A stretch of DNA of 64,000 nt from Clostridia bacterium (GTDB taxonomy: Bacteria; Bacillota; Clostridia; UMGS1883; UMGS1540), in contig JAFSAU010000008.1 of assembly GCA_017442155.1 (NCBI GenBank), positions 67,649 to 131,648 on the forward strand, given 5' to 3'. Below are positions 1 to 64,000 of this stretch, piece after piece. Below the pieces are notes generated by a model, which was not told the DNA's origin, ran no database searches, and saw nothing but the letters and a program-made list of their open reading frames with translations. A program made the position numbers and the translations under genes. Numbering within the stretch: position 1 is the stretch's first letter; the number at the start of each line of letters is the position of its first letter.

Positions 1-497
1 GGTATGTACCGAACAACCCCTTTGAGGAAGGCTATGTGAATATGCTGACCTCCATTCACATCCTGGCACAGGAATGTAAACGGCTGGGGCTGAATGTTCT
101 GTTTGAAACCGGTATGGAAGCACCGATTGTACTGCTGCGCCTGATTCAGGATGTGGGCTTTGACAATCTGTATATCAATTATGACCCGGCAAACATCTTT
201 ATTTATGGCTACGGCAATGCGATGGATGCCCTGCGTGTGTTTGGGAAGTATGTACGAAATATACACGGCAAGGACGGCACATTGCCCACGGATCCGCGCG
301 GTCTCGGAAAGGAAACACCGGCGGGACAGGGTATGGTAGATTTCCCGAAGGTATTTGAGATGCTGAAAGAGCTGGGCTATGATCGCTTCATCACCATTGA
401 ACGTGAAATTACGGGCGAACAGCAGACAAAGGATATTCTTATGGCGAAGGAATATTTTGAAGGTCTGCTGAAAAATCTGGGTTATACCATCGAATAG
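1..497 (+). CDS. Sugar phosphate isomerase/epimerase (xylose-isomerase-like TIM barrel), C-terminal part; 5' end lies outside the window
   Basis: The reading frame is open from the window edge, and the first in-frame start candidate is GTG at 36. The C-terminal motifs 'NIHGKDG...FITIEREITGEQ' are typical of AP-endonuclease-2/xylose-isomerase-like TIM proteins. Only a 14-bp gap separates it from the next gene, so it is probably co-transcribed. Confidence 0.6.
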   Translation, partial: YVPNNPFEEGYVNMLTSIHILAQECKRLGLNVLFETGMEAPIVLLRLIQDVGFDNLYINYDPANIFIYGYGNAMDALRVFGKYVRNIHGKDGTLPTDPRGLGKETPAGQGMVDFPKVFEMLKELGYDRFITIEREITGEQQTKDILMAKEYFEGLLKNLGYTIE

Positions 498-511
498 AGG
501 GAGGTATTTAC

Positions 512-3500
512 ATGAAGAAAGTATTTGCACTTTTGCTGGCAGGTATTATGACCCTTACGACTTTTACGGCTTTTGCAGAAGAGGAAGAAGCAAAGCCGAT
601 TATGATTGCCCCCACTGTGGAGCTGAGCGCAGATAGACAAACGGCCTACTCCATTAAGGAGAGACCCAAAAAATCGGCGGACTATAAGGTTGTAAACTTA
701 GAGGCTCCCACAAAAGTGGCCGAAGAAAATGGGAATGTTGAGCATGTACTGAACCCCGGCTTTGAATCTTCGTCCGACACTTTAAACCTGAATTGGGGAC
801 AGGGCGGTCTTGAAGGCGGAAAATGGGGAGAGTCCGGCGGCTTTTTTGAAAAGAAGGATGTGCATGGCGGCAGTATAGCGGCACATACAGTTGCTGCAGA
901 GGGAAAAAATGTGCATTTTCTTCAGAGCCTCGGCAATGTACTCGGTGGGCAGGAATATGAACTGACTGCGTGGGTAAAGAGGGTTTCCGGTTCACCGACA
1001 ATCTCTTTAACCTGCATTTATAGAGACCCTGAGACGCTTATGAGTATGGAATACACAAATCGTGTCAATTTGCAATTCGGGGATGCACCCGGAGGGGTCT
1101 GGACACGTAAAACCATACGTTTTACCCTTCCTGAAGATGTTATCTCCGTAACGCTGATGGCTCGACTTATTGGTGGCGGAGAAGCCTATTGGGATGATTT
1201 TTCATTAGTCGGACCCAGCCGCCCGGCAAAGAAAATGTCCATGCCGGAATATATTGCTCCGACTGCGGATTCCGTAAATCTTCTGAAGGATGCCAGCTTT
1301 GAAGAGGCGGACGATGTAAAGCATATAAAGCATGGAACGGAAGAGGAAGGCTATTGGTTTGACCGTGATGACGATGTACTCCGCGGCTGGTATACCTATT
1401 CTGACGAAGAAGCTCATACCGGTACAAAATCCCTGAAGCTGAACTGTGACAACAACGTTATGCCCTGGGTTGGCCAGGCCATCAAGGTAAAGCCTGAGAC
1501 CACATACCAGCTTTCTATGTGGGTGAAGATTCCGCGTGGCACACAGGAAACCTATCATTTCCAGGGCGACTGCTTTACCTATAGCTCGAAAGCGACAGAG
1601 CCGGACAATTATTTTAAGGACGGACGACGCTCGCTCCATGTGTATCCGGATTTTGATAATAACGAATGGCAACAGGTTGTAACTGTATTTTCAACGCCGA
1701 CTGAAGCTGCTTACTATCACATTATGATTCGTACGGGAGGAAACAGCGTATCTTATTTTGACGATGTAGAGCTGTATGAGCTTTCCGGTCTGAGTAAAAA
1801 AATCAGAACCTTTAGTCCTGATGATGTATTTTATTATTCTGATTATGAGGGGAATGGTTATGCAGACCTGAAAACCTATCTGTCCACATCCGACGAAGAG
1901 CAGAAGGTACGTTTCCGCTTCTATGATGGCGAAAAGGTTTTACTGGAAGAAATTGCAACTGTTTTACCGGATGGAACCCAGCGGTTCAATTATCCCTTAG
2001 AACTTTTATCTGAGAAAAAGAAGGAATACAGACTGGAAGCAATGATGCTCGGCCCGAATGGGGAAGAAACCGAGGATACACTTAGCAGATACATATATAA
2101 GTATGACCGTCCCACAAAGCTGAACGAAGCCATGCAGTTGATTACAAACGGTGACAAGGTGATTCAGAATTATGTGCTTGCACAGGGGACATCTCCTGAA
2201 ATTATGTATCGTATTTCTGAAGTGGGGGCTACGATAGGCCGTGGTATCGGTACGGTCAGAACGGACAGAACGGAAAGACTTGACGTGGCCTGGCAGGCAG
2301 GTATGTACGCCACGACAACCTTATTTAACCACGAAGATATCCGAGACCCGGAGGTATATGCACAGGTTGTAGATACCATAAACCGTGTAAAAGACCATCC
2401 GGCCCATATTGGCTGGTATTTATGGGAGGAACCGAAATTTGCCGGTGACGATATTGACCTGGATGAAAATCTTCGTATCGGCGCAAAGCTGATTCGTGAT
2501 TTAGACCCGGAGCACCCGCTGTTCGGCGTACTTTCCGAGCGTCTCTATTCCCAGGAATTTGGTAAATATTGCGATATTATCGACATGGACCTTTATCCGG
2601 CACAGATTTATGACAACCGTCGCGGCGAGAATGTCGCAAAGGGTATTGCCATGGGACTGGAGGAAAATGACTGGCAGATTCCCATCGGCATTATGACCCA
2701 GGCTTTTGAATGGTTCGATTTCCAACCGACCTGGAACGACCTTCGGAACTATGTCTATGCCTGTATGTTTGAAGGCGCAAACGGGTTTAGCTTCCATACC
2801 TTCGGTAAGGAAACCTCTACTGCGGAAAACGGAACCTGTGTAAAGCCCGGTGATGAAAGATGGAACGGAATGGTGAAGGCGGCAGAATGGGAATATGACT
2901 TTATCTTTGACCACTTTACCAAGATGAAGGCTCCGCTCTTCAATGAAGGAAGAACAGAAGATGTCTGGTGGAGAACGGTTGTGCGGGATGGCGAACTGTA
3001 TGCCATTGCCATCAACATGTGGGAAAATCAGAAATCTACGATTGATATTCCGCTGGTAGACCATACCGGCAAAATCAAGATAAACGGTGCAAAGGCAGAG
3101 CTTGTAGAAGGCGGCGATGCAAAGACGGTGACTATTACTGGTGACACCTTCCATATAGAGCTGGATAATTTCCAGGTTGCTGTTTATAAAATTACCCCGA
3201 ACGAAGCGGTTGACTTTTCTGATGTAAAGGTTACCCGGTTCCGTGATTTGCAGCACCATGTATGGGCAAGGGATGCTATTATTGAAATGGATGAAAAGGG
3301 CATCGTAAACGACCTTTCTTATATTGCCTACGCACCCGGCAGAAACGTTACTCGCGGTGACTTTGCCATGTTCTTAGTGCGTGCCTTAGGGCTTACCGGT
3401 GACGGAACGGAAGCGAACTTTGACGATGTCTCCGCAAGCCGTGAATACGCAAAGGATATTGCCATCGGAAAGGCGGCCGGCATCTTAAATGGCGTCGGAG

Positions 3501-3760
3501 ACAATAAGTTTAATCCGGATGTGGAAATTTCCCGTCAGGATATGATGACGATTATCAGCCGCGGCATGGCACTTTCCGGCGAAAGCGATTTGTCTGCATT
3601 TTCCGATAGCAGTCAGATTGCCGACTACGCACTTTCCCATGTGAAGGCCATGATTGCTTCCGGCCTTGTAAAAGGCAACGCGGACGGTACATTAAATCCG
3701 CTGGGACAAACCACCCGTGCGGAAGCGGCGGTTATCATGCAGCGTATTGTAAATCGATAA
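512..3760 (+). CDS. Secreted multidomain protein: signal peptide, 2x CBM4/9/22-like jelly-roll modules, Fn3-like sandwich, GH-A-like TIM-barrel putative glycoside hydrolase, 3x C-terminal SLH repeats (paralog A1)
   Basis: 1082-aa ORF with an RBS GGGAGG upstream and signal peptide MKKVFALLLAGIMTLTTFTAFA. CBM-type hallmarks are present: 'NPGFE...YELTAWVK...YWDDFSLVG' and 'FEEADD...YQLSMWVKIP...YFDDVELYE'. The central region has 'DHPAHIGWYLWEEP', 'IRDLDPEHP', 'DIIDMDLYP' and 'TQAFEW'. The last ~180 aa are three SLH repeats: '...NVTRGDFAMFLVRALGL', '...ISRQDMMTIISRGM', '...TTRAEAAVIMQRIV'. It is about 75% identical by eye to the protein at 17783-21037. Confidence 0.8.
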   Translation: MKKVFALLLAGIMTLTTFTAFAEEEEAKPIMIAPTVELSADRQTAYSIKERPKKSADYKVVNLEAPTKVAEENGNVEHVLNPGFESSSDTLNLNWGQGGLEGGKWGESGGFFEKKDVHGGSIAAHTVAAEGKNVHFLQSLGNVLGGQEYELTAWVKRVSGSPTISLTCIYRDPETLMSMEYTNRVNLQFGDAPGGVWTRKTIRFTLPEDVISVTLMARLIGGGEAYWDDFSLVGPSRPAKKMSMPEYIAPTADSVNLLKDASFEEADDVKHIKHGTEEEGYWFDRDDDVLRGWYTYSDEEAHTGTKSLKLNCDNNVMPWVGQAIKVKPETTYQLSMWVKIPRGTQETYHFQGDCFTYSSKATEPDNYFKDGRRSLHVYPDFDNNEWQQVVTVFSTPTEAAYYHIMIRTGGNSVSYFDDVELYELSGLSKKIRTFSPDDVFYYSDYEGNGYADLKTYLSTSDEEQKVRFRFYDGEKVLLEEIATVLPDGTQRFNYPLELLSEKKKEYRLEAMMLGPNGEETEDTLSRYIYKYDRPTKLNEAMQLITNGDKVIQNYVLAQGTSPEIMYRISEVGATIGRGIGTVRTDRTERLDVAWQAGMYATTTLFNHEDIRDPEVYAQVVDTINRVKDHPAHIGWYLWEEPKFAGDDIDLDENLRIGAKLIRDLDPEHPLFGVLSERLYSQEFGKYCDIIDMDLYPAQIYDNRRGENVAKGIAMGLEENDWQIPIGIMTQAFEWFDFQPTWNDLRNYVYACMFEGANGFSFHTFGKETSTAENGTCVKPGDERWNGMVKAAEWEYDFIFDHFTKMKAPLFNEGRTEDVWWRTVVRDGELYAIAINMWENQKSTIDIPLVDHTGKIKINGAKAELVEGGDAKTVTITGDTFHIELDNFQVAVYKITPNEAVDFSDVKVTRFRDLQHHVWARDAIIEMDEKGIVNDLSYIAYAPGRNVTRGDFAMFLVRALGLTGDGTEANFDDVSASREYAKDIAIGKAAGILNGVGDNKFNPDVEISRQDMMTIISRGMALSGESDLSAFSDSSQIADYALSHVKAMIASGLVKGNADGTLNPLGQTTRAEAAVIMQRIVNR

Positions 3761-3794
3761 ACCATACAGGACGTAGAAGAAAGGAAAAACGAAA

Positions 3795-6488
3795 ATGAGA
3801 CAAAAACTTTTTGTAATTCCCCTGATTTTTGCTATGCTTTTGGGCTGCATTTGCCCTGTGAGTGCGGCATTTACCGATACGGTGGGTCTGCCGTGCGAGG
3901 CGGCAGTAGAAAAGCTGTCGGCTTTAGGCATCGTGGAAGGTCGTGGAGATGGCGCATTTGCTCCGGATGAAACCCTGACAAGAGCAGAAATGGCTACGAT
4001 TGTACTCCGTCTTCTGAATCTGCAGGCCGGTGAGACAACCCAGATTTTTTCAGACGTGACAGCAGAGCACTGGGCCTTTGCCGCAGTGGGCGCAGCCTAC
4101 AAGGCAGGTATTGTCAACGGCACGAGCGAAACCACCTTTGCGCCCGATGCGGTGGTAACATATCCGCAGGCGGTGAAAATGCTTGTCTGTGCACTCGGCT
4201 ACGGCGTAAAGGCAGAGGCGGCCGGTGGCTATCCCACGGGATACCTGTCTATCGCCGCCCAGATTGGGTTGCTTGATGGCGTAGCGGCTATAGACGGTGC
4301 AATTACCCGTGGCACCATGGCAATGCTGGTTTCCAACGCTGTGGAAGTTGATATTTTAGAGCGTACCAGCTATGGCGATGACTACACCGTAGCAACAGAG
4401 GAGGGTGCGACTGTCCTTTCAGAATATCTCCATATCCAAAAGCACGAAGGAAAGATTACAGCAAACGGCATGATAACTTTGGAAGGCCGTTCTGTCCGTA
4501 AAGGTGAGGTTGCCATGGGCGAAGAAGTGTTTGCCGTGGGAGAAACGACGGCAGATTCTTTCCTGGGCAGAAAAGTCGTCTTGTATGCAAAAGAGGAAAA
4601 CGATGTAAAAACGGCGCTGTATATTGAAGCAAAGAAAAGCTCTGAGAGTCTTACGGTAGATGCATCGGATATTCTGCCGAAATCTACAATGACAAAGCTT
4701 TGCTATGAGGTGGAAAATAAGGAGCATACGGCAGAAATTGCGGCAGATGCCGTCTGGATATATAACGGCAGCAAAAAAACGGATATGACACCGGATAAAC
4801 TGATTTTTGCAACCGGTACAGTCGAACTGATTACCGCAAACGGCACGGTGGCCGACACGGTTATAATTCGTTCCTATCAGAATGTGATTGTAGATAGCAT
4901 ACGGGCAGAAGAACATAAGCTGATCTTTAAAGACAGAAGTATTCCGCTGACAAGTCTTGTACTGGATCCGACAGATTTCTCGTACCGTTTCAGCTTTAAA
5001 AATACAAACGGAACGGATGCGTCAGTAGGAGAATGTGCCGAGTGGGACGTTCTGTCTGTGGCAAGGAGTGAGGATGGCCGTGTAATTGAGGTAATTCGCA
5101 GCACGGAATTTACCGCAGGTAAAGTGGCAGAAATGAGCGCGGATATGCTTGTGATTGGTGAAAACAGCTACGAAATTGCGGCGAATGTAAAAACCAGTAC
5201 CGAACTGAAAAAGCCGGTGCTTGACATGGAAGCAAACTTCCGTCTCGACTTTACCGGCAAGGTCGCAGCGGTGGACAACGAAAACTACCGGAGCACCAAA
5301 TACGGTTGGCTGGTTGGCGGCCAGAAGCTGAAGGGCATCGACGGCAATACACAGCTTAAAATTTTCACCGAGGATGGCATGATGAAGCTGTTTACGGTTT
5401 CCGATAAATGTAAGGTAAATGGCAATCCCTCTGCGGATGTTTTAGGAGAAAGCGTCCTTTACAGCGGCACGGCCGTTATTGAACAGCTGCTCTTATTCCG
5501 TGCAACGGCAGAGGACGAAATTATAGAGATTGAAACAGCTGTGGAAAATTTAGATTTTACTTTGCAGGAGGCAGAACGTGTTGCGAAGTTCTCCAGAGAC
5601 TTTTACAGCGATAGAATCGGTATTATTGGCTATGAATCCAAAATCTTTGCAACAAGGTATATGATTCGTGAAAACAGTAAAATCTTTATCGTTGCGAATC
5701 AGTATACCGGCGACGATAAGCTCTATTCTATAAGAAACTGGGCTGATGTCGGCCATGTGGGTGCAGGCGGAACCTATAACGGTTTGTCTCTGTATGACAT
5801 AGGTGAAGACAATGTCGCCGCTGTTATGGTTTCCCGTGATACGGTCAGTGCGATTCCCACAGGGGACCCGGGCGTCATTACGCATATTACCCAGACGATT
5901 ACAGCAGACGGCGAACCGGTTATGAAGCTGACGCTGGAGAGAAAGAACGATACGGCTACCGTACTTGTAAAGGAAGACCTGGCAGTTTTAATGGAGAACG
6001 TGCTGTCTGACCCGGCAAAAGACCCGGCGGCAATAGAAGGCGTTTTGCCTGCAACTCTGAAGCCTTCCCAGTTGGAGCGTGGTGACGTGGTGCAGTACGA
6101 TATGTCCACGATAACCGGTGAAGCCACGGCGATGCGGGTGCTTTTAAGAAGCGGTTCCCGCCTGGTGGGTGAGCGAGCCAACAATGAGGGCGGCCGGAAT
6201 GCCACCGGCAATTTGGCGGCTGACTCTGATTATATCGGTAGCGTGTATGCTTATGCACAGACGGATAAAGTTTCCGAATACGGTGCCAGAATTTACGTGA
6301 CGCATGAAAAAAGAACAGGACCGGAAACCTACGAACGCATCCGTCACTTTAATGGTCCCAAAATCGTACTGTATGATTCCCGGCGGGATACATTTAAGAC
6401 AATTACGAGTGCAGAAATTTATGAAGGCGATTGGATTTTTGCTTATAAGTTGAACGCCTCGGAGCGGATTATTGTAGTATACAGATAG
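3795..6488 (+). CDS. Large cell-surface protein with signal peptide and N-terminal SLH triplet (S-layer-like; paralog B1), ~700-aa beta-rich C-terminal region of unknown function
   Basis: 897-aa ORF with RBS GAAAGGA. The N-terminus reads 'AFTDTVGLPCEAAVEKLSALGIVEGRGDGAFAPDETLTRAEMATIVLRLLNL', 'FSDVTAEHWAFAAVGAAYKAGIVNGTSETTFAPDAVVTYPQAVKMLVCALGY', then 'AEGGYPTGYLSIAAQIGLLDGV'. This matches the SLH consensus and the architecture of N-terminal-SLH S-layer proteins. It is a paralog of 60551-63259, with shared 'AEGGYPTGYLS' and a C-terminal '...I(V/I)VYR'. Confidence 0.7.
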   Translation: MRQKLFVIPLIFAMLLGCICPVSAAFTDTVGLPCEAAVEKLSALGIVEGRGDGAFAPDETLTRAEMATIVLRLLNLQAGETTQIFSDVTAEHWAFAAVGAAYKAGIVNGTSETTFAPDAVVTYPQAVKMLVCALGYGVKAEAAGGYPTGYLSIAAQIGLLDGVAAIDGAITRGTMAMLVSNAVEVDILERTSYGDDYTVATEEGATVLSEYLHIQKHEGKITANGMITLEGRSVRKGEVAMGEEVFAVGETTADSFLGRKVVLYAKEENDVKTALYIEAKKSSESLTVDASDILPKSTMTKLCYEVENKEHTAEIAADAVWIYNGSKKTDMTPDKLIFATGTVELITANGTVADTVIIRSYQNVIVDSIRAEEHKLIFKDRSIPLTSLVLDPTDFSYRFSFKNTNGTDASVGECAEWDVLSVARSEDGRVIEVIRSTEFTAGKVAEMSADMLVIGENSYEIAANVKTSTELKKPVLDMEANFRLDFTGKVAAVDNENYRSTKYGWLVGGQKLKGIDGNTQLKIFTEDGMMKLFTVSDKCKVNGNPSADVLGESVLYSGTAVIEQLLLFRATAEDEIIEIETAVENLDFTLQEAERVAKFSRDFYSDRIGIIGYESKIFATRYMIRENSKIFIVANQYTGDDKLYSIRNWADVGHVGAGGTYNGLSLYDIGEDNVAAVMVSRDTVSAIPTGDPGVITHITQTITADGEPVMKLTLERKNDTATVLVKEDLAVLMENVLSDPAKDPAAIEGVLPATLKPSQLERGDVVQYDMSTITGEATAMRVLLRSGSRLVGERANNEGGRNATGNLAADSDYIGSVYAYAQTDKVSEYGARIYVTHEKRTGPETYERIRHFNGPKIVLYDSRRDTFKTITSAEIYEGDWIFAYKLNASERIIVVYR

Positions 6489-6501
6489 AAGGAGTGCGTA
6501 G

Positions 6502-9500
6502 ATGAAATTTAGAAAAATCACAGCATTGCTTTGCTCTCTTCTGTTGTTAAACGGCACGGGGGCAGTAGCGGCAGAAACAGCTGCTCCCTATAGCCGGGAG
6601 GAAATCTCGGCACATACCCTTGTGGCCGGAGAAACAGCACAGGAGCTTTTGGTGAATGGCGGTTTCGAGATGTTAGAGGCAGAAACGAAGCTGCAGGTCT
6701 GGGCATTGTCAACCGGTCCGCTTGTGGAAGGCGGTAGCGAGAGGACAGAAGATGCGCACAGCGGAAGCTATGCCCTCCGTCTTTCAGCCGGTGAGGAGGT
6801 GCACCTTACCCAACAGGTGGCAATCAGCCGTCTGAACAGTGGAAAGATATGTGAGCTATCTCTCTGGGCAAAGCCGGAGAAAAAGGGTAGCAGTCTGACG
6901 CTTACGCAGACCTTTGGCATCCGTAATGAGCAGATACAGGATGAGGTGCTTGAAGATGTAAACATCATTTCATTTACAGACGCGGAGGCCGGAAAATGGA
7001 CACAGAAGATACTGCGCTTTACGATTCCCGAACGCATCTCATATACGGCAATAGATATTTCGGTGCAAAAGGACGAAGCGGTGCTTATCGACGATGTATC
7101 CCTTCTTCTGGAGGGGGCACCGCCAAAGGTGGAAAAGCCCACCAAAAAGGAACCGGTTTTAGAAGACTTTGAAATGGTAAAGAACGGCGACTTTGAACAA
7201 GGTACACTTAACTGGGGCGTGGAGCCCGGCCAGTGGAATGATTTTATCAGTATTGTACCCGGCGGCGCGACCGGCAACTGTGTAAAAATCTTCAAAGAAC
7301 CGGAAAATAGTGGAAAAAACCCACAGCTTCTACAGCATATTTCCGGCTTTGAGGAAGGTGCGGAATATCAGATGCATTTTCGGTTAAAATCGCCGGGCGT
7401 TGACAAGCTGGAATCTATATCCTACGGCTTTCGCTGGGGTGTAAACGGCGTGCGCATGGGACATGACAAAACGGGTAACATGGTACTTCTGCAAAATGAT
7501 AACTGGATTGACGTGTATCTGGACAGTGTTTGTCCACCCGGGGCAAACACCTGCATGATTGACTTCCGGCACTTTGCACCGGTCGGTTATTACATGATTG
7601 ACGATGTAAGTGTTTATATGACGAAAAGAGCGCCTTATGCTGAGGTGGAAACGGATGAGATATTCTATTACACCGAATGGAAGAAGGGCGAGGTGACCGT
7701 TCGCGACAGAACAAAGAACGGTGCGCTGAAAAACGGACGTATTGTGCTGGAAATCCGTGACGGCGAAACGGCTGTATTTACGAGCGAAGGCAGTATGACC
7801 GGCGAAGTGAAGAAACTGGAATTCCCTGTGAGTGTTCTGTCAGAAAAAGGAAAGGAATACACGGCCCATACAGCGGTGTATAACGAAACGGGTTCTCTTT
7901 TGGAGGAATACGACAGTGCAATTTACCGCTACGACAGACCTACTTACTTAGGTGCCGACGGTGTGTTCAGAAAGCCGGACCGAAACGGCGTGATGCGAGA
8001 ATATAATGTTGTCATCGGTAACGGCGTAACGAATCCGAGAATCAGTATTGTCGCCCCCTGCGGTGTTACAGTTGTCCAGCTTGTGGGCGGGGCATCCCTG
8101 CCACTGAAGGAACGGTTGGATATGGTCGAAAAGGAAGGCCTTTTAGCGCAGATTGTTCTTTATAGCGGAAAAAAGAGCGGCGGACACCCGGAAATGTTGC
8201 CACATACAATTGATAAGGTCATGGCAGTAAAGGATCATCCTGCTTTGTTTGGTTATAAAATTCAGGATGAACCCATGCAGAAGGGAAATTCGGATGCGGA
8301 GCTGGCACTGGCATACAAGACAATTCGTGACCTCGACCCCAACCATCCGATTTACACGGTAGACTCCGGTGAAGCAAGTTACGAGAGGCTGGGTAAGTTC
8401 TGCGACCTTATGGATATTGATGTATACCCCGGAAAGGGAGCGGATCGCGCCACACTGCTGGGTGAAAAAATTGAGGCGGCTGTTAAAGCGGTCAAGGGTC
8501 GCAAGCCGGTAGGGCTCCTGCAGCAGGCTTTTGAACTTGACGGTACGTTCCCCACAGCCGATGAATTTCGTCACTATGCCTATCAGGCACTGTTATCAGG
8601 TGCATCTTCTTTTGGGTATCATTCCTTCGGGGAATCGACCACACCACTGAGTCCCGAGCATTCCTCGTGGCCGGGGCTTGTGAAGATGGCCGAGTGGGAA
8701 CAAGGATTTATGTTTGATAGCCTTGTAAAGACGAAGAATCCGATGCTGAATGAGGATAAAACAGATGAAGTATGGTGGCGCACCTACGTGCTGGACGGCA
8801 AAATTTATGCCATTGTCTTAAACCGACAGCTGGAGGAAAATACAGCAACGGTGACCCTTACGGGGGTGAACGGCGGCTATGGGGCAGAGGGGTATACCGT
8901 AAAGCGGATTGCAGGCGGTGAAGAAGAAACCGTTGCCGTAAACGGCACCACCTTTACGACAAAGCTTATACCCCAGGCAGCATATCTCTATGAGATAACG
9001 CCGAACACCCCCGTGGATTTCAGCACGCTTCCCACAATGAAATTCCGCGATTTGACAGGATATAATTGGGCACAAAACGCAATTTCGTCCATGGAAAATG
9101 CAGGCGTGGTTACGGGTACAACAGACTATCTGTTTTCGCCCGGCGAAAAAATTACCCGAGGTGATTTTGCGTATTTCCTGATAACCGCCTTGGGACTTAC
9201 GGGAGAGGAGACTACATCCTTTTCGGATGTTCCGTCAGATGCCTATTATGCTAAGGCGATTGCCGCAGGGAAGGCAGTCGGTATTCTAGAGGGTGTCGGA
9301 GACAATCTTTTCGACCCGCATCGGGAAATTTCACGACAGGATATTATGACGATTACGGCCCGCGGTGCAAAGTTGGTAAAAGCACTTGCAGAAAGTGATA
9401 CCGGAGTGCTGGATACCTTTACGGATGCGGGACAGATTGCAGATTATGCACGTCAGAGCGTGGCAGATATGGTAAATGCAGGCCTTATTCTTGGCAACGG

Positions 9501-9591
9501 AGACGGTACCGTAAATCCTTTGGGTTACACAACGAGAGCAGAAGCGGCCGTCATTGCAAGTCGTATTTATAACATGCCTGTTGGTGCATAG
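6502..9591 (+). CDS. Secreted CBM4/9-like x2 + GH-A-like TIM barrel + C-terminal 3x SLH protein (paralog A2)
   Basis: 1029-aa ORF with RBS AAGGAG and signal peptide MKFRKITALLCSLLLLNGTGAVAA. Motifs include 'LLVNGGFE...YELSLWAKPE', 'MVKNGDFEQGTLNWG', 'IYRYDRPTYLGADGVFRKPDRNG', 'DHPALFGYKIQDEP', 'IRDLDPNHPIY', 'DLMDIDVYP', 'LQQAFEL' and 'EVWWRTYV'. Three C-terminal SLH repeats follow. It is very similar to 9603-12716. Confidence 0.8.
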   Translation: MKFRKITALLCSLLLLNGTGAVAAETAAPYSREEISAHTLVAGETAQELLVNGGFEMLEAETKLQVWALSTGPLVEGGSERTEDAHSGSYALRLSAGEEVHLTQQVAISRLNSGKICELSLWAKPEKKGSSLTLTQTFGIRNEQIQDEVLEDVNIISFTDAEAGKWTQKILRFTIPERISYTAIDISVQKDEAVLIDDVSLLLEGAPPKVEKPTKKEPVLEDFEMVKNGDFEQGTLNWGVEPGQWNDFISIVPGGATGNCVKIFKEPENSGKNPQLLQHISGFEEGAEYQMHFRLKSPGVDKLESISYGFRWGVNGVRMGHDKTGNMVLLQNDNWIDVYLDSVCPPGANTCMIDFRHFAPVGYYMIDDVSVYMTKRAPYAEVETDEIFYYTEWKKGEVTVRDRTKNGALKNGRIVLEIRDGETAVFTSEGSMTGEVKKLEFPVSVLSEKGKEYTAHTAVYNETGSLLEEYDSAIYRYDRPTYLGADGVFRKPDRNGVMREYNVVIGNGVTNPRISIVAPCGVTVVQLVGGASLPLKERLDMVEKEGLLAQIVLYSGKKSGGHPEMLPHTIDKVMAVKDHPALFGYKIQDEPMQKGNSDAELALAYKTIRDLDPNHPIYTVDSGEASYERLGKFCDLMDIDVYPGKGADRATLLGEKIEAAVKAVKGRKPVGLLQQAFELDGTFPTADEFRHYAYQALLSGASSFGYHSFGESTTPLSPEHSSWPGLVKMAEWEQGFMFDSLVKTKNPMLNEDKTDEVWWRTYVLDGKIYAIVLNRQLEENTATVTLTGVNGGYGAEGYTVKRIAGGEEETVAVNGTTFTTKLIPQAAYLYEITPNTPVDFSTLPTMKFRDLTGYNWAQNAISSMENAGVVTGTTDYLFSPGEKITRGDFAYFLITALGLTGEETTSFSDVPSDAYYAKAIAAGKAVGILEGVGDNLFDPHREISRQDIMTITARGAKLVKALAESDTGVLDTFTDAGQIADYARQSVADMVNAGLILGNGDGTVNPLGYTTRAEAAVIASRIYNMPVGA

Positions 9592-9602
9592 AAGGGGGAA
9601 AT

Positions 9603-12600
9603 ATGAAACTCACAAGACTATGTACACTCTTTTGCGCTTTCCTGATGCTGTGCAGTACAGAAATTCCTGCACAGGCGGCGTCTTATTCCTTTACGGAAAT
9701 TTCTGCACACACACTGGTGGATAAAGTGAACGCACAGGAACTTTTGGTAAATGGTGATTTTTCCACGTCGGAGAGCGACACGAAACCGCTGGGCTGGGGA
9801 ATAAATCCCGGAACCTTTGGTGCAGGTGAAACCGCTGAGCATATCCGCGGTAATGCATCGTGTGTAAAGCTGAACTACCCCGGTACAGGATATGCATCAC
9901 TTTCCCAGACTGTGGTGCTGAAGGATGCGGATGGAAAGAAATGTCAGTTTTCTGCACGGATAAAAGGCGAACCCTCGGAACAGGATGTTCGTGTCCGTAT
10001 ATCGTTTTGGGTTTCGCAAAACGGCACGGTGGTAGAACATTCCGATGTTATTAACGTGTTTTTTGCTGATATAAACACAAATACATGGACACAGAAGATT
10101 ATTGCATTTACGTTGCCGGAGAACATTCAAAGAATTACAATCCGCGCACAACTGCACAGCGATCTTGCGATGTATGTGGATGATATGTCTCTGCGTATGG
10201 AGGGGCTTGCAGAGGCAGACGCAGAGGAAAAAAAGCCTGTGCTGGAGGACTATGAGATGCTTGTGAATGGCGATTTTTCGGAAGCAAGTGAGGACGGTCT
10301 GACAGTTACGGGCTGGCGGCCGGAGCCGGGAAAGGGCGGAACCTTTGACGGCCGGGGCGCAGTGCTGGAAAATGACGGCGATGCACAGGGGAACTATGCA
10401 AAGGTCCTGACCGGAGAAACATTGCCGCAGCTGCGGCAGACGGTTACGGGACTTATGCCGACAGCGGAGTACCGCCTGACGTTTAAGTATAAAAATCCAA
10501 CCGCAAACGCCGTAAGTTTTTCCTGCCAGATGCAGTACAGAAAAGGAACAGCAGACATAGAGCTGGACGGCACAAAGAATATGATGGCGTATAGTAGTCA
10601 AACATGGCAGAACGGATTTTTTGATTTTGAATGTCCGGAAGAAGCGGATGGCTGTCTTGTCAGTTTCCGGAATCTTTCAGCCGCCGGGGAGCTTTACATT
10701 GATGATGCCAGCTTGTATATGACAAGAAAGCCCTACCTTGCCCTTGTAGAGACGGATGAACGTTTTTACTATACGGAGTGGAAAACCGGCTTTGTTACAG
10801 TAGAGGACAGAGGGAACGGCGAATCTCTTGCCGGTGGAAAAGCAGTTTTTACTGTTTTGGATGGCAATACAGCGGTGCTTTCGCCGCGGGAAAAGACGCT
10901 GACAGACGAAAAAACTGTATTTGAATTTTCTACAGCGCAGGCACTTTCCGAAAAGGGAAAGGAATATACGTCCGAGGTAAAAATTTATGATGCAGATGGC
11001 AAGCTCGTAGAAACCCAGTGCCATCCCATCTACCGGTATGACCGGCCCACATATCTGGGGGCAGACGGCGTGTTCCGTAAGCCGGACCGAAACGGTGGCA
11101 TGATAGAGAAGAATATTTCTATCGGAAACAACGTACCCTTTACGCTCATAGATAATACGGGAGATGAGATAAGCGATCTTGGAATCACCGTGGTGCAGAT
11201 GGGTACGGATGAGGCAAAACGTCCGCTTCTGGAGCGTATGGATGCGGTAGAGGCGGCCGGCCTGCATGTGCTTATTTCTCTTTATAACGGAAAGAAGAGT
11301 GGCGGTCACCCTGATATGCTGGAAAATACCGTGCAGACGGTAAATGCAGTCAAAGATCATCCTGCACTTTTTGGGTATAAGGTGCAGGATGAGCCGATAC
11401 AGAAGATGAATACAGAGGATGAACTGGCAACGGCCTATAAGCTGATCCGGGATCTTGACCCGCATCATCCTATTTATCTGGATGATTCGGGGGAAGGTTC
11501 TTATAAACGTATGGCTCGGGTCTGCGATATTATGGACATTGACCACTACCCATCGACAGGGGCCTACAGAGCCTCTGTCATCGGTGAAAAAATCGAGGCG
11601 GGCGTAGCGGCAGTAAAGGCCAGAAAGCCGGTATTGCTTCTGCAGCAGGGCTTCGAGATTGGCGGAGAAATGCCGAGCGCAAATGAGTTTCGTCACTATG
11701 CGTACCAAACGATGTTTTCCGGCGGCTCAGCCGTAGGATATCACTCCTTCGGGGGCGAGCCGGGACATCTGGCACCGGGGCTTGACGAATGGGACGGTTT
11801 ATGCAAATTTGCAGATTGGGAGCTTACCTTCCTGTTCGATGCCACCGTCAACCGCAAGTATCCCATGCTAAGCGAAGAAAAGACGGATGCCGTCTGGTGG
11901 CGTACTTATGTAAAGGATGGTAAAATCTATGCCGCAATCCTGAACCGGAAAGTGGCAGAAGAAAATGTGGCCGATGTGGTACTTTCTGATTTTGACGGCA
12001 CGATATCTGCTGATGGCTTTATGGCAAAACGGATTGCAGGCGGAACGGAAGAAACCATAACAGAAACGGGTAACGTTTTCAGGAAGAACCTGGAAGGCAT
12101 GGCCGCATATTTATATGAAATCACGCCAAAGAATACCATGGACTTCAGCGGCCTGAAAACCACAAAATACAGAGACCTGACCGGGTATGGTTGGGCATAC
12201 AACGCTATCTTGACAATGGAAGAAGCCGGGGTTGTCAATGATAAAACAGCGGTAAGCTTTGCACCCGGTGAAAATATTACCCGTGGCGATTTTGCCTCTT
12301 TCCTGATTCGGGCACTGGGGCTGACAGCAGATTCCACCGAAAATTTTGCTGATGTGCCTGCAGATGCACCGTATGCAAAGGAAATTGCAACAGGGAAAAA
12401 GCTTGGTGTATTGAACGGCATTGGTGACAACAGGTTTAATCCCGAAGGCGAAATCACCCGGCAGGACCTTATGGCAATCGCAGCCCGCGGTATGCGGGTT
12501 TGCCGTGAGCTTAATGAAGGAGAGGAGGAGATGCTGCAGGGCTATGCCGACGCCGGACTGATTGCGGAGTACGCAAAGCTGGATGTTGCCGCAATGGTGC

Positions 12601-12716
12601 GTGCTAATATCGTAAAAGGCAATGCGGACGGTACAATTAACCCCCTTGGCAATACAACGAGAGCTGAGGCGGCGGTCATAGCGAACAGAATGAGTCAGTG
12701 GAAGAAGGATCCATGA
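9603..12716 (+). CDS. Secreted CBM4/9-like x2 + GH-A-like TIM barrel + C-terminal 3x SLH protein (paralog A3)
   Basis: 1037-aa ORF with RBS AAGGGGGA and a signal peptide. It shares the motif set 'IYRYDRPTYLGADGVFRKPDRNG', 'DHPALFGYKVQDEP', 'IRDLDPHHPIY', 'DIMDIDHYP', 'LQQGFEI' and 'AVWWRTYV'. Three SLH repeats sit at the C-terminus. It is a tandem paralog of 6502-9591. Confidence 0.8.
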   Translation: MKLTRLCTLFCAFLMLCSTEIPAQAASYSFTEISAHTLVDKVNAQELLVNGDFSTSESDTKPLGWGINPGTFGAGETAEHIRGNASCVKLNYPGTGYASLSQTVVLKDADGKKCQFSARIKGEPSEQDVRVRISFWVSQNGTVVEHSDVINVFFADINTNTWTQKIIAFTLPENIQRITIRAQLHSDLAMYVDDMSLRMEGLAEADAEEKKPVLEDYEMLVNGDFSEASEDGLTVTGWRPEPGKGGTFDGRGAVLENDGDAQGNYAKVLTGETLPQLRQTVTGLMPTAEYRLTFKYKNPTANAVSFSCQMQYRKGTADIELDGTKNMMAYSSQTWQNGFFDFECPEEADGCLVSFRNLSAAGELYIDDASLYMTRKPYLALVETDERFYYTEWKTGFVTVEDRGNGESLAGGKAVFTVLDGNTAVLSPREKTLTDEKTVFEFSTAQALSEKGKEYTSEVKIYDADGKLVETQCHPIYRYDRPTYLGADGVFRKPDRNGGMIEKNISIGNNVPFTLIDNTGDEISDLGITVVQMGTDEAKRPLLERMDAVEAAGLHVLISLYNGKKSGGHPDMLENTVQTVNAVKDHPALFGYKVQDEPIQKMNTEDELATAYKLIRDLDPHHPIYLDDSGEGSYKRMARVCDIMDIDHYPSTGAYRASVIGEKIEAGVAAVKARKPVLLLQQGFEIGGEMPSANEFRHYAYQTMFSGGSAVGYHSFGGEPGHLAPGLDEWDGLCKFADWELTFLFDATVNRKYPMLSEEKTDAVWWRTYVKDGKIYAAILNRKVAEENVADVVLSDFDGTISADGFMAKRIAGGTEETITETGNVFRKNLEGMAAYLYEITPKNTMDFSGLKTTKYRDLTGYGWAYNAILTMEEAGVVNDKTAVSFAPGENITRGDFASFLIRALGLTADSTENFADVPADAPYAKEIATGKKLGVLNGIGDNRFNPEGEITRQDLMAIAARGMRVCRELNEGEEEMLQGYADAGLIAEYAKLDVAAMVRANIVKGNADGTINPLGNTTRAEAAVIANRMSQWKKDP

Positions 12717-12776
12717 AGGGCATTCGGCAGTGATACGGCATTTTATGCCGCACAGCTCACTGCTGAGGAACGAGCG

Positions 12777-13286
12777 GTGTACTACGATATGCTGATGGCA
12801 GAGACCGGCGGTACGTATGACGGCGCGGTGTGGCAATCGACACGGATAGAGAATGGTTTGACGTATACGCTGATTGTCAACGGAGGCCGTACTGCGGTAG
12901 AGAGAGCAGCGGCGGGGACATACGCAAAAGAGCTGGTGATTGAAAACGGAAGCAGCGTTTTTGATAACGCCGGTGGGGGCTTTATAGCTTCGCTCCCTCC
13001 GCACAGCAGTCTCTTTTTCACGACGGGTGATGCACTTTTACCCGGCCTTTACGTCGGGAACACCGCAAAAGCAACTTTTGAAAACGGAGCCGTATTCCGA
13101 GCAGCAGGTGAGACCCGGATTGGGGCAATGTACCAAAAATATGGTACAATGTGGGAGCTCGACTGTCTGTATGCAGATGGCGAAAATGTAACGGCAGACA
13201 AAGGGATTTGCAAATTCAGGGCTTTTTCCTGGGATGCAGCACTTTCGCCGCAGAAGAGTGCAGCTACGGTAATCCAAAAGCCGTAA
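12777..13286 (+). CDS. Uncertain ORF (169 aa, GTG start), no signal peptide and no recognisable domain; in the same frame as the upstream gene across its TGA stop
   Basis: The frame is open from 12717 to 13286 and is the same frame as 9603-12716, separated only by TGA at 12714-12716. A weak GAGGAA lies 10 nt before the GTG. Base composition is coding-like, but there is no supporting similarity. Confidence 0.25.
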   Translation: MYYDMLMAETGGTYDGAVWQSTRIENGLTYTLIVNGGRTAVERAAAGTYAKELVIENGSSVFDNAGGGFIASLPPHSSLFFTTGDALLPGLYVGNTAKATFENGAVFRAAGETRIGAMYQKYGTMWELDCLYADGENVTADKGICKFRAFSWDAALSPQKSAATVIQKP

Positions 13287-13332
13287 CCGGCACACCGGAA
13301 AGAAAACAAAAATTTAGGAGGATTGAACGAGT

Positions 13333-14916
13333 ATGAAAACAAAAATTTTAATTTTGGCACTGGTTCTGGTAATGGTTGGCACATGTATGCCCGCAGTGGC
13401 GGTACAGCCTACGGGTGAAAATTTGATTACAAATGGTTCCTTTGAGGATGGGCTCACGGGCTGGAAGCTTGCAAAGGGCGCCAGCGGAGAGCCGGCACTT
13501 ACCGTGTCTTCCGGTACAGTGACAGCAGATGAAAAAACGGATGGAAGCAGTGCTGTCATGATAACCGGCACAAGCGATGAGAGAGCGGTGCTCCGTCAGT
13601 TTCTGCCTGCCGGAACGCTGGAAGCGGGCAAGCAATATCAGATTTCTGCCTGCATCAATATTACATCCGGTACAAAAGCAAGAATCGCTCTTCGTGAAGG
13701 AGATATTTATAACGGCACTGCGGTGTGCGATTTGATTGGAAGAACGCCGTTTGGTACTGATACCATGTTAAGCACTGGTATTACGAATGGTTGGGTTCGT
13801 CTCTCTAAGGTATTTACTTGTGGGGAATCGACAGCGACAAACGGATGTTCTTTTATCGTGGATACGAATACTAACGCTCTTGAACTTTATATTGATGACG
13901 TGCAGCTTCGGGAAACAGACACGGGTCTTTTGAAAGATAACGGTGAATTTGAGACATTCTCGCCGGATTTTTCCTTTCTGACCGAGGAGCAGCACACCAC
14001 TTGGCTTGGCCGTACAAATGCAACTATGCCGGGAGACCTGACGCTGAAGCGGCTGGAACGGACAGAGGATTACGGTACAGCACTGTGTCTTACCGGTAAA
14101 GGTTCTGGTGTCAACAGCACGATCCTTTTTAATCTTGACAGCGCAAAGCTTTCTGCCCTCGCAGCAGATACCCCGATTAAATTCAGCTTCCGCATAAAGG
14201 TGGTAAAGGAAACGGTGGGTGAAGAAGATAAGAATGCCAATGTGTCCTTCGGTCACAGGAAAAAACAGAGTGGAAATACTGGTGGACGATTTTCAGCATG
14301 GCCCTGCACCATACCGAAGGAATATTTCAATCAGTGGGTCACTGTGGAGCATTGGTTCCCGTATAGACCTGTAGCAGACCAGGTGTACCGTTTGGATCTT
14401 GGTATAAATGATGCGAGCATGCAGTTTTTACTTGATGATTTTTCGGCAGTGGCGGAGGAGACTGCTGCTGTTGCGGAAGGCAAAACAATTTTCCTGTATG
14501 AGGAACTGAAAACGATTGGAAACGGCGGCGATGAATATAGCGCAACACGCCCCGATACCTTCTTAACGACTCGTGCAAGCATCGATGAAGCATACACACT
14601 TGACGAAACAGCAAATATTTATGTACGCTATCCCACCATGGAGGGCACCGAGCAGAAGGGAACCATAGTTTGTGCGGTGTATAGCACAAACGAAGATGGC
14701 ATGAAAATGCTGGAAACGGTAAAAACCGGCGATGCCACTGCCATTGTAGCAGGCGACTGCGGCACAGTGGTTGAGTTCCCCTTGACCGGGATTACCGTAC
14801 AGGATGGTAAGACCTATACGCTGGAGACCATGGTATGGGACGGCGTTTCCGGGCTCAGACCGCTGGCAGGTGCCGCAAAGCTGGTTGCGCCGATTACAGA
14901 AGCGACAGCAGAGTGA
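13333..14916 (+). CDS. Secreted protein with two CBM4/9-like jelly-roll modules and a C-terminal beta-sandwich domain; no catalytic barrel, no SLH
   Basis: 527-aa ORF with a strong RBS AGGAGG and signal peptide MKTKILILALVLVMVGTCMPAVAV. It carries 'ENLITNGSFEDGLTGWKL...YQISACINI...LELYIDDVQLRE' and a second module 'LLKDNGEFETF...QFLLDDFSAV'. The C-terminal ~130 aa end '...TYTLETMVWDGVSGLRPL'. Confidence 0.7.
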   Translation: MKTKILILALVLVMVGTCMPAVAVQPTGENLITNGSFEDGLTGWKLAKGASGEPALTVSSGTVTADEKTDGSSAVMITGTSDERAVLRQFLPAGTLEAGKQYQISACINITSGTKARIALREGDIYNGTAVCDLIGRTPFGTDTMLSTGITNGWVRLSKVFTCGESTATNGCSFIVDTNTNALELYIDDVQLRETDTGLLKDNGEFETFSPDFSFLTEEQHTTWLGRTNATMPGDLTLKRLERTEDYGTALCLTGKGSGVNSTILFNLDSAKLSALAADTPIKFSFRIKVVKETVGEEDKNANVSFGHRKKQSGNTGGRFSAWPCTIPKEYFNQWVTVEHWFPYRPVADQVYRLDLGINDASMQFLLDDFSAVAEETAAVAEGKTIFLYEELKTIGNGGDEYSATRPDTFLTTRASIDEAYTLDETANIYVRYPTMEGTEQKGTIVCAVYSTNEDGMKMLETVKTGDATAIVAGDCGTVVEFPLTGITVQDGKTYTLETMVWDGVSGLRPLAGAAKLVAPITEATAE

Positions 14917-14936
14917 ACAATTGGAGGTAAGACAAA

Positions 14937-15719
14937 ATGAAATTTCGCGATAAGTTATGGCTCTGGGGCCAGACAGAAGGCTCACATCATATAAACGACG
15001 CCTTCAAGCTGCCGGGACAGAGCCGCATGACACCTTTGGAGGGTGCATACTATTTTGGCATCCATAACATGTGCCGTGTTGTTATGATGGGGCTTCCGAA
15101 GCTCCCCTTCGACCAGGACCAGATGGTGCTGGATACGATGGAAAACGTGGTCTGGTCCATTATCGGTGACGGAACAAGCGGAAAAGCCGATTATACAGAC
15201 GAGATTATCCGTCTTTCGCACAAATATCCGAACATTACAGGTGTAATTATGGATGATATTATGCGTTTGCCGAGAATGGAAATCTTTTCGCCGGAGTCGT
15301 ACCGGGTTTTCAAGGAAAAGCTGAAGGATGCGGCACGTCCGATGCCTCTGTGGTGTACCATCTATACCCATCAGCTGACAGAAGAGAGAATTCCTTACAT
15401 TGCGGAATGTGATGTCCTAACGCTCTGGACCTGGCATCAGGAGGATTTACCGGCTATCCGTGAAAACCTGGCAAAGCTTCGCACGCTTTCCGGTGACCAG
15501 CCGATTTACGGCGGTCTGTATATGTGGGATTACGGCAATAAAAAGGAAATCAGCGATGATTTAATGCAGCTGCAGCTGGATACCTATTACGAACTTCTTA
15601 AAAATAAGGAGATTGCCGGCGTGATTGTCTGCTCCAACTGCTGTGCCGATGTGGGGCTGAAGACCTCGGATATGGTGCGGGATTGGATTCGCGAGCATGG
15701 CGATGAAGAAATAGAATAG
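14937..15719 (+). CDS. Hypothetical cytoplasmic protein (260 aa), no signal peptide
   Basis: ORF with RBS GGAGGT. It sits between genes for exported proteins and is co-directional with them. No recognisable motifs. Confidence 0.6.
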   Translation: MKFRDKLWLWGQTEGSHHINDAFKLPGQSRMTPLEGAYYFGIHNMCRVVMMGLPKLPFDQDQMVLDTMENVVWSIIGDGTSGKADYTDEIIRLSHKYPNITGVIMDDIMRLPRMEIFSPESYRVFKEKLKDAARPMPLWCTIYTHQLTEERIPYIAECDVLTLWTWHQEDLPAIRENLAKLRTLSGDQPIYGGLYMWDYGNKKEISDDLMQLQLDTYYELLKNKEIAGVIVCSNCCADVGLKTSDMVRDWIREHGDEEIE

Positions 15720-15801
15720 TTTTTTCGGCCGTGCCGGAGGGTATTTGGAGGGAGCCTTCCGGCATGGCTGAAACTGTAATGCAGCAAAAAGGAGAAATCA
15801 C

Positions 15802-17751
15802 ATGGAAAAACTGAAACGAGGGATTCATCTTGATTTCCACACCTTGCCCGGTATTTATAACTTCGGCGAATCGTTTGATGCCGAGGTGTTTGCTGAGCGG
15901 CTGAAAAACGCAAACGTTGAAATTATCAACGCATTTTTTCAGTGTAATATCGGGCATGTGTACTATCCGACGAAGATAGGCGTGCCTTACCCGGATATGA
16001 AGGGTGATATGTTTGGGGACATCGTTCGTGAATGCCGGAAAAGGGGCATTCGCGTTGTAGGATATACGAATACAGCTATAAATCATGTCCAGGCGATTTT
16101 GCATCCCGAATGGCAGAGAGTAGATAGCGAGGGACGGGTGCTGCAGCATGAGAGGACAATAACCAGCAGTTTTTTCCGTACCATGTGCTATAACAGCGAT
16201 GGATACCGCAAGTATTTGTCTTCCCTCATCCGCGAGGTGATAGAGCTATATGATATAGACGGTATTTTCGCTGACTGTATGACACCGAACCCCTTCTGCC
16301 ATTGCCCAAAATGCACACGGGAGATGATAGAAGAGGGGCTGGATGTCACAAATGAAGACCATGTGCGGTATTTTGCACATAAGAAGTTTTTTGAATTTGC
16401 CCATTTGATTCGCAGTTCCGTTCCGGAGGGGAAGCTGGTGCAGCAAACCGGCGTTCCCTTCGACTGGGACGGGGCACAGGACGTCAGCACCCATGGCGAG
16501 CTGGAATGTCTCCCGGCAGGAAGATGGGGCTACGACTTTTTCGGGCCGCAGGTTGCTTATATGCGGAAATGCCGTGACCAAATTTTGTATATGTCCGGCC
16601 GTTTTCATTATAACTGGGGCGATTTCGGTGGCTACAAATCAAAGGCCTCTATGGAAAATGATTGCTATGATGCGCTTTCACAGGGCGTGCAGGTTTCGAT
16701 TGGCGACCATATGCATCCGGCAGGGAATCTGGATAAAAAATTGTATGAAGATATAGGAGAAATCTACAGCCGTGTAAAGGCGTACGAGGCATGGTCGGAT
16801 GATGCTGTATACCGTTCTGAAATCGGCATTCTCAATGATAAAACTGCGGTTACCAAAGACGAAATGCGGGGCGGTCTCGGGCGAAACCCCTCAGTACGTG
16901 GCGCAGCAAGAATGCTGGCAGAGCTGAAGTATGGCTTCGATATTTTAAATGAGGACATGGACTTTGCGCCGTATAAACTGCTGATTTTGCCGGATGACCT
17001 GCACATGTCAGAAAACCTGCAAAAAAAGATTTCTGCCTTTTTGAAAAATGGTGGTAAGGTGATTGCTTCCGGTAGTGCAGGCTTAAATAAGGAGAAAACG
17101 GATTTTGCATGTAAGGAATGGAATTTCATCCGGTTTGATGGTATAGACGAGCATAATGTGTCATTCTTTACCGATGCCGTCCGTACAAGACCGACGGCGA
17201 TGTACCGGCCGGGGATTCGCATGACCTCCGGGTACAAAACGGCCGACTATATTAAACCATATTTTAACCGCCATTTTGACGGTATTCATGGGTATCGGTA
17301 CGTTCCACCGGAAAAGGCAACGGGACAGGCGGCGATTGCAGAAAAGGAGGGCATATGCCATATTTGCTTCCGCATTTTTGAAAGCTATTACTTTGAGGCG
17401 TATGCGGTGCATAAGCAGCTTTTGAATGAAATCATCCGGCGTTTTCTCCCTGTACCGCTTTTAAAGACAGAAGGGATACCGTCCACGGCAAGAGTAACGC
17501 TGACGGGTACGGAAGCGTATGAGCTTCTCCACGTCAAGACAAGTTTCCCGGAGAAACGAGGACATGCAATGAGCGTGATTGAGGAGCATGTAAAGCTTCC
17601 GGCAGGGGAATGCATCTCAGTAAAGGGTGCATATAAGGCGGTATACCGGCTGCCGGAAAAAACGCCGATTGCATTTGTAGCAGATGGAGCATATACCAAG
17701 GTGCATCTGCCTGAAATTGACGGCTATGCAATGTTTCTCTTGGAAAAATAG
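15802..17751 (+). CDS. Putative cytoplasmic glycoside-hydrolase-like protein (GHL6-type N-terminal TIM-like region plus beta-galactosidase-trimerisation (GH42 M)-like domain)
   Basis: 649-aa ORF with RBS AAGGAG and no signal peptide. The central segment 'ELKYGFDILNEDMDFAPYKLLILPDDLHMSENLQKKISAFLKNGGKVIASGSAG' matches the GH42 trimerisation/class-I glutamine-amidotransferase-like pattern (YKLvvlP...L..yV..GG..v). The N-terminus 'GIHLDFHT...' is consistent with the GHL6 family. The assignment rests on motif recall only. Confidence 0.5.
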   Translation: MEKLKRGIHLDFHTLPGIYNFGESFDAEVFAERLKNANVEIINAFFQCNIGHVYYPTKIGVPYPDMKGDMFGDIVRECRKRGIRVVGYTNTAINHVQAILHPEWQRVDSEGRVLQHERTITSSFFRTMCYNSDGYRKYLSSLIREVIELYDIDGIFADCMTPNPFCHCPKCTREMIEEGLDVTNEDHVRYFAHKKFFEFAHLIRSSVPEGKLVQQTGVPFDWDGAQDVSTHGELECLPAGRWGYDFFGPQVAYMRKCRDQILYMSGRFHYNWGDFGGYKSKASMENDCYDALSQGVQVSIGDHMHPAGNLDKKLYEDIGEIYSRVKAYEAWSDDAVYRSEIGILNDKTAVTKDEMRGGLGRNPSVRGAARMLAELKYGFDILNEDMDFAPYKLLILPDDLHMSENLQKKISAFLKNGGKVIASGSAGLNKEKTDFACKEWNFIRFDGIDEHNVSFFTDAVRTRPTAMYRPGIRMTSGYKTADYIKPYFNRHFDGIHGYRYVPPEKATGQAAIAEKEGICHICFRIFESYYFEAYAVHKQLLNEIIRRFLPVPLLKTEGIPSTARVTLTGTEAYELLHVKTSFPEKRGHAMSVIEEHVKLPAGECISVKGAYKAVYRLPEKTPIAFVADGAYTKVHLPEIDGYAMFLLEK

Positions 17752-17782
17752 AGTATTGTAATTAAAAAAAGGAGATTTTTAC

Positions 17783-20700
17783 ATGAAAAAGATAATAGCA
17801 ACCCTTTTGGCAGGCTTTATGTTGTGTTCCGGTGCCGCAGTTCTATCCGCCCCCGCAGAGGAAAGGGAGTACCCCTTCAAAATTTCCCCCACGGTGGAAA
17901 TGCGGGAGGATGGGGAAGCCTATTCAATCAAGGAGCGTCCGATAAAAGAAGGCGATTATAAAATCCAAACCTTAACAAAGCATACAAAGATAGCGGGGAA
18001 AAATGGAGATGAAAATATTTTCCCGGACGGCGGCTTTGAAAATGCAAAAGAAACCTTTCTTACCGGGTGGAGCGGAAACGGCGTTGAAGGCGGCGTGATC
18101 GGTGAAACCAATGCCTTTATTGTGGATGATACCGCAGAAGGCAAAAAGGCACTCAAGCTATCCGGACCGGAAGGCAAAAATGTACACGGTGTACAGGTGT
18201 TTACGAACATGATACCGGGTGAGGAATATGAATTATCCGCTTGGTGTAAACGGGTTTCCGGCACAGCCAATATTTCTTTAGGCTTTGGTTATGTTGAACC
18301 GGAGACAGACATGAGTCTGGAGTACGGCAATCGAGTGAACTTAAGCTTTGCCGATGCCCCGGCCAATACCTGGACACAGAAAATCATTCAGTTTACGATG
18401 CCGGAGGATGCCAATAAAGTAACTTTGATGGCACGTCTTATGGGCGGCGGTGAAATCTATTATGACGGTATTACGATTCTCGGCCCTCAGAAGCCGGTAG
18501 AGGTTGCAACAATGCCGGAGTATGTCAAACCTAGCGAAGGTACGGAAAACGTCTTTAAAAACGGGGGCTTCGAAGAAGGAACGGAAGTCACGCATATTAA
18601 GCACGGAACGGAATATGAAGGCATTTGGTTTGACCGTGACGACGATGTTATGAAAGGGCACTTTACCTATTCGGATGCGGAAGCACATTCGGGCAAGCAG
18701 TCTATTCATTTAAAGGGCGATAATTTGAATATGCCCTGGCTGGGACAGGTCATAAAGGTTGAGCCGGAAACCACCTATCAGATTTCAGCTTGGGTAAAGG
18801 TGGTAGATCCAAGAAATGTTAATTTCCGTTTCCAGGGTGACGGGTATAAAAATTCCCCGGAGCAGACAGCAGAAAACTATATCTCGGATGCACGAACCAC
18901 AGTCCATCCCGGTATAGATCCGAAAAACCCTGCGTGGCAGCAGATTGTCGGCAACTTTACAACCCATCAGGATGCGGAGTATTATTGCTTTATGCTACGT
19001 GGCGGTGACAAGATACAGGATATGTATTTTGACGATATAGAGCTTTATCCGCTCGCAGGTCTCAGCAAAAAGCTTCGTAGCTTTATTCCGGATGATGTGT
19101 TCTACTATTCTGATTATGAAGGAAACGGGTATGCTGATATAACTACCTATAAAAGTACAACCGACGAAAATCAGAAGGTACGTTTTCGCTTTTATGATGA
19201 AGAAAAGGTTGTAAAGGAAGAAATTGTTACGCTTCCCGAGGAAGGGAAATATCGTTTCCATTACCCCTTGGAGCTTTTGGCTGAAAAGAAAAAGGAATAT
19301 AGGCTTGAAGCTATGATGTTAGGCGCAAATGGGGAAGAAACAGACGACTTTATGGAACGTTTCATTTATAAATATGATCGCCCCACCATGCTGAATGAAG
19401 CATTGGAGCTTATGACGTCTGACGGAACCAAAATTGAAAATTACATACTGGCGCAGGGTACAACGCCGGCGGTTATGTGGCAAATTCCCGAAGTTGGGGC
19501 TACAATCGGCCGTGCAATCGGTACTTGGCGAACGGACAGAATCGAACGGTTGGACGTAGCTTACGAAGCCGGAATGTATGCTACTGTTACCTTATTTAAT
19601 CATGAGGATATTCGTGATCCGGAGGTGTATGCCGATGTGGTAAATACAATTAATATGGTAAAAGACCATCCGGCACTTATCGGCTGGTATTTATGGGAAG
19701 AACCGAAATTTGCAGAGTCTACCTATGATCTGCAGGAAAATATCCGTATTGGTGCGAAGCTGATTCGTGACCTGGATCCCAAGCATCCTCTCTTCGGTGT
19801 TGTTTCTCAGCCGCTCCATGCAGGAGAACTTGGTAAATTTTGCGACATCTTAGACATGGATATTTATCCCGCACAAACATATGACGGACAACGTGGCATG
19901 CGAATTGCAGAAGCAATTTCTATGGGTCTGGAAAGTAATGATTGGCAAAAGGTAGTGTCTATCATGACCCAGGCCTTTGAGTGGTTTGAATTCCAGCCTA
20001 CATGGAATGATCTCAGAAACTATATTTATATGGCCATGTTTGAGGGCGCGGGTGGATTCAGCTTCCATACTTTCGACAAAGTAGGCGGTATTGCCGAAAA
20101 TGGTACGGGGGTTCAGCCCGGGGACGAAAGATGGAATGGTATGGTGAAGGCATCAGAGTGGGAATATGATTTTATCTTTGACCACTTTGTTAATCAAAAA
20201 GCCCCGCTCTTTAATGAGGGCCGTACAGAGGATGTCTGGTGGAGAACAGTTGTGCGGGACGGAGAACTGTATGTGATTGCTGTAAACACCTGGGAAAACA
20301 AGGAAAGTACGGTAAATATTCCGCTTGTCGACTATACTGGCAAAATTAAAATAAACGGTGCAAAAGCAGAACTCATAGAGGGCGGCGAAGCAAAAACAGT
20401 AAATATTTCCGGTGATACCTTCCCTGTAGAACTCGAGAAATTCCAATCAGCCGTCTTTAAGATTACACCGAACGAAGCTGTTGATTTTTCCGGTGTTAAG
20501 GGCACACGATTCCGTGACCTGCAGCACCATGTATGGGCAAGAGAGGCCATAATTGAAATGGATGATAAAGGCATTGTAAATGACCTTTCGGCAGTTGCTT
20601 TTGCACCAGGTAGAAACATAACCCGTGGCGACTTTGCAATGTTCCTGGTGCGTGCTTTGGGGCTTACCGGAAGCGGTGCCAAAGTAAGCTTTGACGATGT

Positions 20701-21037
20701 TTATACAAATAGAGAGTATGCAGAGGCCATTGCCATAGGCAAAGAGGCAGGTATCTTGAACGGGGTAGGGGATAATAAGTTTAATCCGGATGCTGAAATT
20801 TCCCGTCAGGATATGATGACGATTATCAGCCGTGGTATGGCACTTTCGGGTGACAGCGATTTGTCGGCATTTTCTGACAGTAGCGAGATTGCCGATTACG
20901 CACTTTCTCATGTGAAGGCAATGATTGCTTCCGGTCTCATAAAGGGAAATGCCGATGGTACCTTAAATCCCCGCGGCAATACAACCCGCGCAGAGGCGGC
21001 CGTGATTATGCAGCGGATTATAAACCGGTATATGTAA
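17783..21037 (+). CDS. Secreted CBM4/9-like x2 + GH-A-like TIM barrel + C-terminal 3x SLH protein (paralog A4; sister of 512-3760)
   Basis: 1084-aa ORF with RBS AAGGAG and signal peptide MKKIIATLLAGFMLCSGAAVLSA. It is near-collinear with 512-3760: 'FIYKYDRPTMLNEA', 'DHPALIGWYLWEEP', 'IRDLDPKHPLFGV', 'DILDMDIYP', 'TQAFEWFEFQPTWNDLRNY'. Three C-terminal SLH repeats are present. Confidence 0.8.
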   Translation: MKKIIATLLAGFMLCSGAAVLSAPAEEREYPFKISPTVEMREDGEAYSIKERPIKEGDYKIQTLTKHTKIAGKNGDENIFPDGGFENAKETFLTGWSGNGVEGGVIGETNAFIVDDTAEGKKALKLSGPEGKNVHGVQVFTNMIPGEEYELSAWCKRVSGTANISLGFGYVEPETDMSLEYGNRVNLSFADAPANTWTQKIIQFTMPEDANKVTLMARLMGGGEIYYDGITILGPQKPVEVATMPEYVKPSEGTENVFKNGGFEEGTEVTHIKHGTEYEGIWFDRDDDVMKGHFTYSDAEAHSGKQSIHLKGDNLNMPWLGQVIKVEPETTYQISAWVKVVDPRNVNFRFQGDGYKNSPEQTAENYISDARTTVHPGIDPKNPAWQQIVGNFTTHQDAEYYCFMLRGGDKIQDMYFDDIELYPLAGLSKKLRSFIPDDVFYYSDYEGNGYADITTYKSTTDENQKVRFRFYDEEKVVKEEIVTLPEEGKYRFHYPLELLAEKKKEYRLEAMMLGANGEETDDFMERFIYKYDRPTMLNEALELMTSDGTKIENYILAQGTTPAVMWQIPEVGATIGRAIGTWRTDRIERLDVAYEAGMYATVTLFNHEDIRDPEVYADVVNTINMVKDHPALIGWYLWEEPKFAESTYDLQENIRIGAKLIRDLDPKHPLFGVVSQPLHAGELGKFCDILDMDIYPAQTYDGQRGMRIAEAISMGLESNDWQKVVSIMTQAFEWFEFQPTWNDLRNYIYMAMFEGAGGFSFHTFDKVGGIAENGTGVQPGDERWNGMVKASEWEYDFIFDHFVNQKAPLFNEGRTEDVWWRTVVRDGELYVIAVNTWENKESTVNIPLVDYTGKIKINGAKAELIEGGEAKTVNISGDTFPVELEKFQSAVFKITPNEAVDFSGVKGTRFRDLQHHVWAREAIIEMDDKGIVNDLSAVAFAPGRNITRGDFAMFLVRALGLTGSGAKVSFDDVYTNREYAEAIAIGKEAGILNGVGDNKFNPDAEISRQDMMTIISRGMALSGDSDLSAFSDSSEIADYALSHVKAMIASGLIKGNADGTLNPRGNTTRAEAAVIMQRIINRYM

Positions 21038-21207
21038 TAAAATTTTTGGTTACCCGATTGGTTTGTCGTCTGAAAAAGTTGGAGAACTGCGCACTGATAA
21101 AGAGCAGATTTCATGCGAATGAATAAAGCGATATATAAAAGTCTTAACTATCGCAGGTGATTTAGCCGAACTTGTCCAATTTAGTTCGCCGATAGGCGAA
21201 TTTAGCT

Positions 21208-21251
21208 AAAAAAGAGATGATTTTACCGACAGTAAAAATCATCTCTTTTTT
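21208..21251. terminator. Bidirectional rho-independent terminator (13-bp stem, A-run 5' and T-run 3')
   Basis: 'aaaaaAGAGATGATTTTaccgacagtAAAATCATCTCTtttttt' lies directly 3' of tRNA-Trp (minus strand) and downstream of the 17783-21037 operon (plus strand). Confidence 0.75.
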
Positions 21252-21252
21252 A

Positions 21253-21328
21253 TGGCAGGGGCAGAAGGATTCGAACCCTCGACACACGGTTTTGGAGACC
21301 GTTGCTCTACCAGCTGAACTATACCCCT
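21253..21328 (-). tRNA. trnW: tRNA-Trp (anticodon CCA)
   Basis: The reverse complement reads AGGGGTATAGTTCAGCTGGTAGAGCAACGGTCTCCAAAACCGTGTGTCGAGGGTTCGAATCCTTCTGCCCCTGCCA. The 7-bp acceptor stem pairs, the anticodon loop is CT-CCA-AA, the T-loop is GTTCGAATC, and a 3' CCA is encoded. It is close to B. subtilis tRNA-Trp. Confidence 0.9.
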
Positions 21329-21368
21329 ATATGCAATTTTGGAACAAAAGACCCGCTTTCGCGGGCGA

Positions 21369-21444
<76 letters not shown>

Positions 21445-21456
21445 ATGACTTTATCT

Positions 21457-21485
21457 ATTATACTACATAATAACTTTCTTGTCAA
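21457..21485 (-). promoter_or_regulatory. Consensus sigA-type promoter for the tRNA-Ala/tRNA-Trp operon
   Basis: On the minus strand: TTGACA, a 17-nt spacer, then TATAAT ('cTTGACAagaaagttattatgtagTATAATagataaagtcat'). The -10 element ends about 12 nt before the tRNA-Ala 5' end. Confidence 0.75.
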
Positions 21486-21606
21486 GAAAAAGTTTTATTT
21501 TTTTTGTTTTTTTAATTTAGAGCAAATGAAAAAGCTTGCAAACCGCGGAAAACAGTGGTATAATAATTCCGGTTAAAGCTTGAAATCTAAGGAAGAGGGA
21601 TGTAAT

Positions 21607-23064
21607 ATGAAAAGACTTACAGCTATATTTTTAATTTTAACTCTTTTCACAAGTACGCTTGTTGTTTCTGCAGATGGAGCAAGAGTTTTTGAAGAGGAAC
21701 AGACATATGCCCAAAAGCTAAACGCGTTGGGACTTTTTTGCGGTACGGAAAAAGGATTTGAGCTTGAACGGACACTTACCCGTACAGAAGCAATCGTTTT
21801 GATGATAAGAACTCTCGGCAAAGAAGCACAGGCAAAAGAGTACGGAAAAACACACCCCTTTACCGATGTTGCATCGTGGGCAGACGGTTATATCTCTTAT
21901 GCTTATGATATGGGACTTACTAACGGTGTTTCTGATACTATATTTGGTAATGATGACACAGTTGAGTCTAATATGTATCTTACTTTTATTCTCCGTGCCA
22001 TGGGTTATACGGATGAAGGAGATGTTGACTTCATATGGCAGATGCCCTATGCGATGGCAGCTGAAATAGAAATGCTTCCGCCGACAACGGATATAATAAA
22101 CTTTGTTCGTGGAGATGCAGTAACTTTCTTAGCAGCTGCTCTTTTTGCCAAATGCAAGGATGCGGATGTATGCCTTTACGAAAGGCTTATTGAGGAAGGT
22201 GTTTTTACAAAGGAAAAATGGGATACGGTCTTTCCTGATGATCCTTTTGTGACTTACAGAGTGCAAAATCGTGCAGTAGGGGATGCCGTGCGTTCCGAAA
22301 ATGGCGAGACAAGGCTTAATGAGCATTATTTTTACAATCATATGCTTTTAGACATAATGGATAAGGGAGAGTATGTTGAAGCTGTGGTGCCCGTACATCA
22401 CGCGCATTATACGATATGGGAGAATAATCAAATCGGCAGTAGCGGCTCTGGCTCAGGGATTCGCCGGTACATTCTTGACAAGGAAACCTGGCAGGTTGTT
22501 GACGAAATAGAAGGAGGAGCTTTTAAGTGGTCCGAGTTCTTTCCCGAGAGTGCCATAGGTCCTACTAACAATTTCGTATGGAAGGGAATGAATATACGTC
22601 TCGGATTCGAACTGGCAGAGGTTTTTGCCAGTGGTGCCCTTGCTTATACGGCTCCCACATATGAACAGATGATAGAAAAGTACATGGTGGATGAACAGAA
22701 TTTGTACAGTATCAGCGAAAGGATAGAAACTGATGAATGTACTGTACTTTCAGGCTATTTGTCAGGTGTCCCGCATGGACCGGCAGGCTTTGTATGTCTT
22801 ATATACAAGCCCGGTTCAGTGAAGGGCAGCGGAGCGGTTGTTTCTCTTCCGTTACCTGAGACAAGCGCGTGGGGAGCAAGAAAAATTCCTGAGGAGCTGA
22901 GTTTCTCGGAAGATGGAAAAACGCTTTCTTACTCTTTTTGTTTCGACAGTGATATGGTGCTCGAAATAGACGAAGAGGTTAAGAGGGTGGTGCACGAGGC
23001 GGGAACATATAATTATACTGTTGATATTGTAACAGGAGAAACGGTGCTTGAAATTGTAAAGTAA
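21607..23064 (+). CDS. Secreted protein with N-terminal SLH-like repeats, remainder unknown
   Basis: RBS GGAAGAGGGA precedes the ATG at 21607; the ORF track starts 27 nt earlier. Signal peptide MKRLTAIFLILTLFTSTLVVSA. SLH-like segments are 'FCGTEKGFELERTLTRTEAIVLMIRTLG' and 'FTDVASWADGYISYAYDMGLTNGVSDTIFGNDDTVESNMYLTFILRAMGY'. GC is lower (~43%) than in the neighbouring genes. Confidence 0.65.
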   Translation: MKRLTAIFLILTLFTSTLVVSADGARVFEEEQTYAQKLNALGLFCGTEKGFELERTLTRTEAIVLMIRTLGKEAQAKEYGKTHPFTDVASWADGYISYAYDMGLTNGVSDTIFGNDDTVESNMYLTFILRAMGYTDEGDVDFIWQMPYAMAAEIEMLPPTTDIINFVRGDAVTFLAAALFAKCKDADVCLYERLIEEGVFTKEKWDTVFPDDPFVTYRVQNRAVGDAVRSENGETRLNEHYFYNHMLLDIMDKGEYVEAVVPVHHAHYTIWENNQIGSSGSGSGIRRYILDKETWQVVDEIEGGAFKWSEFFPESAIGPTNNFVWKGMNIRLGFELAEVFASGALAYTAPTYEQMIEKYMVDEQNLYSISERIETDECTVLSGYLSGVPHGPAGFVCLIYKPGSVKGSGAVVSLPLPETSAWGARKIPEELSFSEDGKTLSYSFCFDSDMVLEIDEEVKRVVHEAGTYNYTVDIVTGETVLEIVK

Positions 23065-23188
23065 ATATAACAAAAAGCGGAAAGGGAGATATACAATATG
23101 GATTTACAGAAGTTTTCCGAGGAAAAGTTTGAAGAGTTTTTAAATTGATTGGTGAATTTCGTGCTTGACAAATAAAGCGAAAAAGTAA

Positions 23189-23226
23189 GACGTGTAACCT
23201 ATAAAGCTACACGTCCTTTTTCTTTT
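23189..23226. terminator. Rho-independent terminator between convergent genes
   Basis: 'GACGTGTAacctataaagcTACACGTCctttttctttt', with an A-run on the 5' side. It can serve both 21607-23064 (+) and the NlpC/P60 gene (-). Confidence 0.65.
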
Positions 23227-23236
23227 GTATGAAATT

Positions 23237-24001
23237 TTAGAAAATACGCCTTGCGGCATATAATGACCGATGAGCCATACTGTCAATACTGATGGTCCGT
23301 CCGGACTGGGGCGCATGAATATACGTTTCATTTCCTACATAAATACCCACGTGTCCGGCACTCCGGAAGAAGACCAGGTCTCCGGGCATAAGGTCAGAGC
23401 GGGAAACCGAACGTCCGACAGCAATCTGCGAATAGGTTGTACGCGGCAGCGAAACACCGAAATGGCGGTACACATACTGTACAAAGCCACTGCAGTCAAA
23501 TCCGGAAGGGGTGGACCCGCCCCATACATACGGGACGCCAATGAAATTCTTTGCATAGGATACAATCTGGGAGCCCATGGAGCCATCATAGCTTGTGGCT
23601 GCCGGTACACTCGATGAAGATGAAGATGAAGAGCCGGAAGAGCCAGATGAGCCGGAAGACCCGGATGAGCCGGAACGCCCCGAGCTTGTGGGGGGAGCGG
23701 ACGGCGTGGGAACTACAATCGGCTCCGGCACGTCGTTAATATCAAACACAATCAAATCCTTATGCACATAACCAAGCTCGTCACCAACACGGACCTTGCA
23801 CCAGGAGCCCTCTGTAGCTACGACACTTACAGGGTCAGCTAAGTACAGTTCCCCTAAAATTTCGGCATCCATGGCGGGTACCTGGCGGATGTTGATAACA
23901 TCCCCGGCGGTAAAGCCTGTGGTATCAGCTGATGCGCCAATGGCGATCAAAAGAAGGGAAGCCGCCGCTGCGGCAGATAGAAGCAGAATTTTTTTAAGCA
24001 T
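23237..24001 (-). CDS. Secreted NlpC/P60 family cell-wall endopeptidase with N-terminal SH3b-like domain and Ser/Gly-rich linker
   Basis: 254 aa with a signal peptide. The catalytic core reads '[44 protein letters not shown]...GHVGIYVGN...HAP' (Cys-His-His). The linker is '[25 protein letters not shown]'. Confidence 0.85.
23614..23686. repeat. Tandem 6-bp and 9-bp DNA repeats encoding the Ser/Gly linker of the NlpC/P60 protein
   Basis: Plus strand: 'gatgaa' x3 followed by five 9-mers, 'gagccggaa gagccagat gagccggaa gacccggat gagccggaa'. Confidence 0.7.
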
Positions 24002-24066
24002 AGCAAACCTCCGAAAGTTTTTACTGCAATAAGTATACCATACTTTTCGCCGGATGTCAAATTTTA

Positions 24067-24705
24067 TTAAAAAATACGGCGTGCAGCGGTGACGGTACGA
24101 TCAAGCGGGTCAATAGAAACAGAACGTCCGGAGTTGGGAGCATGAATGTATGTGTTATTGCCAACATAGATACCGACGTGTCCGCCGCCGCGAAAAACAA
24201 GAATGTCACCGGGTTGCAGGTCAGACGTGCTGACGGCATAACCACTTTGCATCTGACTGTAGGATGTGCGCGGAAGGGAGATGCCGAAATATTTATACAC
24301 ATACTGCACAAAACCGCTGCAGTCAAACCCATAGGGGGAGGAACCACCGTAGACATAGGGAACGCCAATAAAGTTTTTGGCATATTCTACCACGTTCTGG
24401 CCGGCAGAAGCAGAGGAGGTCTCTTCTGCCACGGTTTCTGCCGCTGCGGCTTCGGCGGGGGTGATGCTTACATAATTACCGTAAATATATCCGGTTTTGT
24501 CACCGTACTGGATTTTACACCAGCCGCCCTCGTACCCAATAACTGTAACGTCCTGCCCATAGGTGAGCTGGCCGATAACGGCGTTGTTTGGTGCTGTGCG
24601 GACATTCAGGGAGTCGGCGGTGATATAACCGGTGTCAGCATAAGCGACGGTGGATATAAAAAGTATGGCGGCGATTACGAAAATCGCATAAGCTTTCTTT
24701 CTCAT
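24067..24705 (-). CDS. Secreted NlpC/P60 family cell-wall endopeptidase with SH3b-like domain (tandem paralog)
   Basis: 212 aa with a signal peptide. '[44 protein letters not shown]...[16 protein letters not shown]'. Confidence 0.85.
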
Positions 24706-24910
24706 AAAATAAACCTTTCTTTTACCGGCCGTCCGGGCCAGTTTTCATTAACTTGATAATAGTATAACACAAATGTTTCATTTTGTCAAACTTTTTTAAC
24801 AATTTTTTAAACGAAAAAGAAATAAATAGAAATCAAATGTTGCTAAAGGCGTTGAAAAACAAGGGTTTTTTACGTAAAAAACGAAAAATAAAAATGTAAT
24901 AATTATTATC

Positions 24911-24939
24911 TTGAAAAATTGTAAAATTTCTGTTATACT
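24911..24939 (+). promoter_or_regulatory. sigA-type promoter upstream of tsaD
   Basis: TTGAAA, a 17-nt spacer, then TATACT ('TTGAAAaattgtaaaatttctgtTATACT'). It lies in the AT-rich divergent intergenic region, about 45 nt before the tsaD ATG. Confidence 0.55.
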
Positions 24940-24981
24940 TTTAGAAGGTAAAGAAAAGTTTTACAGGAAAAGGGGAAAAAT

Positions 24982-25977
24982 ATGGCATATATATTGGGAA
25001 TAGAATCCTCCTGCGACGAAACGGCGGCCTCTGTTTCGCTGGATGGACGGGAGATTTTGAGTGATGTGGTGTATTCTCAGGCGGAAATCCACAAAAAATA
25101 CGGTGGTGTGGTGCCGGAGATTGCTTCGAGAAATCACATTCTTTCAGTTACACAGGTAATCGAGGAAGCCGTAGGACAGGCCGGTATCCGGAAAGAAGAG
25201 CTGGATGCGGTGGCGGTGACAGTGCGTCCGGGGCTTATCGGGGCACTTTTAGTGGGCTTGTCAGCGGCCAAGGGGTACGCGTATGCTCTTGGAAAGCCCC
25301 TGGTGCCGGTCAATCATCTGCACGGGCACATTGCGGCAAATTACATTGCAGATAAAAGTTTGGAGCCTCCCTTCATTTGTCTTGTTGCTTCCGGCGGACA
25401 CAGCCATGTGGTGGAGGTGACGGATTATAACCGGTTTACGGTGCTGGGTGCCACAATGGACGATGCGGCGGGGGAAGCATTCGATAAGGTTGCACGAGTG
25501 CTGGGGCTTGGATATCCCGGCGGTCCGGCGGTGAGCCGCTGTGCCGAACGTGGGAAGTCAGTGATTCCCTTTCCGCGGCCGATTCATGGGCTGGATTTCA
25601 GCTTCAGCGGTGTAAAAACGGCTGTTATCAATTATGTGCATAAATCGGAGCAGAAGGGGGAGACTGTCAGTCGGGAAGATGTGGCGGCTTCCTTTCAGAC
25701 GGCCATTGTGGATGTGCTGACCACCATGACCATGGAAGCGGCAAAAGAGCGCGGCATGAAAAAAATTGCACTGGCCGGCGGTGTGGCGGCAAACAGTTGC
25801 CTGCGTGCCTCACTGGAAAAGGCGGCGAATAGTGCGGGGATGCAGATGTATATGCCGCCGCTGTCCCTCTGTACCGACAATGGTGCTATGATTTCCTGCG
25901 CCGGGTATTACGCATTCCGGGCAGGGGAACGGGCAGAGCTTTCTCAGAACGCATTTGCTTCATTAGAACAAAATTGA
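24982..25977 (+). CDS. tsaD: tRNA N6-adenosine threonylcarbamoyltransferase TsaD (Kae1/Gcp family)
   Basis: 'MAYILGIESSCDETAASV...VPVNHLHGHI...GGVAANS' are the canonical TsaD motifs. 331 aa. Confidence 0.9.
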   Translation: MAYILGIESSCDETAASVSLDGREILSDVVYSQAEIHKKYGGVVPEIASRNHILSVTQVIEEAVGQAGIRKEELDAVAVTVRPGLIGALLVGLSAAKGYAYALGKPLVPVNHLHGHIAANYIADKSLEPPFICLVASGGHSHVVEVTDYNRFTVLGATMDDAAGEAFDKVARVLGLGYPGGPAVSRCAERGKSVIPFPRPIHGLDFSFSGVKTAVINYVHKSEQKGETVSREDVAASFQTAIVDVLTTMTMEAAKERGMKKIALAGGVAANSCLRASLEKAANSAGMQMYMPPLSLCTDNGAMISCAGYYAFRAGERAELSQNAFASLEQN

Positions 25978-26069
25978 CTTCGTCAATAAGTGCTCGCTCC
26001 GCTCGCCTTTTATAAGGTAAATTTTCTTGTTACAGGCAATTGCTGACGCAATTTCCTATGTAATAAAAA
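25969..26069. repeat. ~100-bp direct repeat, copy A (starts in the last codons of tsaD)
   Basis: 'caaaattgacttcgtcaat-aagtgctcgctccgctcgccttttataaggtaaattttcttgttacaggcaattgctgacgcaatttcctatgtaataaaaa'. It is about 85% identical to copy B at 27728-27830. It contains the palindrome TTGAC-TTC-GTCAA. Confidence 0.8.
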
Positions 26070-26164
26070 CAAAGAGGGGCATACTACGGTGAAGCGTGGT
26101 ATACCCCTTATATTATAATCAGCCGCGGCTGTACGATATATTGTATGAAAGAGGGGGATAAAGC

Positions 26165-26887
26165 GTGCATGGTATAAAGGAACCGAATTTGCCGGAGCAT
26201 CAGGTGACAGTGGCAGTTTCTGCTTTGCCGATAGAGGGGATACAATGCATCTCACCGCCCGAGGTTTCCTGTCTGCCGCCCGCTTTGCGTCAACATGCGG
26301 ATTTGCAGCTCTGCCATCTCGGCGGCCGGGTACTGCTGGCGGCACCGGAGGTGTTTTCCTTTTACAAAGACGCACTTAGTACATTCGGGTTTGAAATACT
26401 TTGTGGAGAAACAAATATTGGCAGTACCTACCCCGCGGATGCGGCATATAATATAGCGAGAGTTGGGAATGCGGCCTTTTTACATCCGAAGATTGCCGAC
26501 CCTGTGGCACTGCGTTTTTTTGAAATGCAAAATATACGGGTTATTCCGGTGCGGCAGGGATATACAAAGTGCGCAGTGGTACCGGTGGATGACCGGAGTC
26601 TGATTACGGCAGACGCCGGAATTGCCCGGGCGGCACGCTGTGCCGGCTTTTCTGTTTTGGAAATTCAGCCAGGAGGCGTCACGCTTGCTGGTTTTCCGTA
26701 TGGCTTTCTGGGCGGTGCGGCAGGCAAGACAGCAGCGGACGCGGTGTATGTGACCGGTGCCTTGTCCGCGCATCCGTCGAAGCAGGAAATTTTTGTGTTT
26801 TTACAGAAAAGGGGCATAAAAATCCGGGAAAGGCACATTCCTATACCCATAGATATAGGCTCCGTGTTGCCGCTTATGGAAACGTAG
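26165..26887 (+). CDS. Hypothetical protein (240 aa, GTG start)
   Basis: RBS AGAGGGGGA precedes the GTG. No recognisable motifs. The gene lies between the two direct repeats. Confidence 0.5.
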   Translation: MHGIKEPNLPEHQVTVAVSALPIEGIQCISPPEVSCLPPALRQHADLQLCHLGGRVLLAAPEVFSFYKDALSTFGFEILCGETNIGSTYPADAAYNIARVGNAAFLHPKIADPVALRFFEMQNIRVIPVRQGYTKCAVVPVDDRSLITADAGIARAARCAGFSVLEIQPGGVTLAGFPYGFLGGAAGKTAADAVYVTGALSAHPSKQEIFVFLQKRGIKIRERHIPIPIDIGSVLPLMET

Positions 26888-26917
26888 TCGGTACGGTGCC
26901 CGGAAGGGGAGAATATA

Positions 26918-27736
26918 TTGCAGCACAAATTGACGGTCGCAGGGTCACTACCGCGAAAAAGCATACCCAGTGTCCGTGGTGTGGAAGTAAAAAATGAGAC
27001 GGACAGCGTGACATTTACAGCCGCTTCGGAGGAGGATATGCAGCGGCTGAAACGTCTTTTAGCCCTCCAGCTTGCAGATATGATAACCAGAGAGTACGAG
27101 GAAAAAAGCCTTTCTTCTTATATTGACGCGGCGCACCCGTATTTTCTGCCCGGGGAACGGCAGCATATCCTGCATTCGGCGCGCCTGGCTGTACAGAAAC
27201 AATCGCCTGCAAAACGGGCGCATTATATTGAAAACCGGCTGTACTCTTTTCTGGAGGAATCAGAAGTGCTGTCGTTGGAGGGATTTCTGAATTTCCGCCT
27301 GAAAGAATATAAAGAACTATTGAAAAACGCTGCCCTGACGGCGGTGGATGTATATTTGGCAGAGAGGGAGTATGATGAGTTTATCACATTGCTTCGGTAT
27401 TTTGTAAACACCCAACCGGCGGGAGAGCCGGTTTTGCATGTGGTGACGGAGGAAAACGGCCGTTTCCGGCTACTGAACCGGGCGGGCGAAGATGTACGGG
27501 CTTTGTGTGAGGAAGCGGCACGGACGGGAGACGCGGCAGGGCTAACGGAAGAGGATATTCTTCTGAGTACGCTGATTACCGTAGCCCCCCGGACAATTAC
27601 CTTTCATCGTGCACAGTGGCTACAGAATGTACAGCTTCTGGAAACAGTGATGAAGGTTTTTCCGGGCAGAGTGCACATATGTGAGAATTGTCCCTTGTGT
27701 GAGAAAAATGTGGAATCTGAAAAAAAACAAAATTGA
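26918..27736 (+). CDS. Hypothetical protein, possibly YtxC-like sporulation protein family
   Basis: 272 aa with a TTG start and a GGGGAG RBS. Its size and charged-helical character are compatible with the YtxC-like family, but this rests on weak recall only. Like tsaD, it ends '...QN*' at the start of a repeat copy. Confidence 0.35.
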   Translation: MQHKLTVAGSLPRKSIPSVRGVEVKNETDSVTFTAASEEDMQRLKRLLALQLADMITREYEEKSLSSYIDAAHPYFLPGERQHILHSARLAVQKQSPAKRAHYIENRLYSFLEESEVLSLEGFLNFRLKEYKELLKNAALTAVDVYLAEREYDEFITLLRYFVNTQPAGEPVLHVVTEENGRFRLLNRAGEDVRALCEEAARTGDAAGLTEEDILLSTLITVAPRTITFHRAQWLQNVQLLETVMKVFPGRVHICENCPLCEKNVESEKKQN

Positions 27737-27830
27737 CTTCGTCAATTCAATGTTCGCTATGCTCACTTTTTATAAGATAATTTTTCTTGTTACAAGCAAT
27801 TACTGACGCAATTTCCTATGCAATAAAAAA
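27728..27830. repeat. ~100-bp direct repeat, copy B
   Basis: 'caaaattgacttcgtcaattcaatgttcgctatgctcactttttataagataatttttcttgttacaagcaattactgacgcaatttcctatgcaataaaaaa'. Confidence 0.8.
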
Positions 27831-27908
27831 GAAATTTCAAAAAAACCTTGCAAGGGAAGTGAAATACTGGTATAATTATCCTATTATTATATAGGAGGAA
27901 GATTTGAA

Positions 27909-28940
27909 ATGAAAAAAATGGCACTGGTTTTAGCGGCACTGATGCTTCTGACAATGCTCGGTGGCTGCTATAAGTCGGATACGACGATGAAATTCGGTAT
28001 GGCAGGCGGTATGGAGGTCACATCCACACTTTTAGCCTCTCCGGATACCTATTCCAGCTTCGGCGTGGAAAGCCCGGATGTGATACTGGAACAGTTTTCT
28101 GAAGAATCACTGAACGCGTACCTGGAAGAAAGCGGCAATAAGGAAACAGGGGAGCGGCTGGAACTGAGCCGTATTGATGCGGACGGCAATGTGGTGGCTC
28201 CCGGGACGGAGCTGTCTGCCGAAGGAATGTCCGGTACACGCCTTCGTATGAAGTTTGATAGCTTTTCGGATGCACAGAATTCCATACTGCTGAATAGCTA
28301 CCTGAGCAATCTGGGGACTATGTCCCTCAATAAGGATGCTTCTGGAAACGGATTGGATATTGAAGAAAAACATACTGTGCTGGGCACGAAATATACCGCT
28401 TCCGGCAAGCTCAGTGTGTATGGCACATATGCTGAAATGATGGGGGAGAATACGGCAGAAATGCAGGGAAAGCTTGCGGACGCTTCCAACAGCGTTACCT
28501 TCAGGTTCCCGCTTTTCTCCATTGCAAAGAGTAGTGGGGCCGATTCCAAGGGATTTTTGGGTCAGTCGATGACATGGACGGCGACGGCCGGCGCACCGGA
28601 CAGAGATATTTACTTTGAAGTAACGGTTATCAATCCCCTGGTGCTTGACATGGCACTGATTATTCTCATTCTTGTTATTATTCTGATTGTGGTCCTTCGC
28701 AAAAAGAAAAAGAATGATGAGCCGGACGCATACTTTATGGATGAAAACGGCAACCTGATTCCGGTGTACGATGAAGCAGACCTGGAAGAGCTGGAAGCTA
28801 TGGACGGCGTAGCAGAGGATGTGGATGCTGTGATAGAAGAGATAGAAGAAGCGGAAGCAGATGAGGTTCCGGAAACGGAAGATGGAATGGAAGTATCTGC
28901 CGAAGAAGAAATTACGTCAAATACAGAAGACGAAGAATAA
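27909..28940 (+). CDS. Putative lipoprotein with additional C-terminal transmembrane helix and highly acidic cytoplasmic tail
   Basis: 343 aa. The lipobox is 'LTMLGGC'. A C-terminal TM segment 'MALIILILVIILIVVL' is followed by 'RKKKKND' and then a ~90-aa Asp/Glu-rich tail ('EELEAMDGVAEDVDAVIEEIEEAEADEVPETEDGMEVSAEEE'). Confidence 0.65.
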   Translation: MKKMALVLAALMLLTMLGGCYKSDTTMKFGMAGGMEVTSTLLASPDTYSSFGVESPDVILEQFSEESLNAYLEESGNKETGERLELSRIDADGNVVAPGTELSAEGMSGTRLRMKFDSFSDAQNSILLNSYLSNLGTMSLNKDASGNGLDIEEKHTVLGTKYTASGKLSVYGTYAEMMGENTAEMQGKLADASNSVTFRFPLFSIAKSSGADSKGFLGQSMTWTATAGAPDRDIYFEVTVINPLVLDMALIILILVIILIVVLRKKKKNDEPDAYFMDENGNLIPVYDEADLEELEAMDGVAEDVDAVIEEIEEAEADEVPETEDGMEVSAEEEITSNTEDEE

Positions 28941-29176
28941 GTTCAGATGGCAGAAGCGTTTTCCGCTTCTGCCATTTTTGGGATGCAGACTGTTTTTGTA
29001 CATTCAGAATTTACATACGCATACAGCATATTGTGATGGGACGGACAGGCCGGAGGAACTTGTTATTGCCGCAATATCAAAAAGCTTTGATTCGATAGGG
29101 TTTTCGGGGCGTTTCTTTATGGGGTACTCTCCGGTATTTGTCAGATAGGGAGATAAAACACGAAAGAGGATATCTT

Positions 29177-29908
29177 ATGAGTGAAAAAGAAAATATGGCT
29201 ACAGACTACAGTAAAATCGGATTTTTCATGTCCGAAAATGAAGAGCGGTATGCACGGTATGCGGTTGCTAATTCTGAGATGGATGCAGAGGAAATTGTAT
29301 GGCGGGTAAACAACAATCTCGATAAAGAAAAATACCAGTTTGATATTCAGATTTCCGACGGCGATGACCTCTATGTTATCGTGAATAAATTTTTTAAACT
29401 TCCTGCAGAGTATAGTCCGTCTGACCTTGTTGAGGTGGATGAAAGACGTATGCGAAAAGCCGTTGCAAAGGCGTATGTGAAAATGCGGGACGCGGCACAA
29501 AAAGAGGGGTTTTCCATAAGAGTGACTTCAGCCTATCGTTCGATAGAAGAACAAGAGAGGCTGTATAATAAATTTCTTTTAAATGATCCGATGGAGGTCG
29601 TGGATGAAACATGTGCCAGGCCTTGCTATAGCGAGCATCATACTGGTCTGGCTATAGATGTCGAGGGCTCAATTCCGGGAGGACGAAATATCAGTAAAAC
29701 ACCGGAGGCAGCCTGGGTAAAAGAAAATTGCTATAGGTTTGGGTTTATTCTTCGGTATCTGCCGGAAATCGTGGACATAACAGGCTATGCATCGGAACCC
29801 TGGCATTTACGTTATATTGGAGTGCAGGCGAGTACCGATATGAAAGAAAAAAATATAAAGTCCTTTGAAGAGTACAAAGAAAGGTTTTTAAATACAAAAC
29901 ATGCATAG
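29177..29908 (+). CDS. D-alanyl-D-alanine carboxypeptidase, VanY/peptidase M15B family
   Basis: RBS AAAGAGGA sits 7 nt before the ATG at 29177; the track's 29138 start lacks an RBS. The M15B zinc-site motifs 'SAYRSIEEQERLY', 'CYSEHHTGLAIDV' and 'EPWHLRYIG' are present. Confidence 0.8.
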   Translation: MSEKENMATDYSKIGFFMSENEERYARYAVANSEMDAEEIVWRVNNNLDKEKYQFDIQISDGDDLYVIVNKFFKLPAEYSPSDLVEVDERRMRKAVAKAYVKMRDAAQKEGFSIRVTSAYRSIEEQERLYNKFLLNDPMEVVDETCARPCYSEHHTGLAIDVEGSIPGGRNISKTPEAAWVKENCYRFGFILRYLPEIVDITGYASEPWHLRYIGVQASTDMKEKNIKSFEEYKERFLNTKHA

Positions 29909-30032
29909 GAGTTTTGGGCCAGATTTGATATGAGCATAGTAAAGAATGTCGAAGTATGATAATTTGACGATGCTTGGCACGAGAGAGCATTATGTCCCTT
30001 ATACATAGGGTTAAAAAAGAAGGTAAGTTGTT

Positions 30033-30962
30033 ATGGTTCAATATGATGTTTTTGAAAAAGCTGGAATTTTGTTGGAAGATATACCGTATGTTATGGAATT
30101 TGACAGGACATATGGTAAAATGATTGAAGAGATTGCAAATGATTATAAAACGGAGCTTTTCCAATTTCCGTTCAAACCGATGGACAATAATACTTTTATG
30201 AAAGAACACAGAAAGTCCACAGAATTTGTAAAGATTGTTTCAGAACTTTCTCCAGAGCATAGCTATACGTTACAACTTATTTTTTGGTTATATCTTGTCC
30301 CATATATGGAAGAAAATTATAAAAAATATAATATTGATAAGGGAATTTTCAGAGATACCGCAGCAAATATTTCATATAAAGTAAATGAATGTAAAAATGT
30401 CTACGGCGTTGTGGGTGTTTTTACTTCGTGGTTTTTCTTGGAGCAAGAGCTTAATTTATTTGCACTTGGTAGGCTACAGTATAATTTCAGAACATATGAA
30501 TGTAATGATTATCAATGGGGCGATTATACACTAAGGAAAGGTGATTCGGTATATTCATGTCATATTCCGTCATCGGGGCCGCTAAAAGAAGAAGATTGTA
30601 TTTTATCATTTAAGAAAGCATATGAATTTTTTGACGGCGCAAAGCTAAAATGCGGGATACTGCCAATCCTTTGTCAGTCGTGGTTGTTGTATCCTCCGTA
30701 CATAGAAAAGGTATACGACAAGAATTCAAATCTGAAAAAATTTGCAAAGATGTTTGATGTTGTGAGACAGATAGATGCAGGCAGAAAATTTGATGATTGC
30801 TGGAGAGTATTCAATACATCATATAAGGGTTCATCGAAAGGACTGCCTGATGATACTCGTTTACGTCAAAATATGATAAGTTATATCGATAATTATGGTG
30901 TTTTTGGTATAGGAGAGGGTATTATCCTGTTCGATGGCGAAAAAATAGTAAATAGAGAATGA
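30033..30962 (+). CDS. Hypothetical protein (309 aa), possibly an acyltransferase-like (GNAT-related) family
   Basis: RBS AAGGT. Low-GC gene. The family guess rests on weak recall of motifs such as 'CQSWLLYPP'. Confidence 0.45.
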   Translation: MVQYDVFEKAGILLEDIPYVMEFDRTYGKMIEEIANDYKTELFQFPFKPMDNNTFMKEHRKSTEFVKIVSELSPEHSYTLQLIFWLYLVPYMEENYKKYNIDKGIFRDTAANISYKVNECKNVYGVVGVFTSWFFLEQELNLFALGRLQYNFRTYECNDYQWGDYTLRKGDSVYSCHIPSSGPLKEEDCILSFKKAYEFFDGAKLKCGILPILCQSWLLYPPYIEKVYDKNSNLKKFAKMFDVVRQIDAGRKFDDCWRVFNTSYKGSSKGLPDDTRLRQNMISYIDNYGVFGIGEGIILFDGEKIVNRE

Positions 30963-31127
30963 TTTTAAGGCTTTGGACAGGCACAGCTTATATCACATCG
31001 CGAATCGAACAAGTGTGAGCGAGTATATCGTCAAATTTTTTGTCCCAGTCTTGACACGAACCTGGCGACGGTTAAGGAATATATCGGTAAAGGATGAAAT
31101 TTTCATAATGTAAAAGGGGATAGAGTA

Positions 31128-31820
31128 ATGAAAATTAAAATTTTACACATGGTAGATGGAGCGAAAAAAGCAACGGGAACAACGGTGGTAATAGACGTTT
31201 TTAGAGCTTTTTCAGTAGAGGCATATTGCCTTTTTATGGGTGCTGAAAAAATTATTCCCGTAGGCGATGTAAAGCTTGCGTATGAGTTTAAAGAAAAAAA
31301 TCCTGATTATATCTTAGCAGGAGAGAGACATGGTAAAATCCTTCCGGGTTTTGATTGTGGTAATTCGCCTTCTGAGATTGTAAAGCTTGATTTGAAGGGC
31401 AAAACGGTAATTCATACAACAAGTGCGGGCACGCAAGGGATAGTTAACGCTGACGGTGCAGATGAAATAATCGGCGGAAGTCTTTTGTGTGCAAAGGCAA
31501 TAGCAAATTATATTAAAAAAACTGACAAAAAGGATATTTCTTTAGTATGTATGGGACTTGAAGCCGTTTCGCAAACTGAAGAGGATAATCTGTGCGCCAA
31601 TTATATAAAGAGTTTGCTTTTGGAATGTGAGACAGATTTACAATCGGAAATAGAAAATCTTAAAACAACAAGTGGGGCAAAGTTTTTTGATAAAGCTCAA
31701 AATGAAGTTTTTCCAGAGGCAGATTTTCATATGTGTGTGGAGTATGACAAATTTGATTTCATAGTCAAACTCGAAAAAGGTGAAGACGGAATCAGTTATA
31801 TGAGAAAGTATAATGTATAA
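31128..31820 (+). CDS. 2-phosphosulfolactate phosphatase (ComB) family protein
   Basis: 'TTVVIDVFRAFSVEAY' and 'FDCGNSPSEI' are ComB-family hallmarks. 230 aa with RBS AAAGGGGA. Confidence 0.65.
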   Translation: MKIKILHMVDGAKKATGTTVVIDVFRAFSVEAYCLFMGAEKIIPVGDVKLAYEFKEKNPDYILAGERHGKILPGFDCGNSPSEIVKLDLKGKTVIHTTSAGTQGIVNADGADEIIGGSLLCAKAIANYIKKTDKKDISLVCMGLEAVSQTEEDNLCANYIKSLLLECETDLQSEIENLKTTSGAKFFDKAQNEVFPEADFHMCVEYDKFDFIVKLEKGEDGISYMRKYNV

Positions 31821-32021
31821 GATAATAACACAAGGGACGGTTATGATGTGTTTGTGTCAAGTCCATACAATTTTAAACATTAGTTTGCCGATTTTGATAT
31901 TTACATACACTATCGGGAGCGAGAAAATTCAGTATTCTCGCGGGTTCTAAGGAAAAGTGATTAAGGAAAAACAGTTGAAAAAACAGGCTGAAAATAGTAG
32001 GTCCTATTATTCACTGTTCTC

Positions 32022-32040
32022 CTGACTTGACAATATCATA
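32022..32040 (+). promoter_or_regulatory. Island promoter box 1 ('ctgacTTGACAATATCATA') upstream of 32086
   Basis: A variant of the box TTGACAAAA(T/C)CATA that recurs upstream of 33471, 34772 and 36185. Confidence 0.45.
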
Positions 32041-32085
32041 TTTGCTGAAATGTAAAAACTGATTTAATACAAAGGAGTAATTATT

Positions 32086-33414
32086 ATGTTTGAATTTGGA
32101 TTTTATGAAAAAGAAATCACACCACCATTAGGAAGCGGAATACCGGGGTATTTTAATATTCGCAGAAGTTGCGATGTTCTTGACAGACTTTACGCAAGAG
32201 CAGTTGTAGTAAAATCAGGGGAAGAAAAGCTGGCTATTCTTTCGATAGACGGACTTCACCCTAAAACAGATATATGTGCCGGTATAGCAAAAAGAATAAC
32301 AGAGTATACAGGAATAGGACGCAAAAATATCATGATTGCCTTTACTCATTCGCACACTGCAATACCATTTAGATTTGAAGGGATTGCATTTGAAGATGAT
32401 GAGATTGCAGCAGACTCAATAAAGGGGTATATAGATGTATTTACAAGATTAGTTGCAGATTGTGTAACATTGGCGAATTTAAGACTGAAAAAAGCGTCTG
32501 CACACTTTGGTAAAGGTGAGGTACACGGTATTTCTTTCTGTCGTGATTATTTTATGAAAAATGGTACACCACAGACAAATCCGCCAAGAACCAGCCCTGA
32601 AATAGTTAAATCGGTTACAGAGTCTGACAAAGAACTGCCTATTCTTATGATAAAAGATGAAATGAATAACCCCATGGGTGCAATTGTTGGTTTTGCTTGT
32701 CATGCAGATTGTGTTAGCGGAGAAAAACTTACAGGAGACTATGTTTCGGTATTATCAAAGGAATTAAAAAAATTCTACGGGGAAGATTTTGTAACCATAT
32801 TCCTTCTGGGTTGCAGTGGAGATGTAAATCATTTCGATGTTTCCAAAGAGTCAGATTTAGATGATCATTATATTATAATGGGTAAAAAATTAGCTGCCGA
32901 AGCTATAAAAACTGCAGAATATGCAAAAGAATTAGAAAAAACACAAATAAGCTCACAGCTTGAATACATAACTATTGCCCGCATTGAAGTGGAAAAAGAA
33001 AAAATAGAAGACGCAAGGAATACAATAGCAACAATAAAAGAGAAAAAAGGTGTTAAAATTTCTGCAGATAATACCGATCCTGAGCAGTATAAATTAGCAA
33101 TGGCAAAAAGACTTGTTAACTTTTTAGATTCAACACCCGAAAGCTTTGATGTTCCTGTGCAATGTATTCAAATAGGTGAATTTACCATTTATGGATTTAA
33201 CTCGGAAATATTTACTGAATTTGGGAAAATAGTTAAAGAGGGAGATGGAACAGGAATAAATCTTGTTGCAACGCTTTGTAATGAGGCTTTTGGCTATGTT
33301 CCAACACGCGATATGTTTTATGATACAATATATGAATCCAGACCTGGCTCCAGCCGCCTTGACAAGGAAGCGGGCTATATTATGGCCGAAAAGCTTATTT
33401 CTATGAAACAATAA
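32086..33414 (+). CDS. Neutral/alkaline ceramidase-like hydrolase (N-terminal ceramidase domain family)
   Basis: The N-terminus 'FGFYEKEITPPLGSGIPGYFNIRRSCDVLDRLYARAVVV...LAILSIDG' matches the ceramidase N-domain pattern (G..K.DITPP.G.P..GY......G..D.L.ARA.V....). 442 aa with RBS AAAGGAG. Confidence 0.45.
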   Translation: MFEFGFYEKEITPPLGSGIPGYFNIRRSCDVLDRLYARAVVVKSGEEKLAILSIDGLHPKTDICAGIAKRITEYTGIGRKNIMIAFTHSHTAIPFRFEGIAFEDDEIAADSIKGYIDVFTRLVADCVTLANLRLKKASAHFGKGEVHGISFCRDYFMKNGTPQTNPPRTSPEIVKSVTESDKELPILMIKDEMNNPMGAIVGFACHADCVSGEKLTGDYVSVLSKELKKFYGEDFVTIFLLGCSGDVNHFDVSKESDLDDHYIIMGKKLAAEAIKTAEYAKELEKTQISSQLEYITIARIEVEKEKIEDARNTIATIKEKKGVKISADNTDPEQYKLAMAKRLVNFLDSTPESFDVPVQCIQIGEFTIYGFNSEIFTEFGKIVKEGDGTGINLVATLCNEAFGYVPTRDMFYDTIYESRPGSSRLDKEAGYIMAEKLISMKQ

Positions 33415-33428
33415 TTTTTCTCCCCGGC

Positions 33429-33459
33429 TTGACAAAATCATAAAGTTTGATATACAAGG
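33429..33459 (+). promoter_or_regulatory. Island promoter module: box 1 TTGACAAAATCATA plus box 2 GTTTGATATACAAGG
   Basis: 'TTGACAaaatcataaagtttgaTATACAaggagg' gives a -35, a 16-nt spacer and a TATACA -10, with the RBS immediately after. Confidence 0.5.
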
Positions 33460-33470
33460 AGGTAAATCAA

Positions 33471-34622
33471 ATGATTGATTATGAAAAAGTTTTTAAAAGA
33501 ATAGATGCACTGGAAAAACAGTACATTACATTATTGGAGGAATTTTGCCTTATCGAAAGTCCTACTGATTATAAAGAGGGCGTAGATGCCGCAGGCAACT
33601 ATATTATAGAAAAGGCAAAGGCTTTTGGTTGGAAGATTGAAAAACAAGATCAGACAATATCAGGGGACTGCATTTGTATTACTATGAATCCAGAGGCTAC
33701 AGAAACTCCGGTATGCCTTTCGGGACATATTGATACTGTTCATCCTGTAGGGCTTTTTGGAACGCCTGCTGTTAAAATAGATGGAGACAAAATTTATGGT
33801 CCCGGAGTTTCTGACTGTAAGGGAGGAATTGTGGCAGCTTTTTTGGCGATGGCAGCCCTTGATGAAGAAGGCTTTCGCACACGCCCTATAAAGTTAATAT
33901 TGCAGTCCGATGAAGAAACAAGCAGTAGCGAAAGCAACAAAACCACTGTTCAATATATGTGTGAATGTGCCCGTAATGCTGTTGCGTTTTTGAATTGCGA
34001 ACCTTGTATTGCCGGCACGGCTGTGTTACAAAGAAAGGGAATAGCAAAATATGTCTTTACTATCACAGGAAAAGCCGCGCATGCTGCCAACTGCTTTAAT
34101 GGCATAAGTGCAATAACTGAAGCAGCTCATAAAATTCTTGAATTGGAAAAATACAAAGATAAAAACGGAATTACAGCAAATTGCGGTATAGTTTCGGGTG
34201 GAACAAAAGAAAACACAGTTCCCGAAAAATGTGTCCTCAAGGTAGATTTTAGATTTTCAAACAGCGAAGAACTTTCAGAGGTAAAAAATATCGCCCAAAG
34301 AGTAGCAGACACTTCTTATGTCGAAGGAACCACCTGTGAATTAGTTTTGAAAAGTCTGCGAGATGCTATGGAACTTAATGATATAAACATCAGATTGCTT
34401 GAAAAAGCAAACGAGGTTTTTGAAGCAACAAATTTGCCAAAACTTTCACCTCGCGCAACGGGAGGCGGTTCGGATGCAGCATATACAACACAGTGCGGTA
34501 TTCCTACATTGGATTCATTTGGAGTTGAGTGTGGAAACATTCACTCGAAAAACGAATATGCACTAATACCATCGTTAAAAGAATCTGCAAAGAGAATAGC
34601 GGCAATCTGCTGTTATATATAA
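33471..34622 (+). CDS. M20 family metallopeptidase / amidohydrolase (ArgE/DapE/CPG2-like)
   Basis: The ATG at 33471 is preceded by AGGAGGT; the track's earlier start contains the RBS itself. Metal-ligand motifs are 'LSGHIDTVHP' and 'GVSDCKGG'. Confidence 0.75.
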   Translation: MIDYEKVFKRIDALEKQYITLLEEFCLIESPTDYKEGVDAAGNYIIEKAKAFGWKIEKQDQTISGDCICITMNPEATETPVCLSGHIDTVHPVGLFGTPAVKIDGDKIYGPGVSDCKGGIVAAFLAMAALDEEGFRTRPIKLILQSDEETSSSESNKTTVQYMCECARNAVAFLNCEPCIAGTAVLQRKGIAKYVFTITGKAAHAANCFNGISAITEAAHKILELEKYKDKNGITANCGIVSGGTKENTVPEKCVLKVDFRFSNSEELSEVKNIAQRVADTSYVEGTTCELVLKSLRDAMELNDINIRLLEKANEVFEATNLPKLSPRATGGGSDAAYTTQCGIPTLDSFGVECGNIHSKNEYALIPSLKESAKRIAAICCYI

Positions 34623-34665
34623 AATTAGCAAGGCAAGTGTGATGTGATTCAATTTTTTGCCTAAC

Positions 34666-34703
34666 TTGACAAAACCATATGAATAAGCTTTGATATACAA
34701 GGG
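34666..34703 (+). promoter_or_regulatory. Island promoter module (box 1 TTGACAAAACCATA plus box 2 GCTTTGATATACAAGGG) upstream of 34772
   Basis: The near-identical two-box element is duplicated from the 33471 upstream region. Confidence 0.45.
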
Positions 34704-34771
34704 ATAAATTTTTATATTGACTTTACATGAGTCGGATTGCGTATAAATTTATCAAAATGGAGGACTTTAAA

Positions 34772-36052
34772 ATGGATAGTATCACAATCACCAAAAAGTT
34801 AAATGTAAAGAAGCAATACGATATTATTGTATGTGGAGGCGGTGTGGCGGGGGTCGCCGCTGCAGTCACCGCAGCAAATGGTGGACACTCGGTGCTCATT
34901 ATAGAAAAGTCAAATATTCTTGGTGGACTTGCAACCTTGGGTTTAATCAATCTTTTTGTTCCAATGTGTAATGGGCGCGGTAAGCAAATTATTTTTGGTT
35001 TATGTGAAAAATGGGCAAGATTAAGTGCGGAATATGGTTATGATACAATACCAAAGGAATGGAGAAACGGAGAACCGAAAGAACCTACAGACATAAGATA
35101 TATTCAACGGTTTTCTCCCCATATTTTTGCACTTCAGCTTACAGAAGAAATAACCAAGTCAGGGGCGGATATTCTTTTTGATTGCATGGCTTGTGAACCT
35201 GTTATGGATGGAAATGTATGCAAAGGTGTTGTTACTGAAAGTAAGTCAGGCACAGAGTATTATGCATGCAAAATGATGATAGATGTAACGGGCGATTGTG
35301 ATGTTTTGCGTCGTGGTGGAGTCCCTGTTGTTGCAGGTGAAAACTTTTTTACATATAGTGCAAAAATGATTACGCTTGCATCCTGTGAAAAAGCTGTCAA
35401 AGAACAAAATATTTACCATGCCTTTACCGGCATTTCCGGTGGGAATATAAATCTGTTCGGAGATAATCAGCCGGATGACATACCGAAATGGTCTGGTCTT
35501 ACAGTTGAAGAGGTTACAGATTATTTGATAAGAAATCAACATTTGGTTCTTGAAAAGTTAAAAGATACAGACAGATTTAGCCGTGAAATTACACATCTTC
35601 CGTTTATGCCTCAGTTCAGGACAACTTGCAGACTTGATGCTGACTATGCCTTAAGGGTTGAAGATGCATACAGGCATTTTGACGATTCAATATGTGCAAT
35701 AAATGATTTTGAACACAGAAACCACTTGTTTGAGGTGCCATTAAGATGCATAACCCGAAAAGAATATCCAAATATGTTAACAGCAGGCAGAAGTGCTGCC
35801 GGTATAGGGTATGGATGGGATATCCTTCGTGTTATTCCGCCTGCGATTATTACGGGTCAGGCTGCTGCAAAGGTGGCATGTATGGCAATTGAAGATAAGA
35901 CAGATGTTGCTAAAGTAAATATTTCCATATTGCAATCAAGGCTTGAAAAAGATAATATTATGGTTCATTTTCCTGATGAATATGTTCCTGAGGATAAAAC
36001 TGTTATTATTCATGGTAAAAATACTGCGGAAATTGATGGCGGGCATCTATAA
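34772..36052 (+). CDS. FAD-dependent oxidoreductase (PF12831-like)
   Basis: The ATG at 34772 is preceded by GGAGGA. The dinucleotide-binding motif is 'YDIIVCGGGVAGVAAAVTAANGGHSVLIIEKSNILGGLAT'. Confidence 0.7.
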   Translation: MDSITITKKLNVKKQYDIIVCGGGVAGVAAAVTAANGGHSVLIIEKSNILGGLATLGLINLFVPMCNGRGKQIIFGLCEKWARLSAEYGYDTIPKEWRNGEPKEPTDIRYIQRFSPHIFALQLTEEITKSGADILFDCMACEPVMDGNVCKGVVTESKSGTEYYACKMMIDVTGDCDVLRRGGVPVVAGENFFTYSAKMITLASCEKAVKEQNIYHAFTGISGGNINLFGDNQPDDIPKWSGLTVEEVTDYLIRNQHLVLEKLKDTDRFSREITHLPFMPQFRTTCRLDADYALRVEDAYRHFDDSICAINDFEHRNHLFEVPLRCITRKEYPNMLTAGRSAAGIGYGWDILRVIPPAIITGQAAAKVACMAIEDKTDVAKVNISILQSRLEKDNIMVHFPDEYVPEDKTVIIHGKNTAEIDGGHL

Positions 36053-36129
36053 TATATCAGGAAGACAAATGCCGAAATAAAAGGCTTCCCCTCAAGGAGA
36101 AACCTCTGAGAAAACAAAATTTTTTGTCC

Positions 36130-36147
36130 CTGACTAACAAAATCATA
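36130..36147 (+). promoter_or_regulatory. Degenerate island box 1 ('ctgacTAACAAAATCATAg') upstream of 36185
   Basis: It shares the CTGAC prefix and AAAATCATA core with the 32022 and 33429 boxes. Confidence 0.35.
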
Positions 36148-36184
36148 GCGTAAATTATACCTAAAATAACGGAGGGAAACAAGT

Positions 36185-37057
36185 ATGAACCTTGCAACTA
36201 CAACGGAAGATTTTTCTTTTTACACCAATGACCAGACTAAGATAATAAAATGCATTAAAAAATCCGGGTTTACGTATGCAGATTACAGTTTCGGGGTGGA
36301 TTATAAAAACCGAAGCGGTATATATGCATCGGATTGGAAAAAGTATGTAAAGGAGCTGCAGGAGCATTGTAAAACCATAGGGGTAACGCTCATACAGGCA
36401 CATTCTCCAATGGGAACACCGCTTGCAGATAACAATGAAGAATTTATCAATGCTACAAAAAGATGCATAGAAGCTTGCGGCGTATTGGGGATAAAAAATA
36501 TAGTTGTCCATTCGGGCTACTTAAAAGGGATTTCTAAAAAAGAAACCCTTGAGAAAAATAAGCTGTTTTATGAAAACCTTCTTGGGACGGCAGAAAAATA
36601 TGAAGTAAACATACTGACTGAAAACTTCAATAAAATGTGCATTGAGGATATGTACTGGATTGATAATGCGACGGATTTACTGGAACTGATTGAATGCGTA
36701 AATCATCCTCTTTTTCACGCCGTATGGGACACCGGTCATGCCAATATGCAGGAAATGTCGCAGGAGGAAGAATTAACACGTTTGGGCAAGCACGTGAAAG
36801 CACTTCATATACATGATAACAACGGGGAGAAGGATCAGCATATGTGCCCGTTTTTTGGGACGCTGAACGTGGATTCTCTTGTAAAAGGATTGAAAAAAAT
36901 CGGGTATGACGGTTATTTTACTTTTGAGGCATCCAATTTCTTTGAACCGGCAACAATCTCAAATTCGGATTTTGAACCGGATCTGGACCTGAAGCTTGAA
37001 GCAGAAAAGTTACTCTGCAAAATAGGTGAGAAGATTCTGGAGAGGTATTCACTGTAA
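36185..37057 (+). CDS. Sugar phosphate isomerase/epimerase (xylose-isomerase-like TIM barrel)
   Basis: 'IVVHSGYLKG', 'VNILTENF', 'HAVWDTGHANM' and 'ALHIHDNNGEKDQH' are typical of AP-endo-2/XylI-like TIM proteins. RBS GGAGGG. Confidence 0.75.
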   Translation: MNLATTTEDFSFYTNDQTKIIKCIKKSGFTYADYSFGVDYKNRSGIYASDWKKYVKELQEHCKTIGVTLIQAHSPMGTPLADNNEEFINATKRCIEACGVLGIKNIVVHSGYLKGISKKETLEKNKLFYENLLGTAEKYEVNILTENFNKMCIEDMYWIDNATDLLELIECVNHPLFHAVWDTGHANMQEMSQEEELTRLGKHVKALHIHDNNGEKDQHMCPFFGTLNVDSLVKGLKKIGYDGYFTFEASNFFEPATISNSDFEPDLDLKLEAEKLLCKIGEKILERYSL

Positions 37058-37113
37058 TTTTTTGTTTCTGCCTTGACACGGTCTGAAATGGTGGTTTTAT
37101 TGAAAAGAATAGG

Positions 37114-37142
37114 TTGACAATATTTTGAAAATTGTATATAAT
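37114..37142 (+). promoter_or_regulatory. Consensus sigA promoter upstream of the GDPD gene
   Basis: TTGACA, a 17-nt spacer, then TATAAT ('TTGACAatattttgaaaattgtaTATAAT'). Confidence 0.65.
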
Positions 37143-37193
37143 ATACTCTATAAGGAAAAATATGAATTATTCTGCCGGAGGTGACGGACACGA

Positions 37194-37904
37194 ATGATCA
37201 ATTATGCACACAGAGGGGCAAGTGAATATGCGCCGGAAAACACACTGTCATCTTTTTATCTTGGATTGCAGCAAGGCGCAAACGGGATAGAAACGGATGT
37301 GCAGCGAACGAAAGACGGTACGTTGGTCTTGTTTCATGATGATACACTGGAACGAGTCACAAATGGAAAGGGAAGACTATCGGAACACACGTGGGAAGAG
37401 CTTAAAGCTTTGAAGGTTTACGGAAACAGTACGGTTGATTTTTTTGACAGAATCGTTACAGTAAGAGAGTTTTTAGAAAAATTTGCGTGTTATGATATAC
37501 ACTTTGCAATAGAACTTAAGGGCGAGGGCGTGGAGGCAGAAACACTTTCGCTGATAAAAGAGTACGGTGTTATCGGTAAAACCACATTTACAAGCTTTAA
37601 TTTTGAATATATCAAAAAAATAAAGGAAATCGACCCAAGTGCAAGAGTAGGATGGCTTACAGAAAACCCGGGAGAACAGGAGATAGAAAAATTATTGCGT
37701 ATCTCCGGTGAGGAAATGGCCCCAAAAGCCGAATATATCACGGAAGATTTAATGAACACGCTGCGAAAAAGAGGACTTGGAGTAAGAGCATGGGGCGTTT
37801 CAAACGTTTCGATTATGAAGAAAATGTGTCAGCTAAACGTTGACGGTATGACAGTGAATTTTCCGGATAGATTATTTGAGTGGCTGCATTGCAGGGGGAA
37901 ATAG
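37194..37904 (+). CDS. Glycerophosphodiester phosphodiesterase (GDPD family)
   Basis: '[16 protein letters not shown]', '[28 protein letters not shown]' and 'IELKG' are GDPD catalytic motifs. RBS GGAGGTG. Confidence 0.85.
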
Positions 37905-37985
37905 ATTGGTTTTTGCGCTAATATGCGCGGGTCTATCGAATAAAATAAAAAAGTACGGGTAAACCCCGGAGAAAGGACGAATCAA

Positions 37986-38303
37986 ATGGCAGAAATTATT
38001 AAAACAGCTGATTTTGAAGAAAAGGTAAAAAAGGCAGACAAGCCGGTTCTGGTGGATTTTTACGCGGATTGGTGCGGGCCATGCAAAATGCTCAGCCCTA
38101 CAGTGGAAAAGCTGGCAACAGAGTTTGCAGGAAAGGCATATGTGTATAAAGTGAACACGGATGCCGACGGAGCACTGGCGGCAGGCTTTGGCATCATCAG
38201 CATTCCCACGCTGATTTTCTTTAAAAACGGAGAAGAGGCAGACCGCGTGGTGGGTTTTGTGCCGGAAGATACGCTCCGTGGAAAGCTGGAAGCGTTATGC
38301 TGA
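37986..38303 (+). CDS. trxA: Thioredoxin
   Basis: 'WCGPCK' active site, 105 aa. Confidence 0.9.
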   Translation: MAEIIKTADFEEKVKKADKPVLVDFYADWCGPCKMLSPTVEKLATEFAGKAYVYKVNTDADGALAAGFGIISIPTLIFFKNGEEADRVVGFVPEDTLRGKLEALC

Positions 38304-39247
38304 ATACAGAATGGATAAAAGTCAGTATTGAAACCACCAGCGCGGGGATAGAGCCGCTGTACGGGATGCTTCTTTCCATGGGAATTGAGGGAGCAGAAAT
38401 TGAGGACGAAGCGGATTTTGAGAATTTTCTTGAAAATAACACGCGGTACTGGGATTATGTGGATGACGCACTGCGCGAGGCCAAAAAGGGACCTACGACA
38501 GTGAGTGTATATCTCCGGGATGATGAAAACGGACGGGAAACGCTGTTGCTTCTGCGGGAAAACCTGGCCCGCCTTTCCGGGGACCCGATGCTGGGGACGC
38601 TGGCCGTCACGCTTTGCAATATTGACGAGAATGACTGGTTTGAAAAATGGAAGCAGTATTATAAGCCTTTCACGGTGGGAAAGAACATCACGGTGGTGCC
38701 GGCCTGGACAGAGTACGAGGGAAAAGGAACGGTGCTTAGAATTAACCCCGGAATGCTGTTCGGTACGGGCAGCCATAATACAACACGCTTGTGCATTACG
38801 CTTTTAGAGGAAATTGTAAAGCCTGGAATGACTGTGTTTGACGTAGGATGCGGCAGTGGAATTTTGTCGATTCTGGCCCTGCTTTTAGGAGCAGAACACG
38901 CCACAGCGGTGGATATAGACGCCGCCGCTCCGCGGATTGCCTATGAAAATGCGGCACTCTCCGGGATTACGAAGGAAAAGTATACGGTTCTCTGCGGCAA
39001 CGTGCTGGAACAGGAAGTGACGGACGAAAAATTTGACGTGGTGGTGGCCAACATTGTGGCAGATGTGATTATTCCCTTGTCCGGGAAAGCGGGCCGTTAT
39101 CTGAAAAAGGGCGGGAAATTCCTTTGCTCCGGCATTATCAATGACCGGGTAGAGGAGGTGCTTGAAGCACTTTCAGAAAATGGATTTTCTGTTCTTTCCA
39201 AACAGCAGGATGGGGAATGGTGGGCCATACTGACGGAAGTAAAGTAA
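38297..39247 (+). CDS. prmA: Ribosomal protein L11 methyltransferase
   Basis: The N-terminus 'W..V.IET...' is PrmA-like, and the SAM motif 'VFDVGCGSGILSI' is present. Its start overlaps the trxA stop. Confidence 0.85.
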   Translation: MLNTEWIKVSIETTSAGIEPLYGMLLSMGIEGAEIEDEADFENFLENNTRYWDYVDDALREAKKGPTTVSVYLRDDENGRETLLLLRENLARLSGDPMLGTLAVTLCNIDENDWFEKWKQYYKPFTVGKNITVVPAWTEYEGKGTVLRINPGMLFGTGSHNTTRLCITLLEEIVKPGMTVFDVGCGSGILSILALLLGAEHATAVDIDAAAPRIAYENAALSGITKEKYTVLCGNVLEQEVTDEKFDVVVANIVADVIIPLSGKAGRYLKKGGKFLCSGIINDRVEEVLEALSENGFSVLSKQQDGEWWAILTEVK

Positions 39248-39258
39248 AGGGAAACAAC

Positions 39259-39975
39259 ATGGCGAGATTTTTTGTGCCGGAGAAAGCAATTTCCGGCAAT
39301 ACAATTTTAATTGAGGGCGAGGATGTGTCGCATATTACTAAGGTACTTCGTCTGCGGGAAGGGGATACCTTTACCGTCTGTGACGGAATGCGGCATGATT
39401 ATCTTTGCAGTCTCGAAGCGGCTGATAAAAAAACAGTGACGGCGAAAATCCTGGAAGAACAGGAGAATACGGCAGAGCCGCCGTGCTTTATTACACTGTA
39501 CCAGGGCTTGCCGAAGGCATCGAAACTGGACTATATTGTGCAAAAATGCGTGGAAATCGGCGTCAGCCGTATCGTGCCAATGCTTACGGACCGGGTGGTA
39601 AAGGAAGGGAATCCGAAGCGGGAGCGTCTTGCTAAAATTGCTTTGGAAGCGGCCAAGCAGTCGGGAAGAGGAATTGTGCCGGATGTAGGTACCCCGGTTT
39701 CTTTCGCGGAGGCCGTGGAAGGTGCAAAGAGGGCAGAGCTTTCTTTTATTCCCTATGAATGTGAAACAAAGCGAAGCCTTAAAGCTGCCATGCGGGATAA
39801 GAAGCCGGAGACGGTGAGCGTTCTTATCGGACCGGAGGGCGGTTTTACGGAAGATGAAATCAACCGGGCTTCGGCGGCGGGAATTGTTTCCGTCACCCTG
39901 GGCCGCCGGATTCTCCGCACCGAAACGGCGGGGCCGGTGACCTGCGGCAATATTTTATACGAAATTGAGGGATAA
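39259..39975 (+). CDS. rsmE: 16S rRNA (uracil1498-N3)-methyltransferase
   Basis: The ATG at 39259 ('MARFFV') is preceded by RBS AAGGGAAA. 'LYQGLPK...KLD' and 'LIGPEGGFTEDE' are present. It lies in the prmA-rsmE synteny typical of Firmicutes. Confidence 0.8.
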   Translation: MARFFVPEKAISGNTILIEGEDVSHITKVLRLREGDTFTVCDGMRHDYLCSLEAADKKTVTAKILEEQENTAEPPCFITLYQGLPKASKLDYIVQKCVEIGVSRIVPMLTDRVVKEGNPKRERLAKIALEAAKQSGRGIVPDVGTPVSFAEAVEGAKRAELSFIPYECETKRSLKAAMRDKKPETVSVLIGPEGGFTEDEINRASAAGIVSVTLGRRILRTETAGPVTCGNILYEIEG

Positions 39976-39977
39976 CC

Positions 39978-40643
39978 ATGCAGTACAAAGCAGTTATTTT
40001 TGATTTGGACGGGACACTTCTTGACACACTGGAAACGCTGTCCTATTACAGCAATTCCACGCTGGAAAAGCTGGGACTTACGCCATACGAAAAAGATGCG
40101 TACCGCTATATGATAGGGAACGGTGCCAAAAAATTGATTCAGCGGATGCTGGCCGGCCGGGATGCGGACGAGCTGTTTGAAAAAGCCTATGATATGTACA
40201 TAACAGCCTATAACAGCGACACGCTTTTCAAAACGGAAATTTACCCCGGCATCACCGAACTTTTGGCGGTGCTGAAGAAAGCAGGAATAAAACTTGCCGT
40301 GCTTTCCAATAAGCCGCACGAGGCCACGGTTCCCATTATCAAAAGCTTTTTCGGCGAAGAAACCTTTGCAGATATCCGGGGAGCCATGGAGGGCGTGCCC
40401 ATAAAGCCGGACCCTGCGGCGGCCCTTGATATTGCCGGAAAGCTGGGATGCAAACCTGGGGAATGTCTTTATGTGGGTGACACAGGTGTGGATATGGAAA
40501 CAGGCAGACGCGCCGGATTTCACACTGTCGGTGTTCTCTGGGGCTTCCGCGACAGGGAAGAGCTTGTAGCAAACGGTGCAGACTGTATCGTGGAAACGCC
40601 GATGGAAATTGAAAAATGTCTGATGGAGGAAGAATATGCCTAA
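39978..40643 (+). CDS. HAD-superfamily hydrolase (phosphoglycolate-phosphatase-like)
   Basis: 'VIFDLDGTLLDT' is HAD motif I, and 'VGDTGVDMETGRRAG' is motif IV. Confidence 0.75.
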   Translation: MQYKAVIFDLDGTLLDTLETLSYYSNSTLEKLGLTPYEKDAYRYMIGNGAKKLIQRMLAGRDADELFEKAYDMYITAYNSDTLFKTEIYPGITELLAVLKKAGIKLAVLSNKPHEATVPIIKSFFGEETFADIRGAMEGVPIKPDPAAALDIAGKLGCKPGECLYVGDTGVDMETGRRAGFHTVGVLWGFRDREELVANGADCIVETPMEIEKCLMEEEYA

Positions 40644-41316
40644 AATCGGGAACGATTGGGATGCTGTTATCGGCGGTGAATTTAAAAAAAGCTATTATAC
40701 GGCACTACGTGGATTCCTGAAAGAGGAATACGCAAATCAGACGGTTTATCCCGATATGTATAATCTTTTTGCGGCACTGAAAGCAACACCCTATGAAAAA
40801 GTGAAGGTGGTTATTCTGGGACAGGATCCGTACCACGGCCCCGGTCAGGCACACGGTATGTGTTTTTCTGTGTTACCGGGGGTCCCGGCTCCGCCGTCTC
40901 TTGTGAATATTTATAAGGAGATTGAAAGTGAGACCGGCGGCTTTGTACCGGACAACGGATATCTGATGCCTTGGGCAGAGCAGGGTGTCCTCCTTTTAAA
41001 TACCGTCCTTTCCGTGCGGGAAGGGCAGCCCAATTCTCATAAAGGGAAGGGGTGGGAGGAATTTACGGATGCGGTTATTGATGCGCTGGACAAACGTGAA
41101 AAGCCCATGGTGTTCCTTCTTTGGGGAGCCAATGCCCGTCAGAAAGCAGCCCGGGTAAACCGGGAAAGGCATCTCTGCCTTTCTGCACCGCACCCGAGTC
41201 CGCTGTCGGCGTATAACGGTTTTTTTGGCTGCGGTCATTTTGAAAAAGCCAATGAATTTTTGATTGAAACGGTACAAAGCCCTATTGATTGGCAGATTCC
41301 CAACATAAATCCATAA
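40636..41316 (+). CDS. ung: Uracil-DNA glycosylase (family 1)
   Basis: 'VVILGQDPYHGPGQAHGMCFSV' and 'GVLLLNTVLSV' are Ung catalytic motifs. Confidence 0.9.
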   Translation: MPKIGNDWDAVIGGEFKKSYYTALRGFLKEEYANQTVYPDMYNLFAALKATPYEKVKVVILGQDPYHGPGQAHGMCFSVLPGVPAPPSLVNIYKEIESETGGFVPDNGYLMPWAEQGVLLLNTVLSVREGQPNSHKGKGWEEFTDAVIDALDKREKPMVFLLWGANARQKAARVNRERHLCLSAPHPSPLSAYNGFFGCGHFEKANEFLIETVQSPIDWQIPNINP

Positions 41317-41333
41317 AAAATTAAAATTGATAT

Positions 41334-41362
41334 TTGACAAAACGCTTACAATGTAGTATAAT
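41334..41362 (+). promoter_or_regulatory. Consensus sigA promoter upstream of carD
   Basis: TTGACA, a 17-nt spacer, then TATAAT ('TTGACAaaacgcttacaatgtagTATAAT'). Confidence 0.65.
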
Positions 41363-41397
41363 AATACCATAAGAAAGAGTGGGAGGCGTAATCAGAT

Positions 41398-41877
41398 ATG
41401 TACAGCATCGGCGACAAGGTGGTCTACCCCATGTACGGTGCCGGAATTATCGAATCAATTGAGGAACAGGAGTTTCAGGGCACGGTTAATAAATATTATG
41501 TTATGAAGATGCCCATGGGAGACATGAAGGTCATGATTCCTATGCTCAATGCCGAAAAAATTGGTATTCGTGATGTAATTGACGATAAGGAAGCCGACAG
41601 GGTAATCGGTGAATTTGCAACACTGGAAACGGAGTGCGAGCACAGCTGGAACAAGCGATACCGTGAAAATATGCTGAAAATCAAGGGCGGAAATATTTAC
41701 GAGGTGGCGGCAGTGGTGAAAGCCCTGATGTGCCGCGACAGGGAGAAGGGCCTTTCCACCGGTGAGAAGAAAATGCTGACAAATGCAAAGCAGATTCTTA
41801 TAAGCGAACTCGTACTTGCGAAGAACATCGCCCAGGAAGAAATCGAACGGCTGTTTGAAGCAGCACTCGATGCGTAG
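41398..41877 (+). CDS. carD: CarD/CdnL family transcriptional regulator (RNAP-binding)
   Basis: 'YSIGDKVVYPMYGAGIIESIEE...YYVMKM' is the CarD_CdnL_TRCF N-domain. Confidence 0.8.
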   Translation: MYSIGDKVVYPMYGAGIIESIEEQEFQGTVNKYYVMKMPMGDMKVMIPMLNAEKIGIRDVIDDKEADRVIGEFATLETECEHSWNKRYRENMLKIKGGNIYEVAAVVKALMCRDREKGLSTGEKKMLTNAKQILISELVLAKNIAQEEIERLFEAALDA

Positions 41878-41925
41878 AAAAGAGAAAGGCAAGCTGGACG
41901 CTTCGGGCGGTCAGCCCTCTGGTGT

Positions 41926-42609
41926 ATGAATGAAAAGATAGCGGCGGTGGTGACCGCAGCAGGCCTGGGCACCCGGATGGGTGCCGGTAAAAATAAACTA
42001 TTGCTGGAGGTTTTGGGACGTCCTGTGCTATCGTGGACGCTGGAAGCCTTTGAAAGTTGTCCCCTCGTTGACGAAATTCTGGTTGTCGCAAACGAACAGG
42101 ACATCTTTTCATATAGAGATATTGTTGCGGCGGAAGGATTCACCAAAGTAACAACCATTGTCTGCGGCGGAGAAACCCGCGCGGACAGCGTGTATAAGGG
42201 TGTTTGTGCGGCGGAGAATGCAGACGTCGTGGTGATTCATGACGGAGCACGGCCGCTGATAACGCCGGAAATGATTGAAAAAACGGTGGAAGCCAGCCGG
42301 GAGACCGGCGCGGCTATTGCGGCGGTGAAGGCAGTTGACACTATCAAGCGGGTTGAGGACGGTATCATTGTAGAAACACCAAACCGGGAAACCCTCTGGC
42401 AGGCTCAAACGCCGCAGGTGTTTCGCCGGAATCTGTTTCTGGAAGCAATGGAAAAATGCACCGGCAAAATTACCGACGATGCCTCTGCGCTCGAACAAAT
42501 GGGCGGGCGCGTGCGGGTGGCGGACGCCGGATATGAAAATATTAAAATTACCACACCCTTTGACCTTCTCGTGGCCGAAGCGGTGCTTGCAAAGAGGATA
42601 GAAGCATGA
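41926..42609 (+). CDS. ispD: 2-C-methyl-D-erythritol 4-phosphate cytidylyltransferase
   Basis: 'AAVVTAAGLGTRMG...NKLLL' is present. It lies in ispD-ispF synteny. Confidence 0.9.
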   Translation: MNEKIAAVVTAAGLGTRMGAGKNKLLLEVLGRPVLSWTLEAFESCPLVDEILVVANEQDIFSYRDIVAAEGFTKVTTIVCGGETRADSVYKGVCAAENADVVVIHDGARPLITPEMIEKTVEASRETGAAIAAVKAVDTIKRVEDGIIVETPNRETLWQAQTPQVFRRNLFLEAMEKCTGKITDDASALEQMGGRVRVADAGYENIKITTPFDLLVAEAVLAKRIEA

Positions 42610-43082
42610 TGCGGATAGGACATGGGTATGATGCCCACAGGTTTGCGGAGGGCAGGCCGCTCTATTTAGGCGGTGTGCTGATTTCTGAAAACGGCGGTCT
42701 GCTTGGACACTCGGATGCGGATGTGGCACTTCATGCGCTGATGGATGCTATGCTGGGTGCGGCGGCACATGGAGATATCGGCAAGCTTTTTCCGCCGGCG
42801 GATGCCACATGGAAAGGTGCGAGGAGCACAGACCTTCTGCAGATTGTCCGGCAGAAACTTGACGAAGCCGGGTATAGGGTGGGAAATGCCGATATCACAG
42901 TCATTGCGCAAAAGCCCCGTCTCGCCCCGTATATTGACACAATGCGCCGCACGATTGCGGATATTCTGAGTACGGATATTGAGGACATCAGCGTTAAGGC
43001 AACCACGACGGAACGGATGGGCTTTACAGGAAGGGAGGAAGGCATTGCGGCAGAAGCCGTATGTCTTTTATATAAAAAATAA
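42606..43082 (+). CDS. ispF: 2-C-methyl-D-erythritol 2,4-cyclodiphosphate synthase
   Basis: '[12 protein letters not shown]...GHSDADV' is present. Confidence 0.9.
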
Positions 43083-43095
43083 AAGGAGATTTAAA

Positions 43096-44436
43096 ATGCA
43101 GTTTTCGTGGCAGTATGCAAAGGATTTCTTGACAACAAATGAAATGGAGACAATGCAGAACAGAGTTTCTGCTGCACACGATGAATTACACGAAAGAAAA
43201 GGCCTTGGAAGCGATTTTACGGGCTGGCTGGATCTGCCGGCAAAAGTCGACGCCGGGGAATATACCCGTATAAAGGCGGCAGCCGCCAAAATCCGTCAGC
43301 AGGCGGAGGTGTTGATTGTCATCGGTATCGGTGGTTCTTATCTGGGAGCCAAAGCGGCGATAGAAATGCTTTGCGCGCCGTTTTATAATATTCGGAAGGA
43401 CCGGAGCGGACCGCAGATTTTCTTTGCGGGTCACAATATCAGCAGCAATTATCTTGCAGAACTTAAAGAGTTGATTGCCGACAAATCGTTTGCCGTGAAT
43501 GTAATTTCCAAATCCGGTACCACTACGGAGCCTGCGATTGCGTTTCGTTTTTTCAAGCTTCTTCTGGAGGAAAAGTATGGGAAGGATGAAGCACGTGAGC
43601 GTATTTATGTCACCACGGATAAAAGCCGCGGCGCCCTTTTTTCTCTGGCAAAAGAGGAAGGGTATGAACGGTTTGTCATTCCGGATGATGTGGGAGGCCG
43701 GTACTCTGTTCTGACGCCGGTGGGCCTTCTGCCCATGGCGGCAGCGGGTATTGACACGGATGCGGTGCTGTCCGGTGCCAGAGATGCGATGGATGCCTAT
43801 GGCGAACGTTCTATTGAGAAAAATGATTGCTATGCCTATGCGGCAGCAAGAAATATTTTATATGAAAAGGGCAAGACAATCGAAGTTCTTGCCAACTATG
43901 AAGGTAGCCTGCATGATTTTGCCGAGTGGTGGAAGCAACTGTACGGCGAGAGTGAGGGAAAGGATGGCAAGGGGATTTTTCCGGCCGCGGTGGATTTTTC
44001 CACGGATCTGCACTCTATGGGACAGTATCTGCAGGATGGAAAACGGAATCTTTTTGAAACCGTTATACGTATAAAAACGCCGCGACGGGACATGGATGTA
44101 CCGGAAATGGCAGGGAATATTGACGGTCTCGGCTTTCTGGAAGGAAAGACCGTGGACTATGTGAACACCCGGGCATTTCTGGGAACACTGCTCGCCCACA
44201 CGGACGGCGGTGTACCCTGTCTCCTTCTGGAAATGGAGAAGCAGGATGCCTATCATTTCGGACGGGCTGTGTACTTTTTTGAAAAGGCCTGCGGTATCAG
44301 CGGCTATATTTTGGGGGTAAATCCCTTTGACCAGCCGGGTGTGGAAGCATACAAGAAAAATATGTTTGCACTTCTCGGAAAACCGGGCTATGCGGAGGAT
44401 GGAGAGCGTCTGTCCCGGCGGCTCGGCACTATGTAG
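43096..44436 (+). CDS. pgi: Glucose-6-phosphate isomerase (bacillus-type, ~447 aa)
   Basis: The ATG at 43096 is preceded by AAGGAG; the track's 42979 start is unsupported. '[10 protein letters not shown]' and 'GGRYSVL' are PGI motifs. Confidence 0.9.
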
Positions 44437-44498
44437 TGAAAAACAGTTCTGTTTTATCGCAGACTGTTTAAATAAACAATGAAAGGTTGGCGAAAAAC

Positions 44499-44906
44499 AT
44501 GATTAGAGTTATTCTTGGAGAAAAAGGAACAGGTAAAACCAAAATGCTGCTGGACAGCGTACATGCCGCTGTGGAGAGCGAGAAAGGCAATGTGGTTTTC
44601 ATTAACAACGGTTCCCAGCATATTACGGATGTGAGCCATAAAATCCGTCTCGTTGACACCTCTGAATTCTCTGTAGGGACCTATCCGGAATTTTACGGAT
44701 TGGTGAGCGGCATTCTGGCGCAGAATTATGATGTATCTTACATTTTTGTGGACAGCATCACGAAGATTGCCTCCGGCACTGATGAGGAACTGGAAGCACT
44801 TCTGGAAAAACTGAATGCTCTCTGTGAAAAGTTTGAGGTACAGATGGCTATGACACTCAGCATGAGTGCTGCAGACGCAAGCGACAAGATTAAGGCGTTC
44901 GCATAA
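44499..44906 (+). CDS. Small P-loop (Walker A 'GEKGTGKT') protein of unknown function
   Basis: 135 aa from the ATG at 44499. The track's TTG start 12 nt earlier is less likely. Confidence 0.55.
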   Translation: MIRVILGEKGTGKTKMLLDSVHAAVESEKGNVVFINNGSQHITDVSHKIRLVDTSEFSVGTYPEFYGLVSGILAQNYDVSYIFVDSITKIASGTDEELEALLEKLNALCEKFEVQMAMTLSMSAADASDKIKAFA

Positions 44907-44929
44907 GACAGAAAGGGATGTAACAGAAC

Positions 44930-46411
44930 ATGAATTACAAGAGTACCCGCGGCAGTGCCGCAGTTTCTGCCTCGGCGGCCATTGTAAAAGGCCTGGCACC
45001 GGATGGCGGTCTGTATGTGCCGGAATCGTTTCCTGCTCTGGAAGGGGTCAGCACTTTTGTCGGACTTTCGTACCGCGAGCGGGCAAAAAAAGTACTGTCG
45101 GCATTTTTGCGGGACTTTACGCCCGAGGAAGTGGACCACTGTGTGGAAAAAGCTTATACTGCTGAAAAATTTGGTTCTGACGAAATTGCGCCTATGCATC
45201 GATTGAGCAGTACTGCGCATGTGTTAGAGCTGTGGCATGGACCCACCTGTGCGTTTAAGGATATGGCACTGCAGATTCTGCCTCATCTTCTCACCGTTTC
45301 CATGCGGAAAAGCGGCATTCGCGATGAGGTGGCTATTTTAGTGGCAACCAGTGGCGATACAGGCAAGGCAGCCCTGGAGGGCTTCCGGGATGTGGATGGA
45401 ACAAGGGTGCTTGTATTCTTCCCGAGAGACGGCGTCAGCAATATCCAGCGGAAGCAGATGGTTACACAGGAAGGGAAAAACGTGGGTGTGGCCGCGGTGG
45501 AGGGTAATTTTGACGATGCTCAAAACGGCGTAAAATCCATTTTCACAGATGCGGAATACAATGCCTTTTTAAAGGAAAACGGCATTGTGCTGTCATCGGC
45601 GAATTCCATTAACTGGGGGCGGCTTGTACCACAGATTGTATACTACGTTTCTGCTTGGGTCAGTCTTGTTGAAAAAGGCGAAATTAAAGAGGGCGAGAGC
45701 TTCAATGTGGTCGTTCCTACGGGTAATTTCGGCAATATTCTGGCCGCATATTATGCAAAGAAAATGGGCGTACCCATTGCTCGGCTGATTTGTGCATCCA
45801 ACGCAAATGACGTACTTACCGAGTTTATCAGCACCGGTGTGTATAATCGCAAACGGGATTTTCATCTGACGATTTCGCCGTCCATGGACATCCTGATTTC
45901 CAGCAATCTGGAACGGTTCCTCTATGATATTTCGGGTGAGGATAGTGAAAAGGTTTCCGGCTGGATGGAAGAACTGAAAACGGACGGAGAGTACCATGTG
46001 GATGCGGATACCCTCTCTAAAATGCAGGAGATTTTGTGGGCCGGTAGCTGTGACGATGCGGAAACGCTGGACACCATCCGCGAAACGTATGAAAAATATG
46101 CGTACCTGGCAGATACGCATACGGCCGTGGCTCTGCGGGTGTATGACAATTATGTAAAGAAAACTGGGGATGCAGCCGTAACGGTGATTGCCTCTACCGC
46201 AAGCCCATATAAATTCGGACAGAGTGTACTTGGCGCAATAAGCGAAAACGTACCGGAAGACGATTTTGAAATTCTCGAAGAAATCGAAAAAGAGAGCGGG
46301 CTTCCCGTGCCAAAGGCACTGGGGGAACTTCGCACCAAGCCTGAACGGTTTGGCATGACATGCCCGCCGGATAAAATGCGGGATGCGGTCAAGACACTTT
46401 TAGATTTGTAA
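44930..46411 (+). CDS. thrC: Threonine synthase (long form)
   Basis: 493 aa. The PLP-lysine motif 'PTCAFKDMALQ' is present, with the C-terminal domain typical of long ThrC. Confidence 0.9.
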   Translation: MNYKSTRGSAAVSASAAIVKGLAPDGGLYVPESFPALEGVSTFVGLSYRERAKKVLSAFLRDFTPEEVDHCVEKAYTAEKFGSDEIAPMHRLSSTAHVLELWHGPTCAFKDMALQILPHLLTVSMRKSGIRDEVAILVATSGDTGKAALEGFRDVDGTRVLVFFPRDGVSNIQRKQMVTQEGKNVGVAAVEGNFDDAQNGVKSIFTDAEYNAFLKENGIVLSSANSINWGRLVPQIVYYVSAWVSLVEKGEIKEGESFNVVVPTGNFGNILAAYYAKKMGVPIARLICASNANDVLTEFISTGVYNRKRDFHLTISPSMDILISSNLERFLYDISGEDSEKVSGWMEELKTDGEYHVDADTLSKMQEILWAGSCDDAETLDTIRETYEKYAYLADTHTAVALRVYDNYVKKTGDAAVTVIASTASPYKFGQSVLGAISENVPEDDFEILEEIEKESGLPVPKALGELRTKPERFGMTCPPDKMRDAVKTLLDL

Positions 46412-46459
46412 ACAAAACGAAACCGCCCTGCGGAAAAGGTATTTCCTCCCGCAGGGCGG
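46411..46459 (-). terminator. Rho-independent terminator for the minus-strand DUF1540 gene
   Basis: Perfect 11-bp stem CCGCCCTGCGG/CCGCAGGGCGG. The T-run on the minus strand corresponds to plus-strand 'aaacaaaacgaaa'. Confidence 0.7.
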
Positions 46460-46477
46460 CAACGTGTGCGAAAGACC

Positions 46478-46666
46478 TTAGAAGCAGCTGTCACACTTGT
46501 CTTTGTCCACGAAAGTGGCGCAAAGCGTACCCTCGCAGCCGGACCCGCTGCAGGGGCTGACTTCGATTTCTTCTGCAGTGCATTTGCCGCTGCAGTTGTT
46601 AAAATGACAGTTTTTCACACTGCAGCGCACATCGCGCAGTGCCTCGCGGTTTTCATTCGGTCGCAT
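46478..46666 (-). CDS. DUF1540-family small cysteine-rich protein
   Basis: 62 aa from the ATG at 46666, with RBS GAAGGAGG 9 nt upstream. Repeated 'C..(K/E)NC.(F/Y)N...C.A' patterns give 10 Cys. Confidence 0.7.
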   Translation of the reverse strand: MRPNENREALRDVRCSVKNCHFNNCSGKCTAEEIEVSPCSGSGCEGTLCATFVDKDKCDSCF

Positions 46667-46744
46667 AGAAAAAACCTCCTTCAAAATTGGCTTTCGCATA
46701 TAGCTTGCACAGAAAGTAAAAAGTTATACTAAGGGAGAATGTAA

Positions 46745-47416
46745 ATGGCTGTTTTTGCCATATCGGACCTGCATCTGCCGCTCGGGATTGATAAACCGAT
46801 GGATGTTTTTGGCGGTGGATGGGAAAATTATGTGGAGCGGATTTCCGAAAACTGGAAATCGGCCGTAAAAGAATCGGATACCGTTCTGATTGGCGGTGAT
46901 GTCTCCTGGGCTACATACCTGGAAGAGGCATTGCCGGATTTTCATTTTATTGAGGCTCTGCCCGGCCGGAAGCTGATTTCCAAGGGCAACCATGACTATT
47001 GGTGGACAACCGCCGCAAAGCTTTCAGCTTTTTTGGAGGCTAACGCCCTGAAAACAATTTCCTTCATGCATAACAACAGCACCCTTGCGGACGGATATGC
47101 CATCTGCGCCTGCCGTGGCTGGAAATCTCCGTTTGAATCGGATTTCAACGGCGAGGACCGTAAAATTTATGAACGGGAGATGGTGCGGCTGGAATTATCC
47201 CTGAAAGAAGGGAAGAAGCTGTCGGAAAAGCGGATTGTGATGATGCACTATCCGCCGGATGTGGGCTTTGCGGAATTACTTGACGAATACAACGTGGAAT
47301 TTTGCGTGTATGGACATCTGCACGGAAAAAATGCGTGGAATAAATTTGCACAGAGCGAGAGGGATTTACTCGTTTCGGCAGACTATCTGGAATTTATGCC
47401 GAGACGGATTGTATAA
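46745..47416 (+). CDS. Metallophosphoesterase (calcineurin-like)
   Basis: 'AISDLHLP', 'GGDVSW' and 'GNHDYW' metal-binding motifs are present. Confidence 0.8.
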   Translation: MAVFAISDLHLPLGIDKPMDVFGGGWENYVERISENWKSAVKESDTVLIGGDVSWATYLEEALPDFHFIEALPGRKLISKGNHDYWWTTAAKLSAFLEANALKTISFMHNNSTLADGYAICACRGWKSPFESDFNGEDRKIYEREMVRLELSLKEGKKLSEKRIVMMHYPPDVGFAELLDEYNVEFCVYGHLHGKNAWNKFAQSERDLLVSADYLEFMPRRIV

Positions 47417-47432
47417 AAGGAGGAGAAAAAAT

Positions 47433-47717
47433 ATGGCAATTACGATGCAGGAAATCGAACATCTGGCCCGGCTTTCCAAGCTGGCTCTCAGCAATGAGGA
47501 AAAAGAGCGGCTGACGGGAGAAATGCAGAGTATTCTCAGCTTTGCGGACAAGCTTTCCGGACTGGATACGGCAGCCGACCCCACTATGTTTGCCTCGGAC
47601 GGACAGAATGTGTTTCGGGAGGATGAAATTCATCCCTCCTTGCCCACGTCGGCCATTTTACAGAACGCACCCGAAAAGGATATGGAATGCTTTGTGGTGC
47701 CGAAAACCGTTGAATAG
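47433..47717 (+). CDS. gatC: Asp-tRNA(Asn)/Glu-tRNA(Gln) amidotransferase subunit C
   Basis: The ATG at 47433 is preceded by AAGGAGGAG. 'MQEIEHLARLSKLALSNEEKE' is GatC-like. It lies upstream of gatA and gatB. Confidence 0.9.
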   Translation: MAITMQEIEHLARLSKLALSNEEKERLTGEMQSILSFADKLSGLDTAADPTMFASDGQNVFREDEIHPSLPTSAILQNAPEKDMECFVVPKTVE

Positions 47718-47732
47718 AAAGGACGAACTGAT

Positions 47733-49180
47733 ATGAATGAGTTTACAAAGCTTTCGGTAGATGCACTTCAGAAGATGTTGCGAAATAAAGAAGTATCTGC
47801 TTGCGAAATTGCACAGGCCCATCTTACCCATATTCAAAAGATGGAGCCCGAGATTGACAGTCTCCTTACTATAACGCAGGACGAAGCACTTGAAAAGGCC
47901 GCGGCGGTTGATAAGAAGATTGCTGACGGAGAGCCGATTGCACCGCTTGCTGGCATACCGGTCGCCATTAAGGATAACATTTCCACAAAGGGTGTAAAAA
48001 CGACTTGTGCATCCAAAATGCTGCATAATTATGTTCCTCCCTATGATGCCACAGCCTATGCGCGACTGATGGAGCAGGACGCCGTTATGATTGGTAAGGC
48101 CAACATGGACGAATTTGCCATGGGGTCTTCTACAGAAAACTCTTATTTTAAAAAGACAAAAAATCCGGTCAACCCTGCACATGTGCCCGGTGGATCGTCC
48201 GGTGGCAGTGCAGCAGCAGTTGCATCGGGGGAGGCGGTCGTTTCTTTAGGCTCTGATACGGGCGGTTCCATTCGGCAGCCTGCATCCTTTTGCGGCATTG
48301 TTGGTATGAAGCCAACCTACGGCCTTGTATCCCGTTATGGTCTGATGCGTTTGCATCGTCACTGGATCAGATTGGACCGTTTGCCCGAAATGTGAAGGAC
48401 TGCGCAACGGTTCTTTCCGCAATCTGCGGAAAAGACGCGAAGGATTCTACATCCCTATCCGTTCCTACCCCTGATTTTATGGGTGCACTGACGGGCGAAT
48501 GCAAGGGCATGAAAATCGGACTTCCGAAGGAATATTTCAGTGACGCGGTGGACCCGGCAGTCCGGGATGCAGTGCTTTCGGCGGCAAAGAGTTATGAGGC
48601 TATGGGCGCAGAGGTTGCGGAATGTACCCTTCCCATGCTTGATTACGCACTGGAAGCATACTACCTGATTTCTTCTGCTGAAGCCAGCTCCAATCTCGCC
48701 CGGTATGACGGCGTACGGTATGGCTTTAGGGCAGAGGGCTGCAAGGATTTGGAAGACCTGTTCCTGAAAACAAGAAGCGAAGGCTTCGGGAAGGAAGTCA
48801 AACGCCGCATCATGCTGGGTACATTCGTTCTCAGCAGCGGCTATTATGATGCATATTATAAGAAAGCACAGCAGACCCGGACTTTGATTTGTCAGGACTT
48901 TGCCCGCGTGTTTGAAAGCTTTGATTGTATCCTGACGCCCACCTCGCCTTGCACGGCGTGGAAATTCGGAGAAAAATCGGCAGATCCTGTACAGATGTAC
49001 CTGGCAGATATCTGTACGGTATCGGTAAACATTGCAGGACTTCCGGCACTCAGTATGCCCTGCGGCACTGATGCGGCGGGGTTGCCGGTAGGCGTTCAGC
49101 TTATCGGCGGCAGACTCCGGGACGATGTGATTTTGCGGGCGGCCTACGCATTAGAACAAAACGGAAAGGGAGGCAGATAA
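47733..49180 (+). pseudogene. gatA: gatA (Glu-tRNA(Gln) amidotransferase subunit A) interrupted by a -1 frameshift near 48345
   Basis: Frame 1 carries the amidase signature '[14 protein letters not shown]...[32 protein letters not shown]' to about 48344. The canonical continuation '(I)[20 protein letters not shown]' is in the +1 frame (ORF 48290-49180). One nucleotide appears to be missing in 'ggtctgAT-gcgtttgca'. This is either a sequencing error or an authentic pseudogene. Confidence 0.8.
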
Positions 49181-49181
49181 A

Positions 49182-50618
49182 ATGAAGTATGAAACCGTTA
49201 TCGGACTTGAGGTCCATGCAGAGCTTTCTACGAAAACGAAAATTTACTGCAGCTGTGAAAACAGCTTCGGCGGCGATACGAATACGCGGTGTTGCCCCGT
49301 ATGTATCGGCCTCCCCGGCGCACTGCCTGTTTTAAACCGTACCGTGGTGGACTATGGTATCAAGGCAGGTCTTGCTATGCACTGCAGTATTGCATCTTAT
49401 TGTAAACAGGACAGAAAAAATTATTTTTACCCCGACCTTCCCAAGGCATATCAGATTTCCCAGTTTGACCTGCCCCTTTGTTCGGCGGGCTATGTGGAAA
49501 TCGACACAGAAGAGGGTATGAAAAATATCGGTATTACCCGGATTCATATTGAGGAGGATGCCGGAAAGCTCCTCCATGCCGAAGGAGCAAACTTTTCGCT
49601 GGTTGACTATAATCGCGGCGGCGTACCGCTTATCGAGATTGTCAGTGAGCCGGATATGCGTTCGCCTGAGGAGGCTATGGCTTTTCTGGAAGCGATTAAA
49701 TCCACGCTTCAGGCCATTGGCGTTTCCGATTGTAAGATGCAGGAGGGATCACTCCGCTGTGATATAAATGTTTCCGTCCGTCCGGAAGGACAGGAGGAAT
49801 TCGGTGTCCGCAGTGAATGTAAAAACGTGAATTCCTTCCATGCGGCCGTCCGTGCGATTAAATACGAAAGAGACCGGCAGATTGCTGTCTTAGAAGCCGG
49901 TGGAACCGTGGAGCAGGAAACACGCCGTTGGGACGATGCAAAGGGCGAAAGCTTCCTGATGCGCTCCAAAGAAGAGGCGCATGATTACCGGTATTTTCCG
50001 GAGCCGGACCTCGCCCCCATCTACGTGGATGATGCCTGGATTGAAGACCTCCGCACATCGCTGCCGGAACTTCCCTCGGAAAAGAAAAAGCGGTATGTGG
50101 AAACCTATAGCTTGCCGAAGTACGATGCCGGACTGATAGGCGCGTCTTTGGGACTTTCAAAGCTTTTTGAGGACACGGTGGCGGCCGGTGCCGCGCCGAA
50201 AACGGCTTCCAACTGGCTGCTTGGTGAAATCAGCAAAATTTTGAATGAATCGATGCTGGAGGCTGAAGCGATTCCGTTTGATGGTAAGGCATTGGCTGAA
50301 CTGATTGCCATGATTGAAAGCGGTGCTATTTCCGGCACGATTGCCAAGCAGGTGTTGCCCGAAATGTTTGCAGGAAACAAGAGCCCGAAGCAGATTGTAG
50401 AGGAAAAGGGCCTGGCTCAAATCAGCGATGAGGGGGCCATTATGGATATGATACAGGAGGTGCTCGCGCAGAATGAGGCGGCCGTGGCAGACTTCCGCGC
50501 CGGTAAAGATAAGGCCATCGGATTTTTGACGGGCCAGGTAATGCGCGCCTCAAAAGGAAAGGCCAACCCCGGCGTAATCCAGAAGATGCTCCGTGAGGCA
50601 CTCACCGCTTTGAAATAA
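49182..50618 (+). CDS. gatB: Asp-tRNA(Asn)/Glu-tRNA(Gln) amidotransferase subunit B
   Basis: 'MKYETVIGLEVHAELSTKTKIYCSC' is the GatB N-terminus. 478 aa. Confidence 0.9.
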   Translation: MKYETVIGLEVHAELSTKTKIYCSCENSFGGDTNTRCCPVCIGLPGALPVLNRTVVDYGIKAGLAMHCSIASYCKQDRKNYFYPDLPKAYQISQFDLPLCSAGYVEIDTEEGMKNIGITRIHIEEDAGKLLHAEGANFSLVDYNRGGVPLIEIVSEPDMRSPEEAMAFLEAIKSTLQAIGVSDCKMQEGSLRCDINVSVRPEGQEEFGVRSECKNVNSFHAAVRAIKYERDRQIAVLEAGGTVEQETRRWDDAKGESFLMRSKEEAHDYRYFPEPDLAPIYVDDAWIEDLRTSLPELPSEKKKRYVETYSLPKYDAGLIGASLGLSKLFEDTVAAGAAPKTASNWLLGEISKILNESMLEAEAIPFDGKALAELIAMIESGAISGTIAKQVLPEMFAGNKSPKQIVEEKGLAQISDEGAIMDMIQEVLAQNEAAVADFRAGKDKAIGFLTGQVMRASKGKANPGVIQKMLREALTALK

Positions 50619-50725
50619 AGAAAGAAATTTTCATCCATAAAAAACAGATCTGAATGTATGAACTGCACCAGTTTGGGCAGACAGTACAAAAAGCCTTTAT
50701 GGTAAATATTAGATTTTTAAGCAAC

Positions 50726-50770
50726 AAACTGACTTCTCGTTTCAAGGGGAGTCAGTTTTGTTTTTAGTTG
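50726..50770 (+). terminator. Rho-independent terminator after gatCAB
   Basis: 'AACTGACTtctcgtttcaaggggAGTCAGTTttgttttt'. Confidence 0.6.
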
Positions 50771-50867
50771 TGTCATTGTCCGTTTTTACTGGTTCTGTTT
50801 AAAATCCTGCAAGGTCTTTTTTGTTTTCGTGATAAAAGTGATTGCCGGTAAGGTAAAAGCAATATTT

Positions 50868-51632
50868 CTAATTTATTTTCAGCTTTGCCTTGCGGTACTG
50901 TGAAGCTGTGGTACCGGTTATTTTTTTAAAGGTTTTTGAAAAATAATTATAGTCACCAAAGCCACAAAGCTCGGCAATTTCATAAAGGGAGTTAGTCTGT
51001 GTGATAATCATACGTTTTGCAAAATCTATCCGTTCTTCAGTAATATATTGTACGACTGTACCAGATGTATGCTTTTTGAAAAGGGAGCAGAGATATTGCG
51101 GAGCAAGATGAACGGCATCGGCTATCCTTTCAAGTGTCAGCGGTTCGGAAAGATGTGCAGCGATATACTGTTTTGCTTTTTTTATATGGGGATTTTCTAT
51201 ATCCAGCACTGTGTCAATCAGTTGATAATATAAATATGCAAAAATAGAGGCACATTTCTCCTGCTTATGGGCTGATACGGAGGTGAATTCCTTCTTAAAT
51301 GCTTCAAGCATGACAGGGGTATTGGATCGGATGCAGTTTGGTAAGTGACCGCAGATGAGTGGCTGAAAGTCATTGGGGAATAGGATGTTAAAACTGGCAT
51401 ACATAGCAGGTGCACTGCTGGGTGTACGCTTGCGGACCGAACCAGGGGGATACAAAATGGCATCACCGGCGTGCAGAAGAATTTTCTCGCCGTTCAGATA
51501 ATATTCCATGCTGCCTTCCAGCAGATATGTTAAATCCATATAGGGAATTGTAAGTTCGGGAAGCGGAATGACTGATTTTCGTCGGTAAAACGAGAATATT
51601 AAATATTTAGCAGACCGGAAAAGCGTGTCCAT
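50868..51632 (-). CDS. AraC family transcriptional regulator (cupin sensor domain plus HTH)
   Basis: 254 aa. The C-terminal 'RIADAVHLAPQYLCSLFKKHTSGT...YEIAELCGFGDYNYFSKTFKKITG' is an AraC HTH. It is divergent from the downstream isomerase/oxidoreductase/surface-enzyme locus. Confidence 0.85.
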   Translation of the reverse strand: MDTLFRSAKYLIFSFYRRKSVIPLPELTIPYMDLTYLLEGSMEYYLNGEKILLHAGDAILYPPGSVRKRTPSSAPAMYASFNILFPNDFQPLICGHLPNCIRSNTPVMLEAFKKEFTSVSAHKQEKCASIFAYLYYQLIDTVLDIENPHIKKAKQYIAAHLSEPLTLERIADAVHLAPQYLCSLFKKHTSGTVVQYITEERIDFAKRMIITQTNSLYEIAELCGFGDYNYFSKTFKKITGTTASQYRKAKLKIN

Positions 51633-51883
51633 TTAAATCACTCCTTAAAAAGATTCTGTATTCAGTATATCAGAAGGGTGAATAGATTTCAACCCTTTTT
51701 AATTTTTTTAAAGTAAAAATGTTAATTTTTAGTAAGCATAGCGTAATTTCAGATTTTTTAAAAAAGTGAAATCTTAAAATAAGACGAATTTTGATATAAT
51801 ATTGTTAAGATTGCTTATAGTATATAAGTGCAAAATCATTTATAATGAAATCAACAATATTGTTAATTGGGGAGCGATACAAA

Positions 51884-52633
51884 ATGGTAAAACTTGGGGT
51901 TGCCGACTACGGAATGCTTGTGTGGTACGGCGGACATTACGATTATGACGAACGCATTCAGGCAATCAGAAAAATTGGATACGACGGTCTGGAACGGCTG
52001 TATCCGGACAGTGCGGAGGATGCGCTTCGTAAGGCGGCACAGCTTCGAAAGCTGGGGATGGGCTTTGCAACCTGCAATGCCGCAACGCCGGAGCTTTCCA
52101 TTAAATGGACTGCGGCACTGGGAGCCTCATATGTATGGGCACAGGTAAAAGGACAGTCTTATGAGGCGTATCTCCGGCAAGTTTACGAAATGACCAAGGC
52201 GGCAGAAAAATACGGCGTAAAAATTGCGGTACATAATCATCTGGGCTCAATGGCGGAAAGTCAGGAGCAGGTAGAAACGATTCTTCACGAATGTCCGGAC
52301 ACGTATCTTCTGCTGGATACGGGTCATTTGGCCGTGGCCGGCGGGGATGTCCGCTATATTGCAGAAAAATATTACGACCGCATTGCAGCATATCATCTGA
52401 AGGGCTGGAAGCAAAGCACAACGCCGGATGCGGAAAAATGGCAGGACCGAGGGCATTTCTGCGGCCTTGGACAAGGTGACTTTTTCATTGATAATGAATT
52501 TGTATTCAAGAACGCAATCAAAAATGGCTTTGACGGCTGGGTTCACATCGAGCATGACACCCACGAGCAGGACCCTCACATTGATTTAAAGGAAAGCTTC
52601 GATATTTTACAGAAATGGAGGACAGAAGTATGA
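51884..52633 (+). CDS. Sugar phosphate isomerase/epimerase (xylose-isomerase-like TIM barrel)
   Basis: The ATG at 51884 is preceded by GGGGAG. 'AVHNHLGS', 'LLLDTGHL' and 'WVHIEHD' are present. Confidence 0.75.
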   Translation: MVKLGVADYGMLVWYGGHYDYDERIQAIRKIGYDGLERLYPDSAEDALRKAAQLRKLGMGFATCNAATPELSIKWTAALGASYVWAQVKGQSYEAYLRQVYEMTKAAEKYGVKIAVHNHLGSMAESQEQVETILHECPDTYLLLDTGHLAVAGGDVRYIAEKYYDRIAAYHLKGWKQSTTPDAEKWQDRGHFCGLGQGDFFIDNEFVFKNAIKNGFDGWVHIEHDTHEQDPHIDLKESFDILQKWRTEV

Positions 52634-53664
52634 GCAAACCTATAAAGCTCGGTATGGTAGGTCTCGGACGCGCCGGCTACGGGATGCACCTGAAAGAAAT
52701 GGAAGGGAAGGAGGACCTTTTTTCTATTACTGCCGTGTGTGATGTGGAGCCGGACCGGTGCGAGGCCATGAAAGAAAAGTACGGCTGTAAAACCTACATA
52801 AATGTGGAGGATTTGGTAGAGGACCCCGATGTGGAGGTGGTGGATATTGCCACCCGCTCCTGCGATCATTTCCGCCACGCGAAAACAGCACTGGAAGCCG
52901 GAAAAATTGTTTTCCTGGAAAAGCCCATTACGGAAACATATGAAGAAGCAAAGGCACTGATGGCACTGAACGAGAGCCTTGGCGGCAACAAGCTTTATAT
53001 CCGGCATAACCGCCGTTTTGAAGCGAAGTTCATGCAGGTGAATAAAATAATCGAGTCCGGTATTTTAGGGGATGTGTACCTGATTCGCCGCACTGTTGCG
53101 AATTATTCGCCCAGAACGGATTGGCAGACGCTTTCCCAGTATGGCGGCGGACAGCTCTTAAACTGGGGACCGCATATCGTGGACCAGGCACTGTGTTTTT
53201 GTGGTGGCGAGTATAAAAGAGTACAGGCCATTACAAGACAGGTGACCGCAGCAGGGGATTGTGAGGATTTTGTCCGCGCCGTTTTCGAGGGCGTAAATGA
53301 CAGAATTGTGGAAATCGAGATAAGTGGCGGAACGGCATTGCCGATACCGGAATACGTATTGTACGGCACGCGGGGTGCGCTGATTGATAAGGGAAAGACG
53401 TATACAATCAGGTGTCTGGCCGATTCGTATGTGATTCCGGAAAGAAAGGCGGACCCCCACACGCCCGAGGGTGCAAAGTTCAAGGCTTCAGAGCCGCTTC
53501 CCTTCGTAGAAGAGGAAAAGGAATGGGAAACCAATAAGCTGGACCATACCTGGACGTATCTTTACGAAACAGTGCGGGAAGGAAAAGCTTATCCCATAAA
53601 GAGTAAGGAAGCACTCAAGGTCATGGAAACAATTGACGAAATCATGCACCAAAATGTGCGCTAA
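52630..53664 (+). CDS. Gfo/Idh/MocA family NAD(P)-dependent oxidoreductase
   Basis: The ATG at 52630 is preceded by GGAGGA and overlaps the upstream stop (ATGA). The Rossmann N-terminus is 'IKLGMVGLGRAGYGMH'. 'FLEKP' and 'RHNRRF' are present. Confidence 0.8.
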   Translation: MSKPIKLGMVGLGRAGYGMHLKEMEGKEDLFSITAVCDVEPDRCEAMKEKYGCKTYINVEDLVEDPDVEVVDIATRSCDHFRHAKTALEAGKIVFLEKPITETYEEAKALMALNESLGGNKLYIRHNRRFEAKFMQVNKIIESGILGDVYLIRRTVANYSPRTDWQTLSQYGGGQLLNWGPHIVDQALCFCGGEYKRVQAITRQVTAAGDCEDFVRAVFEGVNDRIVEIEISGGTALPIPEYVLYGTRGALIDKGKTYTIRCLADSYVIPERKADPHTPEGAKFKASEPLPFVEEEKEWETNKLDHTWTYLYETVREGKAYPIKSKEALKVMETIDEIMHQNVR

Positions 53665-53712
53665 GTGCAGGGTACACTTTAAAATAAAAGTAAAAACAGG
53701 AGGTAATAAAGG

Positions 53713-55164
53713 ATGAATACTGTATTCAAAAAAATCATGGCTATGGGTATGGCCGCACTTCTGGGCATCGGCACAATGGGAATGATGGCGGTTTCGGCGG
53801 ATAATACAGCACTGAACACGGAACTGCTTGTAAATGGTGATTTTTCGCTCAAAGATGAAGACGGAGCGGTGGTAGGATGGAGCCTTACCAAGCCCAGTGG
53901 CTCAGGCGGATCTATTAAAGTTGAAAACGAGGTGCTTAGAATCAATGCATCACACGGCACTGTTGAAGGCGGAAATCTTGATGTGAGTAAGAGCTTATAT
54001 GCACTTAACAGATGGGACTACGCCAAATCTGCAAACGGAACAACTGTTATCTCCGGCAAAATATTTATTGAGTCCATGGAAGCCGGTTCGTCCGTAGTGA
54101 TTGATTCCAACCGCAAAGGCTTTGGTGCCGCGAATACTATGGGAGCCCAAATTACATATACGGAAGCGACAAAAGGTTGGAAGACTTTTGAAAGCACCAT
54201 TACGGACACAACTACAACAACAGAAGGATACATGTTCTATGTGCGCGTGTACGGAACTGCACTTGTATGGGTAGATGATGTTTCCATCCAGCATAAAGAA
54301 AGACTTTTGTTACCCGGAAACCTCTCATGGAGCGGTACAACTGCGTTAGCAAATGCTACGCATGGTTATATTAGTAATGAAGGCTATGGAGGAACTCCGA
54401 TAACACCGTATTCCGGGGATGACTGTTTTTATATATGGAACGGAACATTTAATGAAACGACGTATAGTTCGGCAAGGGCAACCACCCGTTTGGCAGCTAA
54501 TCCTGTCGCAGGGCAAACATATCGGGTGAGCATGCGGTTTAAACCGAATGTAAATGAGGCCACCTATTTAGGTCCACGAATAGATATTTTAGATTGGGCT
54601 TCTTATAGTAGCAACGATAAATTTCTAAGGATAGATAAGGATGACTGGACGGTCGGGAATGTTACAAATGGCTGGAGTGAGATTTCTGCATATTTCACTA
54701 TGCCAACATATGAGGCAAGTACCGTAGCAATAAAGTTTTATGGATATTTCGGTGGTTGGATTGATGATTTGATGATTGAACGGGATTGTGATAGAAATGT
54801 GGAAATCCTCAGCTCCAATTTTGAACCCATTGAAAAGGAAACCCCGGGTGCGACCGTTAAAGTGAAGGCCCATATTGTTTCCGACAAAATTGCAGACGAT
54901 GGCGGCAGAAAGGTGAAACTGGTGTTGGCACGTTATGCAAAGGTTGGTGATGCCATGCAGTGTATAGAAGTAAGTGTTTTAGATGAAACCGTAAATATGG
55001 GTACTGCAATGACAGGGTATACCACCGCAGCGAAAGATATTAGACTTGACTATGTAATTCCTGCAGATGCCGAAGGTCAGAGTATCAAGGCATTCCTGTG
55101 GGATGGCGAAAATGGAATTAATCCTATTGGAAAGAGAAGCGCAATTACGGTGAGTGCAAACTAA
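53713..55164 (+). CDS. Secreted protein with N-terminal CBM4/9-like module and C-terminal beta-sandwich domain; no SLH and no catalytic barrel
   Basis: 483 aa with RBS AGGAGGT and signal peptide MNTVFKKIMAMGMAALLGIGTMGMMAVSA. 'TELLVNGDFSLKDEDGAVVGWSL...' is present. The C-terminus '...IKAFLWDGENGINPIG' resembles the C-terminal domains of 13333-14916 and 58317-60530. Confidence 0.65.
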   Translation: MNTVFKKIMAMGMAALLGIGTMGMMAVSADNTALNTELLVNGDFSLKDEDGAVVGWSLTKPSGSGGSIKVENEVLRINASHGTVEGGNLDVSKSLYALNRWDYAKSANGTTVISGKIFIESMEAGSSVVIDSNRKGFGAANTMGAQITYTEATKGWKTFESTITDTTTTTEGYMFYVRVYGTALVWVDDVSIQHKERLLLPGNLSWSGTTALANATHGYISNEGYGGTPITPYSGDDCFYIWNGTFNETTYSSARATTRLAANPVAGQTYRVSMRFKPNVNEATYLGPRIDILDWASYSSNDKFLRIDKDDWTVGNVTNGWSEISAYFTMPTYEASTVAIKFYGYFGGWIDDLMIERDCDRNVEILSSNFEPIEKETPGATVKVKAHIVSDKIADDGGRKVKLVLARYAKVGDAMQCIEVSVLDETVNMGTAMTGYTTAAKDIRLDYVIPADAEGQSIKAFLWDGENGINPIGKRSAITVSAN

Positions 55165-55193
55165 AATAAAATAAGGGAAAATGAAATTTACTG

Positions 55194-55235
55194 CGGGGTT
55201 GTTTGGAAAAAGCAGAACAAACAACCCCGTTTGCA
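55194..55235 (+). terminator. Possible terminator/attenuator hairpin (12-bp stem, weak T-run)
   Basis: 'CGGGGTTGTTTGgaaaaagcagaaCAAACAACCCCGtttgc' lies between 53713-55164 and 55275. Confidence 0.4.
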
Positions 55236-55274
55236 AAATAGGAAGAGAATAAGTGAAAAAAAAGGAGTCATGCT

Positions 55275-58200
55275 ATGAAAAAAATACTAACAGTTTGTTT
55301 GTCTCTTCTGCTGTTGTTTGGCACGGCGGGAGTGCTTGCGGCTGATATGACAGACATCGTGACAAACGGCGGCTTTGAAGAGTATGCAGACCATATGCCC
55401 ACAGGGTGGAGTGTTCCGGTGGGAACACCGGGAGAGGATATCACAATCTCCGATGCGGCAGAGGAAGGAAAGGCTTCTGTCCGTCTTTCCGGAAAAAGTG
55501 ATAATGCATATATCAGTCAGGAAATAGAAGGCTTACGTGCCGGTGCGAAATACACGCTTTCTTTTTATATGCTCAGAAAGAAAGGCACTGAGATTACAGC
55601 CCGCGTTGATTTTTCCTACACGGAAAACGGAAGCAGACGGTATTTTTCCGATAATGCCGTCGTAACACCCCTGGGGGAAACGGAAATCGGAAAATGGATT
55701 AAAAAGGATATTCAGTTCACCGTTCCGCCCGGCACGGAAAAAACAGTAATTGCATTCCGCAAGGTAGGGGAGGCAGACGTATACTTTGATACTGTTTCCG
55801 TTTCCGGTGGAGACGAGAGTGGTGAGATTGCAGAGGTAGAGAAAACCGGCACCTGGACGCCCAGTGTCTTCGAGGACGCTGACAACATGATTACTAATCC
55901 TGATTTAGAGAAGATTTCCGACAATTTCCCCGCAGACTGGACACCCATTGCAAAGGATAAGGTAACCCTCAACACCAACAAAGAGTATGCAAGATCGGGT
56001 GACAAGTCTATTAAGATTACAGCGCAGGATTCCAGCTTGCCCTGGGCAAAGTTTGTTATCAGTGAAGGCATTATACCGGGGGCGGAATGTACGTATTCTG
56101 CATGGGTATATTCTCCGACGGAAGCCAACAACGTTGGTTTTAAAACGGAATATTATGTGCAAAACTATGACCATTCCGTTATGACGGGCTTCGCCAATTC
56201 TCCCCGCGTAAACCCCCGTGCAGCAGACGGATGGGTGCAGATAACAGGCACCGACATCATCCCCGATTCCTCTGATTCCGTAACGATTTATATACGTATG
56301 TATGGGCAGGGTGAGGTTTATATTGATGATGTGGAATTCAAACTCACAAAAGGCCCGGAAGCTTTTAATACTTTCCTTACAGATGAAGTATTCTATTATA
56401 GCGAATGGGAAGGTGCAGGCAAGGCAACCGTGACAGCGAACACCACATTTTATCCTGAATTTGCAGGCATGCCCCTGCACTTTACGGTACAGGATAAGGA
56501 AATGGTAATCTATGAAGAAACCATTCCCCTCCATGAATCGGGTAGCACTACCTTTGAGTTTCCGCTTACAGCGCTGGAAGAAAAAATGAAGGGATACACC
56601 ATCCGCGTAAAACTACACGACCATGAGGGTGGCTTTATTGCGCAGAAACAGGATACGGTTTATAAAGTGGACCGACCGAAGTATATTACCGAAGAAGGAT
56701 ATTATGTGGAAAATGGCGAACGGTTTGACCCCGTGTATCTGTATCACATTGCAAGAACAGAAGAAGATTTATCCAAAGCTTCGGAAGCAGGCTTTAACAT
56801 GATTCAGGGATATCCCGTGCAGGAACAGCTTGATCTGCTTGCAGAACATGGCATGAAGTGCTTTGCAGTTCTCTATACCGGCGGCTCCTCGGGCCAGAGT
56901 GCAGGTCACGAATCGAAAATTGAAAATACTATAAAACATGTAACCCAGTTTAAAGACCATCCTGCCATATTCGGCTGGTCCCTCATGGACGAACCGACCC
57001 CGGCGGCTTGGGAAGACCTGAAAAGAGCATATATCGAAATTCGCAAAATCGACCCGAATCACCCTGTTTTCATCACCATGAACAGTCATTTTGATACGTC
57101 CGGTCGATTTGCAGATACCATTTCTGCCGATAGCTACCCCTATGGTTTTTCACCCTTTACGACGACAGATTTTAAAAACGTAGATAAAGTGGTCGATATT
57201 GTTCGTAACCGTAAACCGGTGTATGACCTCCTTCAGGCTTTTGATTATCGGAATTCCTACCCCACAGCCAATGAAATGCGGAATATGATGTACCAGAATT
57301 TCTGGGCAGGGGCGGAAGGTATCGGCATATACTCTTGGAACGATTCCGGAAGAAATGAGGACGGCACAGCCATTCCGCTTTACGATACTCATCTTTGGGA
57401 ACCCATTACATCTTTCTTTGAACTGGAATATGACGAAGTGATTGACCACTTTGTATATAAGAAATATCCGACCTTCAATGAAGTAAGAGAAGAAGGATTC
57501 TGGTACCGCTCCTGGGTAAATGACGGAAGACTCAGCCTCGTTCTTTTAAACCGAAAGGACGAGGAGAATGTAGAGGCAACCGTAAATCTTACAAGTGCAG
57601 ACGGAAAAGTCAAAGTGGAAAACTTTACCGCACGGGTCATAAACGGTGCGGAAGCGGGAATCATAACCGGTAAAGACGGCACGTTTAAGGTAAATCTTGA
57701 ACCGGGACAGACAATTTTGTATAGCATTGATGTAGATAAGAATCTTTCCGGCACGGTTTCCAGCGGCTTCTTCGATATGTATCAGCACGGCTGGGCAGAA
57801 GAAGCGGTAAAAACCTTAAATGAAAAAGATGTTTTATACACAAACGGTCACAAATACTATCCCGGCGAAAATGTAACACGTGCAGATTTTGCATATATGC
57901 TGATGCGTGCTCTGGAGATTCCAGGGGCAGAAGCGGAGCAGTTTGCCGATGTGAAGGAATGGGATTACTATAAGGATGAACTTTCCGCCGGTCGTGATGC
58001 AGGTCTTTTGAACGGCATGGGCGAAAACATTTTCGGTGTAGATAATGACATTTCCCGTCAGGACATGATGGTCATGTGCATCCGTGCACTGGAATATACA
58101 GGAAAGCTGGAAGGCGCACAGGCGGCTGACCTAACCAAATTTACCGATAGCGCATCCATTGCAGATTATGCCGTGGAAGCCGTTGGCAAAATGGTAGGCT

Positions 58201-58301
58201 CCGGCCTCATCGTCGGCAATGCCGATGGTACGGTGAATCCCCTCGGCAATGCAACAAGAGCCGAAGCGGCAGTGATGATTGCACGTCTTATGGCACTTTG
58301 A
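55275..58301 (+). CDS. Secreted CBM4/9-like x2 + GH-A-like TIM barrel + C-terminal 3x SLH protein (paralog A5)
   Basis: 1008 aa with RBS AAGGAG and signal peptide MKKILTVCLSLLLLFGTAGVLA. Motifs include 'IVTNGGFEEYADHMPTGW', 'VYKVDRPKYITEEGYYVENGERF', 'DHPAIFGWSLMDEP', 'IRKIDPNHPVF', 'ISADSYP' and 'LLQAFDY'. Three C-terminal SLH repeats are present ('...NVTRADFAYMLMRALEI'). Confidence 0.8.
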   Translation: MKKILTVCLSLLLLFGTAGVLAADMTDIVTNGGFEEYADHMPTGWSVPVGTPGEDITISDAAEEGKASVRLSGKSDNAYISQEIEGLRAGAKYTLSFYMLRKKGTEITARVDFSYTENGSRRYFSDNAVVTPLGETEIGKWIKKDIQFTVPPGTEKTVIAFRKVGEADVYFDTVSVSGGDESGEIAEVEKTGTWTPSVFEDADNMITNPDLEKISDNFPADWTPIAKDKVTLNTNKEYARSGDKSIKITAQDSSLPWAKFVISEGIIPGAECTYSAWVYSPTEANNVGFKTEYYVQNYDHSVMTGFANSPRVNPRAADGWVQITGTDIIPDSSDSVTIYIRMYGQGEVYIDDVEFKLTKGPEAFNTFLTDEVFYYSEWEGAGKATVTANTTFYPEFAGMPLHFTVQDKEMVIYEETIPLHESGSTTFEFPLTALEEKMKGYTIRVKLHDHEGGFIAQKQDTVYKVDRPKYITEEGYYVENGERFDPVYLYHIARTEEDLSKASEAGFNMIQGYPVQEQLDLLAEHGMKCFAVLYTGGSSGQSAGHESKIENTIKHVTQFKDHPAIFGWSLMDEPTPAAWEDLKRAYIEIRKIDPNHPVFITMNSHFDTSGRFADTISADSYPYGFSPFTTTDFKNVDKVVDIVRNRKPVYDLLQAFDYRNSYPTANEMRNMMYQNFWAGAEGIGIYSWNDSGRNEDGTAIPLYDTHLWEPITSFFELEYDEVIDHFVYKKYPTFNEVREEGFWYRSWVNDGRLSLVLLNRKDEENVEATVNLTSADGKVKVENFTARVINGAEAGIITGKDGTFKVNLEPGQTILYSIDVDKNLSGTVSSGFFDMYQHGWAEEAVKTLNEKDVLYTNGHKYYPGENVTRADFAYMLMRALEIPGAEAEQFADVKEWDYYKDELSAGRDAGLLNGMGENIFGVDNDISRQDMMVMCIRALEYTGKLEGAQAADLTKFTDSASIADYAVEAVGKMVGSGLIVGNADGTVNPLGNATRAEAAVMIARLMAL

Positions 58302-58316
58302 TAAAAGGAGCAAGGT

Positions 58317-60530
58317 ATGTTTTTAAAAAGAATACTTGTGCTGACTCTTTTATGTATCCTATGTCTGTCCCCCGGCACCAATGCCGGGGCGGCAGATGCG
58401 GCAATTACAAATCCGTCCTTTGAAACCCTTCGGGCAGATAACGGATTTCCATCCTCCTGGAGTCGGTCGCATTCTGACCGCATCACAACAAACTCGGATA
58501 AACAGTATGTGCATTCGGGCGATTACTCTCTGAAGTTTGCACAAACAGTTTCGGACTATCCATATGCAAGAACGACCATTACTGGCATTGTCGGCGGTGC
58601 GGAATATACCTTCGGGGCATGGGCACTGACGATGAATCAAAATGTCGGCCTACGGTTTCGCTTCACCTGTATAGACGAAAACGGTGTCTGGCTTCATGAT
58701 GCCATGGGACTTGAAAGCTATAACGGCTATACCGGTTCGTGGTATCATTTTACCGAAAAATTCCGTCCGCCCCGCGGCACAGTCAGCATGTATCTGCAGC
58801 TGAGAATCAGCAGTCCCGGTGAGGCGTATTATGATGATGTATCCATAAGCATGACGGATGGACCGGAAATGCTGTATGATTTTGAAAGTGACAGCACATT
58901 CATTTATTCCGACAGCACCGGGAATGGAACGGTAAGTGTAAAAGTGGATACAGCGTATTATCCTGAGCTTTCGGGGGAGGATGTGACCTTTTCGTTATTC
59001 CGGGAAGATGCACCGGAGACCATACTGAAAACGCAAACCGTGAAGGTGCCGGAAAACGGGGAAGCTTCGTTTTCCTATCCTGTAAGTCTTCTTTCGGAAA
59101 AGCTGAAAGGGTATACCGTAAAATGCAGCTTCAAACCGCCGGAAGGGGAGGAAATCGTAAAAACCCATACGGTTTATAAAGTGGACAGACCGACACATAT
59201 TGATAAGAAAGGCTTTTTCCTGGATGAGAACAACAAAATTTTCACGCCTTCCATTATGTACGGTGTAAATTCCGAGCATTTTGATAAGCTGGAGGAAGTT
59301 GGTGTAAACGCTGTGCAGGGATATCATTCCACGGAGTGGCTCGATGCCCTGCATGAACGGAAAATGAAATGCTTTGTGGTACTGTACGGCGGCGGAAATT
59401 CCGCGGGCAGTGCCGCCCGTCTCAGCACCACAGTGAAGTACGTGAAAAGTGCCATGGAACATCCTGCGGTTTTCGGCTGGCTGATTTTTGACGAACCGAA
59501 TGCTGGAAAATCAACGGATTTGGAAGAATTGGTAAATGCTTATTTGGCAATCCGGGAAATTGATTCCGACCATCCGATTGTTATCACGGCGAATAACCAC
59601 TATGATGTTCTGCATCAGTATACCGATGCAATAATTCAGGACTCCTATCCGTACAACAACACGCGGTTTACCACATATCCGTACACGCGGAATGTGCAGG
59701 CTGTTGCCGAATCGGACGGAAGACCCGTGTATCACCTTATGCAGACCTTTGAGCATTTAAATACCTTCCCCCAGCCACAGGAGGTACGGAATATGCAGTA
59801 CGCATCCCTCTGGGCAGGCTGTAAGGGGTTTGGATGCTTCAAATACAAAGATTGCACAAGTGGAGGGGATAATCTGGATGAAACTGCACTCTGGGCACCG
59901 ATGAAAGCTTTTGCAGAGAGAGAACAGGAAATTGCACTGAATCTTTTTATATATAATAAATACGAAAAGATTGGTGAAGCGGAAACGGAAGCTTGTCAGT
60001 GGGGCGTATGGAAGGATGACGAAGAATATTTCGTCATTGTACGAAGCAAAAAATATAATGAGAGCATAACAGCCGAAGTGTCGGTTACGGCAGAGGGCTC
60101 ATGGCAGGCACAGCCAATTGGGGGCACACTTCAGTCCTTTTCCTCCGGAAACGGCAAGGCAAGTGTTACGGTGGGTGCCGGAGATGTGGTGCTTTTGCGG
60201 ATGAAAAAGGCACTGTTTCTGACAGAGGACGGTGAGCCGGTTACCGAAATTAAAGCCGGTATGAAATTAAATGTTCTTACAGGCGTGGAAACCGATGATA
60301 CAAATAGCCCGTTGCTTTTCATTTCGGTTGTCCGCGAGGATGCGGGAACAGAAGAATGTGTGGATGTCCGCATACCGGACTATACTGTGACAGCATCCGG
60401 CGAAAACAAAAATGTCTACAGCGTGGATGAAACGGTTGAAATTCCACGGGGAATGGGAAGATACAGCGTGAAAATTTTTTATTGGAACCGAAGCCTGCAT
60501 TGCCTGGATGAGGCAAGACAGGTGGGGTAG
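58317..60530 (+). CDS. Secreted CBM4/9-like + GH-A-like TIM barrel protein with C-terminal beta-sandwich instead of SLH (paralog A6)
   Basis: 737 aa with RBS AAGGAG and signal peptide MFLKRILVLTLLCILCLSPGTNAGA. Motifs include 'ITNPSFETLRADNGFPSSW', 'VYKVDRPTHIDKKGFFLDENNKIFTPSIMYGVNSEHF', 'EHPAVFGWLIFDEP', 'IREIDSDHPIV', 'IIQDSYP' and 'LMQTFEH'. The C-terminal ~120 aa end '...KIFYWNRSLHCL'. Confidence 0.8.
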   Translation: MFLKRILVLTLLCILCLSPGTNAGAADAAITNPSFETLRADNGFPSSWSRSHSDRITTNSDKQYVHSGDYSLKFAQTVSDYPYARTTITGIVGGAEYTFGAWALTMNQNVGLRFRFTCIDENGVWLHDAMGLESYNGYTGSWYHFTEKFRPPRGTVSMYLQLRISSPGEAYYDDVSISMTDGPEMLYDFESDSTFIYSDSTGNGTVSVKVDTAYYPELSGEDVTFSLFREDAPETILKTQTVKVPENGEASFSYPVSLLSEKLKGYTVKCSFKPPEGEEIVKTHTVYKVDRPTHIDKKGFFLDENNKIFTPSIMYGVNSEHFDKLEEVGVNAVQGYHSTEWLDALHERKMKCFVVLYGGGNSAGSAARLSTTVKYVKSAMEHPAVFGWLIFDEPNAGKSTDLEELVNAYLAIREIDSDHPIVITANNHYDVLHQYTDAIIQDSYPYNNTRFTTYPYTRNVQAVAESDGRPVYHLMQTFEHLNTFPQPQEVRNMQYASLWAGCKGFGCFKYKDCTSGGDNLDETALWAPMKAFAEREQEIALNLFIYNKYEKIGEAETEACQWGVWKDDEEYFVIVRSKKYNESITAEVSVTAEGSWQAQPIGGTLQSFSSGNGKASVTVGAGDVVLLRMKKALFLTEDGEPVTEIKAGMKLNVLTGVETDDTNSPLLFISVVREDAGTEECVDVRIPDYTVTASGENKNVYSVDETVEIPRGMGRYSVKIFYWNRSLHCLDEARQVG

Positions 60531-60550
60531 AGAGAAAGGCAGGTAACAAA

Positions 60551-63259
60551 ATGAAAAGAAGAATATTAGGAATATTTGTTCTGATAACAATTCTTCTGGC
60601 AGGTATTCCGGCTGGTGCGGAATTTATTGATGTACATGGAACAAAATATGAGGACGCCGTACGGCTGTTATGCGACATCGAAATCATGGAAGGGGTATCT
60701 CCTGATTTTTTTGAGCCGTCAGAACCTGTCCGGCGCAGCGATGCCGCAAGGTACATTGCTTTACTTTCCGGTGTACAGGGTACCGGAGGCGTGGAAGTAT
60801 TTACGGACGTTCCGTCGTCACATCCCGATTTTGCGGCCATTGGTCTTGTGCATCAGATGGGAATTGTTTCCGGTGTGGGTGACGGATGTTTTGACCCGGA
60901 CGGGTTTGTTTCTGCGGCACAGGCGGCAAAAATGCTCGTAACGCTTGCCGGATATCAGCCGCACGCAGAAGCGGAGGGCGGCTATCCTACAGGATATCTG
61001 TCTCTTGCGCATCGTCTGGAAATTCTCGATGGTGTTTCCACAGACGCTTCCTTTGCAAAAGGTGATTTTGCCCGGATGCTTTATAACACTTTGTTTGTCT
61101 TTCCGGCAGAACAGGCTTCATACGGGGATACGGACGGCAGTTATACAGAAAACGAGAAAAATATTTTAAAGCAGTTCCTGCATATCAGCGAAGTAAAAGG
61201 AATGGTCACGGCAAATGCGGCAACGGCTGTGAGAGGTGCTGTTCTCCGCAGCGGGGAAGTGGCTGTGGAAGGAAGCGTGTTTTATGCACCGGATGCCCTT
61301 GCACAGAAAATCGGCAGACAGGTAGTTGTGTATTATAAAGAAAATGAATTCGGGGAAAAAGAGGTTATTTCTTTCCGGGATGCGGGGAATACAACTACAC
61401 TTACTCTGGATGCAGAGGATGTATTGCCTGCCACAACGGTTAATTCCATTGTGTATCAAAGAAGTGAGGACACACGTGCATTGACTCTGGCAATTGCATC
61501 GGATGCGGTAGTGCTTTATAATGGAAGTGCGTGCGCTCCCTTTACAGCAGACGATCTTAGGCCCTTGCAGGGAAGAGTTTGTATTACCGAAACCAGAAGC
61601 GGCACGGCCTCTCTGATTGTGGTGGAAGAGTACAAAGACATGATAGTGGCTGACGTAAACAAAGAAGAAAGCATTCTGTATTTTAAAAATGCTCTGCCCG
61701 GAGAAACCGAGCTTTCTTATGCTGATACCAACGTATATACTACGGTAACAGATACAAAAGGGAATCTGGCAGACTTGGGAAGCTGTAGCAAAGGTACGGT
61801 ACTTTCTGTTATGGAAAGCCGGGATAAGAGCGTGCGGAAAATTGTTGTAAGCACAGAGAAAATCGGAGGCATCATAACGGAAAAGACAGATGATACAGTA
61901 TATATCGACGGCAAATCCTATGCATTTTCTGCAAACTTTGCCGAAACCATTCCGGCAATAGGCGACAATGTACAGCTTGCATTAAACTTTGTCGGAGAAA
62001 TAGTGGCAGTGGAAGCAAATGTTTCTTCCCGAAAATACGGGTATCTGATGTATGCTACCTTTGAGGGAAAAGGACTTTCCAGAGCACCGAAGGTAAAGAT
62101 TCTGACTTCCGATGATGAAATCAAGGTGTTTGAGGCTGCGGAATCTGTAAAGATTAATTCGGTCACAGTCGGAAAAAATGAGCTGTTTAATTCTGAAGCC
62201 ACGCTTTCCGATGCTGCAAATGCGGAGGTTTCTAAGATTTATAACAATAATGAAACAGTGGAACAGCTGATTGTATACGAGCTGAACGAGAAGGGAGAAT
62301 TTAGCTCTATTACAACGGCGGAAAACCGCACAGAGATATTCGAAAGAGACAGAAGCGTATTCTCCCTGCAGTATGAAGCAGACAGCGGAATGTTCCTCGC
62401 ATACGGACTTCGTATGTTTAACTCGAAGCTTAGAATTCCTACAGACACAATTGTTTTCTCTGTCGGTGAAAGCTATACGGGGAGCAACGATGACCAGTAT
62501 AAAGTGACCGCAGGTTCATCCCTGGAGCATTCCGGCCACTATCCGGGTCTGAAATTATACGACTTGAACGAAGAAAATGAAGCGGCAGTGATGGTCACAA
62601 AGCTGGATTTGAGTGATGCTGCATCGATGTACGAATCAAATGCCGTGCTTGTTAAGAGTGTTTCGACAGTGGCACTGGAGGATGGCGAGATTTGTGAGGC
62701 AGTACGTGTTGTAGGTGCCGGCGGAAAAGAACAGCTTCTTTATAATCCGAACGAAATTCAGGCAGTCTTTTCTGCAACGGCAATCACAAATGCGGAGGCA
62801 GATGCAACGGCTGTGGTCGGTGCGGATGGCGCAAAAAAGCTTCCTGCGAACATTGCAATTTCACAGCTTGAACCGGGGGATGTTATCAAGTATGCGGCAG
62901 TTAATGACAATCTGACAAATGCGATGGTATGCTTTAGGGCCGGTTCTCCCAAAGAACTGGAAATGGCTTTTGAAGGAACAACAAGAAAATGGCCTTCAGC
63001 AACTAACGACTATTATCTGGGGCTGTGGGTATATTCAAAAGTAATTTATGCAGGAGAAAACGGCTTCCGTTTCTATGCTACCAACCATAAGGATGAACAG
63101 CGTGAGCGAGTGCATACATACGGCAGTGCAACGGTACTGATCTTTGATACGGTGCGGCAGTCCATTAAAGTAGGAAGTGCGAATTCTCTTTCAAAAGACG
63201 ATATGTTCTTTGCTTCCCGAAAGAATGCGGCAGAACATCTGATTGTAATTTACAGATAA
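60551..63259 (+). CDS. Large cell-surface protein with N-terminal SLH triplet (S-layer-like; paralog B2)
   Basis: 902 aa with RBS GAAAGG and signal peptide MKRRILGIFVLITILLAGIPAGA. The N-terminal SLH repeats are 'FIDVHGTKYEDAVRLLCDIEIMEGV...', 'FTDVPSSHPDFAAIGLVHQMGIVSGVGDGCFDPDGFVSAAQAAKMLVTLAGY' and 'AEGGYPTGYLSLAHRLEILDGV'. The C-terminal '...HLIVIYR' matches B1's '...RIIVVYR'. Confidence 0.7.
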   Translation: MKRRILGIFVLITILLAGIPAGAEFIDVHGTKYEDAVRLLCDIEIMEGVSPDFFEPSEPVRRSDAARYIALLSGVQGTGGVEVFTDVPSSHPDFAAIGLVHQMGIVSGVGDGCFDPDGFVSAAQAAKMLVTLAGYQPHAEAEGGYPTGYLSLAHRLEILDGVSTDASFAKGDFARMLYNTLFVFPAEQASYGDTDGSYTENEKNILKQFLHISEVKGMVTANAATAVRGAVLRSGEVAVEGSVFYAPDALAQKIGRQVVVYYKENEFGEKEVISFRDAGNTTTLTLDAEDVLPATTVNSIVYQRSEDTRALTLAIASDAVVLYNGSACAPFTADDLRPLQGRVCITETRSGTASLIVVEEYKDMIVADVNKEESILYFKNALPGETELSYADTNVYTTVTDTKGNLADLGSCSKGTVLSVMESRDKSVRKIVVSTEKIGGIITEKTDDTVYIDGKSYAFSANFAETIPAIGDNVQLALNFVGEIVAVEANVSSRKYGYLMYATFEGKGLSRAPKVKILTSDDEIKVFEAAESVKINSVTVGKNELFNSEATLSDAANAEVSKIYNNNETVEQLIVYELNEKGEFSSITTAENRTEIFERDRSVFSLQYEADSGMFLAYGLRMFNSKLRIPTDTIVFSVGESYTGSNDDQYKVTAGSSLEHSGHYPGLKLYDLNEENEAAVMVTKLDLSDAASMYESNAVLVKSVSTVALEDGEICEAVRVVGAGGKEQLLYNPNEIQAVFSATAITNAEADATAVVGADGAKKLPANIAISQLEPGDVIKYAAVNDNLTNAMVCFRAGSPKELEMAFEGTTRKWPSATNDYYLGLWVYSKVIYAGENGFRFYATNHKDEQRERVHTYGSATVLIFDTVRQSIKVGSANSLSKDDMFFASRKNAAEHLIVIYR

Positions 63260-63284
63260 AAATTTATTTCTTTTGCATGCAGAG

Positions 63285-63331
63285 CCCCCCTTTTATCAGA
63301 TATTTTTGTCTGATAAAGGGGGTCGTTTTTT
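63285..63331 (+). terminator. Strong rho-independent terminator ending the second surface-enzyme operon
   Basis: 'CCCCCCTTTTATCAGAtatttttgTCTGATAAAGGGGGGtcgttttttg'. Confidence 0.8.
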
Positions 63332-63350
63332 GCTCTGGCTGCGGTTTTGC

Positions 63351-63614
63351 TTAGTTCATGGAAAACTTATTTTTCACCTGGTCGATCTGCTGGGCCGGGG
63401 CCTCGGTTGTGGTATACCAGCCCTTCTGTTCCATCACAGTATAGATGTTATGCTGCATATCCAGTGACTGATTCAGAATGGTTTTAAATTCGCAGTGTAC
63501 GCTTTCCGTGGGGGATTCCTGCACGGCATAGTGATAAAGATTTGATACGGTTTTGGAGGTCAGGAGAATATCATCCATATACTCCCGGTCGGTCATATTC
63601 TGTTTTGCTGCCAT
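63351..63614 (-). CDS. Spore coat protein, Coat F domain family
   Basis: 87 aa with RBS AAAGGAG. 'MTDREYMDDILLTSKTVSNLYHYAVQESPTESVHCEFKTILNQSLDMQHNIY' fits the Coat_F pattern (DILLT.K...Y..A..E). Confidence 0.65.
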   Translation of the reverse strand: MAAKQNMTDREYMDDILLTSKTVSNLYHYAVQESPTESVHCEFKTILNQSLDMQHNIYTVMEQKGWYTTTEAPAQQIDQVKNKFSMN

Positions 63615-63632
63615 TTTTTATGCTCCTTTCAA

Positions 63633-63812
63633 TTACTGGTTCAGTTGTTTTAAGAGGCAGGAATAATGCTGCTGATGCTGCGTGGCAAATTGACGCAGTG
63701 TATTCTGCAGATTTGGGTCCTGTACTTTGGAAGCATAATCGTTGCACTTGGTTTCAAGCTGCTGCTCCATTCCAAGTGCGTCCTCCATATACATCAGTTC
63801 TTTCGGGGTCAT
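63633..63812 (-). CDS. Small spore-coat-associated protein (Coat-F-related, 59 aa)
   Basis: The ATG at 63812 is preceded by AAAGGAG; the track's longer start lacks an RBS. 'MTPKELMYMEDALGMEQQLETKCNDYASKVQDPNLQNTLRQF...' is present. It is in tandem with the Coat-F gene. Confidence 0.5.
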   Translation of the reverse strand: MTPKELMYMEDALGMEQQLETKCNDYASKVQDPNLQNTLRQFATQHQQHYSCLLKQLNQ

Positions 63813-63891
63813 TGTATTCGCTCCTTTACTTTTTTGAATTACAAATTCAGTATTGCCGGAAACGAAACGAAGCATACATGGAAAGAAAGAC

Positions 63892-63920
63892 TTGCTTTTT
63901 TGCTGGAAAGCATGTATAAT
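63892..63920 (+). promoter_or_regulatory. sigA-type promoter upstream of the glycerate kinase gene
   Basis: TTGCTT, a 17-nt spacer, then TATAAT ('TTGCTTttttgctggaaagcatgTATAAT'). Confidence 0.55.
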
Positions 63921-63941
63921 AAGGGAAAAGGAGAGATTTTA

Positions 63942-64000
63942 ATGAAAATTTTGATTGCACCGGATTCTTTTAAGGGAAGTCTTTCGGCGGGGGAAGCCGC
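63942..64000 (+). CDS. Glycerate kinase, N-terminal fragment (truncated by window end)
   Basis: 'MKILIAPDSFKGSLSAGEA' is the hallmark glycerate kinase N-terminus. RBS AAGGAGAG. Confidence 0.7.
   Translation, partial: MKILIAPDSFKGSLSAGEA

Follow-up and report, generated by a model that had tools for sequence, protein, structure and literature searches.

In gut bacteria, the non-hydrolytic routes by which unusual sugars and glycosides are processed have at their core a pair formed by a dehydrogenase and a TIM-barrel enzyme, and several of the systems described resemble the locus studied here. The C-glycoside deglycosylation system of gut Lachnospiraceae (DgpA / DgpB-DgpC) shares with it a MocA-family dehydrogenase, a xylose-isomerase-like TIM-barrel (TIM) protein and a gut Firmicute host. 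The dehydrogenase-plus-TIM logic is also common to LgdA/LgdB, to BT2156-2160 and to the Agrobacterium 3-keto-glycoside route (3-dehydrogenase, lyase, and hydratase). In E. coli, YcjS (a glucoside 3-dehydrogenase) and YcjR (a 3-keto-glycoside 4-epimerase) belong to the same two superfamilies and are encoded by adjacent genes of a sugar operon. In the case of IolG or IolW acting with IolE, the common logic would be an oxidation followed by a carbonyl-assisted dehydration. Nothing relevant was found in the literature on CE15 together with MocA, on 4-O-methyl-glucuronate catabolism, on xylose-isomerase-like proteins together with 3-keto, or on Art22.

The window, by which we mean the whole stretch of 64,000 nucleotides of a Clostridia bacterium that was analyzed, carries a divergent AraC gene and a translationally coupled TIM/MocA pair, as the original prediction had claimed: all three genes were identified where it had placed them, with an ATGA overlap at 52630. 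These genes and the features associated with them are as follows:

3..497, + strand: C-terminal part (164 of 280 aa) of a second TIM protein, xylose-isomerase-like, PF01261
50726..50758, + strand: terminator-like hairpin after gatB
50868..51632, - strand: AraC/XylS-family regulator, 254 aa, N-terminal cupin sensor domain and C-terminal double HTH
51774..51811, + strand: putative AraC operator, direct half-sites TTAAAAT (51774-51780) and TTAAGAT (51805-51811)
51841..51846, + strand: TATAAT, predicted -10 box of the promoter for TIM-MocA; the proximal half-site starts 36 nt upstream of it
51884..52633, + strand: xylose-isomerase-like TIM-barrel protein, 249 aa, IolE-like, cytoplasmic, PF01261
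52630..53664, + strand: Gfo/Idh/MocA NAD-dependent oxidoreductase, 344 aa, cytoplasmic, PF01408 and PF22725
53713..55164, + strand: secreted 483-aa protein, first gene of the surface block, signal-peptide-like N-terminus in the translation
55275..58301, + strand: 1008-aa surface protein, CBM4_9, GH2-like core and three SLH domains
58317..60530, + strand: 737-aa secreted GH2-like protein (AF2 and Foldseek)
60551..63259, + strand: 902-aa protein, last gene of the putative operon, N-terminal SLH domain(s) (Pfam), remainder unassigned
63287..63322, + strand: strong intrinsic-terminator-like hairpin, 16 pairs and a T-run, end of the putative six-gene operon

The regulator gene is transcribed divergently from the TIM gene, and two HTH_AraC domains (E 2e-22) as well as HTH_18 were identified by Pfam in its product, the Cupin_2 match being just below the cut-off. 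With HTH_AraC in two stretches and an N-terminal domain, the protein can be assigned to the AraC/XylS family. We infer that the half-sites at 51774-51811, the starts of which are 31 nt apart, constitute the AraC operator; the pattern has one match in the window versus 0.01 expected and is therefore unique there. The 31-nt spacing is also present at loci L010, L098, L100 and L013 of other genomes and, in two copies, at L015. A fixed offset of 36 nt separates the proximal half-site from TATAAT at the window locus and at L010, L098, L100, L011, and L013. The combined operator-promoter pattern occurs at six of the 100 loci scanned, just upstream of the TIM gene in five of them, and this geometry recurs across loci where the TIM proteins show 62-88% identity. 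At L015 the operator-promoter is duplicated, one copy preceding a GH2-like gene and the other TIM-MocA. The hits of the promoter and terminator scans match a consensus and occur at background frequency; the hairpin at 50726..50758 may insulate the module from the gatCAB genes that lie upstream.

The TIM open reading frame as called extends from 51845 to 52633 and matches PF01261 (E 7.6e-22, 78.6 bits vs a cut-off of 31.1). Judging from the sequence, the start is the ATG at 51884 and not that at 51845: a GGGAG motif precedes the former, the alignment of 23 orthologs starts at M-x-K-x-GVADYG, and the ATG at 51845 falls within the predicted -10 box. The AF2 model (pLDDT 96.8) consists of eight beta/alpha units. 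The residues H117-N118-H119, E125, D145, G147-H148, H171, K173, E223, D225, and H227 are invariant and putatively correspond to the metal and catalytic residues, so that the metal site which the original prediction proposed looking for seems to be conserved among the orthologs. The score, the model and the invariant HNH, D145, H171, and E223 place the protein among the xylose-isomerase-like barrels of PF01261. Its top Foldseek matches are the Art22 isomerase, the inosose dehydratase IolE and AtHYD (8ro4), a 2-hydroxy-3-keto-glucal hydratase which ranks 8th, and all of its nearest solved folds are those of enzymes acting on keto-sugars or keto-cyclitols. In NCBIfam, too, IolE comes out best (79.3 bits, the TIGR04379 cut-off being 290), but the window protein is about 50 aa shorter and aligns mainly over the C-terminal half, the alignment spanning residues 85-246 only. 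The 3-keto-glucoside 1,2-lyases AL1 and BT1 are found between the 24th and the 40th positions among the matching folds, with 14-15% identity to the window protein, and YcjR is 42nd, with no significant sequence similarity (E 0.05). No DgpB/C or CarB/C chains occur among the top 50 Foldseek matches.

The MocA gene has an open reading frame which opens at 52615; its start is likely to be the ATG at 52630, 8 nt after a GGAGGA, which overlaps the TIM stop codon by 4 nt (ATGA). The same 4-nt overlap is present in the gene calls of L003, L006, L008, L098, L100, and L101. PF01408 (88.7 bits) and PF22725 (74.7 bits) are both over the cut-off, and the sequence shows a GLGRAG motif, an invariant D38 after beta-2, the EKP lysine K98 and H182/D185, among which GLGRAG, K98, and H182 are invariant in 35 MocA sequences; the enzyme thus belongs to the Gfo/Idh/MocA superfamily, and D38 suggests a preference for NAD. 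Neither a TAT nor a signal peptide was detected.

When the family profile was run against the PDB, the top scores (a clade of 120-140 bits) were those of 3e18, YvaA/IolW, DgpA2, and YhhX, and the enzyme therefore appears to be closest to the YhhX / IolW / DgpA group, this placement being a bit-score ranking against PDB and NCBIfam rather than a tree. DgpA2 (9m37) aligns over its full length and is among the top matches (122.6 bits). Since the profile favors DgpA and IolW (120-125 bits vs 70-84 for IolG and 51 for glucose-fructose oxidoreductase), the scores show no firm clustering with IolG or glucose-fructose oxidoreductases, which the original prediction had named as part of what would refute it. 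The C1 dehydrogenases score 51 bits (galactose 1-dehydrogenase) and 59 bits (aldose-aldose oxidoreductase). The similarity to IolW and YhhX is about equal to that to DgpA, so that orthology with DgpA is not established. In addition, there is one TIM gene here vs the DgpB/DgpC heteromer; the likeness to DgpA/DgpBC that had been drawn earlier thus fails on this point, and the locus cannot be assigned to that system. YcjS shows 27% identity over the N-terminal 195 aa only, and the pair does not qualify as orthologous to YcjS/YcjR. No curated NCBIfam cut-off is reached by either window protein, the MocA scores being 62.3/650 for LgdA (NF052479), 65.4/650 for BT_2159, 39.4/750 for BT_2158 and 98.3 bits, vs a cut-off of 355, for IolG (TIGR04380), to which it cannot be assigned on this score. 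A role as a GH109-like NAD-dependent glycosidase was also considered and rejected, no GH109_C match being found. A weak match of this kind occurs only on a different MocA protein, at L099.

Of 18 distinct loci in MAGs of gut Clostridia where MocA shows at least 58% identity, 15-16 have the AraC|TIM-MocA triad, an AraC ortholog lying beside TIM-MocA at 15 of them; given this conservation, the three-gene arrangement is not due to chance. The MocA search returned 1758 matches at E <= 0.001, and more than 597 loci were found in species-representative genomes. The genes located downstream vary. The most common is that encoding a cytoplasmic CE15-like esterase, which follows MocA at eight of the 18 ortholog loci and at four more distant ones, and the other neighbors are heterogeneous (GH29, GH39, GH78, NagA/NagB, GNAT, M20, and beta-lactamase-fold proteins). 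A GH2-like surface block stands behind TIM-MocA in six lineages and is absent at 12 of the 18 ortholog loci. The function of the module, which had originally been tied to the surface locus, is therefore not bound to it, the module being far more widespread and usually devoid of surface enzymes. Conversely, each of the eight GH2-like blocks examined (loci 1 and 2 of the window, L098, L099, L100, L009, L010, and L015) has a MocA and/or a TIM gene next to it, that at L099 carrying a third type of MocA. At L100 the block lies between MocA and the CE15, PGA_cap and DUF4838 genes. At other loci the gene immediately after MocA is CE15, with PGA_cap (L011) or DUF4838 (L014) coming next.

Elsewhere in the window, the genes at 30033-37904 encode GNAT_C, ceramidase-like, M20, FAD oxidoreductase, third TIM, and GDPD proteins, and the same Pfam families also follow the module at L006, L084, L098, L099, and L101. 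The similarity in pairwise comparisons is weak, however, with identities of 21-28% over long stretches and of 40% over one 89-residue stretch (E 1e-5 to 6e-8). The link between the module and these genes is unproven, and the glycosyl-inositol-phosphoceramide reading built on it is a matter of speculation.

Since no strong terminator was found before 63287 (no site comparable to it was detected by the consensus scan on the + strand between 51884 and 63259), TIM-MocA probably heads a six-gene operon along with the surface block, in keeping with the original prediction, where the pair was placed ahead of the surface genes. The putative operon (51884-63259) includes no transporter or kinase gene. 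Its 483-aa protein has no Pfam or NCBIfam match, and the label of CBM protein which it had been given was not upheld. Counterparts occur at the same position at L098, L100, L099, and L015, only the last of which shows a weak CBM4_9 match. The proteins of 1008 and 737 aa are paralogous (32% identity) and related to the four large ones encoded at the first locus (20-24% identity). The family has very few members: the 737-aa protein has just 13 homologs among 5.8 billion proteins. A metagenome scan yielded no more than seven distant relatives (22-43% identity), which added no information. In terms of sequence, these proteins are not members of GH2: the GH2_C match of the 1008-aa protein (20.9 bits vs 21) is sub-threshold, the 737-aa protein has no match with the GH2 Pfam domains, GH2_C is likewise absent from the other paralogs, and no PDB sequence match was obtained at E <= 1. 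In terms of predicted structure, on the other hand, the domain order and the TIM-barrel fold resemble those of GH2. The AF2 model of the 737-aa protein (pLDDT 88) matches GH2 beta-glucuronidases and beta-galactosidases in Foldseek (E about 1e-18, identity 10-12%), and the model places candidate catalytic glutamates after beta-4 (Glu393 in DEP, strand 385-392, invariant) and beta-7 (Glu479 in QTFE, strand 471-476, nearly invariant, >=90%), as in a GH2-type fold. Orthologs of the 902-aa protein, the PDB sequence matches of which are restricted to the SLH domains, come after the GH2-like genes at L098, L099, and L100.

The first surface-enzyme locus directly follows the second TIM gene, and in the same genome (L090) the full-length gene extends beyond the window and is preceded there by a second Gfo/Idh/MocA gene. 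The isomerase-like gene predicted at 1-497 before A1 was thus confirmed, as part of a second MocA/TIM pair heading the first locus. It was rejected as a paralog of the TIM gene at 51884 (E 0.1), and on sequence grounds the two pairs are non-orthologous. The nearest matches of the second MocA protein are levoglucosan dehydrogenase and L-glucose/scyllo-inositol dehydrogenase (136.7 bits for LgdA, NF052479, under the cut-off of 650), and the nearest solved relative of the second TIM protein is 3tva. An IolB equivalog (252 bits vs a cut-off of 205) is encoded just upstream of this first locus, outside the window, and its gene is adjoined by one for a PfkB kinase and one for a ketose-bisphosphate aldolase of class II.

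The explanation which we favor, with moderate confidence, is that AraC-TIM-MocA forms a self-contained, effector-inducible catabolic module in gut Oscillospirales-type Clostridia, and that this module probably processes a sugar via a keto intermediate, oxidation followed by a reaction next to the ketone being the best-supported chemistry. The 3-keto intermediate of the original prediction, and a glycoside as the substrate, would be only one of the forms which this chemistry might take. We infer the following order of events. The cupin-domain AraC protein would bind a sugar-derived effector and activate the promoter, the proximal half-site of which would abut the -35 region. In the cytoplasm, the NAD-dependent MocA enzyme would oxidize a secondary alcohol group to a ketone, its substrate being a sugar, glycoside or cyclitol that has been imported. 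The IolE-like, putatively metal-dependent TIM enzyme would then use the carbonyl to remove or add water, to eliminate a substituent, or to isomerize the product. Here and in five other lineages, the same promoter would also drive the secreted or S-layer-anchored block (the 483-aa, two GH2-like, and SLH proteins), so that a common induction would cover both the release of the sugar outside the cell and its processing inside. Some of the data nevertheless speak against this explanation: the window proteins reach no curated cut-off, most of the solved proteins nearest to the dehydrogenase come from structural genomics and are uncharacterized, the operon lacks a transporter and a kinase, 12 of the 18 loci have the module without the surface block and with heterogeneous neighbors, and the promoter and terminator matches are at background level.

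An unlikely alternative is that the pair might process a cyclitol, an IolW/IolG-like dehydrogenase and an IolE-like dehydratase converting an inositol isomer, a cyclitol or an aminocyclitol into an inosose and then a diketone, with the later steps encoded elsewhere. The fact that the TIM protein matches IolE best, both in NCBIfam and among the PDB sequences, is in line with this idea, as are the presence of IolW (YvaA) among the top matches of the dehydrogenase and that of the IolB equivalog, PfkB kinase and class II aldolase by the first surface locus. However, the IolG (98/355) and IolE (79/290) scores are far under the cut-offs, the IolB operon is about 60 kb away, beside the non-orthologous pair, and the neighbors in other genomes are glycan-related rather than iol genes. 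No iolD, iolB, iolC, or iolJ was detected by Pfam or NCBIfam between 50868 and 63322, so that there is no iol operon here, nor was IolD seen. It seems improbable that MocA might be a C1 aldose dehydrogenase producing a lactone, with a CE15-like serine hydrolase to open the latter and the TIM enzyme as the dehydratase of the aldonic or uronic acid. UxuA-type dehydratases do have a xylose-isomerase-like fold, CE15 follows MocA at the eight ortholog and four more distant loci mentioned above, a 2-dehydro-3-deoxygalactonokinase gene precedes MocA at L001, and UxaC and UxuA are encoded nearby at L004. Yet the profile scores for C1 dehydrogenases (51-59 bits) are much lower than those of the IolW/DgpA clade, the TIM protein has no UxuA match, the 64-kb window contains no CE15 gene, and the TIM protein of L001 belongs to a different cluster. 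We also regard as improbable the absence of any functional link, with TIM-MocA as an independent housekeeping-type module behind the promoter of which the surface genes landed in a few lineages. Although the rarity of the GH2-like family compared with MocA and the many ortholog loci devoid of the block fit this view, it accounts poorly for the MocA and/or TIM genes at all eight blocks, for the two non-orthologous pairs in one genome and the third MocA type at L099, and for the operator duplicated before the GH2-like gene at L015.

The window thus carries an uncharacterized pair of a type of enzyme pair already known, linked to a rare family of surface enzymes. A more far-reaching version of the catabolic module, which we consider doubtful, is that together with its variable cytoplasmic partners, which include the CE15 esterase, DUF4838, PGA_cap, and amidase/deacetylase/N-acetyltransferase-type genes, and with the rare S-layer-anchored GH2-like proteins, it constitutes an undescribed glycan-utilization system of herbivore and human gut Clostridia. 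A modified sugar, for instance an N-acylated amino sugar or a uronic acid that is esterified or methylated, would be catabolized here by a keto-intermediate pathway of a new kind, with the GH2-like proteins forming a new glycoside hydrolase family. The AraC-TIM-MocA subfamily occurs widely among the uncultured Clostridia of gut and rumen, and none of its members is characterized. The fixed regulator-operator layout and the linkage to the GH2-like surface proteins and to the cytoplasmic CE15 esterases provide handles for finding its substrate. Should this be inositol or a common sugar, the finding would be an ordinary one; if it is a sugar of plant or host origin in a modified form, one more pathway would become known, and possibly a further family of glycoside hydrolases.

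A divergent AraC regulator followed by translationally coupled TIM and MocA genes had been described in the original prediction, and this observation was confirmed, with corrected start sites. The genes and putative control elements of this module are as follows:

50868-51632, minus strand: AraC/XylS regulator of 254 aa, with two HTH_AraC stretches and an N-terminal cupin
51774 and 51805: putative AraC half-sites TTAAAAT and TTAAGAT, 31 nt apart
51841: TATAAT box, beginning 36 nt after the start of the proximal half-site
start 51884 (ORF 51845), plus strand: xylose-isomerase-like protein (TIM), GGGAG then ATG
start 52630 (ORF 52615), plus strand: Gfo/Idh/MocA oxidoreductase (MocA), GGAGGA, 8 nt, then ATG

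To judge from the sequences, the true starts of TIM and MocA are almost certainly those at 51884 and 52630, and not the ORF starts at 51845 and 52615. The TIM orthologs (23 of 23) align from the motif M-x-K-x-GVADYG, and the ATG at 51845 is located within the predicted -10 box. The MocA start, preceded by GGAGGA, forms an ATGA together with the TIM stop codon, as had been claimed, and this 4-nt overlap recurs in the gene calls of six other loci. Neither TIM nor MocA has a signal peptide, and the two proteins are therefore cytoplasmic.

Strong terminator-like hairpins occur on the plus strand behind gatB (50726-50758) and then only at 63287-63322, nothing similar being present from 51884 to 63259. 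We infer a six-gene operon, with intergenic gaps of 49, 110, 15, and 20 nt, encoding TIM, MocA, a 483-aa secreted protein, a 1008-aa protein (CBM4_9, a GH2-like core, and three SLH domains), a 737-aa GH2-like protein, and a 902-aa SLH protein. The 251-nt AraC-TIM spacer holds the two direct half-sites, and the composite consisting of half-sites and TATAAT box occurs once in the window, where 0.01 matches are expected. Among the loci fetched for comparison, the same 31-nt plus 36-nt geometry is present upstream of TIM in L010, L098, L100, and L013, and its 36-nt part recurs in L011, the TIM identity in the loci sharing this geometry ranging from 62 to 88%. In AraC-type activation, the proximal site usually lies beside the -35 region; the proximal half-site adjoins this region here, and we infer that the AraC protein binds to these sites. 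In comparison locus L015, the putative operator and -10 box occur twice on a single contig (1356-1428 and 4478-4550), one complete operator-promoter copy preceding a GH2-like gene and the other preceding TIM-MocA. No AraC gene was found on this 10.8-kb contig, and an aminoglycoside 3-N-acetyltransferase-family gene occupies the AraC position.

Upstream of the module, a single-base deletion at about 48345 breaks the gatA gene (47733-49180) into two overlapping ORFs (GGTCTGA-TGCG vs GGTCTGATTGCG), the reference being MAG contig JAZQHE010000019 (99.2% identity), which encodes an intact GatA of 482 aa. Either the assembly is in error here or gatA is a pseudogene.

MocA has 1758 database relatives at E <= 0.001, and its relatives in species-representative genomes occupy more than 597 loci, nearly all of them in Clostridia MAGs of gut or rumen origin; the 80 fetched loci include a single named isolate, Bianquea renquensis. 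The homologs showing less than about 55% identity occur in unrelated gene contexts and are therefore paralogous subfamilies. In the 18 distinct loci where the MocA identity is at least 58%, an orthologous TIM was found in 16, a divergent AraC gene in 15, a CE15-like glucuronoyl-esterase homolog lacking a signal peptide and in most cases immediately behind MocA, in 8, and GH2-like genes in 6. The further neighbors are glycan-related, yet heterogeneous, and include GH29, GH39, GH78, DUF4838, PGA_cap, beta-lactamase-fold and NagA/NagB-like proteins, GNAT_C, M20, and an extra TIM. In locus L102 (8133-10102), an aminotransferase gene takes the place of MocA behind a TIM ortholog (69% identity), which hints that the TIM substrate or product may be a keto compound also open to transamination. 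Elsewhere in the window, a run of genes at 30033-37904 encodes GNAT_C/NAT_N, a 2-phosphosulfolactate-phosphatase-like protein, a ceramidase-like amidase, M20, a PF12831 FAD oxidoreductase, a third xylose-isomerase-like TIM (36185-37057), and GDPD. In L006, L084, L098, L099, and L101, TIM-MocA is followed by genes belonging to several of these Pfam families, but direct comparison showed only weak similarity to the counterparts for M20 and the FAD oxidoreductase (L006) and for the ceramidase-like protein (L084).

The TIM-MocA module is far commoner than the surface enzymes associated with it here. The 737-aa protein has only 13 homologs among 5.8 billion sequences and no PDB sequence match. A confident model of this GH2-like protein (pLDDT 88) matches GH2 beta-glucuronidases and beta-galactosidases (E about 1e-18), at only 10-12% identity with the solved GH2 enzymes. 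In this model, Glu393 (DEP, invariant) and Glu479 (QTFE, at least 90% conserved) lie just after beta-4 and beta-7, respectively, as would be expected for clan GH-A catalytic residues. The six large paralogs, which are located at 512-21037 and 55275-60530 and mostly carry CBM4_9 and SLH domains, make up a very rare family and could represent a candidate new glycoside hydrolase family. A GH2-like gene is followed in each locus of the window by a gene encoding a protein of about 900 aa (3795-6488 and 60551-63259) with N-terminal SLH domains and a large body showing no Pfam or PDB sequence match; orthologs likewise follow GH2-like genes in L098, L099, and L100. Between the first surface locus and the housekeeping genes, two tandem paralogous SH3 plus NlpC/P60 cell-wall hydrolase genes were observed (23237-24705, minus strand).

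A MocA gene, a TIM gene, or both occur beside every GH2-like block which could be examined (the two loci of the window, L098, L100, L099, L009, L010, and L015). The gene order in L098 is the same as in the second locus of the window, and in L099 the MocA is a different one and a gene of TIM size lies at the edge of the contig. The system is most complete in L100 (786-19613), where an extra AraC-family gene and GH29/GHL6 precede an AraC gene divergent from TIM, and the genes from TIM on, all on a single strand, are TIM-MocA-515aa-1015aa-713aa-155aa-907aa-CE15-PGA_cap-DUF4838. The surface block lies here between MocA and CE15-PGA_cap-DUF4838, and since CE15 is elsewhere directly behind MocA and is followed by PGA_cap (L011) or DUF4838 (L014), this block was apparently inserted into an older operon.

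The NAD-binding motif of MocA is intact, the EKP lysine and His182 are present, and an invariant Asn178 replaces the usual upstream Asp; Asp38, located after beta-2, suggests a preference for NAD over NADP. The scores obtained with the curated NCBIfam models were all far below the cut-offs (PRK11579, 111; YhhX-type, 110; and, in bits vs cut-off, IolG, 98/355; BT_2159, 65/650; LgdA, 62/650; BT_2158, 39/750). When the family profile was compared with PDB sequences, 3e18 ranked highest (140 bits), followed by other uncharacterised proteins (about 125), YvaA/IolW (125), DgpA2 (122.6, full-length alignment), YhhX (120), and DgpA (120). MocA did not group with the IolG-type enzymes (70-84 bits) or glucose-fructose oxidoreductase (51 bits), and glucuronide 3-dehydrogenase scored 66 bits. 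The profile aligns with DgpA and DgpA2 much as it does with IolW, and its nearest characterised relatives are therefore a scyllo-inositol dehydrogenase and, about equally distant, the C-glycoside 3-oxidoreductases.

Among the family models, TIM matches IolE best (79 of 290 bits), and among the PDB sequences, IolE proteins and Art22. The top folds matching the TIM model (pLDDT 96.8) are the Art22 isomerase, IolE, and the 2-hydroxy-3-keto-glucal hydratase AtHYD, and then UlaE; the 3-keto-glucoside 1,2-lyases rank 24-40 and YcjR ranks 42. The putative metal and catalytic residues are invariant (His117-Asn-His119, Glu125, Asp145, His148, His171, Lys173, Glu223, Asp225, and His227), which is consistent with an active metal-dependent enzyme. 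IolE, AtHYD, and the 3-keto-glucoside lyases abstract a proton beside the carbonyl of a keto-sugar or keto-cyclitol.

An isomerase-like gene had also been reported before the first surface locus, and this locus is indeed headed by a 356-aa protein, a second MocA, a second TIM, and the first large paralog (L090, the same genome directly upstream of the window). With 28% identity between the MocA proteins and no relationship between the TIM proteins (E 0.1), the second pair is not orthologous to the first; the second MocA is nearest to levoglucosan and L-glucose dehydrogenases. This stretch of L090 (1-9986) also holds, on the opposite strand to the 356-aa protein, second MocA, and second TIM genes, a divergent operon that encodes a GlcD-like FAD oxidase, an Fe-S protein, a class II ketose-bisphosphate aldolase, a PfkB kinase, an IolB equivalog (252 bits vs a cut-off of 205), and XylB.

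The recurrent adjacency of MocA or TIM, the apparent insertion, and the operator duplication in L015 speak in favor of a genuine link, in function and in regulation, between the module and the surface enzymes, and a purely fortuitous promoter fusion is improbable. We give about an even chance to a route in which a sugar or oligosaccharide would be released outside the cell, the GH2-like S-layer enzymes being its likely source in this genome, and would then be imported; MocA would oxidise a secondary alcohol, and TIM would then dehydrate or isomerise the ketone so formed, or catalyse an elimination on it. Expression of all six genes would be turned on by the AraC protein in response to the sugar or a product. 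This route shares the general idea of the original prediction, which is partly supported; the specific oxidation of a glycoside at C3 was not supported. A cyclitol route, favored by the resemblance of TIM to IolE and of MocA to IolW, and by the presence next to the first locus of a true IolB equivalog, accompanied by kinase and aldolase genes, is unlikely. Oxidation at C1 to a lactone, which the CE15-like hydrolase would process before a dehydratase step, is a distant prospect.

Enzyme couples of this kind are well known, the TIM-MocA pair representing an uncharacterised subfamily of them, and the regulator, the coupling, and the general logic of the module are ordinary for sugar catabolism. 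What makes it worth following is its repeated linkage to a very rare, sequence-novel, SLH-anchored GH2-like family, along with its frequent cytoplasmic CE15 partner and its clean operator architecture.
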